A stretch of 64,000 nucleotides of DNA from Rhynchopus sp. YZ270_cl-10 (lineage: Eukaryota). Below are positions 1 through 64,000 of this stretch, in pieces. Each line of letters opens with the position of its first letter. Within the stretch, counting starts at the first letter, position 1. The notes beneath the pieces were generated by a model. It ran no database searches and was not told where the DNA came from. It saw only the letters and a list, made by a program, of their open reading frames with translations. The stretch covers positions 434,001-498,000 of the forward strand of contig OZ037834.1 in the NCBI GenBank assembly GCA_964035575.1. Direction: 5' to 3'. The position numbers and the translations under genes were made by a program.

Positions 1-1188
1 CGCGTAGGTTTTTTTTGGTGAGAATCGCTGTTTTTTTTTGAGGGGATGTTATAATGGGGTATTGTAGGTGTTGACCTGGTGTTGTCAACACACAACATTG
101 CTTTAGAGCGTCTCGGTTCGATAAAAGGCAAATGTGATGCTTCTATTAGGTTCGTCTAACCCACATTTTTTTTTTTTTTTTGCATTTTTTTGTGGTGCGT
201 CTATGTGCGAGAAAGGCATATCATATTGCCAACTTTTTTTTTACGTTCATGAAGGTTCATACAACCGTGCCTGGGATAGGAGGTGCTTAGGGGCATACCC
301 CCTCGGGGAAAAATTCGAAAAACGTTGGTGATGGCATAGTTGCATGGGGGAAGGGGAGGGAGAGAGGGAGGGAGGGTTTTTTTTTAAAGGTACTACACAC
401 TAAATACGCAAGAAGTACGCAATGTGGGGTCGTCAGGAGCACCAAACAACTTTATTTTTTGTTCTCTCTCTCTTTCTTGCCCTTTTATTGCGGATGTGGT
501 ATTGCCAGAATAAGGCACATCTCCATCTTACAGGGTTCCTTTTTGGAGGAATGCTATCAATTCATTGAAATGTATATCGTCGAAATATTTGCAAGCACAC
601 TGTGTAGACGGGCCTTTGTATTTCAAAGCCAACCTTTGTTTGTATCCATGCTCCCCTCCATCTCTCCCGTGCCTGAAATTATAGAATTTAACTTCTATTT
701 GATCAAAAAAAAAAAAAAAATAACCCCATCTCTCCCTCTCCCTCCTCCCCGCCCACCCCGCTGTCATATGCTGCTGTTCAAGACCACCCTCCCTCCCCCC
801 ATATGTGATTTTTTTTTTTTGATAAAACAACTTGTTGTCAAATTCTAAGATTGGAGGGCAGCGCTGCGGGGCAAACAAAAAACGGATTGAAAAATAATAT
901 TTTTTATCGTGTAATTTTTGACTCGTGTACAAATCCTTCAGGAAGAACCAAAAATTATAATCTGGGAGCGTGTAATTATTACCAAGCGTGTAATTATGAA
1001 TCGTTAGCGATTTGCGACCAAAAATGTCAGCCGTGTAATTATGGGTAATAATTACACGCTCAAACCCACTTTTGTTTCTCCCTCCACACACTCTTCAAAT
1101 CATCACCATCAGGTTTTTACAAACTTCTATTTTCTCTCTCTCCCCTCTTTTCTCAGTTTTTTTTAAAAAAGCAAACCAAATACACACA

Positions 1189-1449
1189 ATGGGCGGCCAC
1201 AGTTCTAAGAACTCGAAGAAGTGCTCGGATGTCAACTCCAATGAGTCCGTAGAGTACAAGGGTGCAGCGCTTGCGAAAGGGTCCTCTAACAGCCCCAGGT
1301 CAAAGTACGTGAGCCCTGTCATGAGCGGTCCGGGGAAAGAGGTTGACAACCAGGCCTCAAACGACTTCCCTCCAATGATGATGTACCAATCACCGAGCGA
1401 TAAGAAGAACAGATACCGCGTTGTGATGGTAGGTGGGCAAGACAACTGA
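1189..1449 (+). CDS. Small hypothetical protein (86 aa) with an N-myristoylation-type start (MGGHSS)
   Basis: ATG at 1189 follows a pyrimidine tract ending in CAG (1154-1156). The ORF is a GC-richer island without homopolymer runs. MGxxxS consensus is followed by basic residues. No family recognised. Confidence 0.5.
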   Translation: MGGHSSKNSKKCSDVNSNESVEYKGAALAKGSSNSPRSKYVSPVMSGPGKEVDNQASNDFPPMMMYQSPSDKKNRYRVVMVGGQDN

Positions 1450-2677
1450 TGCCAAGAGAAAAAAAAAATTCTGTAGTACATAGGCTTCGGCCGACATTGA
1501 GTACAGATCGTTATACCAGTAGGTATAACGTGATTGTCGATGCAACAAAAATCCCCCCCTTCCCCAGATGAGGACGATGTCGATACCTTCTAAAAGGCTT
1601 TTGATATATGGTGTGAAAGTGATGGTCGGCAGAACAATGACAGTGAAGACTGTCTGAAATGCTTGGCTAAACCAAACAGATTATTTTTCAAAAAAAAAAA
1701 GAATAATGGTTTTGGTTCTTATACAAATGTTAATTACCTAAACGAAATAATCAAAAAAAAAAAAAAAAAAAAGAAATAAAAAGTGTCTGGATGACGTTAT
1801 CCGGGTCACACTGAAACAGATTTATCAAAAAAAAAGAGAAAAAAAAACGAAAAAATAGTACCAATACCTTGGCTATCTAACAAAAAATAATGTCAGATCC
1901 CTCATATTTTATTTTGGTGACTGAGGTTCAGTGAAGATTGTAGACTCATCACCCCAAACCACCCCCTTTTCCCTCTTTTTCTTTTTTCTCTCGCCCCTTA
2001 TCTGCTGGTTTCAATATGGACCCCGCGGCTCTCAAATAATTTTTTTTTTCTTTTGTTGTGTTTTTCTTTTTTTGTTTCTTTTTATTGAAGACAGGCTGTG
2101 GAAGCAATGCTTATACCACTGTTACCCTTTCTTCATGTAAGATATGTGTCCACGTCAAGTGTTGTACACTCATCTTTCAGTTTTTTTTTTCTCTCTTTTT
2201 CCCAAGCAACTCCATGCACCCCTCCCATCCCAAAAAAAAAACAAATCTTCATTTTTTTTCAACGAGTGCAAAAAAAAAAAAAAATTACAGTTGTTCCTAA
2301 ATTGCCTATTCTTTCATGGATTTTTCAAAAAAAAGTATGTGTCATGTAACCTGTTTATTTTGCATGCTTGAAAAATTCTCGAAAAAATTTCCAATATTTA
2401 GGAGTAAGCCTGACAGTGAAGACTGTCTATATGCTACACTAATCCAACGATCAAAAAAAAAAAAGGGGGAAAATCTTACAAACCACCTGATTTTGTCTGA
2501 AAATTTGATGGACTTTAGTGGTATTAAAAACCATTTTTAGCACCCACCAAAACTCCACCAAAATTTCAGGCAAAGTCAGGTGGGCAAAAACGTATCGATT
2601 TTTTCTATAATAAAACATCACTCTATCTCTCATTCCCTTTTCCCCACCCCCTTGAGACCGAAATAGAAAATACAAAG

Positions 2678-4819
2678 ATGTTCCAAAGAGACTGCGTGAA
2701 CCCTTATTGTGACCGGAGAAGATGCCGAGAAAAGGTCGTCACGCGGATCCCTCTCAATATCATTGTGGCCCTTAAAAAATACTCCTACACCCAAGATAAT
2801 AAGGCCATTAAGAAAACGCTTAAATGTCATATCCCTCGCAGCGTAATCTTAAACGGTCACACATATTTCCTCGAAACTGCGGGAATCCACCAAGGTCCGT
2901 CGGCAACAACTGGTCATTATAGGTGTATACGCTTCCGCGGTCCTACAGGATTCAACACGCTGTTGGATGACCAATACCAGTATGCAATCAATGAGCGTTG
3001 CACGACAGAGCTTCTACAAAAAGAAGGGTACTTACTGGTGTTTAGGAGAGAGAAACCCAAGATCAATGGAACGCACCCTCCGACGCCAAACAGTGTACCC
3101 AATACCCCATACGGTAGCGAAAAGGAACCACGAGGTCCAACAGACCCCATTCCAAGCGCACAAGAGACCAAAACGTTCATAGCGAAGCCACCATCCACAG
3201 TAACCCATAAACAACAGGCAGCACCTAAAGTGGTAACTTACTGTGCGTCTCCGGTCAAACAGGCACCTCCCCCTTCTGTTACACCGGTTGCGAAACAGAG
3301 GGGTGCCCCCCCGTCAGTTGCCTTTGGATGCGGACAACAAAACGCCACTCCTTCCACAAAAGGAAAAAGCATGGACTTGGATGAAAATGTGTGGACAAAA
3401 AGTACTCTCAGGGAGAAACAAACCCCTATGAGACAAACAAGACCACCCGCAACGCCAATGACCGAAAGACATGTTGCTACCCCGGATATCAACATGAACC
3501 TCTTTACGTCGCCATACAATGAACAGAGACCAGGGGCACCTACCCCAATGAGAACAGGGAACCCTGAACTGCCCCAATATGGCACATCAACGTCTTTCAC
3601 GCCTACAAAGCAACCGGTGCAACAGGAAGCATGGAGTACAACAGAGACAATGCCTCCACCACCCATGCCTCCCCCAACAAAGGCACAAACGCCCAGGGTG
3701 CAGCCAAACGGCACAATGGAAGACGAAGCCCCTCCAACAAAGGGTTATGCAACACGTCCTCCTCCGCCAACAACGGCACATACACCTAGGATGCAACAAA
3801 GCGGCACAATGGAAGACGAAGCACCTCCAACGAGGGTCTATGCACCGCGTCCTCCTCCACCACCGCCACCTCCAACGGTGCCTCCTGAGGAGAGACAAGC
3901 AAGGACCACCGACGTTTTTTTCACATGTAAAAATGAAACTATTAAGAAAAAAGCATATCGATGGGACGAAATAGCATCCCCCGAAGGTGGAAGAAAGCGC
4001 AAAACTAGAGAGAACAAATGGACGCATGTCCCACCGAAGGGCACAAAGGCAAAAACACCCCAGCGGAAACATACGGCTTTAGTCGAACAGAACCAAAAGG
4101 GTACTAACAAGGCAGACCAAAAAGGAACGAAAAGGAAAACCAGGGCAACGGAAACTCCGAGCAAAAGCTCTGACCTCTTCAAATCACGTAGAGTGGACGC
4201 TGAGAAGCCCTCTGACCTCTCTAAAAGCCCTCAAACGACACAGGAGTCTCCAACGAAGGGTACAGCCTTACAGGAACCCGAAGAAGCTTATGAGTCGCAG
4301 AATCCATACACAAAACTTGCACGCAAAAAAAATAAAAGGAAGGAACACGACTCCGTACGGGCTTCACCTGGACATCTCCTCAAAAAGGCTAAAAAACAAG
4401 AGGCCACTGAGGAGCAAAGGACCAAGCAAAAAATCCAGGCCGAAACAAGGCCTACACCAAACAAGATACCGGAGAAAACTGGTCCAATAATGTGTCAGGG
4501 ATGTGAAAGATACTCCACAATTGGGGATGACACAATATTCACGGAGGAACTCTTAAAGAAGCATCAACGACGGTGTAAGGGATGGCGGGAGATGATGAAG
4601 TCTCCTGAAGTTTCGGAAGCATCCGGAGACGAAGCCATTTTCGAGGACTCCGAATCACAATCTGATTCCGAGCCTTCACTGGACTCCTGTGAAACTGACT
4701 TGACACGATTAACGTGCTCACTCTGTGGCAAAGGAACAACTAAAAAAGGACAGGCCTTTACCCCTTCTTCCTTAAAAAACCACAAAAGGCACTGCAAACT
4801 TTGGTCTGATGCAATATAA
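2678..4819 (+). CDS. 5'-truncated ORF: C-terminal half of a USP (peptidase C19) deubiquitinase domain, Pro/Thr/Lys-rich linker, two C2HC zinc fingers
   Basis: USP motifs: P-x-x-IIVALKK, His box YFLETAGIHQGPSATTGHY, LLDD, GYLLVFRR. No Cys box. Zinc fingers CQGC...HQRRC and CSLC...HKRHC. Internal ~93-bp duplication (GTMEDEAPPT twice). Confidence 0.75.
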   Translation: MFQRDCVNPYCDRRRCREKVVTRIPLNIIVALKKYSYTQDNKAIKKTLKCHIPRSVILNGHTYFLETAGIHQGPSATTGHYRCIRFRGPTGFNTLLDDQYQYAINERCTTELLQKEGYLLVFRREKPKINGTHPPTPNSVPNTPYGSEKEPRGPTDPIPSAQETKTFIAKPPSTVTHKQQAAPKVVTYCASPVKQAPPPSVTPVAKQRGAPPSVAFGCGQQNATPSTKGKSMDLDENVWTKSTLREKQTPMRQTRPPATPMTERHVATPDINMNLFTSPYNEQRPGAPTPMRTGNPELPQYGTSTSFTPTKQPVQQEAWSTTETMPPPPMPPPTKAQTPRVQPNGTMEDEAPPTKGYATRPPPPTTAHTPRMQQSGTMEDEAPPTRVYAPRPPPPPPPPTVPPEERQARTTDVFFTCKNETIKKKAYRWDEIASPEGGRKRKTRENKWTHVPPKGTKAKTPQRKHTALVEQNQKGTNKADQKGTKRKTRATETPSKSSDLFKSRRVDAEKPSDLSKSPQTTQESPTKGTALQEPEEAYESQNPYTKLARKKNKRKEHDSVRASPGHLLKKAKKQEATEEQRTKQKIQAETRPTPNKIPEKTGPIMCQGCERYSTIGDDTIFTEELLKKHQRRCKGWREMMKSPEVSEASGDEAIFEDSESQSDSEPSLDSCETDLTRLTCSLCGKGTTKKGQAFTPSSLKNHKRHCKLWSDAI

Positions 4820-5030
4820 CCTTTCATTCGTCTCAACAGAGTACGAACAAAGGGCCCTAGGTGAGGCGGGCGACGATCACCTGACAATCAAATATCTCCT
4901 CTTCTCTTTTTCTTTTATTGTGTGTACCCTACAAAACTTTATGGATAATGGCTGTTGCTCCATTTTTCCTTTTTTCTTTTTTTCTCCTTTTTTTTTTTTG
5001 AAAGCATGAAAAGAACTAATATGAACCTCT

Positions 5031-5121
5031 TCCTCTCTGATGACTGAGGAGGGTCTTCGGACCCTGGCCGCGTGAGGTTCTTAGTTTTTCGCAGGTCAGA
5101 GGATTAGCGGCCGAAACCTGC
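5031..5121 (+). ncRNA. Hammerhead-ribozyme-like motif with permuted strand order
   Basis: CTGATGA 5037-5043, GAAA 5113-5116, GTC 5095-5097. Stem I TCCTCT(5031-36)/AGAGGA(5098-5103). Stem II GGCCGC(5066-71)/GCGGCC(5107-12). Stem III GCAGGT(5091-96)/ACCTGC(5116-21). A cUUCGg hairpin is inserted at 5050-5065. Confidence 0.6.
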
Positions 5122-7810
5122 AAAACACACAAACATTTACAGACAGCACAAGGCATGGATTAAATCGTCATCTCAAAAAGTAACGTACCTTGTCTTAACG
5201 ACCCTTGGTCATGCTGCAAAAGTAAACAAACAAATAAGCAAAAAAGTACAAAATAAAGTAGCAAAAGCAAAAACAAAACAAAACAAAACAAACTTTCAAA
5301 CCCCCTTGAGACACCCCAACTCTGGTTGTAGGTTTTTCAAAAAAAAAAATGCAATTTTTATTTTTAGATTTTGTGTGTTGATACAGCTGGACACACTGTT
5401 TATCTCGACACTTCCCCTCCGGCAAGGGCTTGATCTTTCCCAGCAAGCTAACCATCTGCCCGAGTTTTTTTCTTTTTTTTTTCTTTTATTTTTTTTGTAC
5501 CTACAAAAAAGCGTAGGCTTAAAAGGAGAAATAGGTCCTCAGATACGGTCGCCAAATCACCCCCCTCCAAGCAATCAGCGAAAAAAATCATTTCCCCCCC
5601 CCCCCCCCCTTTTTGCTTACCTATCAGAGTTACTATTTTTTTTTAAAGTAGTGAGAGGGCAAACCACACTTCGGTGGGTTGTTGCACTCAAGTATACGAA
5701 AAAACCACCCAAATGCCAATGTGTGTGCGCTGCTGGTACTGCACCAATGTTAGCGATGACTGCCCTAAACCAATCGGACCAGATCCCCTACCACCCGTGA
5801 CGAGAACCAACAGCTAATGCGCTCACAGGCATTTTTTTTTCTTCCTTTTCAACAGAAGATTAATTTTATACCACCCTGCGCGACTTTCTTTTATTTTGAA
5901 AAACACGAAAAAAGATTCCTGAAGACCAATTGGTCATGGATCCAAAACACAAAAGCAACAACAAAACAAAAAAGCAAATAGTACATTTTTAAAGACCACC
6001 AAAACAAAAAGAGCACAAAGCAAAAACAACAACTTTCTGACAAACACCCTGCGCGACTTCCCTCTTTTTTTTTTCTCTCTCTCCTTCGGTGACTAAGCAT
6101 GAGAAGCTTAGACATCATTTTCAACTTTTTTTTTTATTACTCCTCCCCTAGTCAACACCCTCGGGCGAGACGCATATTGTTGTACAGACGAAAGCCTTTC
6201 TCAGAGTGGGTGATTGTCTGTACACAATGACCGAATCAAGTTTTTTCCCAAAAAAAAAAAAAAAAAAAAAAAAAAAGTGGAGAAATGACACAGATGGTCG
6301 AAGCGAGGATTTATTGAAATACACAACTTTTTTTTGGAGAGATTTTTGCACAAAAACTGTGGCAACACAAAACCGAGGCAACTACGCTACTCCAATAATT
6401 TATCAAAAAAGGGGGGGGGGGGGGGGGGAAAGAACAAATCAAAATGCTTCGTCAAACGTTGAGTACAGCCCGAGATAGTCACTAAAGTGGATATTGTGGG
6501 CGATTGTCGATATAATAGCAAAAAAAAACAAACACATACACTGGGCTCTGAAACCAGATTGAGTACAGTGCATTAACCCACTTCCAAAAAAAAAAACAGG
6601 TTTCTTCTGGTGGACTGTGTCGATCCAAAGGAAAAAGAATGAGGAAAAGGGAAGCTGTCCCCCCTGCCCCGTCGCAGTGTGGAACCCCGCTAAGTAGCAC
6701 AACAACAAAACTAAGCAAGAGGCAGTACCAGTGGCGCGGCTACCAATAACTACCGCGTAGTCAGCGTCACGCCTACCATGGTAGGTTACAGTGAAAAAAA
6801 AAAAAAAAAAAAAAAAAAAGAATAGTGGAGTGCATCCTCGGGTGTTTATCTACTACAACCAAGTTTTCAAAAAAAAAAAAAAAAAAAGGGAACAAAAACA
6901 GAAACCTCAAATTACCAGATACCCCGTTCTTGGCGTGTCATCATTTATTTCAAGTTTTATCTTTTTCTTCGATTCTTTATTATTTTTATTTTTGTTGTGG
7001 GTTTTTTTTAAGTCTACTCCCTAAGTGCAAGAGACTTACTTAGGCCCATATTCCCAAACACTTCTCCTCCATCACCCCTTTTTGTCATTGTCATTTTTTT
7101 TTCTTTTCTTTTCAAGGTGCCCAAGCACACGAGAGGCTTAGGTTCATCTCATAAAATTTTCTTTACTTTTTAAAAGATGGTTTTTTTTTTTACTCTCCCC
7201 TTCCCTGCAAAAATAGCAACTCTCATTGAAAAACTGGTAACACTTTTGTTGTCTATACCATTAAAAAGTTTTAAAGATGGTAGGTTACAGTGGGGGGGGA
7301 CAAGATGTGTGTGCACACAGAGAGGCTCTTCCATCTTTCATAAGTTTTCATGTTTTTGATTTTTTTTTCTTATTTTTTTTTTTTGATTTTGTGCCTGCAT
7401 CCGCCGATGAACGGCGAGGTGTTTGCACTTTCAACACCCCCCCTTTTTTTCTTTGTTGCACTCCGGGGTTCGATAACCCGCGGAGTGTCAGTGCCTGCGT
7501 CCTAGAGGCGTTTTGCACTATCAACTTTCGCTTTTTTGTTGTACCGTCGTAATCTACGGAAGTTTCAACTTGTGCACGAAGCATTTTACTTTTCTTTTTT
7601 TTTACGTTTTGCAAAACATAAAAAAGAAAGTTGGGGAACATTTTTTATTGATCCCCTCCTCCTATGCTATCAATTTATTGATTTGCATATGATGAAAATA
7701 CTTGTTGTATCGTTCCTTTTTTTTTTCTGACTTCCGTACCTTCCCCAAATCTCCCTCTTTTCTCTCTCTCTCTCTCCCTCTTCTTTTTTCCTTTTTCCTT
7801 TTCGCGATAG

Positions 7811-7853
<43 letters not shown>

Positions 7854-8078
7854 AAAAACAAAACGAATTCAAGTGTCGGGGGAAGTACACTTACCTTATC
7901 AAGAAAGAGAGTCCACCCAGTCCGCTCTTCCCACAGCCGTCTCTTCTTCTCAATAGAAAGAAGGCCTGGGTTCATTCTTTTATGTGTCTGTTCTACTTCC
8001 CCCCCCACTTTGACATTTGTCAATAAAATAGTGGGAGCACATTCTTGGGTGTCAACACTAAACTGCAATATCCATAGA

Positions 8079-8543
8079 TATAGAATGCGCATCATGCGCA
8101 AATTGTGTAAAAAAACATGCGCGTATATTTTGTGTTTTTTTTGATGCGCATGATTTTTGTGTTTTTTTATTCATGCGCATACAAAAAAACAAAACAACAT
8201 GCGCATATTTTTTTGTGTTTTTCTTGATGCGCATGTTTTGTGTTTTTTTTATGTCATGCGCATACAAAAAAACAAAAGTGGATGCGCATATTTTTTTGTG
8301 TTTTTCTTCATGCGCATGTCTTTTTGTGTTTTTTTGTGTTTTTTTGGTATGCGCATCACACATATGTGTGATGCGCATACCAAAAAAACACAAAAAGACA
8401 TGCGCATGAAGAAAAACACAAAAAAATATGCGCATCCACTTTTGTTTTTTTGTATGCGCATGACATAAAAAAACACACAAAAAACATGCGCATAACACAA
8501 TTATGCGCATTACGCGCATCATGCGCATGATGCGCATTCTCTA
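8079..8543. mobile_element. Foldback/MITE built from ATGCGCAT palindromes
   Basis: Terminal inverted repeat (T)AGAATGCGCATCATGCGCA. Near-perfect ~230-bp internal palindrome centred at 8363/8364. No clear TSD. Confidence 0.7.
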
Positions 8544-8596
8544 GCTATGAATATCGAGATTTCATTTTTTTATTTTATTGTGATGAAAGATGACTA

Positions 8597-9132
8597 CTGG
8601 GGGGGGGGGCTAATAAAGTATACGGTGCTAATAAAGTATACGGGGGTAATAAAGTATACGGTGCGGAAACCCATTTTGAGCGTGTAAATCTGTGAAATAA
8701 AGTATACGGTTTTTGTGTACATTTTTCTTACTAAAAAAAATTTACAGCAATTTTTGCACAAAAAATCGGATTTTTTTTTTTTTGATTTCGGTGGTCCGGA
8801 TTCTGTGCGTGCTGTGATGGGGTCACTTTGAGCTGAGAAACGAGTATTTTTGACCTAAAACGCGTGTATCAGTTTTTACACGATTGGTGCTGATGGGGTT
8901 CAGATTTGTGAAAATTTAAGTCACCAAAAAATTGTTCATTTTTCCACATTGACCCCACCACTGGCTGGGATTGGCCCAAAAATGTCAATGGTGGTGTTTT
9001 CGCGAGGTTTCGGCCACTAGAAACCCCAAAATAACAGTGATTTTTTTTTTTTTTCCTTTTTCGTTTTTTGGCCATTTAAGCAGTAATTCCCGCCGAATAA
9101 AGTATACGTATACTTTAATAGCTCCCCCCCAG
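8597..9132. mobile_element. Tc1/mariner-type MITE with TA TSD
   Basis: TIR CTGGGGGGG..CTA.TAAAGTATACG at both ends, TA duplicated. It splits the micro-repeat GACTAAGCACAGAGAGGCTTAGGGTCATC, whose empty version is at ~14595. Confidence 0.75.
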
Positions 9133-10399
9133 TAAGCACAGAGAGGCTTAGGGTCATCTTTGTAAACTTTTCTTGTTCTTTTTAAAGAAAGGGTACATTT
9201 TTTGCACCCTCTTTGCATTCTTTTTGTTTCGCTAAGAAAAGAATGTATATGAATTAATTGTTCTTTTCATTCTTTTTCTGCCACCTCATGAAGGAGGAAA
9301 TAGAAAACATTTTTAAAAATAGGATGGGGCACCCCGTTCCGAAGAGGAATGCAGCCACCCCCTACCCCCTGGCTTCAGGCTTGCGAACCCAGTATTGATG
9401 TAACACAGGGTTTCACGGGGCTAAAAAAAATACAGTGGTGAAATGCACCAACTGTGGTAACACAAACCGAGGCAACTACAACTACCTCCAACAATTTATC
9501 AAAAAAAAAAAACCCCCCCAGAAAGGGTGTGTTGTACTGTACCTCTCTTCTGACAACGTTTTCTTTAGGTGATTCAAAGGACAAAACCCACTCTCGAGGG
9601 GGCGACTGTCGAAACAATAACAAAAATTATACAATTTTTTTTGGCCTAAAGAAATTTTTCTTTTTTTTTTAACCAATGTGGTGTGATTTTACCCCCCCAA
9701 AAAAGGTAACCCGAAGGTGCTAAATAGCGGGAAGGTCAAGAACACCAAAACCAAGGTAATAAAAAGGAAAGTCAAAAAGTTAAGAACCCCAACCCCATAA
9801 AGACAGCCCTCACCCCATCCCATGTCTGTGCTCTGCACCGGTCCACTCGATCCCGCCATTTCCCATTTTATTTATGTTTTCTTTTTGGGGGCAGTGCACT
9901 GCGCCCATCGGTGCCTGATGAGGCGTTTTGCACCTTCCTCTCAACTTTTCTTTTCTTAAAAGTATCCTTTGTTTTAAAAATAGTGTGTACTGTGAATCAT
10001 AGGCTTTCCTCATATTCTTTGTTTTCCTTTGGGACAACAAAGCCAGGGGGAGGGCAATTTGCTTCGAACTAACCCCCAAGCCACTACAGAAATTAATCAA
10101 TTATTGTAGTATCGTTGGGGTAATTTTAGTAGGTACATGCCATGTTCCCTAAAAAGGAATGGTTTAAAAAAAAAAAAAAAACAGTGGAGATTGCACAACT
10201 GTGGCAACACAACCGTATGCACAGTCTCTGCGCATATTCATCGTGCACTATTTTTCCTCTTTTCCCCCACCTCCCCTTCAGCTGACTAAGTTTCAGTCCC
10301 ACTTAGACATTTATCCCCTCAATCATTTTTTTCCTCCACTGTACCATACCGAAGCAGGTGCAGTTTTTTTTTTTTTTTTTGATACACACAATACTTTGT

Positions 10400-10545
10400 G
10401 AGCGGTAAGTGTCACGTCGGTTCACTCACCCCAACCGTGCTACGCAATACCACCACGACAGATGAGATATAGTGTGTGTGGAAAAGCGTCAACGCATCAA
10501 ATAACTACAAGAAGGGGGGAGGTGAGGAAAAGACACGTGATACTT
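10400..10545. mobile_element. ~150-bp MITE-like repeat (second copy ~16045-16195)
   Basis: Two diverged copies in the window with imperfect TIR AAGTGTCACGTC / GACA(C/A)GTGA(T/C)ACTT. Confidence 0.55.
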
Positions 10546-12459
10546 TTCTGTCCTCTTTTTTTATCTTGTGTTGGGTAGTTCCTATTGCAAGATAGTGTTC
10601 TTTGTTTGTCCGATTTTTTTTTTAGTTTTTTTTTCTTCGAATACAAGTTCTTGGCAATAGAAAATAGAAATGACTGACGGTGCCCGCTAGCTTTGTTTGC
10701 CTTTTAAATGAGGACCAAGGACCACTGCTTTGTGGGGAAATGAAAATGATGCGAACATCTACCTTTTTGTTTATCCCCATTTTATTGTGCAACTCACCCG
10801 ATTTCTGTGCATTTCGGGCAAAATATTTTCTTCTTTTTTTGCCATCCATTCCTGGGCAGTTCGGGGGAGCACAATAACTTGCGGAGCAAACAAACGGGAA
10901 AAAGAAAACGGGAAAGAAAAGAAGAAAAAAAAAAACGATTTTGCCTAAATCCGGGGGGCGGTATTTAGGAAAAGCCCCATGCTTAGGTCCTAAATAGATA
11001 TCAGGATCCATTCATTCACTCTGATAACTATTTCCGTCTTTGTAAATACGTTCGACCGCGATAAAGTTCGTCCTTTTCCGGATTTTTCCGGATTTTTCTG
11101 GAAGTTTGTCCTTTTTTACGGTCGAACATTTTTACGAAGACGGTACTAGGATCAACATAAACTGTTTTTTCTCTCCCTTCGTCTTATATCCTTTTCATCA
11201 TATCCTGAGGTCAAATTTTCTATTTTGTCATGTTGTTCTTTTGCCATGCTGTGTTCTTCACAGCATCCTTCCTTACCTTGCCTTCGCAGTGCTTCAGCAA
11301 CAAGGGGGCATCCTGATACAATGAGCCTGCACACTACATGGAGGAGGGGCAAATACCACCATAGAAAGGGACTCTACAGTCTCGCTCTCTCCCTTTTTTT
11401 CTTCTCTGTTTAGGACCCCTTCCCCACCCCCTGTGAGGCTATACACAGCAGAGAGTCAGGAGGGGCTACTAGTAAATGACTGTAATGTTTTTTTAGTTTA
11501 ACACTGCAATGGGGCGCAATATTATGGGTGGACCTTAAAATTTATGGGGTAAATTTCAATATTTCCCGAAAATTAAGTTGCCCGTAATCATTGCTCCCCT
11601 GTACTGTAGTCGTTGATCGTATCTGTTAGTTTTACTAGTAGTTCCCCTCTAATTAGTCCGCTGTGTGGTGGAGCGCTCCGTCCTGTCTGCCAGGACACAT
11701 GATACAATGTCATGCTTGAAGGGCTTCTCCCTATAGGTGATCAGGAGTGGGGGGGGGAGAGAACAGTGAAAAAAAAAATGCCGAAAATAAGTATTTTGGC
11801 GATGCTCTCCTCTTTATTCTTTTTTTTTTTTAAAGTTTGCACGAGACAAAAGGTACATTAGAGGGCAGGACGGCTAATAAAATGGGTGACAGCACACCCC
11901 TCTACCCTCTCGTGTTTGTTATTACAAAAGTGATTACGCAACGAGAGAGGTTTAGTTCCTGTCATTAAGGGTAGCACAATTAAAAATATTGTTTAGTGTC
12001 CTGCGCGCGAACAGATGATTTTGGAAATCCAAAAAAAAAAAATAATTGGGACACAACTACAAAAAAAATAATTTTTATGGTTGGTAGGTTGAAGTCAGGA
12101 CGGACGAAGTCTCGGAGGGCCCTAAGGGGGAAGGTAGGTAGGCACTTCTGTCTGGGAAAAAGTGACCAGAAAAAAAAAATGTTGGGGTCCCGTGCTCCCA
12201 AATGTGCGAAATAAGCAAGAAATAAGCATTTTTGCGCACACGTGTATAAAAAAAAATCCGCCTCCGGCGGGGTTCGTTTTCGAGGATTTTCAGAGATCTC
12301 ACGTTATGAAGATTTCCTTAAGAAACCATTGAATCTCATATTTCAGAATAATAGTACCTTAGAGTGTTTTTGGACACACATGTAACCCCACCGTGGAGAG
12401 CAATCGGCTCGTGCAATCAAAAGAAAGTGGAGAAAAGGTGCAAGAATAAAAAAAGTTGG

Positions 12460-13005
12460 GTACCGTGCGCCTGCGGCGCTGCCTGTTCCCTACCAGTTTC
12501 TACAGGCAAACACTTGCCCCCTTTACCTTACACTGACGGGGTTTGACCAAAACCAAGAACTTGTCCATTTCGGCAAATTGACCCCACCACAGAACGGACG
12601 GATTCCGAAAATGCAAATGCCGGTGTTTTCACGCATTTTCATGTTTCAAGACGTCAGGATCAGGGAGAGAAAATCTGGTTGTGGGATTTACCTTGGCCCT
12701 CTTTACCCTACATGGATTTTGACCAAAACCAAGAATTTGGCCATTTCGGCAAAGTGACCCCACCACAGTGCGGACGGATTCCGGAAATCCCAATCGCGGT
12801 ATGTTTTCGGGCTGAAAACCCACTGTTTTTTCAGGGGAAAAAATTGCTTCCAAATGTCGGAATTTTCCGAATTTTCCTGAAAATGACCCTTGTTTACGAG
12901 TATGGGTTCATATTTTGCGAAAATTTAAGTCACTAAAATTTTGTCCATTTTTCCGTATTCACCCCACCACAAGCCGGGATTGGCTCAGAACTGCAACAAA
13001 ACGCC
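12460..13005 (+). repeat. ~550-bp dispersed repeat, copy 1 (copy 2 at ~62637-63180)
   Basis: Highly similar sequence starting TACCGTGCGCCTGCGGCGC, with an internal duplicated TTGACCAAAACCAAGAA...CCCCACCACAG module. Confidence 0.85.
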
Positions 13006-13649
13006 CCAGAGTTAGGAAATAGCCTGAAAAGAGGGCAAAATAGGTGAGGGAAAAATTATTTTTTTTTGACTAGTTTTTTTTTTTTGCGTGCGTGCGAACA
13101 GATTTTTGGGGAGCGGTGGGACACTAAACAAGGTTTTTAATTGTGCTACCCTAAACAAAGTTTGTGTGTGTGTTTGATAACGAATTTAGAGTGGGCAACA
13201 CCTGAACGGAGTATAGCCTATTTATTGTGTGTGTTTTTGAAACGATATTTTTTTTTTTCTTGTGATTTTCCCCTTCACATCTCTTCTTTGTTACAATCAC
13301 ATTTTGCGCGTGGAAAACGAGCATTTTTATTTTGTCTTTTCTTAAACCCAAGTTTAAGAAAGGGATGTGTGGTTGCGTTGTACGAGACTCACACACATCT
13401 TAGTTTTGTTTGTTTGAATGGAGAAAATAAGAGACATGTGAACTGCGTTCGACATAGTAAGCAGGCAATGCCCCAGTACAGCACAAGGCCAAAAGACATG
13501 ATGCAGATGCTGAGATGTCCAGACTGTTCCAAGGAAGCAAACAGTTTGCACACCCGGACTGCTCAAGAAACTATGAGGTCGCATTTGCTGCAGGAGTAAC
13601 CGTTCAATGTATTTCTCTTCTTTCTCTCTTTTTTCTTTTTCGACTGAAA

Positions 13650-13765
13650 TCCACCTGATTTTTACCCCGCATATAGGCGCGTAAAGGCGCGTATAGGACC
13701 GTATAGGTCCGTACACGCCTTTACGTGCTTTTACGCGCCTATCCGCGAGGTAAAAATCAGGTGGG
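13650..13765. mobile_element. Palindromic MITE with CCACCTGATTT termini (related element ~2483-2584)
   Basis: CCACCTGATTTTTACC...GGTAAAAATCAGGTGG with a palindromic interior. The same terminus is seen at 2483-2584. Confidence 0.6.
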
Positions 13766-14891
13766 AGATGCGTTTGTAGCATTTCAAATACTCTTTTTTT
13801 TTCTTTCTCCAAAATGTTTCTCCAAAATCCCCCCAGTTTTTGCACTTTTTTTTCCTCAACTTTTTTGCAACTTTTTTTGAGACGAGGCATAAATGAGCTC
13901 AAGAAAGGCTTGGGAGCCCAGGATATGGCAACTTGCGACAACGCGGGAGGAGTCTGGACGCTGGTGCCTATTCCCTGATGTGCTCCCATGCACTGCACAC
14001 ATCGTTTGCCCCCTCCTTTGGGCATCCAGAGTGTGCCTTACCAAAACGTTTTTTTTGTTTTTTGTTTGAATTTTAGAGAATCATCATATAAAAATAAAAC
14101 TCTGTTTTTTTTTTAGATACTGCTTTGCCGAATTACTCCCCATTACTCATTCACTCAGGGGACACTAATTCGAGCGATCGACGAAAAAAACTTTCTCTCT
14201 CTTTTTTTTTTCTTCCTTTTTTTTGTTTTCATTTCTTTTGAATATGTAAAAAAGGAAGAGTAATTGGTGCTTTCGGAAGTCGGTCAACGACCTGTCAGCG
14301 ACGTGTCACGGCCTGTCGGTGACTTGTCAGCGACCTGTCAATATCGACCCCTCCCTAATATGTATTTTTTTCCAATTAGTCAGTGCCTATAATGCCTTCT
14401 ATTCAGTAGAAATAGAAAGTATATGAAATAATTCAATCGTGCACGCCCTTGAGGTTTGCACACGAAATTTTTTTGTTCAAAACAAAAATATTTGTTGACG
14501 ACACTCCGAGGTGGAAGACGCTGACTACCGGTACTTTTAAAAGGTGACTAAGCACAAATTGACTGATGAATAAACCAAAGAATAATCTAATCAGACTAAG
14601 CACAGAGAGGCTTAGGGTCATCTTCTAAACTTTTATTTTCTTTTCTTTTCTTTTCGGCAGCCGTGCCACACTCCTGATACCCATCCACAATCCCTTTGAT
14701 GTCTCTTTGCTTTGTTGTGTCATTTTGCACACATCAGATTTTTTTCTCTTTTTGTGGCGTTCTTTTTACATTTCTTGGCCGCAGCATACAGCGGATCGGG
14801 GGTGTGCGCCTGCATCAATAACTTCCCTTTTTCTTCTTCTTTTCCGAGGCATTTTTTATTTTTCTACTGAAGTTTCAATTTTGTGCATGAA

Positions 14892-14949
14892 TGGTGCTTT
14901 CGGAAGTCGGTCAACGACCTGTCAATTATCGGCCCCTCCCGGAGCACCA
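14892..14949. mobile_element. 58-bp TGGTGCT...AGCACCA micro-element with 5-bp TSD
   Basis: TSD ATGAA at 14887-14891 and 14950-14954. Empty paralogous site at ~7560-7600. Relatives at 18492-18548, ~14265-14355, 57598-57672 (TSD GTAAT) and ~390-443. Confidence 0.8.
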
Positions 14950-15340
14950 ATGAAACATTTTTCTTTACGTTTTGTCGAAACATACCACATAAAAAGAAAG
15001 TTGAGAATATCTTTTGATACCCTATGCCCTATGCAACCTATTTATTGAAATGCTGTATTCGTACAAAAAAAAATATCGACCGTAATAATATTCGACCTTT
15101 TCAGGATTTTTTCTGGAAGTTCGACCTTTTTTTTTACGGTCGAACATTTTTTCTTTTACGCTGTTACTCTAATCTTGTTTGTTATGTGCTCTTTTCGTGC
15201 CTATCTCTGACTACTATTCAGTACGAAACAGATAGGCACTACCCCCTTCCCCCCCATTCTTTATTTTTTCCTCTCTCTCTCTCCGTAAAAGTGACTAAGC
15301 ACAGAGATGCTTAGGGTCATCTTACCAGGGGGGGACCTGA

Positions 15341-15466
15341 GGTAATGGTGTCAGTATTGTGATGGGAGCCCATTGGAATACGCAAAATACATCACAATAC
15401 ACGTGTATTGTGATGTATTTTGATGTATTCCAATGGGCTCCCATCACAATACTGCCACCAATAACC
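15341..15466. repeat. ~125-bp near-perfect palindrome (MITE-like)
   Basis: CAGTATTGTGATGGGAGCCCATTGGAATAC...GTATTCCAATGGGCTCCCATCACAATACTG, centred on AATACACGTGTATT. Confidence 0.75.
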
Positions 15467-18400
15467 TGAGGGGGGAGTTCGATAACCCATTTGTGCCTGT
15501 TTTGTCCCAGAGGCGTTTTGCACTATCAACTTCACCCCCTCTTCACTTTTTTTTTTTATACGCGTGCTACTTTGGGTGGGGTAATGACTGCGCTTACAGT
15601 TTCCCTGTAAACCACTCCCAAGCGCAACACTCCGGGGGCTTCGATAACCCGCGGAGTATCAGTGCCTGCGTCCCAGAGGCGTTTGCACTATCAACTTCAT
15701 TTTTTTTTTCTTTTTACGCATGCTACTTTGTGGAAAGTACAGCCTTTTTTTCCCTTTTTCTCCTTTTGCTTTTGTTCATGGATACTGAAATCTGGGGGAG
15801 AAAAAAAAATAGTATGAAAACCCAAGATTCACACAATTTCCCAGATTTTCCAGATCTGGTCTCACCAGATTTCATCATCTGGAAAAAGTCAGATCCTGGG
15901 ATTTGATTTACCAAAAATCTGGCCAGATCTGACAGTTACTTCCGTGATATGACCAAAAGGGATGGGGAATATTTTGATCCTTATACCCGGTACTTTCACT
16001 TTCATTTGAACGTTTTGGGTATAATGCTCCCTTTTTTTACGCACACTACTTTGTGAGCGGAAAGTGTCACGTCGTTCACTCACCCAACCGTGCTCCGCAA
16101 CACCACCACCCAACAGGTGATTTTTAGTGTGTGTGGAAGCGTCAACGCATCAAACTACAAGAAGGAGGGTGAGGGAACGACAAGTGACACTTTGCTTTTG
16201 TCTTTTTGGCAAAATGCATCTATTTTGACCAGCAAACTACTATACACGAATACCCCCCATCATCTTCCCCCTCTCTCTCCCTCCCTTAGGGAAAGCTAAA
16301 AAAAAACAAGTAATTGCTATCGGAAAAAAAACGGGGTGTGATGTGGAACTCCATCCTGTAGAAATAATCTACAACATGCCCAGCATTCTGCTCTTCTGCA
16401 GGTATGCTAACGCTCTTCGTAAGCTGCCAGACCCACTGGGACGCCAGCATCTGAAACGTTCAAGAAGGGGGGCTGTCCTCTTCGTCCAGCACCATCTGCT
16501 CGATAGCGTTGTTTGACGTCGGCTCGGCAGGCTCGGCGTGTTCCAGCTCGTTTTTGTCCACAGGCTCCCCACATTGTCGTCGTCGTTGGAGCAGTGCGGA
16601 GGGAACACAGAATGCACAGACTACAACACATCGATCACACCAGGCACATCAACACCTCCAGCAAATCGCCAGGATACTACGGTGGTTTCGAAAATCGCGC
16701 GGAGTTTTCCACATCACACCCGTTTTTCCTTAGCAATTACTTGTCCTTGTTGCTATTGTTGTTTTCAACCACCTTCCTTCAACCCTTGTAGGGATCAGTT
16801 GTAATTTTTTTTCGCGAAAACATGAAATTATACATTTCAAGAGAACAAATTAAAAAGGGTCCTTATTTGCATTTTTGGGCTCCGCCCGTGCAGTGGTGGG
16901 GTCAATCTCGAAAATTGGACAATTTTTTGACCACTTAAATTTTGAGAAATATGAGCCCGGTTGCTTATACGTGGGGCCCATTTTCAGCTAAAATTTTCCT
17001 CAAAATCCGGGTTTGTAAAATTGACCCTTTCCCCCCCCCCACATCGATTTCAATACTATACCTTACTTCACCTACGGTTACCCTTACAGGGGGGGGTGAA
17101 GGAAGGTAAGTTGAAAACACAAACACAAAAAAAGCAAAAAACAATAAATTACGGTGCTTTGAAAGAAAGAACCATAGGTCTACCGGGTGTAGTCAGCGTC
17201 ACGCCTCCCTCAGTAGGTTACAGTGAGGTATAGAAATTCAGGGGCCAGAATAAATTAGCACAACCAAGAGAATGCAGCAGCTTCGGGACCCCCTCTTTTT
17301 TTCAAATCTAAAATAAAATAATATATTTTCACGCACACCAAAGAAGAAGAAGAAGGAAAAAACAGGGCATTTGTCTGGACAACTGTAGGTCAGTAGCTAT
17401 CATAGACCTGTTTATGTTGGGTATCTATGTGTGCACAAGAGAGGTACATTCATCTTATAAATTTTCTTTTCTTTTGTTTTTCTTGTTCACTAATAAAACC
17501 CCAGCTTTTTTCTCTTTCTTTTGAAGAAGGCGGCTAATCAGCAGACGAAGTTAAGGATTTCTCAAAAGAAAAAAAAATTTTTTTTCACCTTTTTTTTTTT
17601 GTTGTGCGTTTGAAACCAATGACTGGGCGTTCCCTGATCGAGGAACCATTGTCCCGTTTTATGGCCATGTCCAGTCTTCTGGGCATTTTTTTTTTTTTTC
17701 TCTTTCAATTTCAATTTTTGTTATAAAAAAAATATCCATTTTTTTCTTTCCTTCCTATGCATCAAACGCATCTTTAAAAAAAAACCTCCCCACATTCCAA
17801 CAATAAAAACACAACTGCAATAGCGAATACACAGCGAAGGCTGTGATTTGCACTATTTCAGCACCCCCCCCTCTTTCTTATCGCGATACCGAATGTGATC
17901 AACAAAAATAAAAAAAGACGGGATGTCTCGTTTTTTTTTAAACATCCTTTTGTGTGCTTTCTCTTCTGTGAATGGAAAGTGCATGATATTAGCCCCTTTT
18001 TTCTTCATTTAGACATCGCGGTTACTCTCTTGTGATAGTAGTCAAAAACCAAATATTTTTTTTCCAATGATAAACCACTAGCACTCATATTGTACCGTAG
18101 CCTACTTTTTTCTATCAATTGGGCTTTGTTATAGTTTTGTTCTTTCCCTCCCCTTCCCCCCTTTTTGTCAAACACGTTATTTCCTTGATGTGTGTGTTTT
18201 GATTATCAAAAAACAGTGGGTTATCCCGCAAAAAAAAAAATTATTATAGCCTGAAAGGGGAGGCAAGCCCACGCTGCTGACGTGGCACAGTGTCTTCACA
18301 TCACAATGCGAAAAAGTCTTCCACTTCTCGTCCTTCGCATTCCTCAACAGTTCTGATGCGCTATTTGAGCCGTGTTTCAATAAAAAGTATAGTGGAGCAC

Positions 18401-19048
18401 ACTCTAGGGCGGACTAATACAGCCAAGTTTCCAAAAAAATAAATACCAAGTAAACAAAGTGACTACACATCGTCAATTCGTATAAAAAAAATAGTGCTTT
18501 CGAAAATGGGTCAAATACCTGTCAATATCGACCCCCTCCGGAGCACCAAAAAAACGTAAAGAAAAAAAGACGGCCTATTTATTGGTCAGCATTGAGCATA
18601 AACATCCATCTCTCGTGGGCCATTGTTCGATGCAAAATGAAATAAAAGAAGGGAGAAAAAATGGCGTGGCTACGAAAAAACTACCGGTGTAGTCAGCGTC
18701 ACGCCTACCTCGATAGGTTACGGTGAAAAAAAGAAGAAAATGCCGAATGAGCGATCGCTGATCCTCCAACCAAAAAAAAACCAAAAACAAAAAAAAAATA
18801 AAGTGAAGAAGCTGTGTTTGCATGACACATCTACTACCAAACCAACAGATTATCAAAGTGAAAGATGACACTGTGCGCTGAGAGGCGTTTGCTTCCCCAT
18901 TTTTTTTTATGAATATATTTTTAGTTTTTTTTTATTTATATTTCTTTTCAAAGAATCCCACACCCACGGAGGGAGATTTCCGCAAAAAGTCTGCCAGACC
19001 TTCTGCCAGGCTTCCCTCTATGGAACAATTATCCTAAATCATCGCTCA

Positions 19049-19535
19049 TGGTGCTTCCCGGGGGGTATGCATTTCACAAATTTTCAATTCAATTCACAAC
19101 TTTTCACAACTATTCACAACTTTTCACTACCCTTTTTTCTCTCGTTGGTGAAGCTTTTAAACGCCGGCATTTGCATTTCCGGAATCCGTCCGGCCAGTGG
19201 TGGGGTCAATTTGCCGAAATGGACAAGTTCTCGTCATTTCCGCACATCACACAGTACACAGGTACACAGGTACACCACATCACGTTCTATCTTGTGAATC
19301 CCAGCGTGCCCCTCAATGGGTGGGTCACCACCCGCCCAAAAAAAAAGCACTCACAAAAAAAAAATCAATTCACAACTTTTCACAACTATTCACAACTTTT
19401 CACATTTTTTCACAACTTTTCACCACTTTTCGCCAGCCTTCACAATTTTGTAGCAGTTTTCGTGTGGTGAAAATTTGTGAAAACTTGTCACATTTTGTGA
19501 AAATTTGTGAAATGCACACCCCCCGGGAAGCACCA
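19049..19535 (+). mobile_element. ~490-bp TIR element (MITE), copy 1
   Basis: ~38-bp TIR TGGTGCTTCCCGGGGGGT(A/G)TGCATTTCACAAATTTTCA. Subterminal TTCACAA arrays. Confidence 0.9.
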
Positions 19536-19559
19536 GTATTGTTCAATATAACTCATATT

Positions 19560-20014
19560 TGGTGCTTCCCGGGGGGTATGCATTTCACAAATTTTCAATT
19601 CAATTCACAACTTTTCACAACTATTCACAACTTTTCACCACCCTTTTTTCCTTCGTTGGTGAAGCTTTTAAATGCCGGCATTTGCATTTCCGGAATCCGT
19701 CCGGCCAGTGGTGGGGTCAATTTGCCGAAATGGACAAGTTCTCGTCATTTCCGCACAGTGCACAGTACACAGGTACACAGGTACAACACACCACGTTCTA
19801 TCTTGTGAATCCCAGCATACCCCTCAATGGGTGGGTCACCACCCAACCCAAAAAAAACTCAAATCAATTCACAACTTTTCACAACTTTTCACAATTTTTC
19901 ACCATTTTTCACCAGCCTTCACAATTTTATAGCGGTTTTCGTGTTGTGAAAACTTGTGAAAACTTGTCACATTTTGTGAAAATTTGTGAAATGCATACCC
20001 CCCGGGAAGCACCA
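19560..20014 (+). mobile_element. ~455-bp TIR element (MITE), copy 2, tandem to copy 1
   Basis: Same TIRs and body as copy 1, separated from it by 24 bp. Confidence 0.9.
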
Positions 20015-20646
20015 GCTCATTTATTTCTTTTATTTATTTTTTCCATCTTCTGTTGTTGGCTGCAGGGTACTTGCGCTTTCATTCGGGGCTGATATCGTAC
20101 GTGGGTCAGTCGGAGGTGCCTGCATCAACAGCTTCAATTTGGGTTTTTTTTTCCTTCGTTTTTCGCAAATTTCCGTGATCGGTGGATTTCATTCTTTTTT
20201 CTTTTTTCTTCTTTTTTTTGTACAGGTGCCCTCCGTTCTTGCAGAAGACAATGAACACCTTTTGTTCCATCCTCCTTTCCACGGTGGCAAGCACAGTGAA
20301 GAGACGACCTCAAAAAAAAAAAAAAACGCCTCTTTTCTTTCATATCCCTCCCCTTTTGAGGGGGGGCATTCATCTTCGAAATGGTTTCTTCCCAATTTTA
20401 TTTTTAAAATCTCACGAAAAAGAGAATAAAAAAAAATCCCATATCCCTCTAGTTTTTTTTGTCTCCTCCCTCAACACTAAACACACCTCCCCTCCCACCT
20501 TCCGTCTACAAAACGATCAAGCAAAATTAGACAGAGCACAAAGCACTTTCAAAACATACAAAAAAAAAACATTTTCAAACTCCCCTCCCACCTTCAACCC
20601 TTTTTCAGACCACTCTCCTACTCCCCCACACATCTCCACTTCCCTA

Positions 20647-22194
20647 ATGGACCGTCCAGCCAAACGCCGTCGTGTTGACGAAGGTAGCATCCTCCTTGCG
20701 CAGATGCTGCAATGCTCTGCAGGAGATATGGCAGTGTGCACTCCAGTACACCGTGCACGGATCCTCAGTGAACAGCTCGGGTGTGACGTGCATCTTAAGC
20801 GTGAAGACACACAGATCGGCTTTTCACATCATATACGTACTGCTTATACGTTGGTCTCCGCTTTGTCGGATGATGCACTGCACGGAAGGATTGTAGTAAC
20901 TGGACATGGAAATTTTGCGCACGCTGTCGCTCTTGCGCTAGACAGAGTGGTTGGGGAAAGCACAGCGCACGCCACCTCTTTAACCCTCACTGCGGTGCTG
21001 CCGGAGACAACCCCGTCGTTGTTGTTGAGACAGCTCAGGTCGTTTGTGTTTCGGTGTAACGCGGTTTTAGAGGTGGTCCTTGAAGGAAACACACAAAGCG
21101 CGACCCGAAAGCATGCCGATATTTTAGTCAAACAACACAACGCAGTTCTTTTGCAAAACACCGAAGGGTCTGAGGCAGTGGCAGCTGCAGGGTCTCTCGC
21201 GGTGGAGCTTTTCGCGCAACTCCCTTCTGTCGCGGGTACTGTGTATATTGGTGTAACGTCAGGAGCACTGTTAGCAGCGATCTCAGAATATGCGGCACAA
21301 ATTCACCCAGAAACTACAGTGGTAGCCGTTGAAGCGGAAGGTGAACACTCCTTATCAAAGAGATTAGCAAACGAAGAGCGATCCAACCGGACCGTACCAA
21401 ATGAGTATGCCGTCACCATCATTGCGAAGCACCTCAAATCGGGTCGAGTCCGGTTTCTGAGTGCCTCCCATGATGAGCAGTGCGCCGCAATAAAATCAGT
21501 ATTCCTCGACACCCGATCCATTCTTGAACCTGCCGGCGCATTGTCCGTCGCTGGGTTGAAGAAGGACGGTGTAAAAGAAAATGCAGGGATTGCTGTTGCG
21601 GTGCTTGGATCTGCAAATCTCGAGTTTACTACTCTCAGAAGTATTGCAGAACGCAGTGAAGAAAATGAAGTATTGGTTACCGTGGAGCTTCCAGAAGAGA
21701 ACGGCGCATTTAAAAGGATGTACAGCCATATTTACCCCCAACCGGTGACGGAGTTCTCTTATAGGTATGGAGGCGGGAAGAAGGCGGATGTGTTCATGTC
21801 GTTTGCAGTGAAGAGTGCGCAGGAAGGTGCTGCTGTGGTGTCGGCGTTAAATGGGAATGGGTTTCCGTGTACGCCACTGAAGGAGAATGAGCTGGCGAAG
21901 GCGCACGCTAGGTATCTAGTAGGGGGGAGAGGCGGGCCGGCAGATGAAAGGCTGCTGAGGTTTCAGTTTCCAGAGAATGGTGATGCCCTGCAGCAGTTTC
22001 TCGGGGCGTTGCCGGCGTTTGCAGGGGTGAGTCTCTTCCATTACCGCAACCATGGGGCAGATTTTGGCAAAGTGCTGGTAGGCATGAACGTGCCTGCGGA
22101 GCATGAAATCCGCTTTCAAACCTTCCTCTCCACAGTGGAATATGAATACACAGATGAAACATCGAACCCGTTTTATCGAATGTTTTTGAGGTGA
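20647..22194 (+). CDS. ilvA: Threonine dehydratase/deaminase (IlvA)-like protein, 515 aa, probably catalytically inactive, with intact C-terminal regulatory ACT-like domains
   Basis: Motifs TPV...LSEQLG..VHLKREDTQ, DTRSILEPAGALSVAG, SANLEF, TEFSYRY, NELAKAHARYLVGGR, ERLLRFQFPE, SLFHYRNHGAD, DETSNPFY. PLP-lysine site reads FSHHIRTAY. Start inferred at ATG 20647 (MDRPAKRRRV). Confidence 0.9.
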   Translation: MDRPAKRRRVDEGSILLAQMLQCSAGDMAVCTPVHRARILSEQLGCDVHLKREDTQIGFSHHIRTAYTLVSALSDDALHGRIVVTGHGNFAHAVALALDRVVGESTAHATSLTLTAVLPETTPSLLLRQLRSFVFRCNAVLEVVLEGNTQSATRKHADILVKQHNAVLLQNTEGSEAVAAAGSLAVELFAQLPSVAGTVYIGVTSGALLAAISEYAAQIHPETTVVAVEAEGEHSLSKRLANEERSNRTVPNEYAVTIIAKHLKSGRVRFLSASHDEQCAAIKSVFLDTRSILEPAGALSVAGLKKDGVKENAGIAVAVLGSANLEFTTLRSIAERSEENEVLVTVELPEENGAFKRMYSHIYPQPVTEFSYRYGGGKKADVFMSFAVKSAQEGAAVVSALNGNGFPCTPLKENELAKAHARYLVGGRGGPADERLLRFQFPENGDALQQFLGALPAFAGVSLFHYRNHGADFGKVLVGMNVPAEHEIRFQTFLSTVEYEYTDETSNPFYRMFLR

Positions 22195-22630
22195 AAAACA
22201 AAAAGAAAACGATTTTACAGAATAGCGTGTCTCAGAGACCCTCAGAATTGTAACAAACAAAGCAACCTTTCGAGGGTTAAGTAATACCAGGGGGTGTCCC
22301 AGCATGGAAGAACCCCCTGAGGGGAAGAATTTTTTTTTTCCATAAAAAGCTGCTCTAAAGGGTTCAGGATGATGTCCATACCTTCTGTAGTACAAAGGCT
22401 TTCGGCCAATATTGATGCACAGACCCTAGGTTCCCCGAGTGGGGTTCTTAAGCGGATTTTGTCGACACAGCACACAAAAAGAACAACTGTTCCGAATACA
22501 GCGAGCATTACTCCACTATATTTCGCTCTGTGAGTATAGCCTACGCTTCTTCGGTTCTGTCAAATAACAACGGCGTTTTTTTTTTTTCACCCCTCTTTCA
22601 ACCTTTTTCAGCCCCCCCAAGGGTGAGGCC

Positions 22631-22830
22631 NNNNNNNNNNNNNNNNNNNNNNNNNNNNNNNNNNNNNNNNNNNNNNNNNNNNNNNNNNNNNNNNNNNNNN
22701 NNNNNNNNNNNNNNNNNNNNNNNNNNNNNNNNNNNNNNNNNNNNNNNNNNNNNNNNNNNNNNNNNNNNNNNNNNNNNNNNNNNNNNNNNNNNNNNNNNNN
22801 NNNNNNNNNNNNNNNNNNNNNNNNNNNNNN
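22631..22830. other. Assembly gap (200 N)
   Basis: Run of N. Confidence 1.
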
Positions 22831-25800
22831 ACCCGCAAACCCGCAAACCCGCAAACCGCAAACCCGCAAACCCGCAAACCGCAACCCGCAAACCCGCAAA
22901 CCCGCAAACCCGCAAACCCGCAAACCCGCAAACCCGCAAACCCGCAAACCCGCAAACCCGCAAACCCGCAAACCCGCAAACCCGCAACCCGCAAACCCGC
23001 AAACCCGCAAACCCGCAAACCCGCAAACCCGCAAACCCGCAAACCCGCAAACCCGCAAACCCGCAAACCCGCAAACCGCAAACCCGCAAACCCGCAAACC
23101 CGCAAACCCGCAAACCCGCAAACCCGCAAACCCGCAAACCCGCAAACCCGCAAACCCGCAAACCCGCAAACCGCAAACCCGCAAACCCGCAAACCCGCAA
23201 ACCCGCAAACCCGCAAACCCGCAAACCCGCAAACCGCAAACCCGCAAACCCGCAAACCCGCAAACCCGCAAACCCGCAAACCCGCAAACCCGCAAACCCG
23301 CAAACCCGCAAACCCGCAAACCCGCAAACCCGCAAACCCGCAAACCCGCAAACCCGCAAACCGCAAACCCGCAAACCGCAAACCGCAAACCCGCAAACCC
23401 GCAAACCCGCAAACCCGCAAACCCGCAAACCCGCAAACCCGCAAACCCGCAAACCCGCAAACCCGCAAACCCGCAAACCCGCAAACCCGCAAACCCGCAA
23501 ACCCGCAAACCCGCAAACCCGCAAACCCGCAAACCCGCAAACCCGCAACCCGCAAACCGCAAACCCGCAAACCCGCAAACCCGCAAACCCGCAACCCGCA
23601 AACCCGCAAACCCGCAAACCCGCAAACCCGCAAACCCGCAAACCCGCAAACCGCAAACCCGCAAACCCGCAAACCCGCAAACCCGCAAACCGCAAACCCG
23701 CAAACCCGCAAACCGCAAACCCGCAAACCCGCAAACCCGCAAACCCGCAAACCCGCAAACCCGCAAACCCGCAAACCCGCAAACCGCAAACCCGCAAACC
23801 CGCAAACCCGCAAACCCGCAAACCCGCAAACCCGCAAACCCGCAAACCCGCAACCGCAAACCCGCAAACCGCAAACCCGCAAACCCGCAAACCCGCAAAC
23901 CCGCAAACCCGCAAACCCGCAAACCCGCAAACCCGCAAACCCGCAAACCCGCAAACCCGCAAACCCGCAAACCCGCAAACCCGCAAACCCGCAAACCCGC
24001 AAACCGCAAACCCGCAAACCCGCAACCGCAAACCCGCAAACCCGCAAACCCGCAAACCCCGCAAACCCGCAAACCCGCAAACCCGCAAACCGCAACCGCA
24101 ACCCGCAAACCCGCAAACCCGCAACCCGCAAACCCGCAAACCGCAAACCGCAAACCCGCAAACCCGCAAACCCGCAAACCCGCAAACCCGCAAACCCGCA
24201 AACCGCAAACCGCAAACCCGCAAACCCGCAAACCCGCAAACCCGCAAACCCGCAAACCCGCAAACCCGCAAACCCGCAAACCAACCGCAAACCCGCAAAC
24301 CCGCAAACCCGCAAACCCGCAAACCCGCAAACCGCAAACCCGCAAACCCGCAAACCCGCAAACCCGCAAACCCGCAAACCCGCAAACCCGCAAACCCGCA
24401 AACCCGCAAACCCGCAAACCCGCAAACCCGCAAACCCGCAAACCCGCAAACCCGCAAACCCGCAAACCCGCAAACCCGCAAACGCAACCGCAAACCCGCA
24501 AACCCGCAAACCCGCAAACCCGCAAACCCGCAAACCCGCAAACCCGCAAACCCGCAAACCCGCAAACCCGCAAACCCGCAAACCCGCAAACCCGCAAACC
24601 CGCAAACCCGCAAACCCGCAAACCCGCAAACCCGCAACCCGCAAACCCGCAAACCCGCAAACCGCAACCCGCAAACCCGCAAACCCGCAAACCCGCAAAC
24701 CCGCAAACCCGCAAACCCGCAAACCCGCAAACCCGCAAACCCGCAAACCCGCAAACCCGCAAACCCGCAAACCCGCAAACCCGCAAACCGCAACCGCAAA
24801 CCCGCAAACCCGCAAACCCGCAAACCCGCAAACCCGCAAACCCGCAAACCCGCAAACCCGCAAACCCGCAAACCCGCAAACCCGCAACCCGCAAACCCGC
24901 AAACCCGCAAACCCGCAAACCCGCAAACCCGCAAACCCGCAAACCCGCAAACCGCAAACCGCAAACCCGCAAACCCGCAAACCCGCAAACCCGCAAACCC
25001 GCAAACCCGCAAACCCGCAAACCCGCAAACCCGCAAACCCGCAAACCCGCAAACCCGCAAACCCGCAAACCCGCAAACCCGCAAACCCGCAAACCCGCAA
25101 ACCCGCAAACCCGCAAACCCGCAAACCCGCAAACCCGCAAACCCGCAAACCCGCAAACCGCAAACCCGCAAACCCGCAAACCCGCAAACCCGCAAACCCG
25201 CAAACCCGCAAACCGCAAACCCGCAAACCCGCAAACCCGCAAACCGCAAACCCGCAAACCCGCAAACCCGCAAACCCGCAAACCCGCAAACCCGCAAACC
25301 CGCAAACCCGCAAACCCGCAAACCCGCAAACCCGCAAACCCGCAAACCCGCAAACCCGCAAACCCGCAAACCCGCAAACCCGCAAACCCGCAAACCCGCA
25401 AACCCGCAAACCCGCAAACCCGCAAACCCCGCAAACCCGCAAACCCGCAAACCCGCAAACCCGCAAACCCGCAAACCCGCAAACCCGCAAACCCGCAAAC
25501 CCGCAAACCGCAAACCCGCAAACCCGCAAACCCGCAAACCCGCAAACCCGCAAACCCGCAAACCCGCAAACCCGCAAACCCGCAAACCCGCAAACCCGCA
25601 AACCCGCAAACCCGCAAACCCGCAAACCCGCAAACCCGCAAACCCGCAAACCCGCAAACCCGCAAACCCGCAAACCCGCAAACCCGCAAACCCGCAAACC
25701 GCAAACCCGCAAACCCGCAAACCCGCAAACCCGCAAACCCGCAAACCCGCAAACCCGCAAACCCGCAAACCCGCAAACCCGCAAACCCGCAAACCCGCAA

Positions 25801-28800
25801 ACCCGCAAACCCGCAAACCCGCAAACCCGCAAACCCGCAAACCCGCAAACCCGCAAACCCGCAAACCCGCAAACCCGCAAACCCGCAAACCCCGCAAACC
25901 CGCAAACCCGCAAACCCGCAAACCCGCAAACCCGCAAACCCGCAAACCCGCAAACCCGCAAACCCGCAAACCCGCAAACCGCAAACCCGCAAACCCGCAA
26001 ACCCGCAAACCCGCAAACCCGCAAACCCGCAAACCCGCAAACCCGCAAACCCGCAAACCCGCAAACCCGCAAACCCGCAAACCCGCAAACCCGCAAACCC
26101 GCAAACCCGCAAACCGCAAACCCGCAAACCCGCAAACCCGCAAACCCGCAAACCCGCAAACCCGCAAACCCGCAAACCCGCAAACCCGCAAACCCGCAAA
26201 CCCGCAAACCCGCAAACCCGCAAACCCGCAAACCCGCAAACCCGCAAACCCGCAAACCCGCAAACCCGCAAACCCGCAAACCCGCAAACCCGCAAACCCG
26301 CAAACCCGCAAACCCGCAAACCCGCAAACCCGCAAACCCGCAAACCCGCAAACCCGCAAACCCGCAAACCCGCAAACCCGCAAACCCGCAAACCCGCAAA
26401 CCCGCAAACCCGCAAACCCGCAAACCCGCAAACCCGCAAACCCGCAAACCCGCAAACCCGCAAACCCGCAAACCCGCAAACCCGCAAACCCGCAAACCCG
26501 CAAACCCGCAAACCCGCAAACCCGCAAACCCGCAAACCCGCAAACCCGCAAACCCGCAAACCCGCAAACCCGCAAACCCGCAAACCCGCAAACCCGCAAA
26601 CCCGCAAACCCGCAAACCCGCAAACCCGCAAACCCGCAAACCCGCAAACCCGCAAACCCGCAAACCCGCAAACCCGCAAACCCGCAAACCCGCAAACCCG
26701 CAAACCAAACCCCAAACCCGCAAACCCGTAAACGCAAACCCGAAACCGCAAACCCCGCAAACCCGCAAACCGCAAACCCGCAAACCCGCAAACCCGCAAA
26801 CCGCAAACCGCAAACCCGCAAACCCGCAAACCCGCAAACCCGCAAACCCGCAAACCCGCAAACCCGCAAACCCGCAAACCCGCAAACCGCAAACCCGCAA
26901 ACCCGCAAACCCGCAAACCCGCAAACCACCGCAAACCCGCAAACCCGCAAACCCGCAAACCCGCAAACCCGCAAACCCGCAAACCCGCAAACCCGCAAAC
27001 CCGCAACCCGCTAACCCGCAAACCCGCAAACCCGCAAACCCGCAAACCCGCAAACCCGCAAACCCGCAAACCCGCAAACCCGCAAACCCGCAAACCGCAA
27101 ACCCGCAAACCCGCAAACCCGCAAACCCGCAAACCCGCAAACCCGCAAACCCGCAAACCCGCAAACCCGCAAACCCGCAAACCGCAAACCCGCAAACCCG
27201 CAAACCCGCAAACCCGCAAACCCGCAAACCCGCAAACCCGCAAACCCGCAAACCCGCAAACCCGCAAACCCGCAAACCGCAAACCCGCAAACCCGCAAAC
27301 CCGCAAACCCGCAAACCCGCAAACCCGCAAACCCGCAAACCGCAAACCCGCAAACCCGCAAACCCGCAAACCCGCAAACCCGCAAACCCGCAAACCCGCA
27401 AACCCGCAAACCCGCAAACCCGCAAACCCGCAAACCCGCAAACCCGCAAACCGCAAACCCGCAAACCCGCAAACCCGCAAACCCGCAAACCCGCAAACCC
27501 GCAAACCCGCAAACCCGCAAACCCGCAAACCCGCAAACCCGCAAACCCGCAAACCCGCAAACCCGCAAACCCGCAAACCCGCAAACCCGCAAACCGCAAA
27601 CCCGCAAACCCGCAAACCCGCAAACCCGCAAACCCGCAAACCCGAAAACCCGCAAACCCGCAAACCCGCAAACCCGCAAACCCGCAAACCCGCAAACCCG
27701 CAAACCCGCAAACCCGCAAACCCGCAAACCCGCAAACCCGCAAACCCGCAAACCCGCAAACCCGCAAACCCGCAAACCCGCAAACCCGCAAACCCGCAAA
27801 CCCGCAAACCCGCAAACCCGCAAACCCGCAAACCCGCAAACCCGCAAACCCGCAAACCCGCAAACCCGCAAACCCGCAAACCCGCAAACCCGCAAACCCG
27901 CAAACCCGCAAACCCGCAAACCCGCAAACCCGCAAACCCGCAAACCCGCAAACCCGCAAACCCGCAAACCCGCAAACCCGCAAACCCGCAAACCCGCAAA
28001 CCCGCAAACCCGTAAACCCGCAAACCGTACCCGCAAACCCGCAAACCCGCAAACCCGCAAACCCGCAAACCCGCAAACCCGCAAACCCGCAACCCGCAAA
28101 CCCGCAAACCCGCAAACCCGCAACCCGCAACCCGCAAACCCGCAAACCCGCAAACCGCAAACCCGCAAACCCGCAAACCCGCAAACCCGCAAACCCGCAA
28201 ACCCGCAAACCCGCAAACCCGCAAACCCGCAAACCCGCAAACCCGCAAACCCGCAAACCGCAAACCCGCAAACCCGCAAACCCGCAAACCCGCAAACCCG
28301 CAAACCCGCAAACCCGCAAACCCGCAAACCCGCAAACCCGCAAACCCGCAAACCCGCAAACCCGCAAACCCGCAAACCCGCTAAACCCGCAAACCCGCAA
28401 ACCCGCAAACCCGCAAACCCGCAAACCCGCAAACCCGCAAAACCCGCAAACCCGCAAACCCGCAAACCCGCAAACCCGCAAACCCGCAAACCCGCAAACC
28501 CGCAAACCCGCAAACCGCAAACCCGCAAACCCGCAAACCCCAACCCGCAAACCCGCAAACCCAAACCCGCAAAACCCGCAAACCCGCAAACCCGCAAACC
28601 CGCAAAACCCGCAAACCGCAAACCCGCAACCCGCAAACCCGCAAACCCGCAAACCCGCAAACCCGTAAACCCGCAAACCCGCAAACCCGCAAACCCGCAA
28701 ACCGCAAACCCGCAAACCCGCAAACCCGCAAACCCGCAAACCCGCAAACCCGCAAACCCGCAAACCCGCAAACCCGCAAACCCGCAAACCCGCAAACCCG

Positions 28801-31397
28801 CAACCAACCCGCAAACCCGCAACCCGCAAACCCGCAAACCCGCAAACCCGCAAACCCGCAAACCCGCAAACCCGCAAACCCGCAAACCCGCAAACCCGCA
28901 AACCCGCAAACCCGCAAACCCGCAAACCCGCAAACCCGCAAACCCGCAAACCCGCAAACCCGCAAACCCGCAAACCCGCAAACCCGCAAACCCGCAAACC
29001 CGCAAACCCGCAAACCCGCAAACCCGAAACCCGCAAACCCGCAAACCCGCAACCGCAAACCCGCAAACCCGCAAACCCGCAAACCCGCAAACCCGCAAAC
29101 CCGCAAACCCGAAAACCCGCAAACCGCAAACCCGCAAACCCGCAAACCCGCAAACCCGCAAACCCGCAAACCCGCAAACCCGCCCCAAACCCGCAAACCC
29201 GCAAACCCGCAAACCCGCAAACCCGCAAACCCCGCAAACCCGCAAACCCGCAAACCCGCAAACCCGCAAACCCGCAAACCCGCAAACCCGCAAACCCGCA
29301 AACCCGCAAACCCGCAAACCCGCAAACCCGCAAACCCGCAAACCCGCAAACCCGCAAACCCGCAAACCCGCAAACCCGCAAACCCGCAAACCCGCAAACC
29401 CGCAAACCCGCAAACCCGCAAACCCGCAAACCCGCAAACCCGCAAACCCGCAAACCCGCAAACCCGCAAACCCGCAAACCCGCAAACCCGCAAACCCGCA
29501 AACCCGCAAACCCGCAAACCCGCAAACCCGCAAACCCGCAAACCCGCAAACCCGCAAACCCGCAAACCCGCAACCCGCAAACCCGCAAACCCGCAAACCC
29601 GCAAACCCGCAAACCCGCAAACCCGCAAACCCGCAAACCCGCAAACCCGCAAACCCGCAAACCCGCAAACCCGCAAACCCGCAAACCCGCAAACCCGCAA
29701 ACCCGCAAACCCGCAAACCCGCAAACCCGACCCCAAACCCGCAAACCCGCAAACCCGCAAACCCGCAAACCCGCAAACCCGCAAACCCGCAAACCCGCAA
29801 ACCCGCAAACCCGCAAACCCGCAAACCCGCAAACCCGCAAACCCGCAAACCCGCAAACCCGCAAACCCGCAAACCCGCAAACCCGCAAACCCGCAAACCC
29901 GCAAACCCGCAAACCCGCAAACCCGCAAACCCGCAAACCCGCAAACCCGCAAACCCGCAAACCCGCAAACCCGCAAACCCGCAAACCCGCAAACCCGCAA
30001 ACCCGCAAACCCGCAAACCCGCAAACCCGCAAACCCGCAAACCCGCAAACCCGCAAACCCGCAAACCCGCAAACCCGCAAACCCGCAAACCCGCAAACCC
30101 GCAAACCCGCAAACCCGCAAACCCGCAAACCCGCAAACCCGCAAACCCGCAAACCCGCAAACCCGCAAACCCGCAAACCCGCAAACCCGCAAACCCGCAA
30201 ACCCGCAAACCCGCAAACCCGCAAACCCGCAAACCCGCAAACCCGCAAACCCGCAAACCCGCAAACCCGCAAACCCGCAAACCCGCAAACCCGCAAACCC
30301 GCAAACCCGCAAACCCGCAAACCCGCAAACCCGCAAACCCGCAAACCCGCAAACCCGCAAACCCGCAAACCCGCAAACCCGCAAACCCGCAAACCCGCAA
30401 ACCCGCAAACCCGCAAACCCGCAAACCCGCAAACCCGCAAACCCGCAAACCCGCAAACCCGCAAACCCGCAAACCCGCAAACCCGCAAACCCGCAAACCC
30501 GCAAACCCGCAAACCCGCAAACCCGCAAACCCGCAAACCCGCAAACCCGCAAACCCGCAAACCCGCAAACCCGCAAACCCGCAAACCCGCAAACCCGCAA
30601 ACCCGCAAACCCGCAAACCCGCAAACCCGCAAACCCGCAAACCCGCAAACCCGCAAACCCGCAAACCCGCAAACCCGCAAACCCGCAAACCCGCAAACCC
30701 GCAAACCCGCAAACCCGCAAACCCGCAAACCCGCAAACCCGCAAACCCGCAAACCCGCAAACCCGCAAACCCGCAAACCCGCAAACCCGCAAACCCGCAA
30801 ACCCGCAAACCCGCAAACCCGCAAACCCGCAAACCCGCAAACCCGCAAACCCGCAAACCCGCAAACCCGCAAACCCGCAAACCCGCAAACCCGCAAACCC
30901 GCAAACCCGCAAACCCGCAAACCCGCAAACCCGCAAACCCGCAAACCCGCAAACCCGCAAACCCGCAAACCCGCAAACCCGCAAACCCGCAAACCCGCAA
31001 ACCCGCAAACCCGCAAACCCGCAAACCCGCAAACCCGCAAACCCGCAAACCCGCAAACCCGCAAACCCGCAAACCCGCAAACCCGCAAACCCGCAAACCC
31101 GCAAACCCGCAAACCCGCAAACCCGCAAACCCGCAAACCCGCAAACCCGCAAACCCGCAAACCCGCAAACCCGCAAACCCGCAAACCCGCAAACCCGCAA
31201 ACCCGCAAACCCGCAAACCCGCAAACCCGCAAACCCGCAAACCCGCAAACCCGCAAACCCGCAAACCCGCAAACCCGCAAACCCGCAAACCCGCAAACCC
31301 GCAAACCCGCAAACCCGCAAACCCGCAAACCCGCAAACCCGCAAACCCGCAAACCCGCAAACCCGCAAACCCGCAAACCCGCAAACCCGCAAACCCG
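22831..31397. repeat. (AAACCCGC)n tandem array, ~8.57 kb, ~1,070 units; telomere-like or satellite
   Basis: Direct reading. Frequent 1-nt indel variants on the left, essentially perfect from ~29740 to 31397. Bounded by gaps on both sides. Confidence 0.98.
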
Positions 31398-31597
31398 NNN
31401 NNNNNNNNNNNNNNNNNNNNNNNNNNNNNNNNNNNNNNNNNNNNNNNNNNNNNNNNNNNNNNNNNNNNNNNNNNNNNNNNNNNNNNNNNNNNNNNNNNNN
31501 NNNNNNNNNNNNNNNNNNNNNNNNNNNNNNNNNNNNNNNNNNNNNNNNNNNNNNNNNNNNNNNNNNNNNNNNNNNNNNNNNNNNNNNNNNNNNNNNN
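31398..31597. other. Assembly gap (200 N)
   Basis: Run of N. Confidence 1.
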
Positions 31598-33648
31598 CAG
31601 GTTTGTATCCTTGGAATTTTCTTCAAGATATCTCCCAACACCAGCTGCAACGAGTGCGAGCTGCAACGATAGACAAAAATGCCTTCGTTTTTCAGCACTT
31701 TGTCGCACTCGGCCAAGATGCTCTCCATAGTGGAGGCAGCCTCCTCACTCGTGTCACATGCCTCAGTTTCCTCACAGCTGGGGGTGAGACTCTCGTCAAA
31801 CGCGTCGTCGCCAGTCTCACTCCCACTGTCTCCCTCTTCGCACACCTCGGTGAAGATGGCATCCGTCTCAGCTGTCCACTCGCTGTCAGTTGCATGCAAC
31901 TGAGTGAGTGCCTTTTGGATGACAGCTGCGTTGTCAGCGACAGCGCTGAAGACGTTGATCTGTGCATCTTTCAAGGTGCTGAGAACCCCCCTGATAGCGG
32001 TGCCGATGGCTTCCGCATCATTGACGCCCTTTATCTCGACGTCGTCGAGGAAGTATGCGACCCCTTTGCAGGTCATGCCAAACCCCAGGTACGTCCTGCG
32101 TGAGCAGGTGGCACCATCAAGCATCATGAAGACGTCTTGTCCTCGGAGTTTCTCAAACACCTCTTTTTTCGTTTTCCCCGCGAGGATAATGATTTTTTTT
32201 GAGATGGTGTCAGGGAAGATGTTCTTCCCCTCCAAATACTCCCGCGGGAGTATTTTACGAAAGGCGCTTCCTGAACGCAAAAGAGAAAAGGGGAGGTTGT
32301 TTTCTGCGAAAACAAACGCAAGCAGTTCTTCGTAGTTGTCGAACCCGAGTGCACCTTCAAAAGGAGTTTGAGGCGCAGCACTGTCCGCATGGACAGGAGC
32401 TGCTCCAATCTCATTTTGAACTGGTGGGGTGTGAGGCAGAGGCTGGGACTGTGACAATGAGTCCTCGGCAGAGGGTGCATCTGTCTGCAGCCCAGCCCCG
32501 TTGTTCTTTTTTTCTTTGATGTGAAATTTTTGGACATGCCGCCTCATCGAGTCGATGTTCAGCTGCATCTTGCTTCCACAGTCCTCCATCAGACACCAAG
32601 CCGTTTTGTTGGGCCCATAAAAAAAAAAGTCTTGGGGAACCTTGCTATTCCACTTTTTAGGGTAGTCAGCCTTTGTTACTTTGTCATAGTCAGGAACAGA
32701 GGATGCCGCCGGAGCATCGGAAGATGCTGGAGCAGTATTCTCTGTTGCTGTATTGGTTACAGGTTCCGCTGGCCCTGAGATTTCATTGTCCTCACTATTT
32801 TTTTCTTTTTTTTTTTCTTCTCTATTCTGAGATAAAATGTGGACGACCTTCACGGTCCGCATGTCCGGATCCTCGCACGGGAGGTCCACTTCTTTTCCGT
32901 CCTCGTGCTTGACACGAGCACCCCACCCCCCCAAAATTTTTGCCACCACCTGTGCCTTGCTTGTACATACCTGTTCCTCCTTGTCGATCCAGGAGTGGAA
33001 AATCTGGTTCTGCTTCTTCAGTTCTCGCACACTCTTGGTCACGGACCCGTCGGATTGCCTTCTTTTCCTCACGCTTCCACTGACTCTCTGTTTCTGTGGC
33101 TTAGATGGTGCCGCCACCTTGGGCTTTGGCGATTTTTTTTTTGTTGTGTCTTTTTTTGGGGGGAGAACCTTCGAGTCTGTTCCAGAGTCTGAGTCAAACT
33201 CTGAGTCTGGGACAGACTGCGAGTCTGGCGCGTTAAAAAATTCTCTCACAACGTGTTCGTGCTTCGGTGGAGGGGAAGTCGCTGTAAAGCCGACTGTCCG
33301 TAACCTCCCACTATCCGCGGGGATGGGGAATGGGGCTTCGACAAAAATGTCGTTTTCTTGTGTGTGAACAAAATAATGTACTGTTAAACGAGGAGAAGCT
33401 GTGCTCTCCCTTGATTTGTCCTTGTCGACAATCAGACCTTCCCATGCTCTTATTTCCTTCCCATCTTGCCACTTGTGCAAAATCCACATACCTGGTTGTA
33501 GGTCTGCGAGCTGCCTGTCTGACGACCCCGTCATCTCGTGCACATCCTCAAGCTTCGAGTCGAGGTCGTCGCGACACTTCCAGATGTCGGGATTCCATCC
33601 CGGGCACTTCTTGGCGCAGGGGGAACACAAGCATACGGGGCAGTTCAT
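31598..33648 (-). CDS. hAT-superfamily transposase, 3' part lost in the gap
   Basis: BED-type finger WCLMEDC...MRRHVQKFH, ENNLPFSLL..AFRK, first catalytic D in MMLDGAT, second in VADNAAVIQKA, CxxH motif YRCSSHSLQLV. Open for ~680 codons. Confidence 0.9.
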
Positions 33649-33784
33649 GGTATCGATGTGTTTATAAATTTCAGAAAAATGTGTAAAATCTGTGTTCAGA
33701 GTGTGTTTTAAGTTAAAATTTAACCATAAACTAGAGAGGGGCTTATCAAATCACGAGCAAACTTTTTTTCTACTCAAAGTCAAA

Positions 33785-34190
33785 CGACGGACTTAATTTT
33801 TTCAATGAAAAAATAACGAATACAACGGACTTCATTCTTGAAAAATAAGGCCTCTATTACGACGGACTTCATTTTTCAAAGAAAAAATAACGCATAGAAT
33901 GGACTTCATTCTTGAAAAATAAAACCTTGGTTACGACGGACTTCATTTTTCAAAGATAAAATAACGCGTAGAATGGACTTCATTCTAGAATGATAAAACA
34001 TCGGTTACGACGGACTTCATTTTTCAAAGATAAAATAACGCATAGAATGGACTTCATTCTTGAAAAATAAAGAGAGAGGGGGGAGAATATGCGTATTTTG
34101 GTCAAAAAACGGGTAAATAAAAACCGAGAGTGCATCCATAGAACCACAGCAAGGTTTTAAAAGCTCGGTTACGACGGACTTCATTTTGCA
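33785..34190. repeat. ~61-bp tandem repeat (dimer of ~30-bp GGACTTCATT units) upstream of the transposase
   Basis: TTACGACGGACTTCATTTTTCAAAGATAAAATAACGCATAGAATGGACTTCATTCTTGAAAAATAA, about 4 copies plus a partial. Confidence 0.85.
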
Positions 34191-34997
34191 TAAATAAAAA
34201 ACTAATGTGGAGCTTGGAAGGGGAAGCCTTGGGAAATTGACCAAGGGGTTTAGGGGAATGGGGTCAAAAATCTTCTTGTTCTTGTGAAGGAATTTGCTAA
34301 GGAATTGCTAAGGAAATGTGAAAATATGCGCATTTTGGTCCATAAAAGTGCGTTTTGGGTGGTTCTGAAGGGTCAAAACACCAAAATTTTGCGTTTTTTT
34401 GCGTTTTTGGTCACCAAAGGACCCACTTTTTTGGGTGAATTTTTTTTTTTTTCCCTTTGCGAAAAAAAGTGAAAAATCACGGCTATAAGGGCCCTACGGA
34501 GAAATCGTTATTCATTTTTTGGGCAGAGAAGTGCGTTTTAGGTGCCCACAGATGGTCAAAACATCAAAATTTTGGTGTTTTTTGCATCTTTGGACACCCA
34601 AGGACCCACTATCAGGGGTGAATTTTTTTTGCCTGAGATTTGCCTTTGCCAAAATCGAAAAAAAATTTTGTGAAGGAATTTGCTAAGGAAAAGTCCAAAT
34701 TTTGGGCCCCTGTAGCAGTGCATATGGTATAACCCTAGATCGTCAAAACATCAAATTTTTGCCTTTTTTTGCATTTTTCGGTGCCCCAGGACCCAATCCC
34801 AGGCCGGAAAAAAAAAAAATTTTTTTTTTTTTGGCCCAAAAAGTAGTTGTCGAAAAAAAAATTTTTGGGTCTGAAACCGACCCAAACCGACCCAAACCGA
34901 CCCAAAAACCGACCCAAACCGACCCAAACCGACCCGCAACCCTACCCAAAACCATACCCAACCGGCCGGGTCGGTTCAAGTCGGATTGGTAGCCTTG

Positions 34998-35268
34998 CCA
35001 CTGGTGCGCAACCGTGTGTGGGTGGGAGGTGGTCCACCGTGCCGACAGCCTCGGGACCTTCTCTGCTTGTCCGACCGAGGTGTGGGGGGGGGAGCGGGGT
35101 CGAGTGTGCTACTGTTGTAGCAACCGCCGCTGACGTCGCTGACAGCGCATCCTTCGCCGTCTCATCCGTCGCCGCCGTCGCGTCCTCCGCCGCCGCCGCG
35201 ATTGCGACCATCAGTAGTGCCACTACTGATGTCGCCACTCTGTAGCGCGCGCTACCGAGTGTTGCCAT
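34998..35268 (-). pseudogene. 5' end of a signal-peptide-bearing Ala/Thr-rich protein gene cut by the hAT terminus
   Basis: MATLGSARYRVATSVVALLMVAIAAAAEDAT... GC-rich and coding-like, with a C/A-rich leader like other genes here. The frame runs into the hAT TIR at 34997. Confidence 0.5.
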
Positions 35269-35564
35269 TTTGGTTGGGCGGGGGAGACAAGGGGATGGGT
35301 GGTGGTGAGTGTGGGAGGGGTATACCAATGAAGTACAGAAACTGTAGCTTTAGAAATCGTTGGTTTTTTTGCACATGTCTGCACCAAAAATGCAAATAAA
35401 GCCAGAATTTTGATGTTTTGAGCATCTAGAATTTATTCCACGGCTATTTTGTGTATAAAATACCCACCCTGTACAGTTTGTATGGGCCAGCGCCTTGTCA
35501 AAAAAAATCTCAAAAAAAAAAAAAAAATTTTTTTTTTTTCACACACGGTGCAGTCTGTCCTGGA

Positions 35565-35770
35565 AATGTCGGACCCTTTTGTCGGAGTCCGAGGGGGTCC
35601 GACAGTCGGACCCCCTGAGTCCGACAGTCGGACTCAGGGGTCCGACTGTCGGACTCACAGTCGGACCCCTGAGTCCGACTGCCGGACCCTGGGGTCCGAC
35701 AGGCACACCCAGGTGCCCAGGTGCCCAGGTACCCAGGTACCCAGGTGCCCAGGTCCAGGAACAGGTACCC
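35565..35770. repeat. GTCCGAC/GTCGGAC palindromic array plus (CCCAGGT(G/A))n; related array at ~40085-40215
   Basis: Direct reading. The flank 35415-35515 is also repeated at ~40338-40440. Confidence 0.75.
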
Positions 35771-36479
35771 AGGAACAGGAAAAAAGTCGTGAAAGAGCAA
35801 CCACAGCTCCACATGACAAACACAAAAGTGTCCAGTCACGTGGGGCATTCATGCACTGAGGAGATAATGTTCCAACAATTTACAAGAAAGATTACTTAAC
35901 CTACTGCTGGAAATTGCCAGGTCGTAGTAACACACAAAGTGTGCCTCCGTTCGGGAATACCGGATATTCTAGTGACCAAAAAGGCCTCAAGAATATCTTC
36001 CGGTAGTCAAGGTATAACCGAATGAACGGCCCAAGACCCCCGTGGAGAAGTTAAATGTTGTAATGCTATCAAGTAGAAACTGCGACCACTGTCTTACCCT
36101 CCTCAATGCATGGTGGAAGATGTCTTTGACAACAAATATCCTGTACCCAGGTGCCCATATTCCCAGACCCACGCAGCACTACGTCGCAGTACTACGCAAA
36201 ATTTACCACCAGACCCTGTCTTCGTGCACCTGAAGTGCAACGCCGCAGACAGGCCAAACATGCGTTGGACTCAGAGGAATGCCTGCTGTGCAGGTATCAT
36301 GAGAACCAACTCCCAGCAACAAGGGGCGCCTTTTGGCGGGCGTTGTTGAGGGTGTTTGGGGTGCAAAGTTTTCCACAATTTTGATGCGCGGGTACAGAAG
36401 TGTTGTCTTGTTCTTTCATCTCTAGGAATGTAAATGTCAATCGCGTTTAACTACCACGAGGGCTTGTTTAGTGAACCCA

Positions 36480-36900
36480 CGAGGGGTCGAAGGGGGTTGG
36501 TTATCCCATATCTATCAAAGGTTGTGTCGACCAGGCGAATCCACTATGTTACGCTGTACGTTGTTAAATCCGAAGAAATAACGCTTTAGCAGCCGCAGGA
36601 AGTTTGTTAAAAAGAGTGCCTCACGCTACACAAACCACCACCCGCGATTGACTTAGATGTTATAACAAAGAGAATTCAGAACAAAACAACACCCTGCCCC
36701 ATACACACTAAATTGTCATGCTTCAAGAGCATGCCTGGGCCAAAATTACTGTGACAAAAAGGCAACAAAACCACCCACAAGGAGTGTGAAATGTGCACTG
36801 GTTTTCTGGGGGAACGCAATATTTTCTTGTGCCTCGTCCTCCGCAAGCAGAGGACAGACTTTCCGGAAGGTTTCCAAAGTCGAATTTCTTGCACTAGCTA
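36480..36900 (+). pseudogene. Degenerate piggyBac-like transposase fragment
   Basis: IKGCVDQAN (cf. the piggyBac GGVD..D motif) at ~36513-36540. Cys-rich KTTHKECEMC...IFLC...SC at ~36765-36892. Frameshifts and stops present. Confidence 0.4.
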
Positions 36901-37190
36901 TGCTCCCTGGGTTAAATGGCAATAGCAGTGACTGACAAAGTGTACCCATCCCCCTTCCACCCCAGATCTTAGTCCGCAAACTCAGAATGGATTGATGCGG
37001 GTGATACTCTTTGGATTTTGAGTTGTTGAATGTCGGAGACGCGGCGAGGCTTCTCATCACAATCGCAGATGCAGTTCAGATTTCACGATCCTGTGATGAG
37101 TGTAAATGTGGAGTGTGATTAATGAATGAAATGTATGGTGTAGAAACGCAGTTATCGGGAAAGGTGAGGTTAATGTGGTAAAAAAAGTGG

Positions 37191-38071
37191 ATAAAACTCG
37201 TGTAATTTTGTGAATTCCCACAAAGGTGGGTGATAATGTGCCCTTTTGTCACTCAATTGTAACCGAGAATGGGAGAATGAAATTTTATTTCCCAACCCAA
37301 CAACAACGATAAAGCGTGAAGACAATAAATGAAATCAAAGCGGAATAAATTTGAGGTTTTGTGAGGCACTCAACGAGTGTGCCGGCTCTGTGGCGTCACG
37401 GAGCCACCAACACTCCCCAGTCATTTTTCCTGCGCTTCCAGGAAAACTCGCGTTTGCGACCAGGCCGAAACGAAAAAATTTAATTCACAGCAAACAGGTG
37501 TGAGGGAGAAGAAAAGAAAGTGAACAAAAACGAAAAAACAATGTTTTTCTGAAATGTGATGTTGTTGGGGTGGGGAGAATAAAACAGTTCCAGAAAAGCT
37601 CCTGCGTCGGTTTTCTTTTAGTTAAAAAAATCACTCAGTAAAAAAAAGAACTTTTTCATCACTCCCCTCAAACACCCTCAAACACTGCCAAAACGAAGAA
37701 GGACAGGATGTATGACACTTACGGATACCAAGTCTCAGCGGGTATGAGAAGCAAGGAGGTGTACAAGAAGAAATGGGACGAGTTCTTGCGGTTTTCAAAC
37801 CTCGAGCGACTTGGTCCGCTTTGTATTGACACGGACCTCGACACCCCGACATGTACTGGCTTTTGAGAAAGGCAGTCGGTTCCTCGGTAGATTGCGTGCA
37901 AGTGAGGGAATATCCATCTGCTTGGAAGACGTCAAAACACCAAACATAGTATTTCGCGACATAAAGGGCAGATCAAATACTCACTGCCTTACATTCTCGG
38001 TTACAATTGAGTGACACAAAGGGCATATAATCTGCAAAATTACACGAGTTTTATTTCGCTGAGTTAGATAA
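37191..38071 (+). mobile_element. Non-autonomous Crypton-like (tyrosine recombinase) element with ~80-bp TIRs
   Basis: TIR ATAAAACTCGTGTAATTTTG...CACTCAATTGTAACCGAGAATG and its reverse complement at ~37992-38055. Internal MRSKEVYKKKWDEFL... remnant shared with the 56216 region. Confidence 0.6.
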
Positions 38072-38076
38072 TTATT

Positions 38077-38895
38077 ATCTCATGAAATAAAGTGAACATT
38101 ATTTCACGAGGTGGTGGGTGACTCAAACTGGGGCTCAACTTCACGAAGCGAGTGGAGTTCAGCATTTTGATTTCATGAGTGAAGTGAGTGTAATCATAAA
38201 AGTGATGTCACGAGCGATAGCGAGTGGGTATCACGTATTCCAGTTTGTGAATCACCCATCAGTTAAATAATGTTCACTTTAGTTTTCGATATGTAATTTT
38301 ATACCACGCGTGAAAAACGTAAACAGGTGAAAAAGTGAGTGAAATAAGATTCGTTTTATTTCACGTTTTATTTCACGCAAATCGTGAAGGATTGGGTGGG
38401 GGAGTGAAATAAAAGATCACGGAGGGATCTGAAGGACACGACGTGTTCTTCCCTGGGCTCGTTCGCTCCTGAAAGTCTGTTGAAACGGAGGAAATCGTCC
38501 CATGTTTTCCTGTACTGCACACCACTGTTCATGTCGTCGAACAAGTTGTCATATGCATCCTCCATCTCCGCAAACTTGCGCGTGGGTTTAGGCATGTGTG
38601 TAAGAGGCAATAAATAATCTGTAATTTGAAGTGCGGTGGTGTGAGGGGTGGAGCGTGGGCTCAACGTTCCACTGTTTACACCTATAAATACGTTTTTCAC
38701 TTGTGGAATAAAATTACATATTGAGTGAAATAAGAACATTTTCTTGCACTTGCCACTAAAAAGGCACCCTCGTGACTCTCTCACTCTTATTCCCCTCGCT
38801 TCGCTCGGGAAATAACGCACTCGGGCACCTTTTTAGTGGCGCGTGAAATAAAATAGTTCTTATTTCACTCGAATAAATAGTTATTATCTCACGGG
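38077..38895 (-). mobile_element. Palindromic MITE (38077-38292) plus a further Crypton-like remnant
   Basis: GTGAAATAA/TTATTTCAC motif arrays. The minus-strand peptide SGVQYRKTWDDFLRF...EEHVVSF resembles the 56216 peptide. Confidence 0.45.
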
Positions 38896-39594
38896 CAATA
38901 ATGTTGTGCTGCGTTTTCGAAATTCCTACAGTATATTTGACAAATGATGTATGACCACCTAGTACGGGGCGTCAAGGTTGGGTATGGTGAACAGTTCCTC
39001 GAAGTCCTATGACTGCAACCCTTTTGGTTGCATGCGCAGATCTCCTCCACATTGCTTTTGCGCCTACTCTCGGCATGGGTTTTGTTTTGTTCTTTGTGTG
39101 CGGAGATAATGTCTACTGTATTTTGTGTAATCTCCAGGAAGGAATTTCGAAAACGCGGCTAAACATTATTACACAAGTGAGATAAAAAATTGTTGGCTCT
39201 CTCTCTGTTGTTTTGGCTTTTGTTTTTTTGTCTATTTGTGACGAGGCCTGGAACACCTGAACATAGGCATATCTGGAAAATCTATCTGAGGTGTGGCAAA
39301 TTAAATATATTCAAGCGTGTGGTTGAGGCGCACCTAAACATAAGTAAGTGCCAAGTCTGAACATTTATTTTCAGAGGCCTTAGTGAGGCTGTTTCGGCCT
39401 CGTTGCATTGTATCATGATGTAATAAGGTTCACATACTTTCGATTCAAAGAAGAGAAAGCACACAAGAAAATAAAATGCTGCAAACCACTGGGTGTGTTG
39501 TTTGCATCTACACAAGTAACTGAAAGTTAAACATTTACATACCTTGTCATCCCCGTAGCCTCCGCCTTCGCTGCTGTCAAGCTGCCTTCTCTTG

Positions 39595-39707
39595 GTACCC
39601 AGTACCCAGTACCCAGTACCCAGTACCCAGTACCCAGTACCCAGTACCCAGTACCCAGTACCCAGTACCCAGTACCCAGTACCCAGTACCCAAATTGGTC
39701 GCCCCCT
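39595..39707 (-). repeat. (CCCAGTA)~13 abutting a hAT-like terminus (CAGGGGGCGACCAATTTGG on the minus strand)
   Basis: Direct reading. CAGGG-type end is typical of hAT TIRs. Confidence 0.65.
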
Positions 39708-41169
39708 GGTTGGTCGAGAACCTAAAAATGCAAAAAAACGCAAAATTCATGTGTTTTGACCATGGGTACACCAAATACACACCTCTGAACAAGCCTATAC
39801 CCAGTAGTAGGCAACAAGCGCTATTTTTTGACCAAGAAAAAAAAAATCCCCCAAAAATTGGGTGTAGTAGGTCATAAAATGGCCCAAAAAATCCAAAGAA
39901 AACCTCAGATTGACCAAACAATGAAAAAAATTTTCAAGTCAAATTTTCAGCCAAAATACGGCTATTTTGGTTATACCATGTGTACTGTAGTGGCTATACA
40001 AGGCGATTTTCGGCCAAAAAAATTTTTTTGGCCAAAAAAAAAAATTTTTTTTCGGCCCAAAAAAAAAAAAAATTTTTTTTTTTGGGTCCGACTGTCGGAC
40101 CCCTGAGTCCGACAGTCGGACTCCAGAGTCCGTCTGTCGGACTCCAGAGTCCGACAGACGGACCCCTGAGTCCGTCTGTCGGACTCAGGGGGTCCGACTG
40201 TCGGACTCAGGGGGTAAGTCCGTTATTTACACACTCCAAGCACGACAGACCGCACCGTGCAAGTGTTTTTGAGGCCTGCTCACTACACCCTAGGTACCCT
40301 TCTGAGACCAAAAAGTCAAAAAAAGCATGAATTGGGCTGTTTTGAGCATCTAGAGTTTATTCCCCAGCCATTTTCTGTACCGCCAGTGCACTTTGTATGG
40401 GCCAGCGCCTTGTCAAAAAATCGAAAAATCTCAAAAAAAAAAATTTTTTTTTCGGGAAAATTTCGACCACTGAGGTGGGTCTTTGGGCACCAAAAAATGC
40501 AAAAAAAATGCAAAAATCGGGTGTTTTGACCATCTGTGGTTACACAAAACACACTTCTGTGTACAAGCCTACACCAATACAGTGGTAATACAAGGCGATT
40601 TTTGACCAAAAAAAAATATTTTTTTTCGCCCAAAATCGGGCGTGGTACGTCATAAAATGGCCCAAAAAATCCAAGGAAAACCTTCGATTGGGCAAATTAT
40701 GAAAAAAATTTTCAAGTCAAATTTTCAACCAAAATACGGTCATTTTGTTCACACAGTGATTCTACGTCATGCTAGCTTCCTGTGCAGAACTCCAGCAATT
40801 CACCAATGCCGGCATCTATCTTTCCATTATCGCCATTGCACTTCGTGTGTTACCAACGTGCTCAAGAAATGGCGTGCTGTCACACTCCAACCAGAGTATC
40901 GAACCCGTACGTACATAACGGAGATCCACGAGCCCACCCAAAGGCGGAGGGTCTAGCCGAAGGCGGACGAGCTAGCCCAATCCGGACGAGCGAGCCTCAA
41001 TCTAGACGAGCGAGCCTCATAAAGCACACCAGCTCCAATCTGACGGGGAACTTCGAGCCTCTAAGCCCAGAGAAAGAACCTGGCCACCGGAGGGCCCTAA
41101 CGGCCCGAAGAGGAGGCGCCCCATAGGGCGTTGGGGCCAAGGGACTTAAGTCGCCCTAACGCTTCGCTA

Positions 41170-41312
41170 AGTACCTGGAAAAATCCCTAAGGAAAAAAGT
41201 GGAAAAAAAGTGTCTCAAAATTGACATCTATTTTTTGACCTTTTTGCTGGGTAGGTTTGGGTCGGTCCGACCTGACCCTACTGAGTCGGTTTAAGTCGGA
41301 TTGGTAGCCTTG
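41170..41312 (-). mobile_element. Second copy of the hAT terminus (non-autonomous derivative)
   Basis: AAGTCGGATTGGTAGCCTTG is identical to 34978-34997, with GGGTCGG subterminal motifs. Confidence 0.7.
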
Positions 41313-43130
41313 TCCCCTATCATCTCCCCTCTTCCCCTATACAAGGGAAGTCTCGTGACTATGTAACCTACAAAACCACCATTTAAGCACCTCAGTATCA
41401 TACCCCATCTAAGCACCCTCAACCCTCATCCACACAGATTCGCCTCCTTAAACCTGCAAACCTGCAAACCTTCTAACACCTCAGAGGGCAAGGCCCGCAG
41501 ACCCTTATTCCAATGGAAGAATTTTTCAAAAATCCTAAAAAACCTTAGTTTTTTAGTCTTTACTATAGAGATGTGCGCCACCCCCACACCCACACACACT
41601 ACCCACCCACACACACCCTCACCATCCAGAGGGGATTTGACCAAAAAATCGATTTTTTTAAATAAATAGTTGCTCATCCAAAAGTGAATTTTTTGGGCTT
41701 AACGTGTTGTTTGGGGGTATTGAGGCCCAAAAAAAAAAATTTAAGACAGTCCTGTTCAAAAAATGGACTGCCAAATGACATGTGGCATTCGGCCAAAAAT
41801 CAGCTTTTTTGGTCATTTTTACCTTGTAAAACATGACACTTGTGGCATGCTTCCCAGCACAGGAAAGTGCATTGAAAAACCTGAAAAAACACCTGTAATA
41901 TGTGTTGGTCAAAAGTGCAAGATTCCTTTGTTAATGAACTTTTTGAGTACCAGTTATACCTGGGGAATATGGTCAGATCACTCTTTTGACCATCTGGCGT
42001 TTACCACAAAAACACCACTTTTTAACAGGCCACTTTTCACCTGAAAAACCAGTTCATGAAGGCACAAGTGAAGTTTTTTTGTACACGTTACCGTGAGCGG
42101 GCGCGCGAAGCGCGCACGCGAACGCCCCGTGGGAAGCGAATAGCGGACCACCTGCCCATTGCGTGAGGTGCTTACAAAAAAAACCACCTGTAATAAAAGT
42201 GTGGTCCTCATCACGTTTCAATGGAAGTGTCACAAGAACGACAGGTTTTTTAGCCCGTCACCAAATTCTCTATACTTCCTATGACTGGACCCAACTCCCC
42301 TCACTATTTTTCCCTAAAAAAACGCAAAAAACGCCCAAAAAATTCTGCCAAAAATATCAAAAATATCAAAAATGCGCATTTTTGCCGTGCATCCTTAAGG
42401 TAACTTAAGCGACTTAAGTTTTTTTTTTTTAAAAAACTTAAGTCACTTAAGTTACACAGCCATGATTTTCCATAGCTTTTTTTTTTTTTTTTTCCAAAAT
42501 CCTCAAACCGAATTTTTCGTTTTTTGAAACCGGTAAACCGATATTTTAAACTCCCCTGGTACCGTGGCTTCGCCAGAAGCTTTCGTTTATAGCGAAATAC
42601 GTAAGTAAAATTTACGGAAAGTGTCGTTAATTACGAACGACAGCGCCATTTTATGGCAACATTTTTCAGAAATGTTGCGTACCGTGGCTTCGCCTGGACC
42701 CTTTGGATGCCATAACCGCCTCTTCTTTTACAGATGCACTGAGGTTACTGATAAGAAGGCTGACACCCACTACGGCTTGTGCTTCACCCTCCCCACCTGC
42801 CTTTCACGATTTTGTGCATCAGAGGTGAGAAAGAGCCTCACCTTCTTGCACTAGCAGGGAGTCGCGCGCGCGAAGCGCGCGCAGCGACCGCTTTTTGCGG
42901 GGGGAAAGCTCGGGACCCTTTTATTATGCACACTGACTATGTCAGTATGGGTGGGAAAAAATTTTTTACCCCCTTTTTTTACCATACATTAGAAGTACAT
43001 TTTTTTGACTTTATTTTGGGGTGGGCCACACCACAGTTAAACTTAAAATTTTTTAAACTTTCAAAAGTTAAACTTTAAATAAAAGGCCAAAAACGGTGGA
43101 CCTATTATTACGGAATAATAGGTCTACTGT

Positions 43131-43622
43131 TGGTGCTTCCCGGGGGGTGTGCATTTCACAAATTTTCACAAAATGTGACAAGTTTTCACAAATTTTCACA
43201 ACACGAAAACCGCTACAAAATTGTGAAGGCTGGTGAAAAGTGGTGAAAAATTGTGGAAAAATGTGAAAAGTTGTGAATAGTTGTGAAAAGTTGTGAATTG
43301 ATTTTTTTTTTTTGTGTGCTTTTTTTTTTGGGCGGGGTGGTGGTGACCCACCCATTGAGGGGTACGCTGGGATTCACAAGATAGAACGTGATGTGGTGTA
43401 CCTGTGTACCTGTGTACTGTGTGATGTGCGGAAATGACGAGAACTTGTCCATTTCGGCAAATTGACCCCACTACTGGCCGTACGGATTCCGGAAATGCAA
43501 ATGCCGGCGTCTAAGAGCTTCACCAACGAGAGAAAAAAGGGTAGTGAAAAGTTGTGAATAGTTGTGAAAAGTTGTGAATTGAATTGAAAATTTGTGAAAT
43601 GCATACCCCCCGGGAAGCACCA
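43131..43622 (-). mobile_element. ~490-bp TIR element (MITE), copy 3, inverted, 5-bp TSD ACTGT
   Basis: Reverse complement of 19049-19535. ACTGT at 43126-43130 and 43623-43627. Confidence 0.92.
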
Positions 43623-45063
43623 ACTGTAATAATAGGTCTACCCCCCCTTTACGTACTAAGGTGTACATTTATTGTATGCTCGGTGAGGGTGGACAGGAGT
43701 GTTATTTTGCGTATCAGGCTGCACACAACTTCTATGTGGCGTAGTTAGTGGAAATATTAAGGGTGTGTGATGTACCTGTCGCGCAAGATCATTCCTTTTT
43801 ATCCCACCCCCTTGTCTTTGATTCCCGCCACCCCCTCCGCACACTAGTTCATACTCAAGGGCATCTTCCCTTTCGTGCCCCGATTAGTGATGTCTTTACG
43901 TATATATCCCCACTTTTGTTTTCCCCCCGATACACCCCTTGGATTTAATTTTGCTTGCTCGCCTGGCGGTGTGGATCTGATTGAGTTCCGATTCCCCCAG
44001 CACTGCAGGACTTTGACCGCAGTTGACCTGAGCGGTTTGTCTGCACTCTCCAGGATTGAGGATGTTTTTTTATCTTTGTGTAAAGCATTGACGATAGCAA
44101 ATCTCAATGGCTTGCGTGCAGGCACCACAATTGGGTCCCACTTCATGTTTCAATGCCCAGACTAGACTGTGCGTGGACTGGGCACGTGTAGCTACGTAGT
44201 GTTGTACAGTGTGGATTGTCATTGAGCCTAGTGTATATACTAGGCAGGTGTTAACATTGGGGCAGACTTGACTAAATCGATACAAGGTGGTATCCGCACG
44301 TGAGATACGCATTAGGAGTTTAGACGGAGAGAACTACACAGTCTAGGTGAGTACGATACCAACGTCCGAAGGTGGCGTCTGCATCGTTGTGAGAAGACGA
44401 GTTTTACTAGGGAGAGGTTAACGACAGAGTATGTTCAGGACTCAACAGTCGGCTGAAATTGTTTGCGCCAATTAGTCGCTGATACGACAGAAGGCGTGAC
44501 GACCACGACGTTTTGTTTTTGTTTCGTTTTCATTTTATCATTGCTTTTCCCACCCACACCCGCATCGGCCCTCCCGAAGTAGGTTACAGACTTAACTTAC
44601 AGTAACAAAAAAAAAGTACGCCCCGCCGAATCTCCCACATTTTTTTTTTTTTTAAAATTTTTCTTTGGAACTTTCACAGCTCTTCCCAACTTTCGAACTT
44701 TTACGAGGAGGTTTTTTTTATAAATTGTTTTCAGTCGGAACTGACACGTATGGAAAACCCACATGTACTTACTTTCCTCATTTTTGGGTGAGCTGTGTAA
44801 TCCCTGCCCCAACCGACGAGATCAAAACATGCACGATTTCCCCCCATCACAGTTGAGCGATTCAGCATGCTCAATCAACCAAAAGCTCAAAGAGAAATTT
44901 GTCCTTACGAGCACAAAAAAGAAACCACACCCATCACCACTACAGAGGTTTGCGGGTTTTCCTCCCCGCCCTATAGCCTCCCCCCTCCCCCACCCCCCTC
45001 CACACACACACATTTATTTCCTCTTTTTTTTTCTTTTCTCTTTTTCTTTGCGCCCCTGTGTAG

Positions 45064-48000
45064 ATGGTGTGGCGCGCACTGTTTGCTGTGTGTGTGGTGC
45101 TGGTGTTGCCTCCGGTTGCAGGAGAGGAGGATGAACAGATGGACCTCGAGGTGGTGACGGAGGTGGTCTCCATGGATTCACGCAGTGCAATGGTGTTGAA
45201 CCACGTGAACACGCTTCCTGGGGGCGGGACGCCGAATCACAACCCTTTGTTTGATGCAGGACCATCCATCACGGTTGTGGAGGACAGTGGGATTTACGGG
45301 CCGCGTCCGTGGGCGACGAATATCGTTGATGGGGATGGTCCGCTTGATGCGTTGTTGCGTCCGACAGACAGTGGACGGCAGTCTGTCCGGTTTGTCGTGG
45401 TTGCGCAGCAGGCCTACCTCTTCGATGGGCCTGCAGGGCAGCCGCAGGTCACAAACCAAGGTTTTCTGACGTTCACCCCTGCGCCAGACCAATGTGGTGT
45501 AACATCCGTGACAGTAGAGCTGCGTGACGATGGCAACCCTGCCTGTGTTGACGGAGCCCCTGCAGGAGCACCGCTCTTCGTCTGCCCCGGAGCCTGCCAA
45601 CCTGCAGACTGCTCTGTAAGCGTGGAGGTTCAGTTCACCATCACCATTGTCTGCGTTAATGACCCGCCACGCTTCACAGATTTGGGTGACCAGACAAGCA
45701 CAGAAGATGCAGGGCTGATCACCGTCAACAACTGGGCCTTCAATGTAAACAAAGGTGCAGGAGACAGCCGTACTGCGATCACCAACTTCGAGCTCGAGCA
45801 GCTGCTCACATTCTCCGTTTCCATTGTGTCTGGTGCAGAGCTTTTCAGTGTGGGGCCACAGATTCTTTGGAACTCGCTTGACCCAACCACAGCGGACCTG
45901 ACCTACCAGACTGCTCCAGGGGCATGCGGTATTGCAGTGATCGCAGTCGGGCTGACAGACAACGGTGGCACTGCGAATGGCGGGTCTGACACTATGGTAC
46001 CGGAGCGCACCTTCCAGATCACGATTGAGTGCGACAATGACCCGCCCTCTTTTACCTGCGGCGATGCGGTTGTGATTGACGAAGACTTTGGTCCGTACAC
46101 ACAGTCGAACTGGGCCACGCAGATCAGCAAGGGGAACGGCTTCAACGATGGAAACGAGAATGCACAACAACTCTTCTTTGACCTGGAGTTTGCGAACCCT
46201 GGGGACGCGAACCTGTTTCTGACCCCGCCACGCATTGACCCTGCTACTGGAACACTTCAGTTCGAGGCGAAGGCTGACGCCAACACAGGTGGACGCAACG
46301 TCGAGCTCTATGTACGTCTCCGCGACGACGGCGGCATGGCGCCACGAGACCGCTCCTGCGACCCGATCTCTGCCTGCTGCAAGCTTCTCATCGTCATCAA
46401 CCCCATCAACGACCCACCCAGCTTCACATGCGGGCCTGACATCATCATCTGCGAGGACCTCATGAACCTCCCCGTCACGCCAACACCACCGATCTACACA
46501 GACGGAACGAACTGGGCAAGGAACATCAACATCGGTGCTGTCAACGAGGGGATTGGGTTGGGGCAGGAGGGGCAGCAGCTAGTGTTCACCCTGACGAATA
46601 CGAATCAGGGGATGTTCGTGCGGCAGCCGTCGCTCGATTCGGCAGGGACGCTGACGTTTGAGCTCCAGCCGAATGCAAATGGTGTTGCGGTTGTGACTGT
46701 AAACAGTGCGGACACAGGGTCGGTTGGGCCGCCGGGGTCGAACCAGGGCCCGACCTGCCAGTTCACGATCACAGTGCTGCCGGTCTCGGATGCACCAACG
46801 TTCACACTCCCTGCAACACAGCCGCTGATTGTGCACGAGGATGACCCACCCTCCCTGACGGACTTCCCCACCTTCATGACGAACATCAACCGTGGGCCCC
46901 TTGATGAGGCTGGCCAGGTCATCTCTCTGAGTGTTGAGAACAGCAACACGGCGCTGTTCACGGTGCAGCCACGGTTGGAGATGATTTCGACGAACACAGC
47001 GAGGCTTGCGTTTGAGCTGGCACCGGATATGTGCGGGCAGGCGATCCTGCATATTACGGTTGCAGATGATGGGGACATACAACAGTGCAACGGCAAAGGA
47101 CAGTCGACGACGACAGCGAACTACACTATCAAGGTGGAATGCGAGAACGACCCACCATCATTCCACCTGGGGCCTGTGTGCTGTGCGAAGAAGACAACCT
47201 GCACAGGAGACGTATGCGCCATCATCCTCTGCGAGGACGACGCGGTCAACGGCTACACACAGACCGGGTTCGCAACCAACATTGTCCCTGGTCCCGATAA
47301 GTTCGACGAGAACGACCAGACCGTCGCCTTCATTGTCAACACCGACAACTCACAGCTCTTCTCCACACCCCCGTCGATATCCCCCTCGGGCACTCTCACC
47401 TTCACCACCGCTAAAGATATGTACGGCGACGCAACGATGTCCGTCTCGCTTGTCGACAGTGGGGTACCTCCTAGGTCCTCCGAGGTACAACAGTATGTCA
47501 TCAATGTGCGCCCCTCTAACGACCCACCGGTGTTCTCGATTCGTGGGGACCTGATTGGGACCAGTGTTCTGGAGTGTGTGGTGCCGTATGAGCCGCGTGG
47601 GTGTTCGTTCCTGTCTAATGCGCCTGGCTGTGCACGCACCTTCCCTAGCTGGATCTACGATGCGGCACCTGGGCCCACGAACGAAGCCTTGCAGGGCATG
47701 ACCTTCAAGGTGGAGGTAGGCAACGCGGCAGATGACCTCTTCACGGTGCTTCCCACCATCGATATGTCCGGGACACTGTCGTTCACTCTCAAGCCCGGTG
47801 CGGTGACGTCGTCGCCCATCACCCTCATCATCACCGCAACAGACGACGGGAACTCCATCCAAGGCGGAGTCATGAACGGTCAGGCAACCTGCCCAGGTTC
47901 GGACACCACCGTGCAGACCCTGCAGTTTGAAATCATGAACGTAAACAACCCACCCTGCTTCACCTGCGGCACCACCAAAGAGGTCTTGGAGGACTCCGGG

Positions 48001-51000
48001 CCAGCAACGTTCCTCTCCGCAGTCACTGATATCATCGCGGGCCCACCCGACGAGAGCACGCAGACACTAACCTTCAACCTTGTACCGGACAAGCCGTTTC
48101 TATTTTCGGATCCACCGAAGATCGACCCCACTTCAGGGTCGCTGACATTCACCCCAGGGCCTGACCAATGTGGGAGCACGGTGGTATCAGTGCAGCTTGA
48201 CGATGGCCAACCATCTGACAACCTGGCGACGTGCCAAATGACGATCAACATTGTTCCTGTCAACGACAAGCCCTCATTTACGAATGTCGGGGAGGTGACG
48301 GTGAATGAGGACGTGGGGCCGACGTGCTCACAGTGGGTCAAGGTTGCGACTGCGGGCCATCTCGAAGACTTCGACCAAGGCACCTGCGCACGCCAGACCG
48401 TCAGCTACGAGGTCCAGGTCTCCTCCACCACAGAGGACCTCTTCCTCGTCAGCCCCACCATATCCTCCACGGGGGTGCTCTGCTTCCACCCGAACCCAGA
48501 CTACTGCGGGACTGCTACCGTCGACGTCGTGATGGTCGACTCTGGCGGCGTGACCCACTCCGGGGTCGACAGGTCTGACAAAGAAACCTTCACCATAGTG
48601 GTCGCCTGCATCAACGACGCACCTTCCTTCAATAAAGGCAATGACCTGGTAGTCTGCGAGGACGGAGGCCCACAGCTTGCCCCGAATTGGTGCACTGGGC
48701 AGATCCCTGGACCACTCATCAACGAAAACTGTGCACCGAAAAACCAAATTCTCACTTTCAATGTGGTGGCATCGCGGCCAGAACTCTTTGTAATACAACC
48801 GAAGATTGACCGTGATACCTGCAGTCTCTCATTCACCCCCGCTGCGAATGCGAACGGTGTCTCCGATGTGACAATCACACTCTGTGATAATGGTGCCTCC
48901 GTCCCTCCAAACGTCAACTGCGCCGCCCCAGAGGTCTTCACCATCAACATCAAAGCCATCAACGACCAACCCACCTTCCGCAAAGGCGCGGACGTCAGCG
49001 TCCTCGAGGACGTCCCACCACAGTTCCTCCCTGCGTGGGCGAAGGACATCAGCCGGGGCCCAACCTTAGATCCTGGGAGTGAAAATGCCATGACTCTCGA
49101 GTTTATTTTGACAGCGGAGGATCCTTCACTATTTAGTGTCCAACCTGCGGTAAATCCAGCGAATGGGGACTTAACCTTCACTTTGGCACCAAACGCAAAC
49201 ACAGATACTGGGTCAACCAGGGTGAATATATGTTTGAAGGACAATGGAGGAACGTTCATCACCTCCCGCAACGCTGTAGCATTGCAGAGCAACCCAGGTA
49301 CCACCTCCTGCCCCAACGGTGTCGACATCCTCTGCGACGTCTTCCGCATCACCATCAAGCCCTGCAACGACCCTCCTCAATATCTCCAAGCCCCCGACGT
49401 AACCGTCTCAGAAGACTCCGGTCTCCAAGAACTCAACCATTGGATGCAACAGCTCGCCCCTGGACCAGATGACGAACGGCATCAAATCCTCAAGGTCGTC
49501 CAACTCATAACCCCTGCAGACAAAACACATCTCTTCACAAAGCTGCCTACCCTCGCGCAAGGAGACAACGGAATTCTTTCTTTTACCCCCGCACCCAATG
49601 CATATGGTAGAGCTACCATTACTATCGTCCTTCAGGATAATGGAGGAACCGATGACAACTGTATCGACACTGCGAGGAAGACATTTGACATTATTATTAA
49701 CAACGTGAACGATGTGCCGACGTTTACTCGAGGCCCTCATGTTGTGGTGAATGAAGATGTGGCACCGTACGCAGCGCCGTGGGCGACGGACATCTCGCCA
49801 GGACCATTCGAGGAAACACAACCCGTGAATTTCATTGTGACTGCCGCGATTCCAGGGTTGTTTAGTGTGCAGCCGGCGATATCGCCGGAGGGGGTGTTGA
49901 CGTTTACCCCGGCACCTAACGCGAATGGGTTGACCACTGTTGCCATATCGTTGACAGACACAGAGGCAACCAGCGCAGTAATCCTAGCAACAATCGAGAT
50001 TCTCCCTGTCAACGACCCACCTACCTTTGACAAAGGCAACGACGTCAGCGTCATGGAAGACTCCCCACCAACATGCCTCCAGGGCTGGGCAACCCGCATC
50101 ACCCCAGGACCAGACAATGAACAGGGTCAGACCGTACAGTTTGTGCTCACTCCACGTACCCCGGTGCTTTTCATTTCACCTCCGACATTGGATCCTACAT
50201 CCGGGGATCTCTGTTTCACTCTTGCACCGAATGTGAACGGCGACGTCTTGGTTGATATTGTTGCGTCTGACAGTGGGGGTATAGCGAATGGTGGGGTGAA
50301 CACTGCATTGCCGATTCAGTTTATGATGCACATTACTCCGGTGAACGACCCACCTTTCTATCTAAAGGGGCCAGACATAACGGTTCTCGAGGATTCACCG
50401 GACCTAATCTTTGAAGGCTGGGCATCGCAGATGACTGCAGGGCCGTACGAAAGCACGCAAACATATGTGTTTGCGACGTTGAACACAGATATTCAGTTGT
50501 TCTCCGTCCCGCCAAAGGTGTGGGAGAACACAGGGGATCTGGTCTTCACGCTTGCACCGAACCGCAACGGAGAGACCAGGGTGGACCTGGGCATAAGTGA
50601 CAACGGTGGCACCGCCAATGGAGGTCTCATGTCTTACACAAACTTCTTCTACATTACAATCCGCCCAGTGAACGACCGTCCACTCTTCACAATCGGAACC
50701 GATATTCAGGTATTGCAAATCATTTTTTTGAGCATATTGGTGTGGCTGTATAGGGCTAGGGTGTATACCCAGAAGGACCCAAGAAGTACCCAATTTACAC
50801 CTAATTTTTAGGAAAATCACACCACATATCAGATGTAAACCACGAAATGGATGGTAGGACTGGGTCTACCCCGGTACACCCGATCATTTGTACCAAGGTA
50901 CACTGTTCACGAGAGGGGGGAAAGACATAACAAAAAACAAGAGCACAGAGCAAAAATATCAAACAAACTTCATTAATAACCCATTCAAACATCTCTCCAC

Positions 51001-52651
51001 CACCCAACAGACGAATGAAGTCAAATCCAACACAATCAACACCGTTGTCCGCCCGCAGTGGGCATCTGGGATGTCTCCTGGCCCTGCGGATGAGATAAAC
51101 CAAAAGGTATTTCCCTCCTTCCACCCCCCCAACCCTCCATAGACCACATGCCACCCATGGGAGAGGGAGATCTCGTATAATCAAGAAACGTCCCACCCCT
51201 TTCCGCATGAGCCCGACTGAGATGTCGTTTCAGCGCGTTTCAAACTACTCTTTGCTACGTCACAGTCTCTTTTGTTTTTATCATCAGATTCCTTTAAAAT
51301 TGACATTTTAAGCGAAGGTACATCTCATCTAAATACACAATAGGCTATATCCCCAATGAAACCCGCACCTGATATATCAACCATACCACATCCACACACA
51401 TCCACACAAACACAGCTCCAATTCCTCACAACCGTGGACAAGCCTGGGATGTTCGTAAAGCTCCCTGAAGTGTCGATCCCTAATGGTGACCTTACCTTCG
51501 AGGTCGTCCCCGATGTGAACGGTGTTGTTGTGGTTCAGGTTGTGCTCCAGGACGACGGTGGTACTGCCAACGGCGGCATCGACAAGACGGACACAGCAAG
51601 CTTCAAGATCACCATTGTCAGTCTCAACGACGTTCCCTCCTTTGTGCCTGGAGACCGCGTTCTTCGTGTCCCCATCAACAGCGGGCCCTACGAGCTGCAG
51701 TGGGCTACACAGATCACCGCAGGACCTGCTGATGAAAACCAACTGGTTCACTTCTCCCTTAATGTTCTTCGGCCTGATCTTTTTGCAGCAGATGGACAAC
51801 CACAGCTCACACCTGATGGACGTTTGCTTTATACCCCTGCACCAGGTGTTATCGGGAATAGTAGTGTGATTGTGACTGCAGTGGATTCAACAGGGTTGAC
51901 ATCGTTGCCGCAGGAGTTTATCATCCAGGTCTTCAACCCTGCAGAAACGCCGCTCCCTTCGCGGGCACCAGAGTTGAACTTCTCTGAGGATGACCAAGGC
52001 TTTCCTTGGTGGGCGATTTTGCTGTTGGTGTTGGGGGTGCTGCTTGCACTGTGCGCCTGCGGGGCGTTGGCATGGTGGCTCCGCAAACGCCAGAAGGAAG
52101 AAGAAGAGGCGGAACTGGAAGAAGAAGAGATTCGTCGCCATCAACAGGTTTACGGAGTCGATTCAGACATTAAAGAAGCAGGACCTGCTCCATCTGACAC
52201 AGCGACCACTATCTCTGGGCAAGACGACCCAACCCGCCACCTTGCCGTCAACCCCATGCACACCAACACAATACAAGAAGTAAACCCGATCGACAACGCA
52301 TTTTCAGTGTATTCGTCTAAGGCCCCTTCACTTCGCCAGCAGCAGCCGATGGATTACCCTGCACATCGTGGTCGGTCTGCTATCTCCGCAGGGGACCATC
52401 AAATGAACGCCAATGGAGGCAATGGAGGTGTTCCTGCCTACTCTGTGCATCATCAAGAGAGCGGCCTGACCGCAGGCCACAATATGTACAACACCACCGC
52501 CCCAGCCTCCATGGGCTACCCTGAGAGCGATCCTGACGTAATGATTTTCCCTGCGCAAGGCAACCCTGAAGGGATGCACACCACACAACCCCAAGCACCA
52601 ACGATACAAGCCCTCCAGAATAACCCTCTTTATTATGGAGCATTGGGCTGA
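45064..52651 (+). CDS. ~2,325-aa type I membrane protein with ~17 cadherin-like/Ig-like (VNDxP) repeats; exons 45064-50709, 51011-51106, 51416-52651
   Basis: Signal peptide MVWRALFAVCVVLVLPPVAG. Recurrent (V/I)ND(P/A)PxF, EDxG, GxLxFxxAP and DDGG motifs. GT-AG phase-0 introns keep the repeat register. TM helix FPWWAILLLVLGVLLALCACGALAWWL followed by RKRQK and a cytoplasmic tail. Confidence 0.9.
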
Positions 52652-54519
52652 ATGTTGGGGCAAAAATAGGGGTTTTTTTTGGGTTTTTGGGAATTTTTTG
52701 TTAGATGTGTGCACGTAAGGCACATTCATCTTTCAAGGATTTCTTTTCTTTTCTTTTTTGTGTTAAAATGATGAAAGATTTGTGTTCATTTGGGCGCTAA
52801 AATGAATTTTGGATCTTTCGTTACAAGTTTTAGTGTGTTTGATTTCAATTATTTGTCAAAATTATTCCAAAATGTGTTAGATATTTTTGTTTCGTTTGTA
52901 AAAAGAGATGGACTAGGCGCCCTTCTTTTCAAAGGAAGGGTGTTTTTTTGTTCTGTCTTTCAGAAAAAAAAGCAGGACAGTGAAGACTGTCATCTATGGC
53001 AACTACACTAATCCAACAAAATTAATTAGAATTGCCAAACAAGCAAAACAAACAAAACAAAAAAAAATAGTTTTTTTTAGATTAGATAAGTTCGATTGTG
53101 TTTTTTTTCCCTTATCCCCTCATATCCCCTCACATTTTTCACATACGTTTGTTAGATGATGTGGCACAGTGAGGGGCTTTCGTTTTGCAATTTTCTCTCC
53201 ACACCAAATTAATATGCTTTTCTTTTCGGCAAGAAAAAGAAAAAGAAACTTTGAACTTTTGGACAGTGGAGATTTGCACAACTGTGGCAACACAACCGAG
53301 GCAACTACACCAATCCAACAATTTATCAAAGAAAAAGAAAAAGAAAAGCAAAGGTCAAAGCAATACAGAGAAGAACCAACCATTTTTTGTTTTGTTTTTT
53401 TACCATCTTTTTATTAACCCCTCAAGCGGTACTTCTTTTGTACGTCTCACAAAATTTAAAAACCCCCCTCGCGCAATGTGATCAGAAATAGCGGTATCCA
53501 CGAAACGAGAGATAGGCGAGGAAAAGGCTGCGGTGGAGTTCACACGAGAAAAAAAAAGCGAGGTGTCTACACGTCATCAATTTTTCAAATAAACACAAAA
53601 AAAAAAAGCAAGCCAACGATTGATCTCGGACAAATGAAGCATTTTCCCCCCATTGAAACATTTTCCTCACTTTGCGCCAGAAAAAAATATGCAAAACAGA
53701 ATTTTTATTTGGCTGCGTTCAACGGGAGGAAAAGAAACTTTCTTTTTGTCTTACAAATAGATCAGTTAACGGTTGCTTTTTTGGCGGATTTTTTTGTGGA
53801 TGGATCTTTCATTTATCTGGCAGCGTACAGTGGGTCAGTCGGAGGGGTGCCTGCATCAACAACTTCACTTTTTTTCTCATCTATTTAAGGTAACTAAGCA
53901 CGAGAGGCTGAGGTTCATCTTATAAACTGTTTCCCCCCTTTTTTTTTTTGGTTTTTTTTTTTTGAGCATCTTCCCCTACACCCTTCATTTTCTGTTTTCC
54001 TACAATGGAAGACAGAACATTAGATTTTGTTAGCCGTCAGGGCACACACACACACACAAGGTGGGAACTTATACTTCCCTAACTATCCCCCCCTACGAGG
54101 TGTACCTAAGCACAGAGAGAGGCTGTAGGTACATCTTTGCAAAACTGTTCTTGTTGTTTTGTTTCTTTTTTTTCTTTTCTGTTGTTATTTCAATGTTAGA
54201 TTTGCCTCCACCATCCCCCCACTATTCCCTCGCAATGTATTTGCTATTAGAACAAAAAAAAGGCAGCACATATTTTTTCTCTCATTGATTTTTGTAGTTG
54301 TATCTGATGTCGTGACTAATAGGGGTAATTCTTGTGCAGAATTTGGCTTTCATGTGTGTGTACGTTTCACCACAGCCTCTCCCATGGGGGGGTTTTTTTT
54401 TTTCGTGTGATGAACCCACCTAGGAATATTCCTTTTTTGCTAACTTTTTCGTTATGAGGAACACTTTTATTGATCCCTCCTCCTATGCTATCAATTGAAC
54501 GCATGTTGGCATACGTTAT

Positions 54520-54576
54520 TGGTGTGGCTGAAAGGGGTTGCTATTTTTGTGCTATTTTGGGTAGTCGGGCACACCA
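54520..54576. mobile_element. 57-bp micro-MITE with 10-bp TSD (Mutator-like TSD length)
   Basis: TGGTGTG...CACACCA flanked by CATACGTTAT at 54510-54519 and 54577-54586. Related sequence at ~60148-60269. Confidence 0.75.
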
Positions 54577-54669
54577 CATACGTTATCATAGTCACCTTTC
54601 TCCCACCCCCACATCACAACACACCCTTGCAGGCGGCACACAATGTCACTTAGAATCACACAGCCGCAG

Positions 54670-57600
54670 ATGATGCGGGCCACCAAGGCGGCGTTGGCGG
54701 CCAACCCTTACTACCACATGCCACGTAACGTGACGCGCACGGTCATGCGCGAGAACTGGAGGTTCACTGGACGTTTCCTCATGCTCTCGCAGCGCGACCA
54801 GCAGGAGTACACCTACAGGAACTACTCCTATGGAAACTTCCCGCTGTGGTGGCACTGCCACTTCGACGCGATGTTCCTCACCTTCCTCGGAGCCTTCATC
54901 GTTGTGTCGTACCTGTCGGCCGGTTCCTGGGCGTTCGTGCGCGCATTGGGTGGAGGTGCTGGACACGTATGCATCACTCCCACTAATAATATCACAAAAA
55001 AAAAAAAAAAAACACACACAACAAATTTGCAACGAAAAACCGTTGTTTTCCTTTTTATTCAGTTGTCATATTCTAATTTTTTTTTCCTTACACGTAGTGT
55101 TATTAGAAACTCGAGTAATAAAGCCAACGTTTAATCGCCTGATACCGACTATTTTCTCCTCCCCTTTAAAAATCACTTGCGCCAAAATTCAGATCTCATA
55201 CACTGTTTTTGGCTGCGTTCAACGAAAATAATCTTCCCCCCTTTTTCTAGTCGAGTAATCAAGATCAGTTGGCGACTGTAAGAGTCGAGTTTTATTAACG
55301 TAACGCCCTTTTTGGTATCAGACGATTTTTTTTTTAATTCCGATTTCTCATCCAGGCCCCAGCCTAACCATCGACCCATCAACCCATGTTTTTGGCCCCC
55401 TTTTTTTTTTTTTTCCATCGACCCATCAACCCATCGACTCAGGTACCCGGGTCGATGGGTCGATGGGTACCGGGTTGACCCAGGGTTTTTTTTTGGGATA
55501 CCATCAACCCGGTAGGGGGTGATGGGGAATTTTTTGAGATACCATCGAGCCGGACTCAATTGATCAAACGTCGAAGGAAAAGGAAGCATGCAGCATGGCG
55601 AAAGGAAAAAAGTAGCGTACCGTGCGCCTGCGGCGCAATCTTGCATCACACCCTTCCCATGACATAGTTTGGCAGTAAAAATGTCCAAGTTTAAGCGCAA
55701 TTTTTTGAAATGTTGCGTACCGTGGCTTCGCCAGGAACCTTTGGGTGACATGTCGCCATTTCTTTTGTAAAAAAACTGAGGTTACTGATAATTCGTGCAC
55801 CATGTGTGCCTGGTGCAAATATGAATGAAGTGCCGAACTCCGTCGTTGGATCACCGAGGAACTCTCACATTCCGCCGGAGGCCCCCAACTTGAGCTGGGG
55901 TGGGGCTCGATTGAGTTTTCTTCTTGTGACTAGCTTGTCAGCGGAGAAAGCTCGGGAAGCACTAGTAAAAATCACTTTTATCTAACTCAGTGAAATAAAA
56001 CTCGTGTAATTTTGCGGATTACCCACAAAAGTGAGTGGTATAATATGCCCTTTTTGTCACTCAATTTGAACCTAAAATGCGTGGGCGAGTGAAAAAAAGT
56101 ATCACTCAGTGAAAAAAAGCACTTTTTCATCACCCCCCTTAAACACACTCAAACACTGCCAAAAACGAAGAAGGACAGGATACATGACACTTACGGATAC
56201 CAAGTCTCAGCGGGTATGAGAAGCAAGGAGGTGTACAAGAAGAAATGGGACGAGTTCTTGCGGCTTTCAAACCTCCGTAAGCCATCCTGCTTGGGCGAAG
56301 AACATTTCGCTGTCTACTTTTATCATCTTCGCACTGTGCGAAACCTGGCAACCAGCACATGCTGGACTACTCACAGCATGTACACAAGTACCTGGAAATT
56401 GAGACCAGGCGTATCCCAGGTTGACCTCTCATTGAAGACGACGTCGAAAAATGAGCAACAGAAGCAGGCCTAAGCCTTCATACCGAGTGATCTGGTCCGC
56501 TTCGTGTGACACGGACCTCGACAACGACACGTACTGGCTTGTGAGGAAGTCATGCATCTCAGTAAGGTTCTTCGGTGGATTGCGTACTGCGATCTTTTTT
56601 CTTGCTTTTAATTGGGCACCCAAATACCCACGGGTACCTCAAAACACCTCATACCCCTGCCAAACATAGTATTTCGTAACAAAAAGGGCATATTATATAC
56701 TCACTTTTATAGGTAATCCGCAAAATTAAACTCGTTTATTTCCCCGTTAGATAAAAGATCGTATCTGATTCAAAAAGCGCACTTCATTCACCTCGGGTGG
56801 TGTGCTTCAGAGTTGCATGCTCCATGGCAACTCGCTGCGCTCGTTACCATGAACCATTTTAGTACACTCGCTGCGCTCGTGCACTAAAATCGGCAACTCT
56901 GAAGCACACCACCCTCGGGTGAAATAAAGTGCACTTTTTGTCATCAGATAAATAACTATGTTCTCTCTTTTTTTTTTTTTTTTTCCCAAATGGGTCGATG
57001 GTTTTGGCTGAGGCCCGGAAGTTAGGCTGAGGCCTGTTCTCATCAAAGAAGACAATAGAAGAAAAAAATACACCAACACAACAAACAGGATCAATTCATG
57101 CAAGTCGTGATGAACTGCGGAATGAAGGGAACCTCCCCGGGACCGGTATGGGCCAGTTTTTTTGCATCTCTTCTTTTGAACTAAATCAGCAGAGACCTTC
57201 GGATCTTATTTGCCAAATTTTTTTTTTTTTTGTTGTCTTTTTCAGAGCGAACGATATCATGTCACTGACATGCTTTTTTTGTGATAATTTTTTTTGCATA
57301 AAAATTCCATGTCAGTGACTTGCTCTATAGCATCGTCCTATTCCATGCTATATCATGTCATTTTAACATAATCTTTATTTAGGGGCATCCCAGAATAAAA
57401 TAGCAACCCTCATTAAAAAAACTGCCGATTTTATGTTGTCTACAACCAGTTTTAGGGACATGCAGTGTACAGAGTCAATGTAGATGCTTCAATGCAACAA
57501 ACGAACAACAACAAAAAGAGACTCACGTAACTAACCTGTTATTTATCATGTCTTTGGCATCTACTTGGTCCCTATGTGCACTATAAGAAACAGTAATTGG

Positions 57601-57764
57601 TACTGCAGAAATCCAAAATATTAAGTACGACTACGCGAAGAAGTACGCAATATGGGGTCGTCAGGAGCACCAGTAATATATTAAAAAAAAATCCCCCAAC
57701 ACACACATAGGTCTGGTTCGAAGAAGAGGCGAGGCAGAAGAAGCTGGGACTGTTCGCAGAATAA
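54670..57764 (+). CDS. Small (~116 aa) membrane protein, possibly mitochondrial; exons 54670-54966 and 57711-57764
   Basis: MMRATKAALAA presequence-like start right after CAG. Hydrophobic segment AMFLTFLGAFIVVSYLSAGSWAFV. Donor CAC|GTATG and acceptor ACACACATAG| give in-frame VWFEEEARQKKLGLFAE*. Confidence 0.65.
55353..57036. mobile_element. hAT-type non-autonomous element with 8-bp TSD, carrying nested insertions
   Basis: TIR CAGGCC(C/T)CAGCCTAAC. TSD TTCTCATC at 55345-55352 and 57037-57044. CCATC(G/A)AC subterminal repeats. Confidence 0.85.
55975..56756 (+). mobile_element. Crypton-like element with ~80-bp TIRs and a tyrosine-recombinase remnant
   Basis: TIR TTTATCTAAC...AATTTTGCGGATTACC...TAATATGCCCTTT. 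Peptides SKEVYKKKWDEF...EEHFAVYFYHLR...STCWTTHSM and DTYWLVRKSCISVRFFGGLR (first catalytic Arg box). Stop and frameshift present. Confidence 0.65.
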
Positions 57765-59069
57765 GCCCCCCAACCCTGAGGGACGTCCATCTTCATAACC
57801 CCTCCCCCCCCCCGCCCCCAGCTTTTTTTCCCCTCGTCGTTCAGCAATCCCCTCTTTTTTTTTTTTTTGTTGCACCTCATTCGCCCCTCCCTTAACACTC
57901 CTTAAGGGGGAAGAAGGGGGGGGGGGACAAGGTTGCTTGTATCAATCGATCGTTTATGAAGATGCATCGGGAGTGTGTAAACAGAACAGGGGAAAAGGGG
58001 AGGGGGGAATGGTGTAGGTTATAGGGGAGGTTATTTTGACATATTTTTTCTTTTTTTCTTTTTTTGGTCTTTATATGAGGTCTTAAGAACCAATATTCGG
58101 GGTGATTTTTTAAAAAGTTTTGTTGTTGTTGCAAAAAAAAAAATAAAATTGAGGCAAAAAAAAAGACATAATAAAAAATGAAGTACCCAGTCTTGACGAG
58201 AGACTGTTGTGTATTTCTCTTTCTTCTCCCCCCCTTCACCTCCCCCTTCACGTCCACACCCTGGATAGGACTAGGTTTTATATGAATATTTGGAGGGGGT
58301 CCCTCAATTCGGTACAGAGACAACAAAAGGGGAATTGTATGTTTTTTTTGTTTTGTTTTGTTTTTTGTTTTTTGTTTTTTTTTTTTGCTAAGATCTAATG
58401 AGAGGAGAAGTGTTATGTTGTTTCGTATTTTTTTGCAACAGCACTCCAGTCTCTTTGTTTCTTAATTATACACAAATAGTTTTTTTATTATAAAATTTCT
58501 GTTCTTTCACCAAGCACAAGAAAACCACAACCACGATTTTTATTCTTTGTCAATATAATTCCTCAGTTTAGCTGTAAAAAGATGTGTTTTTTTTTTCGGA
58601 GTAATTTTGTTTTGTTTGAGATTTTTTTTAGAAGAAAATTTCAAGATCTAAAACCAAAAAAGAGAACATGCAACAACAAATGAAAAAGTCTTGGAGGAAG
58701 AACAAAAAAAGGGGAGGCTGAACCCCCACACTCACTTTCCCCCTCCAGCACACTTCATCTATTACCTCCGGCTTTTACCTCAAAACCGTCCTACAAACAA
58801 CACCCCTTCCGACAAGGGAAAACATACCAGAGTGTTCTTCTCTGTCAATTTATCGAAGTTCGAAACATTCACCACCCACTCTCATCATCTAACCCCCTAT
58901 CCCATTTATTCAGGAAGCTGGGAAGTGTGTGACACACCCCAACACACCCCACCTCCCCCCTAACATATAACACGGTTCACCTATTTGAACCCTTTGTGAT
59001 CAACTAAACGGGTCATAAAAATCTACACAATATTTTCCCCCTGAAATCAACCGCCTTTAAGTTGCAAAG

Positions 59070-62000
59070 ATGGCGGGGATTTTCAAGGATTTTCAGCGGA
59101 TGATTGATATTTCTGAGGAAGGGGAGCGAGCAGAGAAGGATGGGGACGGGGCGAGCACCGGAGGGGACGAGACGCGTCCGGTGGTGGAAGGCAGCACTGC
59201 GGCGCTGGAGAAGGAGCTGGCGCGGGCATCGGATCAGTACACCCGGAAGAGTGCGCAGTACACAGAGCTTCTCGAGGAAACGTGCAAATTACGAACCGAA
59301 TATGATGACCACAAAACACAGACAGACAAGGAGATAAAACAGTTGAAACGTGATCTAAAAGAGGCCACGAAGTCTAATGAGGTATTGCTTGAGCGCGGTT
59401 TCTAGAGGGATGACACAGAGAGAAAACAACTAAACAACTATGTGTATTCCTCCGTAATGATGTGAAGGGTGGTTTTTTTTTTTTGAAGGTGCTCTCGGTT
59501 CGATAATCAACCGAAGAAGCAGTACCCCCTGCGTCCGGCTCCGATGAATGGTGAGGCGTTTGCGCTTTCAACTTCCCTCTTTTTTAATTTTTAAACCTGA
59601 TTCTGTGAGGTGCACTCTTTTATGTTAAACAACAACACCAACAGGCACTCAAAAAGGCCGCAGACAGCCAGGGCTCCGGGAGCAACATGGACGAGGTGTA
59701 CACGACAGGTATGAACCTTGGACACACGAAATTCATATGGTCCCCCTCCTACACCTCACATCTGTTGCTACCAAAAAAACTTTATTTAAGAAAATATAGC
59801 AAAATATATTTCACTGCCGGACAGTAAATGTTGTCGATTTTACTTTTGTGGCTTTTTTCACCGTTGGCCAGTGAAATTCATCACCTATTTCGTTGTCCTT
59901 GAAGATTCCCCCAAAGAGAACTGATACCGAACACCACATGGTTTTTTACATCTGCTGTTGTAGGCCGCAGGGTACTTTGTGTTTTCATCCGGATGGCTGG
60001 CATCGTATGAGGGTCAGTCGGGAGGTGCCTGCATCAATAACTACAGTTTTTTTGAAATATGAGGACTGCATGGTTGGGGGGTCCACCCCCTGGTACAGTC
60101 GGTCATTTGTACCAAAGGTACACTGTAACGAGAGGGGTTTTGTATTTTGGTGTGGCGTGAAAGGGGGTGCTACTTTCTGCTATTTTCTGCTATTCTGGGC
60201 ATCTGGATTTTTTGGTGCGGCTGAAGGGAGGTGCTATTTTCTGCTATTTTGGGGTCGTCAGCCACACCACATTTCTTGTTTTTTTTTTTGCAGGTCTAGA
60301 ACGCCAGGTTGAAACCCTAAAGGAGCGTGCGAAGGTGGCAGAGGCTGAGGTGGTGCGGTCGGAGAAGCGCTACAACGCTTCAGAGCGTGCCCGCCAGCTC
60401 CTGGAACAGAGCACTACAGGTGACCTGGAGGCCATGCACAGCAGAATGGCGGCAATGAAGGAGCGCGCTGAGGTATTTTCTTCTTCTTCTCCCTCCAGCT
60501 ATAACATTCGCTGCGGGATCTCTGATAAGATAGGTCAAAAACTGTACTAAACCTTTTGGGGTGCTAAAGCTGTATTATTCCCACACTCCTCCCATCTCCC
60601 TCCCCTTCCCTCCCTTCACAGACCCAACAACAACAAGCCTCACGGGACCTAGAAGAGCTTCGCGAACGTCTCCGCAACGCTGAAGCAGGCAGCCCTGCCG
60701 CACCCCCAACACCATCCTCCGAACAGGACCCCACCCCTGGAGCATCGTCTCCGGGTCCTACTCCGACCACAGCGTCGTCAGCTGAGGTGGACTCTCTGAG
60801 AGCAGAAGTGGTCGAACTCACGAGGCAACTGAACGACGCACATTTGGAAACAGCTGAGATGCAGGGACGCCTCAATACGATGCGAAAGGAGGGGGAGGAG
60901 CAGAGCGCGAAGATGCGCGACATTGAAGAAAGCCAGGAGCAGCTGGCGGCGCAACATAATGAGGATATAGGGCAGAAAGATGAACGGATTGGGGCACTCG
61001 AGGCGGAACTATCCAAGCAGGATTCGGAGCTAGAAACAGCGAGGAAGCAGGAGACGCAAAAGGTCGAAGCATTAGGCGAAGAACACCTCCAACGACAGCG
61101 GGAGCTCATTGATCTGAGAACACGACAAACAGAGCATACCCAACTCCAGGAAACCCTCCGTCGACAGCTTGACGACGAGAAAGAAGCAACCCGCCATGTA
61201 TTACAAATGCTTGACGACTCAAGAGACGAAAACATCCGCAAAGAAGAAGCCTCAACAGAACTATACACCGCTAACGAAGACGCCCGCGCACGACTAGCAA
61301 CATTAGAATCACAATCCGCACAATACATGAAAATGCTGCAGGCCAAAGAAGACGAAATCGAAGCGTCAGAACGTGAAAGACGGAGTCTCCAGATCAGTCT
61401 TGAGGAGGGTGTAAAAGAGGTGGAGACTGCGAGAGAAAAGCAACGCAGTTCGGAGCAACGGGCGAACGACACTGACCGGGACTTACGTTTAAAGGAGCAA
61501 CGTTGTCGTGATCTCGAATTTGAATTGGAGCGGACGCAGAGCGATGTGGAACACAGAGTAGGTAACCAAAAGAGCGCGTTGAGTGGGGCCGAGGAAGAAG
61601 CAGCGATGCTGCAACAGCGTTTGGTCGAAGCAGAACGCAAAATAGTCGAGGTCCTCCGCATGAAGGACGAAGGCAACGCGAGAATGCGGGCCGCAGAACT
61701 GCGGGTATCTGAACTGGAACGTGCCCCCCCACGACGCCTTGGGGTCACCACAGGGAACCGATCTGCGTCACCTGGTGTCATTGAACTACTACATCAAGCT
61801 GCCGAAGGGGGCACCTCCGCTGCACGTGGTCGAGGTGGCGCGGGTACAGCGGGTCTGCCCTACAAGGCGCAAAGCAGTTGGAACATACAACGTGCCATGT
61901 GTCTCATGTTAATTGCCCTGTTCGTTCTGGTCGGAATGTACCATGCCCAGTGGTCCTCAGGCATTGTGCAGTCAACGCAAGAGATAGACCTTCAAAAGTC

Positions 62001-62082
62001 AGTGACACATCTCCGTGCATTGCTCACCTCGCAAGAAACTGCGCTGACAAATTGCAGGGAAAAATGCCTCCCGAAAGAGTAG
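59070..62082 (+). CDS. ~671-aa coiled-coil protein with a C-terminal TM helix (golgin-like architecture); exons 59070-59381, 59645-59708, 60294-60472, 60622-62082
   Basis: E/R/Q/L-rich heptads. GT-AG introns with consistent phases 0, 1, 0. TM AMCLMLIALFVLVGMY followed by a short coiled tail. Confidence 0.8.
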
Positions 62083-62636
62083 AGCTCTTTTTTTTTTTGA
62101 AAAGATTCCAGCCAGTGCTCCCCCCCTCCCCTGCGTCTGTTGATGAATTTAAATGCGTTTGTTGTCAAACTTCTCCTCTATTCAGGAGCATCCGCGGGGG
62201 GTTCGATAACTGGAGATCTGGTGGCAGAAGGCCCCCTTTTTTTTATTGATATTGTTTTCCAGCTTTGAGCGCACAAAAGACCCGATCTTTATTTTTGTAT
62301 TTCCAATTTCCATTTAGGAGTAACAGGAGGGGGGGAGGGGTGGGTTAGGGTAGATAACACTTTTGAAAAAAAAAAAAAAAAAAAAAAAAAAAAACAGTGG
62401 AGACAGAGCTCGCGCTAAAGTCCATCCCTCATCCCGGGATTTTTGGGGGTTTTGGTAGGAACGTTTTTTTTTTGCAGTACGGGGATTTCATTAAGAAACC
62501 AGAAGTTCTAATATTGTTGAGTAAGACCACCACATGGTGGACTTGCATATGCATGTGACCCCGCCGTGGAACGCAATTGGCTCGGAAAGTCAAAAGAAAG
62601 AGGAGAAAAAAGAAAAGGAAAAAAAAAAATAGTTGG

Positions 62637-63180
62637 TTACCGTGCGCCTGCGGCGCTGCCTGTTCCCTTCCAGTTTCTACAGGCAAACACTTGCCCCCTT
62701 TACCTTACACTGACGGGTTTTGACCAAAACCAAGAACTTGTCCATTTCGGCAAATTGACCCCACCACAGAACGGACGAATTCCGGAAATGCAAATGCCGG
62801 TGTTTTCGCGCATTTTCATGTTGCAAGACGTCAGGATCAGGGAGAGAAAATCTGGTTGTGGGATTTACATTGGCCCTCTTTACCCACATGGATTTTGACC
62901 AAAACCAAAAAATTGGCCATTTCGGCAAAGTGACCCCACCACAGCGCGGACGGATTCCGGAAATTCCAATCGCGGTATGTTTTGGGGCTGAAAACCCACT
63001 GATTTTCAGGAGAAAAATTGCTTCCAAATCTCGGAATTTTCCGAATTTTCCTGAAAATGACCCTTGTTTACGAGTATGGGTTCATATTTTGCGAAAATTT
63101 AAGTCACTAAAATTTTGTCCATTTTTCCGTATATACCCCACCACAAGCCGGGATTGGCCCGGAAATGCCACAAAACGGGG
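62637..63180 (+). repeat. ~550-bp dispersed repeat, copy 2
   Basis: Near-identical to 12460-13005. Confidence 0.85.
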
Positions 63181-64000
63181 TTTCCGGGCCTCCCCAGCTA
63201 ACCTTTTCAAGGAACGTTTTTCCGTACCCGAAATCCATTTTTTCCCCATTTTTTCCCATAATTAGCGCGACCACTGAGTGGAGATTGCACAAACTGTGGC
63301 AACACAACCCGAGGCAACTACACTACTCCAACAATTTATCAAAATAAAATGGGTATTAACGAGAGTGGGTGGTTATGGAGTTGGGGAGTAATAGAGAAGT
63401 GAACACACCTCCCCTCTTTTTTTTAAAAATTGGGATTTTTGCGCATTCAGGGCACTCCCTCACAACTCATTGCTAGCCTTTTATTTTGCTGAACAAAAAG
63501 AAGAGGAAGGAAAAAAACACAAAACTGGGGGAAAATTATTGGAGTTATGTCAAATGATGATGATGGAAGATGAGTGACGACACCTCCCCCTTTTTTTTTC
63601 CAGTTGTGTGTGCACGTTTAGGAAACGGTAACTTCCTCTGTAGCCCCACCGACTCCATTTTCTTGGAGCTTCCAGGACATTGATCTGTTCCCCCTAAAAA
63701 GGAATGGTGAAAAAAAAATTGCAAGAAAAAAAGAACAACCGGAACAACAACAACAAGCGAACACAACGACACATATAAAAAAAAAGTAACAATAAAAATA
63801 GAGTGACACCACCTTCGTTTTTGATACAGCAAACTGTACGCTGCATGCTTTATCTTTTAGCGATCTTATTCCCGCCCAAATTAGCGACTCACGGTTTGTA
63901 CTCCTCTATATCCTCCCCCACACTGCGAAACAGGCAGATGACCCCCCAACCGGACCCTAACACCACACAGGATTCATGTCTCTGTGTTTTGCAATGATCC

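What the first reader, a model, noticed from the sequence alone, without database searches (positions are those of the whole stretch)
2646..5312. Retro-inserted element encoding a USP deubiquitinase domain and zinc fingers, with a 3' hammerhead-like RNA
Seen: a 13-bp direct repeat (ACCCCCTTGAGAC) brackets a 2.64-kb segment that ends in an A-rich/(CAAAA)n tail. Its intronless ORF starts mid-USP domain (His box IHQG..TTGHY and DD present, Cys box absent) and ends in two C2HC fingers. Established: 5' truncation plus TSD plus tail is the signature of target-primed reverse transcription. Ingi/L1Tc elements have ~12-bp TSDs and C-terminal zinc fingers but a 5' HDV-like ribozyme, whereas Penelope-like elements carry hammerheads. 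The ubiquitin-like proteases I know in TEs are mainly Ulp1/OTU types. Inference: this is the 3' end of a possibly undescribed retroelement family whose protein carries a C19/USP deubiquitinase, perhaps countering ubiquitin-mediated host control.
Basis: partly seen in the sequence, partly recalled or inferred. Interest (0 to 1): 0.85.

Follow-up and report, generated by a model that had tools for sequence, protein, structure and literature searches.

The report
Deubiquitinase-armed Penelope retroelement with permuted hammerhead
This is the cut-off 3' end of a Penelope-like retrotransposon in a likely diplonemid protist; its full-length relatives join endonuclease and reverse transcriptase to a predicted ubiquitin-removing protease (USP), and its 3' UTR holds a predicted hammerhead ribozyme with its parts in a rearranged order, a form that likely explains why this transposon group was reported to lack canonical hammerheads.

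Summary
Observation confirmed. Window 2659-5299 is a 5'-truncated copy with a 12-13-bp target-site duplication. Its ORF is identical over 719 residues to the C-terminus of a 1900-aa protein with a Penelope-type RT and a complete USP; a 2366-aa sister adds an N-terminal GIY-YIG without CCHH. It is a Chlamys-type Penelope-like element, not Ingi/L1Tc and not a pseudogene. Two such families in Diplonema papillatum are annotated as ordinary ubiquitin hydrolases. Of 149 RT relatives, 22 carry a ubiquitin-type protease after the RT (12 USP, 6 Josephin, 3 OTU, 1 Ulp1); 13 of 13 complete USPs aligned keep the catalytic residues; one USP clade is rejected. The 3' UTR holds hammerhead blocks in the non-circular order C-S-G, with a 22-nt insert after CUGAUGA. 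Seven of 15 related metagenome loci have the same plan with two extra helices and covariation, and, read by eye, several published Naiad consensus ends carry such hammerheads, although that clade was reported to lack canonical ones. Neither enzyme activity nor RNA cleavage was tested; the empty allele was not seen. This copy itself is dead.

The parts
2646..2658 (+). left target-site duplication (13 bp; last base is a 1-nt microhomology with the element)
2659..5299 (+). 5'-truncated copy (2641 bp) of an N-terminal-GIY-YIG Penelope-like element at least 7.4 kb long
2660..4819 (+). C-terminal 719 codons of the polyprotein ORF, identical to P0001 residues 1182-1900
2660..3055 (+). C-terminal half of the USP (C19) domain: His box 2885-2920, DD 2960-2974; Cys box lost with the truncation
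3668..3862 (+). 93-bp tandem duplication in the Pro/Thr-rich linker
4493..4576 (+). C2HC-like finger 1 (CxxC-x19-H-x3-C)
   Evidence: Pfam below threshold
4715..4795 (+). C2HC-like finger 2 (CxxC-x18-H-x3-C); one similar finger ends the D. papillatum relative P0007
5011..5121 (+). predicted non-circularly permuted (type CSG) hammerhead: stem I 5031-36/5098-5103, core 5037-43, insert 5044-65 with hairpin Y 5050-65, stem II 5066-71/5107-12, 3-nt S-to-G linker 5104-06, GAAA 5113-16, stem III 5091-96/5116-21, I-II helix 5023-29/5074-80 and 5011-19/5081-89; predicted cut after 5097
5216..5299 (+). A/C-rich 3' end
5300..5312 (+). right target-site duplication

Best explanation
The segment is a 5'-truncated copy of a Penelope-like retroelement whose full-length relatives encode GIY-YIG endonuclease, reverse transcriptase, a complete USP domain and C2HC-like fingers in one ORF; it was likely inserted by target-primed reverse transcription, the USP likely removes ubiquitin to protect the element's protein, and the 3' UTR is predicted to fold as a non-circularly permuted hammerhead. 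Shown: domain order, truncation point, duplication, multi-copy near-identical relatives, conserved USP catalytic residues, covarying RNA helices in relatives. Inferred: the endonuclease nicked the target, RT primed in or at the A/C-rich 3' end of an uncleaved RNA (the copy keeps about 200 nt beyond the predicted cut), stopped after 2.64 kb and joined through a 1-nt microhomology. Inferred: the slot after the RT thumb takes any ubiquitin/UBL protease (USP, Josephin, OTU, Ulp1), which points to selection for deconjugation as such, most likely to save the polyprotein/RNP from proteasomal clearance (about 0.55), otherwise to strip marks at the target or repair site. This copy lacks EN, RT and the USP Cys box and would be inactive.
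For: P0001: 719 identical C-terminal residues, UCH E 1.6e-9 over 6-254/254, RVT_1 E 6e-4. P0002: GIY-YIG 387-474, CxC, DKA, RT. Six cluster members on contigs of six lengths; P0002 starts in a different host repeat (42 of 43 aa match window 16981-16853). Run X6 continues upstream of 2658 with element sequence; X4 bridges the left junction; depth steps up toward the 3' end in X1, X2, X4. D. papillatum: 7 of 11 cluster members full-length, 99.5-100% identical; second family. 22 of 149 RT relatives with a protease, all 22 after the RT. 13 of 13 complete USPs keep Cys, His, Asp/Asn. Model of P0021 matches USP18/USP46/USP1, E 1e-15, TM to target 0.68-0.76. Only RT among the best 60 PDB hits of the profile is telomerase RT. 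RNA: 0 of 20000 shuffles; 7 of 15 loci, 0 in 1.1 Mb shuffled; 126 of 128 cells paired, own strands 55/56 against swapped 70/168.
Against: No empty allele and no right-junction reads were examined; no genome is held. No pLTR, tandem or inversion at this copy, which are typical of PLEs. GIY-YIG and RVT_1 Pfam scores of P0002 are below the curated cut-offs; P0001 has no significant PDB sequence hit. P0002 and run X6 carry a 27-bp deletion just after the catalytic His, so some near-full copies have a damaged USP; P0047's USP match lacks the Cys-box end. Many full-length relatives have no C-terminal extension, so a protease is not needed for this clade. Contig depth is not copy number.
Confidence: 0.85

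Rival explanations
1. The USP is not a counter-defence deubiquitinase but a polyprotein-processing or scaffold protease that cuts the element's own protein (as viral papain-like proteases do).
For: Long disordered linkers flank the domain (pLDDT under 50 at 547-756 and 1040-1124 of P0021); four protease families fill the same slot.
Against: All four families are ubiquitin/UBL-specific by established knowledge; no general protease was found after the RT among the 149. The full ubiquitin-binding USP fold is kept.
Confidence: 0.15
2. The window RNA is a degenerate or switched-off hammerhead: the motif is real in the clade, but this version, with helix X reduced to a stub, does not cleave on its own.
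For: Competing hairpin in the MFE; 22-nt insert where Eckert 2023 reports at most 1-2 nt; the copy keeps sequence 3' of the cut site; the Anolis PLE hammerhead cleaves only with protein.
Against: Stems I, II, III are all 6 perfect Watson-Crick pairs, all core letters are intact, the 3-nt S-to-G linker and I-II helix match validated permuted forms; duplex energies of stems I and II (-7.2, -11.7) exceed the 5.9 kcal/mol gained by the competitor, without pseudoknot penalties.
Confidence: 0.3
3. Processed pseudogene of a host USP gene, or a trypanosomatid-type Ingi/L1Tc element.
For: Duplication of 12-13 bp, A-rich end and C-terminal fingers; NCBI names the D. papillatum relatives 'ubiquitin carboxyl-terminal hydrolase'.
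Against: The upstream ORF holds GIY-YIG and a telomerase-like RT with DKA, CxC and IFD, no APE or RNase H hit.
Confidence: 0.02

Closest known systems
Chlamys PLEs, especially Chlamys-1/4/6_cBra of Chara braunii (Craig et al. 2021, PMC8557442)
   Same: N-terminal GIY-YIG without CCHH, CxC, DK motif, IFD, frequent 5' truncation, long ORF with C-terminal extension holding a deubiquitinase-like domain and Cys/His motifs.
   Different: USP (C19) instead of weak Josephin; likely euglenozoan host, a lineage not in that survey (no 'euglen' in main text); clean 12-13-bp duplication in non-microsatellite DNA; permuted hammerhead (none clear by eye in the Chlamys-4_cBra 3' end).
Naiad PLEs (same paper)
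   Same: Domain order, DKA, CxC, IFD; by eye their published 3' ends carry S-to-G-linked hammerheads; five USP-bearing relatives fall among CCHH-type RTs.
   Different: The window's family lacks the CCHH and linker zinc fingers of the Naiad endonuclease; described Naiad ORFs end at the RT.
Type-CSG and type-SGC hammerhead ribozymes (Eckert et al. 2023, PMC10085705)
   Same: Block order, short S-to-G linker, helix joining the far ends of stems I and II.
   Different: Block C is split: 22 nt (window) or helices X and Y (7 loci) lie between CUGAUGA and stem II, against that paper's stated assumption; CSG was known from two metagenome sequences and none in a eukaryote genome or transposon; not assayed here.
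Dualen/RandI non-LTR elements with Josephin-like protease (as cited in Craig 2021); Ulp1/OTU in other transposons (recalled)
   Same: Ubiquitin/UBL protease fused to a mobility protein.
   Different: Different RT class and protease family.

Membership tests
Penelope-like elements (PLE) | RT related to telomerase RT, with GIY-YIG endonuclease in the same ORF | tested here: met
   P0002 GIY-YIG E 1.5e-3 and RVT_1 E 1.1e-3 (both under cut-off); P0007 GIY-YIG E 1e-4 above cut-off; telomerase RT the only RT among best 60 PDB hits
Penelope-like elements (PLE) | pseudo-LTR or tandem arrangement, optional 30-40-bp tail | tested here: inconclusive
   None at this truncated copy; relative L001 has a 127-bp terminal overlap and L008 an upstream copy end, which fit tandems; full-length DNA of the window's family not available
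Naiad/Chlamys clade | GIY-YIG N-terminal to RT, CxC motif, DK(A) motif | tested here: met
   P0002: EN 388-468, CPC 697, DKA 809, RT 980-1116; same in P0007
Naiad/Chlamys clade | insertion in fingers domain | tested here: met
   RT3-to-RT4 distance 90 aa against 93 for Chlamys-1_cBra and 60 for Penelope, counted by eye in Fig. S1
Naiad/Chlamys clade | RT phylogeny with reference elements | not tested
   Trees hold only database proteins, no named references and no outgroup
Naiad | CCHH and CX2-5CxxC zinc fingers in the endonuclease | tested here: not met
   No cysteines in or before the GIY-YIG core of P0002 or P0007
Chlamys | endonuclease lacks both zinc fingers, keeps R, H, E, N | tested here: met
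   R412, H416, E465 and a downstream N by eye in P0002; same in P0007
USP / peptidase C19 | Cys box, His box, Asp/Asn and thumb-palm-fingers fold | tested here: met
   P0001 UCH above cut-off; triad 13 of 13; fold shown for P0021, the nearest relative, not for P0001 itself; the window copy lacks the Cys box
USP / peptidase C19 | deubiquitinase activity | not testable with these tools
   needs an assay
Hammerhead ribozyme, canonical types I-III | circular block order CGS, GSC or SCG | tested here: not met
   Only order CSG found; no Rfam hammerhead hit
Hammerhead ribozyme, type CSG/SGC | core letters, stems I-III, S-to-G linker, I-II helix | tested here: met
Hammerhead ribozyme, type CSG/SGC | CUGAnGA within 1-2 nt of stem II | tested here: not met
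   22-nt insert in the window, helices X and Y in 7 of 7 loci
Hammerhead ribozyme, type CSG/SGC | site-specific self-cleavage | not testable with these tools
   needs an assay
Ingi/L1Tc | APE endonuclease, non-LTR RT, RNase H (recalled) | tested here: not met
   No such Pfam hit in P0001 or P0002

The most novel reading that the evidence does not exclude
N-terminal-endonuclease Penelope-like elements share two overlooked tools: a swappable ubiquitin-protease slot filled independently by USP (at least twice), Josephin, OTU and Ulp1, and a non-circularly permuted hammerhead, including a new five-helix form in which two extra helices split the catalytic CUGAUGA from stem II and which still self-cleaves. 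These transposons would be the main genomic home of non-circular RNA permutations in eukaryotes, and the reported lack of hammerheads in Naiad/Chlamys would be a search artefact.
Probability: 0.6. Interest if true: 0.9.

Novelty: new variant of a known kind. Interest (0 to 1): 0.82.

Why it matters
It names a testable counter-defence for a retrotransposon class with almost no known host interactions, and shows that multi-copy 'ubiquitin hydrolase' genes in the Diplonema papillatum annotation are transposons. It extends Penelope-like elements to a likely diplonemid host. The RNA finding reopens a published conclusion (hammerheads absent from Naiad/Chlamys, hence dispensable) and challenges a stated structural rule of hammerheads (no long insert after CUGAnGA); both can be tested with short in vitro transcripts.

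Tried and rejected
No genome for the window, so no copy census or empty allele. Pfam and PDB on the window fragment: nothing. Rfam: no hammerhead in the window UTR (5 weak unrelated hits) or in 7 loci (0). No RNA holder listed among 10 runs: no evidence on expression. Reads were laid on 2100-4940 only, so the ribozyme and right junction are unchecked in reads. Viral contigs: no relatives in 2 scans. A-rich match at 58327-58389 is low complexity; no element protein there. A shared target motif between this copy and the P0002 copy was considered and dropped: not in register. USP-domain tree is dominated by long branches and cannot show origin; the Atlas nearness to giant-virus USPs (0.95, 168 of 256 features) and the viral fold hits are leads only. 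First tree run timed out. MAFFT misaligned the divergent RNA families, so helices were anchored on core positions. Earlier scan notes: none. The wide structural search for the RT did not run.

Full report
Observation. The 13-mer is at 2646 and 5300 and nowhere else in the window. The ORF, His box, DD, two C2HC-like motifs and A/C-rich end are as described. The fragment alone gives no Pfam hit. The host is likely a diplonemid other than D. papillatum: for the threonine dehydratase at 20.6-22.2 kb the best 7 of 120 listed hits are 45-55% identical and include D. papillatum (45%), the rest are at most 39%.

The parent element. A search for longer proteins gave one hit, P0001 (1900 aa), identical over the last 719 residues and different upstream of codon 2660. 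It has a full UCH domain (E 1.6e-9) and an RT. Its cluster has 6 members on contigs of 6 lengths; P0006 may be this copy, P0003-P0005 are shorter C-terminal pieces. P0002 (2366 aa) adds an N-terminal GIY-YIG, then CxC, DKA, RT with a 90-aa RT3-RT4 span, USP and fingers. Its first 43 residues match a host repeat at window 16981-16853 (42 of 43), so that copy sits at another site. Contigs of 4 of 10 listed runs were laid on 2100-4940: contigs break at 2658 in X1, X2, X4; X4 bridges the left junction; an X6 contig matches 2658-4940 with a 27-bp gap at 2917 (the deletion of P0002) and continues upstream with letters that, read by eye, encode the P0001 residues before 1182. Depth rises in steps toward the 3' end (X1 357 to 554, X2 358 to 742, X4 677 to 3648), as 5'-truncated copies would give, but the tool warns that depth is no copy number. 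The empty allele and right junction were not examined.

Relatives and the protease slot. An RT-region search found P0007, named a ubiquitin hydrolase of D. papillatum, and P0008. P0007 is GIY-YIG, RT, USP, one finger; 7 of 11 cluster members are full-length and 99.5-100% identical. A second D. papillatum family (P0023, P0171) has the same plan. The representative search gave 1402 proteins at E up to 0.001; the best 150 were listed and the 149 other than P0001 scanned: UCH 12 (11 above cut-off), Josephin 6 (5), OTU 3 (1), Ulp1 1 (1), all after the RT. Many of the 149 are fragments or end at the RT, so 22 of 149 is not a frequency. A profile of my own adds P0059 and P0047; 13 of 13 complete domains aligned keep Cys, His and Asp/Asn (cut domains P0026, P0148 and the deleted P0002 left out). 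The AlphaFold model of P0021 (71% RT identity; mean pLDDT 73) matches USP18, USP35, USP1 and USP46 at E about 1e-15. In a 122-row RT tree (29 fragments and the chimeric P0022 left out of 152) the window's family lies in a 17-row group with 9 USP rows, within a 64-row branch that also holds all Josephin, OTU and Ulp1 rows; 5 other USP rows lie among CCHH-type (Naiad-like) RTs. On 40 rows one USP clade is rejected (p-AU 1e-56): several gains or replacement and loss; the trees are unrooted and hold no named references.

The RNA. A descriptor over all six block orders finds nothing with an insert up to 2 nt and one hit in the window with up to 25 nt: order C-S-G, three 6-bp Watson-Crick stems, 22-nt insert. 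The 3-nt S-to-G linker and the helix joining stems I and II match the validated permuted forms of Eckert 2023. One metagenome scan gave 15 loci of related RTs. Seven hold an S-to-G-linked hammerhead on the coding strand, none in 1.1 Mb of shuffles; they form 3 families (L001/L004/L005/L009; L003/L008; L012). Of the 8 without, L011 and L015 reach past their stop codon and show none; most others end in the ORF. In all 7, CUGAUGA is followed at once by a helix X (6-15 bp), whose partner leads into a hairpin Y and then stem II; in the window X is a 6-nt stub and Y a 6-bp UUCG hairpin. Stems I-III pair in 126 of 128 cells over 8 sequences; over 4 families own strands pair 55 of 56, swapped 70 of 168. 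In the 4-member family 95.6% of 180 cells pair, with 6 compensatory changes, above all 500 shuffles and all slid controls; relatedness inflates such counts. Rfam finds nothing.

Published Naiads, by eye only. Craig 2021 reports no canonical hammerhead in Naiads or most Chlamys, but notes stray core halves. Of 9 Naiad record ends shown hold an insert-free CSG hammerhead, 1 the X/Y form, 1 an SGC-like form with a variant core, 1 only S and G blocks in view, 2 nothing. A motif-selected search added 3 Acropora ends with the X/Y form, 1 CSG and 1 with a short stem I. Record names were inferred from file order (nematode families for CSG, Pomphorhynchus for X/Y). The Chlamys-4_cBra end shows none clearly. 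No computation was run on these.

Mechanism. Shown: architecture, truncation, duplication, conservation. Inferred from PLE biochemistry (Frangieh 2024: RT starts in an AC-rich region of uncleaved RNA; the hammerhead is protein-assisted): nick, priming at the A/C-rich end, early stop, 1-nt microhomology. The copy keeps about 200 nt past the predicted cut, so its template was uncleaved. The USP likely shields the polyprotein or RNP from ubiquitin-driven clearance; untested. This copy cannot move or catalyse.

What is known. Closest: Chlamys-1/4/6_cBra with weak Josephin. 'ubiquitin' and 'peptidase' do not occur in that main text; the D. papillatum genome paper does not mention Penelope. Ten library searches listed no paper on a USP in a PLE or on permuted hammerheads in PLEs; the library misses most subscription papers, Repbase and theses. 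PMC13725137 says hammerheads with additional helices have been reported; its refs 13 and 31 were not read, so the X/Y form may have a precedent. Seen: PMC8557442 parts 1-5 of 10, passages, supplement parts 1, 2, 46, 47, 53, 54 of 59 and three searches; PMC10085705 parts 1, 3, 4, 5 of 8 and passages, supplement not read; PMC11167929 parts 1-2 of 4; bioRxiv 2026.07.22.740005 parts 1-2 of 5, supplements closed; PMC10161547 (its repeat supplement not read), PMC9940879, PMC13725137 passages only. Ingi/L1Tc features and Ulp1/OTU in other transposons are recalled.

Verdict. New variant of a known kind; identity 0.9, active USP in intact copies 0.8, self-cleavage of the window RNA 0.65, interest 0.82.

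Noticed in passing
window 22831-31397: About 1080 copies of an 8-bp satellite between assembly gaps; the ORF on the minus strand beyond it (about 31.9-33.7 kb) looks like a hAT-type transposase (recalled motifs, not tested).
   Followed up: no
window 16853-16981 (-), related copies near 8896, 12904, 63078: Dispersed host repeat; another copy of it forms the left flank of the P0002 element copy.
   Followed up: partly
window 45064-52651: Large intron-split surface protein with many repeated domains and a transmembrane end.
   Followed up: no
window 20650-22194: Threonine dehydratase whose nearest group includes D. papillatum, next hits mostly bacterial at 39% or less.
   Followed up: partly
window 8068-8554, 15336-15471, 19049-20015, 43131-43622: Palindromic, MITE-like repeat families.
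   Followed up: no
P0022: Gene model joining a kinesin to GIY-YIG/RT pieces of what look like two PLE families; likely intron-resident insertions.
   Followed up: partly
P0008, P0061, P0159, P0162: Further cargo after RT: DnaJ behind USP (P0008) and behind OTU (P0061), malectin-like, PHD.
   Followed up: no
L001, L004, L012, L011, L015: OTU-like (L001, L004) and Josephin-like (L012) motifs by eye without Pfam hit; Ulp1 in L011 and L015, the two loci with a 3' UTR but no hammerhead hit.
   Followed up: partly
P0114, P0119, P0129, P0148, P0161: A separate USP-bearing group among CCHH-type (Naiad-like) RTs, hosts unknown.
   Followed up: partly

What the first reader, a model, noticed from the sequence alone, without database searches (positions are those of the whole stretch)
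5011..5125. Hammerhead core assembled in a non-circularly permuted order
Seen: all core elements (CUGAUGA, GAAA, GUC) and three perfect 6-bp stems are present. The order is I(5')-CUGAUGA-insert-II(5')-linker-III(5')-UC-I(3')-UUA-II(3')-GAAA-III(3'), so a 3-nt linker joins the distal ends of stems I and II. A 22-nt insert (a second CUGAGGA plus a cUUCGg hairpin) sits between A9 and stem II. 5011-5029 can also pair with 5074-5089. Established: types I-III are circular permutations, stems I and II lie side by side, and rearranged or dimeric natural hammerheads exist. Inference: a pseudoknotted or dimer-acting ribozyme cleaving after C5097 that would process the element RNA. Standard hammerhead models would probably miss it.
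Basis: partly seen in the sequence, partly recalled or inferred. Interest (0 to 1): 0.8.

Follow-up and report, generated by a model that had tools for sequence, protein, structure and literature searches.

The report
Knotted hammerhead ribozyme in protist retrotransposon
The tail of a jumping gene, in what is likely a single-celled flagellate, holds every part of a self-cutting hammerhead RNA in a rare knotted order with an extra hairpin inside its core; it likely cuts the element's own RNA, which would help explain why this group of jumping genes was reported to lack a standard hammerhead.

Summary
Confirmed. All core nucleotides, three perfect 6-bp stems and a 7+9-bp stem I–II helix are present; 8 of 1839 shuffled windows gave any such locus, by a looser rule. 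The order is the published type CSG (Eckert 2023: two unique sequences, soil DNA, cleavage shown), plus a 22-nt insert between A9 and G10.1 that their block rule excludes. It lies in the 3' UTR of a 5'-truncated, TSD-flanked copy (2659–5299) of a Chlamys-type Penelope-like retroelement (GIY-YIG–CxC–DKA–RT–USP protease), probably in a diplonemid-like euglenozoan. That clade is described as lacking canonical hammerheads. Read by eye, 7 of 8 published nematode Naiad consensuses (eighth end not seen) carry plain CSG hammerheads, and two other Naiads carry the same hairpin module after A9 with the chain opened elsewhere; the window's RNA is a circular permutation of that form. Most likely a monomeric ribozyme cutting after C5097 (about 0.7); cleavage untested, no within-family covariation obtained. 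This scan noted rewired hammerheads before in animal Naiads and a moss element, not this DNA.

The parts
2659..5299 (+). 5'-truncated copy of a Chlamys-type (N-terminal endonuclease) Penelope-like retroelement
   Evidence: Frame identical to the last 719 residues of the 1900-aa RT-bearing protein P0123, starting at 2660; bounded by a 13-bp direct repeat
2646..2658 (+). Left copy of a 13-bp direct repeat, likely target-site duplication
   Evidence: Longest exact match between the 5' junction region (2601-2665) and 5121-9000; sits one base from where protein identity starts
5300..5312 (+). Right copy of the 13-bp direct repeat
2660..4819 (+). Remnant of the element ORF: C-terminal half of a USP/UCH-type protease domain, low-complexity linker, two CxxC...HxxxC fingers, stop TAA
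   Evidence: 713/713 identity to P0123 1188-1900; UCH PF00443 at P0123 1039-1309, E 1.6e-9
4820..5299 (+). 3' UTR of the element; the ribozyme starts about 190 nt after the stop and the predicted cut lies 202 nt before the element's end
5011..5029 (+). [quoted passage not shown]
   Evidence: pairs with 5074-5089; pair probabilities 0.5-1.0; same helix in CSG-1/2
5031..5036 (+). Stem I, 5' strand
   Evidence: 6 Watson-Crick pairs with 5098-5103
5037..5043 (+). Core C3-A9 (CUGAUGA)
5044..5049 (+). Insert, part 1: six bases at the place of 'helix X' of the opened-core Naiad form; can also pair with the stem I 5' strand as a decoy
   Evidence: decoy pairing worth -5.9 kcal/mol over the open scaffold; a lone C5044-G5049 pair is not favourable by nearest-neighbour rules; correspondence read by eye
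5050..5065 (+). Insert, part 2: 6-bp hairpin with UUCG loop directly 5' of stem II (hairpin Y)
   Evidence: pair probabilities 0.6-1.0
5066..5071 (+). Stem II, 5' strand (G10.1 = 5066)
   Evidence: 6 Watson-Crick pairs with 5107-5112
5074..5089 (+). 3' strand of the I-II helix (P0)
   Evidence: distal part carries deletions in a variant subfamily
5091..5096 (+). Stem III, 5' strand, ending in U16.1
   Evidence: pairs with 5116-5121
5097..5097 (+). C17; predicted cleavage 3' of this base (GUC triplet)
   Evidence: by analogy with CSG-1/2, which cut at the analogous site; not tested
5098..5103 (+). Stem I, 3' strand
5104..5106 (+). 3-nt linker (UUA) joining the distal ends of stems I and II
   Evidence: UUAA in CSG-1/2, UUA in Naiad_Plae
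5107..5121 (+). Stem II 3' strand, G12-A15.1 (GAAA, 5113-5116) and stem III 3' strand

Best explanation
This stretch holds a complete hammerhead core in the knotted CSG order inside the 3' UTR of a Penelope-like retroelement, and it likely folds as a single molecule and cuts the element's RNA after C5097. Shown: the pairings, the order, the element and its boundaries. Inferred fold: two hairpin domains form first (the I-II helix closing the CUGAUGA side, stem III closing the cut-site side) and dock through stems I and II, with the 3-nt linker and the I-II helix holding those stems side by side; the 22-nt insert is looped out of the core at the A9/G10.1 step as an accessory hairpin. Inferred role, by analogy with hammerheads in the pseudo-LTRs of other Penelope-like elements: it cuts unit-length RNA out of tandem or read-through transcripts (diplonemid genes are co-transcribed in long clusters) for reverse transcription by the element's own enzyme. 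The cut does not mark the element's end, since this copy runs 202 nt past the site with the ribozyme intact, so the template was uncut, re-joined or tandem RNA; the decoy pairing of the insert with stem I could slow cutting during transcription.
For: Anatomy and rarity. Same helix order, same I-II helix and a UUA(A) linker as CSG-1 and CSG-2, which cleave at the predicted site at 0.004 and 0.026 per min. Location 190 nt after the stop of an RT-encoding Penelope-like ORF, where canonical PLEs carry their hammerhead (Fig. 1 legend). Near-identical nested 5'-truncated ORF copies on six contigs, one possibly this copy, point to recent activity. Contigs from three runs cross the insert in both the main and a variant subfamily and no joint skips it (tables 5 and 8). 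By eye in the supplement of PMC8557442: 7 of the 8 listed nematode Naiads (Ppac, Parc, 1/2/3_Nbra, Hcon, Hpol; Asuum end not seen) have plain CSG hammerheads in their 3' regions with different sequences in every stem; Naiad_Plae and Naiad-4_Dst (named by file order) have the same helices plus a short helix and an 8-bp hairpin between A9 and stem II, so a hairpin at that step recurs in distant relatives. A further plain CSG (L154, 11-bp I-II helix) came out of a metagenome scan.
Against: No cleavage assay; no RNA data. No insert-bearing hammerhead has, to my reading, been shown to cut: Eckert et al. state that known alignments have at most 1-2 extra bases at this step, and a 2-nt core insertion elsewhere impaired a natural ribozyme. 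The nested minimum-energy fold uses the insert to sequester the stem I 5' strand; pseudoknot energies were not computed. No compensatory change within this family was seen: a variant at 12-25% of summed depth has G5094A in stem III with no partner change listed (it may lie too near contig ends to be listed). The helix X counterpart is at best one pair here and unfavourable by nearest-neighbour rules. The Naiad comparisons are by eye, without alignment statistics. The Chlamys-1_cBra 3' UTR, the closest in protein layout, showed no CUGAnGA by eye. An earlier scan note on a moss element reports hammerhead words with no sign of cutting (e1-7364151, unchecked).
Confidence: 0.7

Rival explanations
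1. A folded but non-cutting (or nearly silent) descendant of a CSG hammerhead: the insert or the decoy pairing has disabled catalysis and the structure persists as a recognition signal for the element's RT/endonuclease, or simply because the family is young.
For: Decoy fold is the nested minimum; copies are near-identical so conservation says little; the copy extends past the cut site; uncompensated-looking G5094A variant.
Against: All 13 core positions and a GUC site are intact; a hairpin at the same step is present in two distant Naiads with intact cores; the insert is present in both subfamilies seen.
Confidence: 0.16
2. It cuts only as a dimer or with help (two tandem copies swapping strands, or the element's protein as chaperone), as reported for short-stem-III Penelope hammerheads.
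For: PLE hammerheads are described as cleaving as dimers with low rates; the six bases after A9 are imperfectly self-complementary; PLEs insert as partial tandems.
Against: Stem III here is 6 bp and not palindromic; self-pairing of the insert is only -3.4 kcal/mol; CSG-1/2 cut co-transcriptionally as single constructs; no second copy in the window.
Confidence: 0.12
3. Chance assembly of short words in a low-complexity genome.
For: The descriptor does hit shuffled DNA now and then: 30 loci over six orders in 1839 windows.
Against: 18 Watson-Crick pairs plus a 16-pair I-II helix in the published arrangement, in the 3' UTR of a Penelope-like element whose relatives carry the same architecture.
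Confidence: 0.02

Closest known systems
Type-CSG hammerhead ribozymes CSG-1 and CSG-2 (Eckert, Friedrich, Weinberg, Weinberg 2023, PMC10085705; read: main text parts 1-6 of 8, supplement passages and part 2)
   Same: Block order C-S-G; helix joining the strand before stem I with the strand after stem II; CUGAUGA, GUC, GAAA; short UUA(A) linker from stem I 3' to stem II 3'.
   Different: 22-nt insert with a hairpin between A9 and G10.1, which their block rule and RNAMotif patterns (CUGAUGAG or CUGAUGAUG) exclude; 19-nt rather than about 9-nt spacer from stem II to stem III; found in a eukaryotic retroelement, whereas theirs came from soil metagenome DNA with no host or element assigned.
Chlamys (N-terminal GIY-YIG) Penelope-like elements, closest in layout Chlamys-1_cBra (Craig et al. 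2021, PMC8557442 and preprint 10.1101/2021.04.23.441226; read: preprint parts 2-4 of 7, passages of the journal text, supplement parts 1, 14, 15, 45 and search passages)
   Same: N-terminal GIY-YIG without the CCHH cysteines, KR block, CxC, GxKY, DKA, RT, C-terminal cysteine protease plus C/H motif, frequent 5' truncation, no canonical hammerhead.
   Different: Protease is USP/UCH type rather than Josephin-like; host likely a euglenozoan, whereas the paper lists green algae, spike mosses and slime molds; a clear 13-bp TSD; carries a rearranged hammerhead.
'HHR_core' / 'HHR_half_core' motifs of Naiad elements (same paper)
   Same: CUGAnGA and GAAA in the 3' UTR at non-canonical distances; by eye these resolve into plain CSG (nematodes) or an opened-core form with the same helices and a hairpin before stem II (Naiad_Plae, Naiad-4_Dst).
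   Different: The paper gives no fold for them; here the chain is closed across the A9/G10.1 insert and opened after stem III, that is, a circular permutation of the opened-core form.
Canonical type I hammerheads of Penelope pseudo-LTRs and retrozymes (review PMC6765202, passages; bioRxiv 10.64898/2026.07.22.740005, part 1 and passages)
   Same: Hammerhead near the 3' end of a Penelope-like element, proposed to process tandem transcripts.
   Different: Those are circular-permutation type I with a very short palindromic stem III and act as dimers; this one is doubly pseudoknotted with full stems.

Membership tests
Hammerhead ribozyme | Core C3-A9 CUGAnGA, G12-A15.1 GAAA, U16.1-H17 | tested here: met
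   CUGAUGA 5037-5043, GAAA 5113-5116, GUC 5095-5097
Hammerhead ribozyme | Stems I, II, III around the core, with G10.1-C11.1 and A15.1-U16.1 | tested here: met
   Three 6-bp Watson-Crick stems
Hammerhead ribozyme | Site-specific self-cleavage 3' of H17 | not testable with these tools
   Needs in vitro transcription
Hammerhead types I-III (circular permutations) | Blocks in order CGS, GSC or SCG; match to Rfam models | tested here: not met
   Order is CSG; no Rfam match
Type-CSG hammerhead (Eckert 2023) | Block order C, S, G | tested here: met
   against definitions
Type-CSG hammerhead (Eckert 2023) | [quoted passage not shown] | tested here: met
   5011-5029 / 5074-5089; Suppl. Fig. 10
Type-CSG hammerhead (Eckert 2023) | Block C uninterrupted: at most 1-2 bases between A9 and stem II | tested here: not met
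   22-nt insert; rule. So filed as a variant that works like CSG, not a plain member
Type-CSG hammerhead (Eckert 2023) | Covariation in the stems among homologues | tested here: inconclusive
   Within the family no compensatory pair seen; across Naiads and L154 the stems differ in sequence and keep pairing, by eye only
Chlamys/Naiad Penelope-like elements | GIY-YIG endonuclease N-terminal to RT | tested here: met
   P0124: GIY-YIG 387-474 (E 0.0015, below Pfam cut-off), RVT_1 1052-1119 (E 0.0011, below cut-off); motifs placed
Chlamys/Naiad Penelope-like elements | KR block, CxC, GxKF/Y and DKA motifs before RT | tested here: met
   positions 499, 697, 733, 809 of P0124; definitions
Chlamys (as against Naiad) | [quoted passage not shown] | tested here: met
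   Cysteines in 371-480 only at 378 and 442; definition
Chlamys/Naiad Penelope-like elements | Placement in the clade by RT phylogeny; insertion-in-fingers domain; pseudo-LTR tandem structure | not tested
   No reference sequences as data and no genome; atlas neighbours of the RT part are unnamed streptophyte and rotifer clusters at 0.96-0.97, a lead only

The most novel reading that the evidence does not exclude
Rearranged hammerheads are the shared, ancient ribozyme of the whole N-terminal-endonuclease Penelope clade (Naiad plus Chlamys), from euglenozoans to animals, and this RNA is the bridge between its two wirings: plain type CSG (nematode Naiads, and probably the orphan soil sequences CSG-1/2) gains a helix-plus-hairpin module between A9 and G10.1 (this element), and a circular permutation that opens that module gives the opened-core form of other Naiads. 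The A9/G10.1 step is then a fourth place where a working hammerhead can be extended or opened, beyond the published six-order scheme.
Probability: 0.45. Interest if true: 0.82.

Novelty: new variant of a known kind. Interest (0 to 1): 0.7.

Why it matters
Type CSG was known from two unique metagenomic sequences with no host or function. This gives it a genomic home and a likely job, and offers a direct answer to a stated puzzle: Naiad and Chlamys retroelements were reported to thrive without canonical hammerheads, with only unexplained core words in their tails. The insert breaks the assumption behind the published permutation scheme and search patterns, so a class of ribozymes is being missed in eukaryotic genomes. 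It is testable with one 120-nt transcript, and it marks a core position that may accept whole hairpins, of use for ribozyme switches. It also extends Chlamys-type elements, here with a USP protease fusion, to what is likely a diplonemid.

Tried and rejected
No genome is held for the window, so copies could not be aligned. Rfam: 0 matches in the window at gathering scores, 0 at E up to 1 for 4800-5320 and for L154. P0001 alone: no Pfam family and no homologue of similar length among 7986 candidates; the hit came only with 'longer' and region 1-135 (1 of 16 candidates). Of all 421 loci, two passed the CSG descriptor: L154 (convincing, no insert) and L040 (long spacers, no I-II helix noticed; rejected); none resembled the window's family by blastn. 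These scans were cut off, so absence means little. The search for related loci with P0123 in viral contigs: 3 pattern hits, none confirmed. No RNA holder listed among sequencing runs. Contig depths and contig ends (one X3 piece starts at 5098, X1 and X2 pieces do not) were not used as evidence of cutting or copy number. The upstream part of the UTR has no read or contig data. The representative-protein search never ran. Considered and rejected: the second CUGAGGA as the working core with the UUCG hairpin as stem II (no GAAA after it, no stem I partner); a host-gene reading of ORF 2678-4819 (it is the tail of an RT polyprotein); a lone C5044-G5049 pair as a stable helix. Literature: searches for 'non-circular permutation'+hammerhead, 'type-CSG' (only Eckert 2023), 'A9 and G10.1' (none), Naiad+Chlamys+ribozyme from 2022 (two papers, neither describes rearranged hammerheads in the passages read), Penelope+hammerhead+permutation from 2023, diplonemid+retrotransposon+ribozyme and extra-helix terms found no report of this variant or of CSG in PLEs. 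Weinberg 2015, Lünse 2017 and Hammann 2012 were not held; a 2026 paper says variants with additional helices have been reported, so an insert at this step may be in papers I could not see. That a viroid hammerhead tolerates one extra base between A9 and G10.1 is recalled; only the title was seen. Passages of PMC2632901, PMC10162972, PMC13159263 added nothing.
Full report
Observation. In 5'-3' order: a strand 5011-5029, stem I 5' (5031-5036), CUGAUGA (5037-5043), a 22-nt insert (5044-5065), stem II 5' (5066-5071), the partner of the first strand (5074-5089), stem III 5' (5091-5096), C5097, stem I 3' (5098-5103), UUA, stem II 3' (5107-5112), GAAA, stem III 3' (5116-5121). Stems I-III are six Watson-Crick pairs each; the outer helix has 7 + 9 pairs. 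Stems I and II cross each other, stem III and the outer helix, so nested folding programs show only the outer helix, the UUCG hairpin and stem III. A descriptor covering all six block orders with up to 30-40 inserted bases finds this locus and no other in the window; shuffled windows gave 0 CSG loci in 100 and 8 in 1839, without asking for the outer helix. Rfam has no match.

What order it is. Eckert et al. 2023 (PMC10085705) divide the hammerhead into blocks C, S and G. This sequence is C-S-G. They found two unique type-CSG sequences, in soil metagenome DNA, both self-cleaving at the predicted site (0.004 and 0.026 per min), and no such RNA in the genome of a known organism except a doubtful GCS case. 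Their alignment shows the same helix from the strand before stem I to the strand after stem II, and a UUAA linker between the 3' strands of stems I and II. The difference is the insert: they assume block C cannot be interrupted by more than one or two bases, and their patterns demand CUGAUGAG or CUGAUGAUG, so this RNA could not have been found by them.

Where it sits. The ORF ending at 4819 has no Pfam match alone, but it is identical over 713 of 713 residues to the C-terminus of a 1900-aa protein, P0123, whose 90% cluster has six members on six contigs, of 74 to 2366 residues, all sharing the same C-terminus; the 707-aa member may be this copy. The longest, P0124, reads GIY-YIG (387-474), KR block, CxC, GxKY, DKA, RT motifs, a USP protease (Cys and His boxes) and two CxxC...HxxxC fingers. 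N-terminal GIY-YIG, CxC and DKA define the Naiad/Chlamys group of Penelope-like elements; lack of the CCHH cysteines points to Chlamys. The Pfam scores for RT and GIY-YIG are below the curated cut-offs and no tree was built. Chlamys-1_cBra likewise has a C-terminal cysteine protease and C/H motif. In the window, identity with P0123 starts at 2660, and a 13-bp direct repeat lies at 2646-2658 and 5300-5312: a 5'-truncated insertion, 2659-5299, with the ribozyme in its 480-nt 3' UTR and the predicted cut 202 nt from the end. A neighbouring threonine dehydratase has Diplonema papillatum as its best named hit (44%, seventh row, in a group of seven hits well above the rest), so the host is likely a diplonemid or close euglenozoan. 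The D. papillatum genome paper does not mention Penelope elements and describes long co-transcribed gene clusters.

Copies. In three runs 30, 47 and 58 contigs lie on 5005-5215, with differing flanks, as expected of a repeat. Listed differences within the ribozyme are G5072A (unpaired), deletions at 5081 and 5084 (distal part of the outer helix) and G5094A (stem III). No partner change is listed for G5094A; one at 5118 might be too near the contig ends to be listed, so this is unresolved. Pieces of both the main and the variant type cross the insert and no joint skips it. There is therefore no covariation evidence from within the family.

Relatives. Craig et al. (PMC8557442) say Naiad and Chlamys lack canonical hammerheads but note unexplained 'HHR_core' and 'HHR_half_core' words. 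I read parts of their consensus file by eye. Seven of the eight listed nematode Naiads (Ppac, Parc, 1/2/3_Nbra, Hcon, Hpol; the Asuum end was not seen; Ppac named by file order) have in their 3' regions a plain CSG hammerhead: outer helix of about 8-16 pairs, stems I-III fully paired with different sequences, CUGAnGA directly on stem II, a 2-5-nt linker. The records before Naiad_Dcar and Naiad_Ppla (Naiad_Plae and Naiad-4_Dst by file order) have another wiring: short G-rich strand, 8-bp hairpin, stem II 5', outer-helix strand, stem III 5', cut site, stem I 3', 3-nt linker, stem II 3', GAAA, stem III 3', outer-helix strand, stem I 5', CUGAUGA, short C-rich strand that pairs back to the first. 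There, too, a short helix and a hairpin lie between A9 and G10.1. The window's RNA has the same cyclic order of strands, opened after stem III instead of in the short helix, which here has shrunk to six bases. It can thus be read both as CSG plus an insert and as a circular permutation of the opened-core form. The Chlamys-1_cBra 3' UTR showed no core by eye, and I viewed only some of the 54 Naiad and few of the Chlamys records. One more plain CSG, L154, came from a metagenome scan cut at 120 rows; its AT-rich contig looks eukaryotic, unverified.

Mechanism. Shown: sequence, pairings, element, boundaries. Inferred: the outer helix and stem III form two hairpin domains whose loops dock through stems I and II (duplex energies -7.2 and -11.7 kcal/mol), displacing a decoy in which the insert pairs with the stem I 5' strand (-5.9 kcal/mol) and a weak pairing in the other loop (together 9.6 kcal/mol); loop penalties of the knot were not computed. 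The insert loops out at A9/G10.1. The decoy can form before the 3' half is made, which would delay cutting. By analogy with pseudo-LTR hammerheads, the cut would release unit RNA from tandem or read-through transcripts for reverse transcription. That this copy extends beyond the cut site means its template was uncut, re-joined or tandem. I put monomeric cutting at 0.70, a silent relic at 0.16, dimer or helper dependence at 0.12, chance at 0.02.

Novelty. The order is published; the insert, the retroelement context and the likely euglenozoan host are not in the papers my ten searches reached, but three relevant papers were not held and variants with additional helices are said to exist. Earlier notes of this scan report rewired hammerheads in animal Naiads, HERO elements and a moss Chlamys-like element; they gave me the lead to the Craig supplement and the opened-core idea, are not independent support, and none matches this DNA or protein. 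Verdict: real; new variant of a known, very rare kind; interest 0.7.

Noticed in passing
L154:382-490 (minus strand; contig JAAUYL010063164.1): A further plain type-CSG hammerhead: 11-bp I-II helix, CUGACGA on stem II, GUC site, UUA-starting linker; no Rfam match; AT-rich, eukaryote-looking contig with a short RG-rich ORF upstream.
   Followed up: partly
Supplement of PMC8557442, File S5: Published nematode Naiad consensuses carry unrecognised type-CSG hammerheads; Naiad_Plae and Naiad-4_Dst carry an opened-core form. Read by eye only.
   Followed up: partly
window 2660-4819; P0123, P0124: Penelope-like polyprotein (up to 2366 aa) fused to a USP/UCH-type protease with Cys and His boxes and two zinc fingers; a protease family not listed for Chlamys in the text read.
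   Followed up: partly
window 5157-5215: A segment of the element's 3' UTR is shared by more, and more varied, contigs with different upstream flanks than the ribozyme; it may be a 3' signal common to several families or short non-autonomous elements. No strong fold.
   Followed up: no
window 22831-31397: About 1080 copies of an 8-mer (ACCCGCAA), 8.6 kb, bounded on both sides by runs of N: a satellite or an assembly-joined piece.
   Followed up: no
window 20182-22194 (+): Intronless threonine dehydratase (PALP + two regulatory domains), best named hit Diplonema papillatum 44%; remaining hits mostly bacterial.
   Followed up: partly
window 45064-50811 and 51356-52651 (+): A 1915-aa ORF with bacterial Ig/cadherin-like repeats and a 431-aa ORF with one such domain and a likely membrane segment.
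   Followed up: no
window 19049-20014 and 43125-43628; 12531-12841 and 62708-63017: Dispersed 300-500-bp repeats, 94-96% alike, with 10-bp internal arrays and short terminal inverted arms: MITE-like elements.
   Followed up: no
window 8109-8540: Palindromic array built on ATGCGCAT units, including 93-bp perfect inverted arms 44 bp apart.
   Followed up: no
window 35594-35687 and 40086-40208: Two arrays of a 21-bp GC-rich near-palindromic unit in inverted orientation 4.5 kb apart, possibly ends of a DNA transposon; an ORF at 31400-33648 has a weak DUF659 match.
   Followed up: no

What the first reader, a model, noticed from the sequence alone, without database searches (positions are those of the whole stretch)
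20647..22194. Threonine-deaminase pseudoenzyme with intact regulatory domains and an NLS-like motif
Seen: the PLP Schiff-base motif SFKxRGA reads SHHIRTA (Lys to His, CAT at 20830-20832). SAGNHAQG reads GHGNFAHA, and the GGGG phosphate loop reads GVTSGA. The C-terminal regulatory domains are well conserved, the 515-codon ORF is uninterrupted, and the N-terminus is MDRPAKRRRV. Established: the lysine is essential in fold-type II PLP enzymes, and the IlvA C-terminal ACT-like domains bind Ile/Val. Trypanosomatids use dead paralogues as activators (AdoMetDC prozyme, deoxyhypusine synthase, PRMT1). Inference: either a prozyme-like subunit of an active IlvA or a repurposed, possibly nuclear, branched-chain amino-acid sensor.
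Basis: partly seen in the sequence, partly recalled or inferred. Interest (0 to 1): 0.75.

Follow-up and report, generated by a model that had tools for sequence, protein, structure and literature searches.

The report
Dead threonine-deaminase subunit in diplonemids
Marine diplonemid protists keep two copies of the classic feedback-regulated enzyme threonine deaminase: this one has lost its catalytic residues but kept its regulatory domain, the other has kept its active site but lost key regulatory residues, so the two likely work as one complex in which the dead copy controls the live one.

Summary
Observation confirmed. The gene is a two-ACT IlvA homologue with the PLP lysine replaced by His, and the substrate and phosphate loops broken. 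Independent contigs match the DNA. It is no pseudogene: 7 orthologues in other diplonemids all lack the lysine, and the D. papillatum one is detected as protein. A paralogue with intact catalytic motifs is found in 3 of the 5 named species that have the dead copy; this window's genome could not be searched. New here is complementary decay. Dead copies keep isoleucine-pocket Phe463 and loop-L22 Asp471 (8/8), which in E. coli are proposed to act on the neighbouring subunit's active site. Full-length Diplonemidae active copies have lost both (0/4). Best reading: a heteromer in which the dead subunit supplies the regulatory domain in trans (about 0.55; binding untested). Against a plain isoleucine relay: dead copies carry G445D/E (7/8), a feedback-resistance change in E. 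coli, and this gene lacks Asn459. The NLS-like motif is shared by active copies, so it does not mark nuclear repurposing; location is unresolved. The scan earlier noted a different dead IlvA in Bdellovibrionota.

The parts
20568..20608 (+). Pyrimidine-rich tract ending in AG (20607-20608), likely the trans-splice acceptor; no further AG or ATG before ATG 20647
   Evidence: 73% pyrimidine; AG and ATG positions; use as acceptor is inferred, no RNA seen
20647..22194 (+). Intronless ORF, 515 aa, catalytically degenerate two-ACT threonine deaminase (IlvA) paralogue of Diplonemidae
20656..20673 (+). Basic motif PAKRRR (NLS-like); the same kind of motif is in 7 of 8 dead and 5 of 5 active diplonemid copies, 0 of 298 outside IlvAs
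20830..20832 (+). His62 (CAT) in place of the PLP Schiff-base Lys62; H,H,H,H,C,Y,Q,H across the 8 dead copies
20902..20925 (+). Substrate-carboxylate loop GHGNFAHA (Ser86->Gly and His90->Phe in 8 of 8 dead copies)
21256..21267 (+). PLP phosphate loop TSGA in place of GGGG (E. coli G189 and G191 lost in 8 of 8 dead copies)
21367..21396 (+). Region of the substrate loop L10, shortened by about 8-10 residues in this gene; remodelled to N(H/T)F(V/A)(E/D)(G/S)TA in the other 7 dead copies
21607..21609 (+). Gly321 in place of E. coli Ser315 (Gly in 7 of 8 dead copies); the role of Ser315 at the PLP ring nitrogen is recalled
21622..21657 (+). Neck helix (326-337), part of the predicted dimer interface; dead copies share Glu326 (8 of 8) and lack Arg329 and Phe332
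21658..22191 (+). Two ACT-like subdomains with dimer helices H17 and H20 kept; Ile-pocket E347, G350, F352, Y369, F463 equivalents kept in this gene
   Evidence: pocket residues from PMC12224302
21982..21984 (+). Asp446 in place of E. coli Gly445 (D/E in 7 of 8 dead copies, 0 of 298 outside)
22024..22026 (+). Gly460 in place of Ile-binding Asn459 (Asn kept in 6 of 8 dead copies)
22060..22065 (+). Asp472-Phe473 = E. coli loop L22 Asp471-Tyr472; kept in 8 of 8 dead copies, Gly-Thr in 4 of 4 full-length Diplonemidae active copies

Best explanation
This gene encodes a threonine-deaminase paralogue that has lost its PLP lysine and active-site loops but kept its dimer helices and regulatory domain, and it likely serves as the regulatory subunit of a mixed complex with the catalytically intact diplonemid paralogue. 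Shown: loss of the catalytic residues in all 8 orthologues, co-occurrence with an intact paralogue in three named species, and complementary loss of regulatory residues in the intact copies. Inferred: after a duplication the two copies kept pairing through the neck and ACT helices; because IlvA regulation is proposed to run from one subunit's regulatory domain to the neighbour's active site, only the dead copy's regulatory domain faces a working active site, so selection kept its Ile pocket and loop L22 and let the active copy's decay. Inferred with less confidence: the dead subunit is needed to hold the active copy in a productive state (prozyme-like) and passes on a branched-chain amino-acid signal in altered form.
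For: Lys62 absent in 8 of 8 dead copies, present in 5 of 5 diplonemid intact copies and 297 of 298 outside IlvAs. Dead clade 100*. Intact paralogues in F. neradi and L. lanifica and D. papillatum. Same-time contrast F. neradi vs L. lanifica: catalytic domain 126/287 identical (dead) vs 180/292 (intact), p 2e-5; ACT2 49/68 (dead) vs 37/68 (intact), p 0.05. Phe463 and Asp471 kept in 8/8 dead, lost in 4/4 full-length Diplonemidae intact copies, kept in Artemidia; 0 of 298 outside IlvAs lack both. PMC12224302 places D471'/Y472' against L10 of the adjacent protomer; intact copies keep canonical L10, dead copies have it remodelled or deleted. Predicted F. neradi heterodimer: ipSAE 0.77, best of 3 controls 0.00, runs agree in at least 94% of contacts, partner pLDDT at least 85; the mark was reached by 51 of 78 solved and 2 of 108 mismatched microbial pairs, and by 71 of 105 solved and 2 of 126 unrelated eukaryote pairs. 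A like complex is solved, so this shows likeness only. Dead copies are invariant at 37 of 70 predicted interface columns vs 95 of 433 others. Both copies share the N-terminal basic motif. DIPPA_30908 is among 4,870 proteins detected in P. papillatum. EcIlvA without its regulatory domain keeps under 1% of its activity (PMC13476584).
Against: No experiment shows binding; the kept interface fits a dead homodimer equally well. Dead copies have G445D/E (7/8) and lack Arg362 (7/8); G445E and R362F are listed as isoleucine-resistant in E. coli. Asn459 is Gly in this gene and Ser in L. lanifica. [quoted passage not shown] No intact paralogue was found for R. euleeides or D. japonicum, and no dead one for D. 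ambulator or Artemidia (candidate caps and 50% clustering limit these searches); the window's own genome is not held. The D. papillatum intact model (435 aa) ends before H17/ACT2, which is either a gene-model error or would remove a dimer helix. The losses in each clade are single inherited events, so the counts are not independent. The sister relation of dead and intact diplonemid copies is the best tree found but not shown (lnL +2.5, p-AU 0.58; free trees leave it open).
Confidence: 0.55

Rival explanations
1. Stand-alone branched-chain amino-acid sensor: the dead copy forms its own homodimer, binds Ile/Val and signals to another partner, possibly in the nucleus.
For: Ile-pocket residues E347, F352, Y369, F463 invariant in 8/8 dead copies; 28 dead-specific near-invariant positions, e.g. 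H61, F90, E326, N252; NLS-like motif in 7/8; dead and intact copies only 33-42% identical.
Against: Does not explain why intact copies lost Phe463, Asp471 and Tyr472. The basic motif is also in 5/5 intact copies. DIPPA_30908 is low in the 1K fraction where histone H2A peaks (0.03-0.08 vs 0.51-0.59), though its profile is not reproducible.
Confidence: 0.2
2. Obligate structural partner without a regulatory role: the heteromer arose by neutral mutual dependence after duplication, and the enzyme is no longer feedback-regulated.
For: G445D/E in 7/8 dead copies and Arg362 lost in both paralogues, changes that are feedback-resistant in E. coli; Asn459 lost in this gene; interface columns conserved.
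Against: The ACT1 half of the Ile pocket and Phe463 are invariant in dead copies, and most of these do not lie in the predicted interface.
Confidence: 0.14
3. New PLP-independent activity or ligand site in the remodelled catalytic domain.
For: Dead-specific conserved residues in the old active site: His61 (7/8), Phe90 (8/8), NHF loop; the fold is predicted intact (mean pLDDT 81.9).
Against: Position 62 varies (H, C, Y, Q); no conserved replacement lysine in the active-site segments checked; loop L10 is deleted in this gene; the catalytic domain is the fastest-changing part.
Confidence: 0.08
4. Pseudogene or assembly error.
For: No RNA run could be examined.
Against: Contigs of 4 runs match the DNA; open frames kept across species at 44-55% identity with 132 invariant columns; 4 orthologues come from assembled transcripts; the D. 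papillatum orthologue is detected by mass spectrometry.
Confidence: 0.02

Closest known systems
Biosynthetic threonine deaminase IlvA with two ACT-like domains (TIGR01124; E. coli 1TDJ/9D2Q, P. aeruginosa 8Y1J)
   Same: Full-length homology (29-34% identity in the structural alignments), same domain order, neck and dimer helices.
   Different: No PLP lysine, broken substrate and phosphate loops; IlvA is a homotetramer of identical active subunits (PMC12224302).
Trypanosomatid prozymes (DHS: PMC3663545 abstract; AdoMetDC PMC5201418 and PRMT1 10.1101/776112, search listing only)
   Same: Euglenozoan dead paralogue beside a catalytically intact one; activation through a heteromer is the proposed mode.
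   Different: Different folds; complex and activation are proven there and untested here; here the dead copy also keeps a small-molecule allosteric domain that the intact copy has partly lost.
Thermus thermophilus GdhA/GdhB glutamate dehydrogenase (as described in PMC9570180 passages)
   Same: Catalytically inactive paralogue acting as regulatory subunit for a branched-chain amino acid in a heteromer.
   Different: Unrelated fold; leucine activates; bacterial.
Plant TSB-like pseudoenzyme (PMC12727527 abstract and section 8)
   Same: Fold-type II PLP family pseudoenzyme that keeps allosteric control of a partner.
   Different: Partner is a different protein (TSA), not its own paralogue; inactivated mainly by two substitutions (E190A, D386E), not by loss of the whole cofactor site.
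Dead short-form IlvA in Bdellovibrionota (earlier scan note e1-1231016, unchecked)
   Same: IlvA homologue without PLP lysine and glycine loop, regulatory domain kept.
   Different: One ACT domain, bacterial, K->R; no sequence look-alike to this gene was found in the scan.

Membership tests
Biosynthetic threonine deaminase IlvA (two ACT) | PALP domain + neck + two Thr_dehydrat_C subdomains | tested here: met
Biosynthetic threonine deaminase IlvA (two ACT) | PLP Schiff-base lysine (E. coli K62) | tested here: not met
   His62; lost in 8 of 8 orthologues
Biosynthetic threonine deaminase IlvA (two ACT) | Substrate loop S86/H90, loop L10 and GGGG phosphate loop | tested here: not met
   S86G, H90F, TSGA, L10 shortened
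Biosynthetic threonine deaminase IlvA (two ACT) | NCBIfam TIGR01124 cut-off | tested here: not met
   346.4 bits against 411.3
Biosynthetic threonine deaminase IlvA (two ACT) | Isoleucine pocket residues of 9D2R | tested here: inconclusive
   E347, G350, F352, Y369, A377, F463 kept; N459->G, W458->A; relay residues G445->D, R362->Q
Prozyme-type dead paralogue / regulatory subunit | Catalytic residues lost but protein conserved and expressed | tested here: met
Prozyme-type dead paralogue / regulatory subunit | Catalytically intact paralogue in the same genome | tested here: inconclusive
   Found in 3 of 5 named species with the dead copy; the window's own genome is not held
Prozyme-type dead paralogue / regulatory subunit | Physical complex with the intact paralogue | tested here: inconclusive
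   Model passes (0.77 vs best control 0.00; 51 of 78 solved, 2 of 108 mismatched) but a like complex is solved, so likeness only
Prozyme-type dead paralogue / regulatory subunit | Activation or regulation of the intact copy | not testable with these tools
   needs enzyme assays
Nuclear amino-acid sensor | Nuclear localisation | tested here: inconclusive
   Motif matches K(K/R)x(K/R) (pattern recalled) in both paralogues; DIPPA_30908 fraction profile irreproducible, r -0.05 to 0.24 between replicates; its class row lay beyond the stored 3,120 of 4,870 rows

The most novel reading that the evidence does not exclude
Diplonemids have split threonine deaminase into a catalytic subunit with a decayed sensor and a dead subunit with a working sensor, so that feedback runs only in trans; both carry a nuclear signal, placing the first step of isoleucine synthesis and its amino-acid sensor in the nucleus; and the same split may have arisen more than once in eukaryotes (a second lysine-less clade with kept regulatory domain).
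Probability: 0.2. Interest if true: 0.88.

Novelty: new variant of a known kind. Interest (0 to 1): 0.7.

Why it matters
Threonine deaminase is a founding model of allostery, yet two recent E. coli papers disagree on whether a regulatory domain touches its neighbour's active site. A natural pair with one dead active site and one decayed regulatory domain would test cross-subunit control directly, and P. papillatum can be tagged and knocked out. It would extend prozyme-style regulation from trypanosomatids to their abundant marine sister group and to amino-acid synthesis. It also warns that annotation counts DIPPA_30908-like genes either as 'hypothetical' or as working IlvA.

Tried and rejected
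Own-genome search: no genome held, so the intact paralogue of this species is unchecked. Sequencing runs: no RNA holder listed. Metagenome scan with the dead alignment: 80 loci kept of 593; 71 showed the motif and all 71 have Lys; no new dead copy. ESM Atlas: only ordinary IlvA clusters. Rfam: 0 matches in the window. Promoter scan uninformative for a eukaryote. Upstream 132-codon extension rejected. dN/dS not computed: no orthologue DNA in hand. Supplement searches of PMC7052976, PMC8611851 and PMC12699882 gave no threonine-deaminase row; PMC10161547 gave only DIPPA_23478, identity unresolved and absent from the proteome table. DIPPA_04637 (K01754, PTS1, best hit in Bodo saltans, weak to yeast Ilv1) looks like a different family and was not taken as the partner. 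Position of Artemidia relative to the duplication: unresolved (dead + Diplonemidae intact only: lnL -5.5, p-AU 0.26; shared rare residues point both ways). The careful tree did not finish; quick trees were used. Own slips: the labels S86-G93 are shifted by one (query numbers are right; searches used); one bacterial row was mislabelled as diplonemid; the motif count had a slicing error and was redone.

Full report
OBSERVATION. Window 20647-22194 (+) is an open 515-codon frame beginning MDRPAKRRRV. It matches PALP and two Thr_dehydrat_C stretches, scores 346 bits on TIGR01124 against a cut-off of 411, and aligns end to end with solved IlvA proteins. The AlphaFold model (mean pLDDT 81.9) finds 8Y1J, 9D2Q and 1TDJ first. 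E. coli Lys62 aligns with His62 (CAT, 20830-20832). Ser86 and His90, which PMC12224302 docks against the threonine carboxylate, are Gly and Phe; the GGGG loop is TSGA; loop L10 is shortened (52-residue segment against 59-69 in 298 outside IlvAs). Contigs from 4 of 4 runs laid, 2 studies, show no other letter or gap in the ORF. A longer frame from ATG 20251 exists, but it lacks the codon-position GC pattern, and a pyrimidine tract with AG at 20607-20608 leaves ATG 20647 first; I infer that the basic motif is translated.

A CONSERVED DIPLONEMID CLADE. The 7 best hits (44-55% identity, then a drop to 39%) are from Rhynchopus euleeides, Flectonema neradi, Lacrimia lanifica, Diplonema japonicum, D. 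papillatum (DIPPA_30908) and two unnamed ENA records. All 8 lack the lysine (H,H,H,H,C,Y,Q,H); 297 of 298 outside IlvAs keep it (the 298 are the top hits plus three cluster members, one fragment dropped, so not a random sample). No conserved replacement lysine lies in the active-site segments checked. The clade has 100* support. A profile search of 1.84 billion representatives returned only two representatives of this clade, at 847-882 bits, then a drop to 449; none of the other 148 listed had a dead copy as best hit. Dead copies keep 57-67 of 114 conserved catalytic-domain positions but 51-53 of 63 regulatory ones. DIPPA_30908 is in Table A of the P. papillatum proteome, 4,870 proteins after quality control. 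A pseudogene is therefore very unlikely.

AN INTACT PARALOGUE. Copies with all catalytic motifs exist in F. neradi, L. lanifica, D. ambulator, Artemidia motanka and one unnamed ENA record, and in D. papillatum (KAJ9469926.1, a 435-aa model ending before ACT2). So 3 of the 5 named species with the dead copy are shown to have both; none was found for R. euleeides or D. japonicum, within searches capped at 8000 candidates or clustered at 50%. 'Intact' is a sequence statement; activity is unmeasured. Diplonemid intact copies form a clade (98-99*). The tree that joins them with the dead clade is the best found but not proven (lnL +2.5, p-AU 0.58); five residues rare elsewhere are shared. PMC7052976 reports that diplonemids keep a full set of amino-acid synthesis genes (passage), and acetolactate synthase and ketol-acid reductoisomerase are assigned to the mitochondrial matrix in P. 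papillatum.

COMPLEMENTARY DECAY. Between F. neradi and L. lanifica, the same time span for both genes, the catalytic domain is 126/287 identical in dead and 180/292 in intact copies (p 2e-5); ACT2 is 49/68 in dead and 37/68 in intact copies (p 0.05). Ile-pocket Phe463 and loop-L22 Asp471 are kept in 8/8 dead copies and lost in 4/4 full-length Diplonemidae intact copies (Leu; Gly-Thr); Asn459 is kept in 6/8 and 1/4; Artemidia keeps all three; 0 of 298 outside IlvAs lack both Phe463 and Asp471. PMC12224302 proposes that isoleucine bound to one protomer acts on the neighbour, with L20' and L22' (D471', Y472') placed against L10. In a dead-intact heterodimer the kept L22 would face the kept L10 and the decayed L22 would face the remodelled or deleted L10, which is the pattern seen. 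These losses are probably single inherited events, so the counts overstate independence.

EVIDENCE AGAINST. Dead copies have Asp/Glu at Gly445 (7/8; 0 of 298 outside) and lack Arg362 (7/8; also lost in 4/4 Diplonemidae intact copies); G445E and R362F are listed as isoleucine-resistant in E. coli. This gene has Gly at Asn459. [quoted passage not shown] So a simple isoleucine relay is doubtful; activation or scaffolding with an altered signal is as likely within the heteromer reading.

COMPLEX MODEL. F. neradi intact (21-527) with dead (134-625): ipSAE 0.77 in three runs, best of 3 controls 0.00, at least 94% contact agreement, partner pLDDT at least 85. The mark was reached by 51 of 78 solved and 2 of 108 mismatched microbial pairs, and by 71 of 105 solved and 2 of 126 unrelated eukaryote pairs; close cousins of true partners passed 10 of 12 times. 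IlvA dimers are solved, so the pass shows likeness, not binding, and no homodimer was folded. Among the 8 dead copies 37 of 70 predicted interface columns are invariant against 95 of 433 others: the protein still oligomerises, with itself or the paralogue.

THE BASIC MOTIF. K(K/R)x(K/R) (pattern recalled) occurs in the N-terminal extension of 7/8 dead and 5/5 intact diplonemid copies and 0/298 outside (2/298 by a looser rule; 122 have extensions of 12 or more residues); the D. papillatum intact copy begins MAAKRKRD. The motif is thus shared by both paralogues, fits a common location, and does not single out the dead copy as nuclear. The DIPPA_30908 fraction profile is low where histone H2A peaks but is not reproducible between replicates (r -0.05, 0.24, -0.01), one tag-validated nuclear protein is also noisy, and the class row was beyond the 3,120 of 4,870 rows stored. 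Location is open.

KNOWN KIN AND NOVELTY. It fails membership as an IlvA enzyme. It would work like trypanosomatid prozymes (PMC3663545 abstract; PMC5201418 and 10.1101/776112 seen in a listing only), Thermus GdhA (passages of PMC9570180) and plant TSB-like (abstract and one section of PMC12727527). Six searches of the held library listed no paper on a dead IlvA paralogue, in diplonemids or elsewhere; subscription journals are not covered. Read of PMC12224302: abstract, sections 19, 20, 23, 28, passages; PMC13476584: abstract, section 7, first parts of 5 and 9; PMC12697944: passages, section 7, supplement rows; PMC7052976 and PMC12699882: passages and supplement searches; PMC8611851 and PMC10161547: supplement searches only. 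The scan noted a one-ACT dead IlvA in Bdellovibrionota (e1-1231016, unchecked). Other lysine-less two-ACT IlvAs turned up: a 99* clade of unnamed eukaryote records near Phaeocystis and a Fusarium protein; the free tree keeps them apart from the diplonemid clade but does not reject joining the first (p-AU 0.18).

VERDICT. Real, conserved, expressed in a relative; most likely the regulatory subunit of a heteromeric diplonemid threonine deaminase (0.55). New variant of a known kind; interest 0.7.

Noticed in passing
proteins P0320/P0461 (Logan) and P0332/P0462 (JGI): A second clade of two-ACT IlvA homologues without the PLP lysine (K->N) and with a broken SAGNHAQG loop but kept regulatory domain (99*), near Phaeocystis IlvA in the tree; P0461 has a transit-peptide-like N-terminus by eye. 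Possibly a convergent dead subunit.
   Followed up: partly
protein P0432 (Fusarium avenaceum KAG5661969.1): Lysine-less, strongly diverged IlvA paralogue in a fungus, with both domains degenerate.
   Followed up: partly
protein P0363 (D. papillatum KAJ9469926.1): The intact IlvA gene model stops before helix H17 and ACT2 (435 aa); probably a missed exon, or a true loss of ACT2.
   Followed up: no
window 19049-19535 and 19560-20014: Two tandem MITE-like elements of about 470 nt with 72-nt terminal inverted repeats; contig depths there are orders of magnitude above the gene's.
   Followed up: partly
window 22831-31397: 8-nt satellite (ACCCGCAA) of about 1,080 copies, flanked by N gaps.
   Followed up: no
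window 31603-33648 (-): Open frame with a weak DUF659 match (E 0.008, below cut-off), likely a hAT-type transposase running into the gap and satellite.
   Followed up: partly
window 45064-52651 (+): Very large membrane-anchored protein of bacterial Ig-like/cadherin-like repeats (Big_9, Cadherin_4/5), in two ORFs that are likely one intron-split gene.
   Followed up: no
window 2678-4819 (+): ORF with an N-terminal UCH-like stretch (E 7e-5, just under cut-off) followed by low-complexity repeats and C-terminal Cys/His clusters.
   Followed up: no
proteins P0124, P0126, P0149, P0151, P0044, P0363: Catalytically intact diplonemid IlvAs carry N-terminal basic clusters rather than an evident mitochondrial presequence (by eye, no predictor run), while ALS and KARI are assigned to mitochondria in P. 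papillatum.
   Followed up: partly
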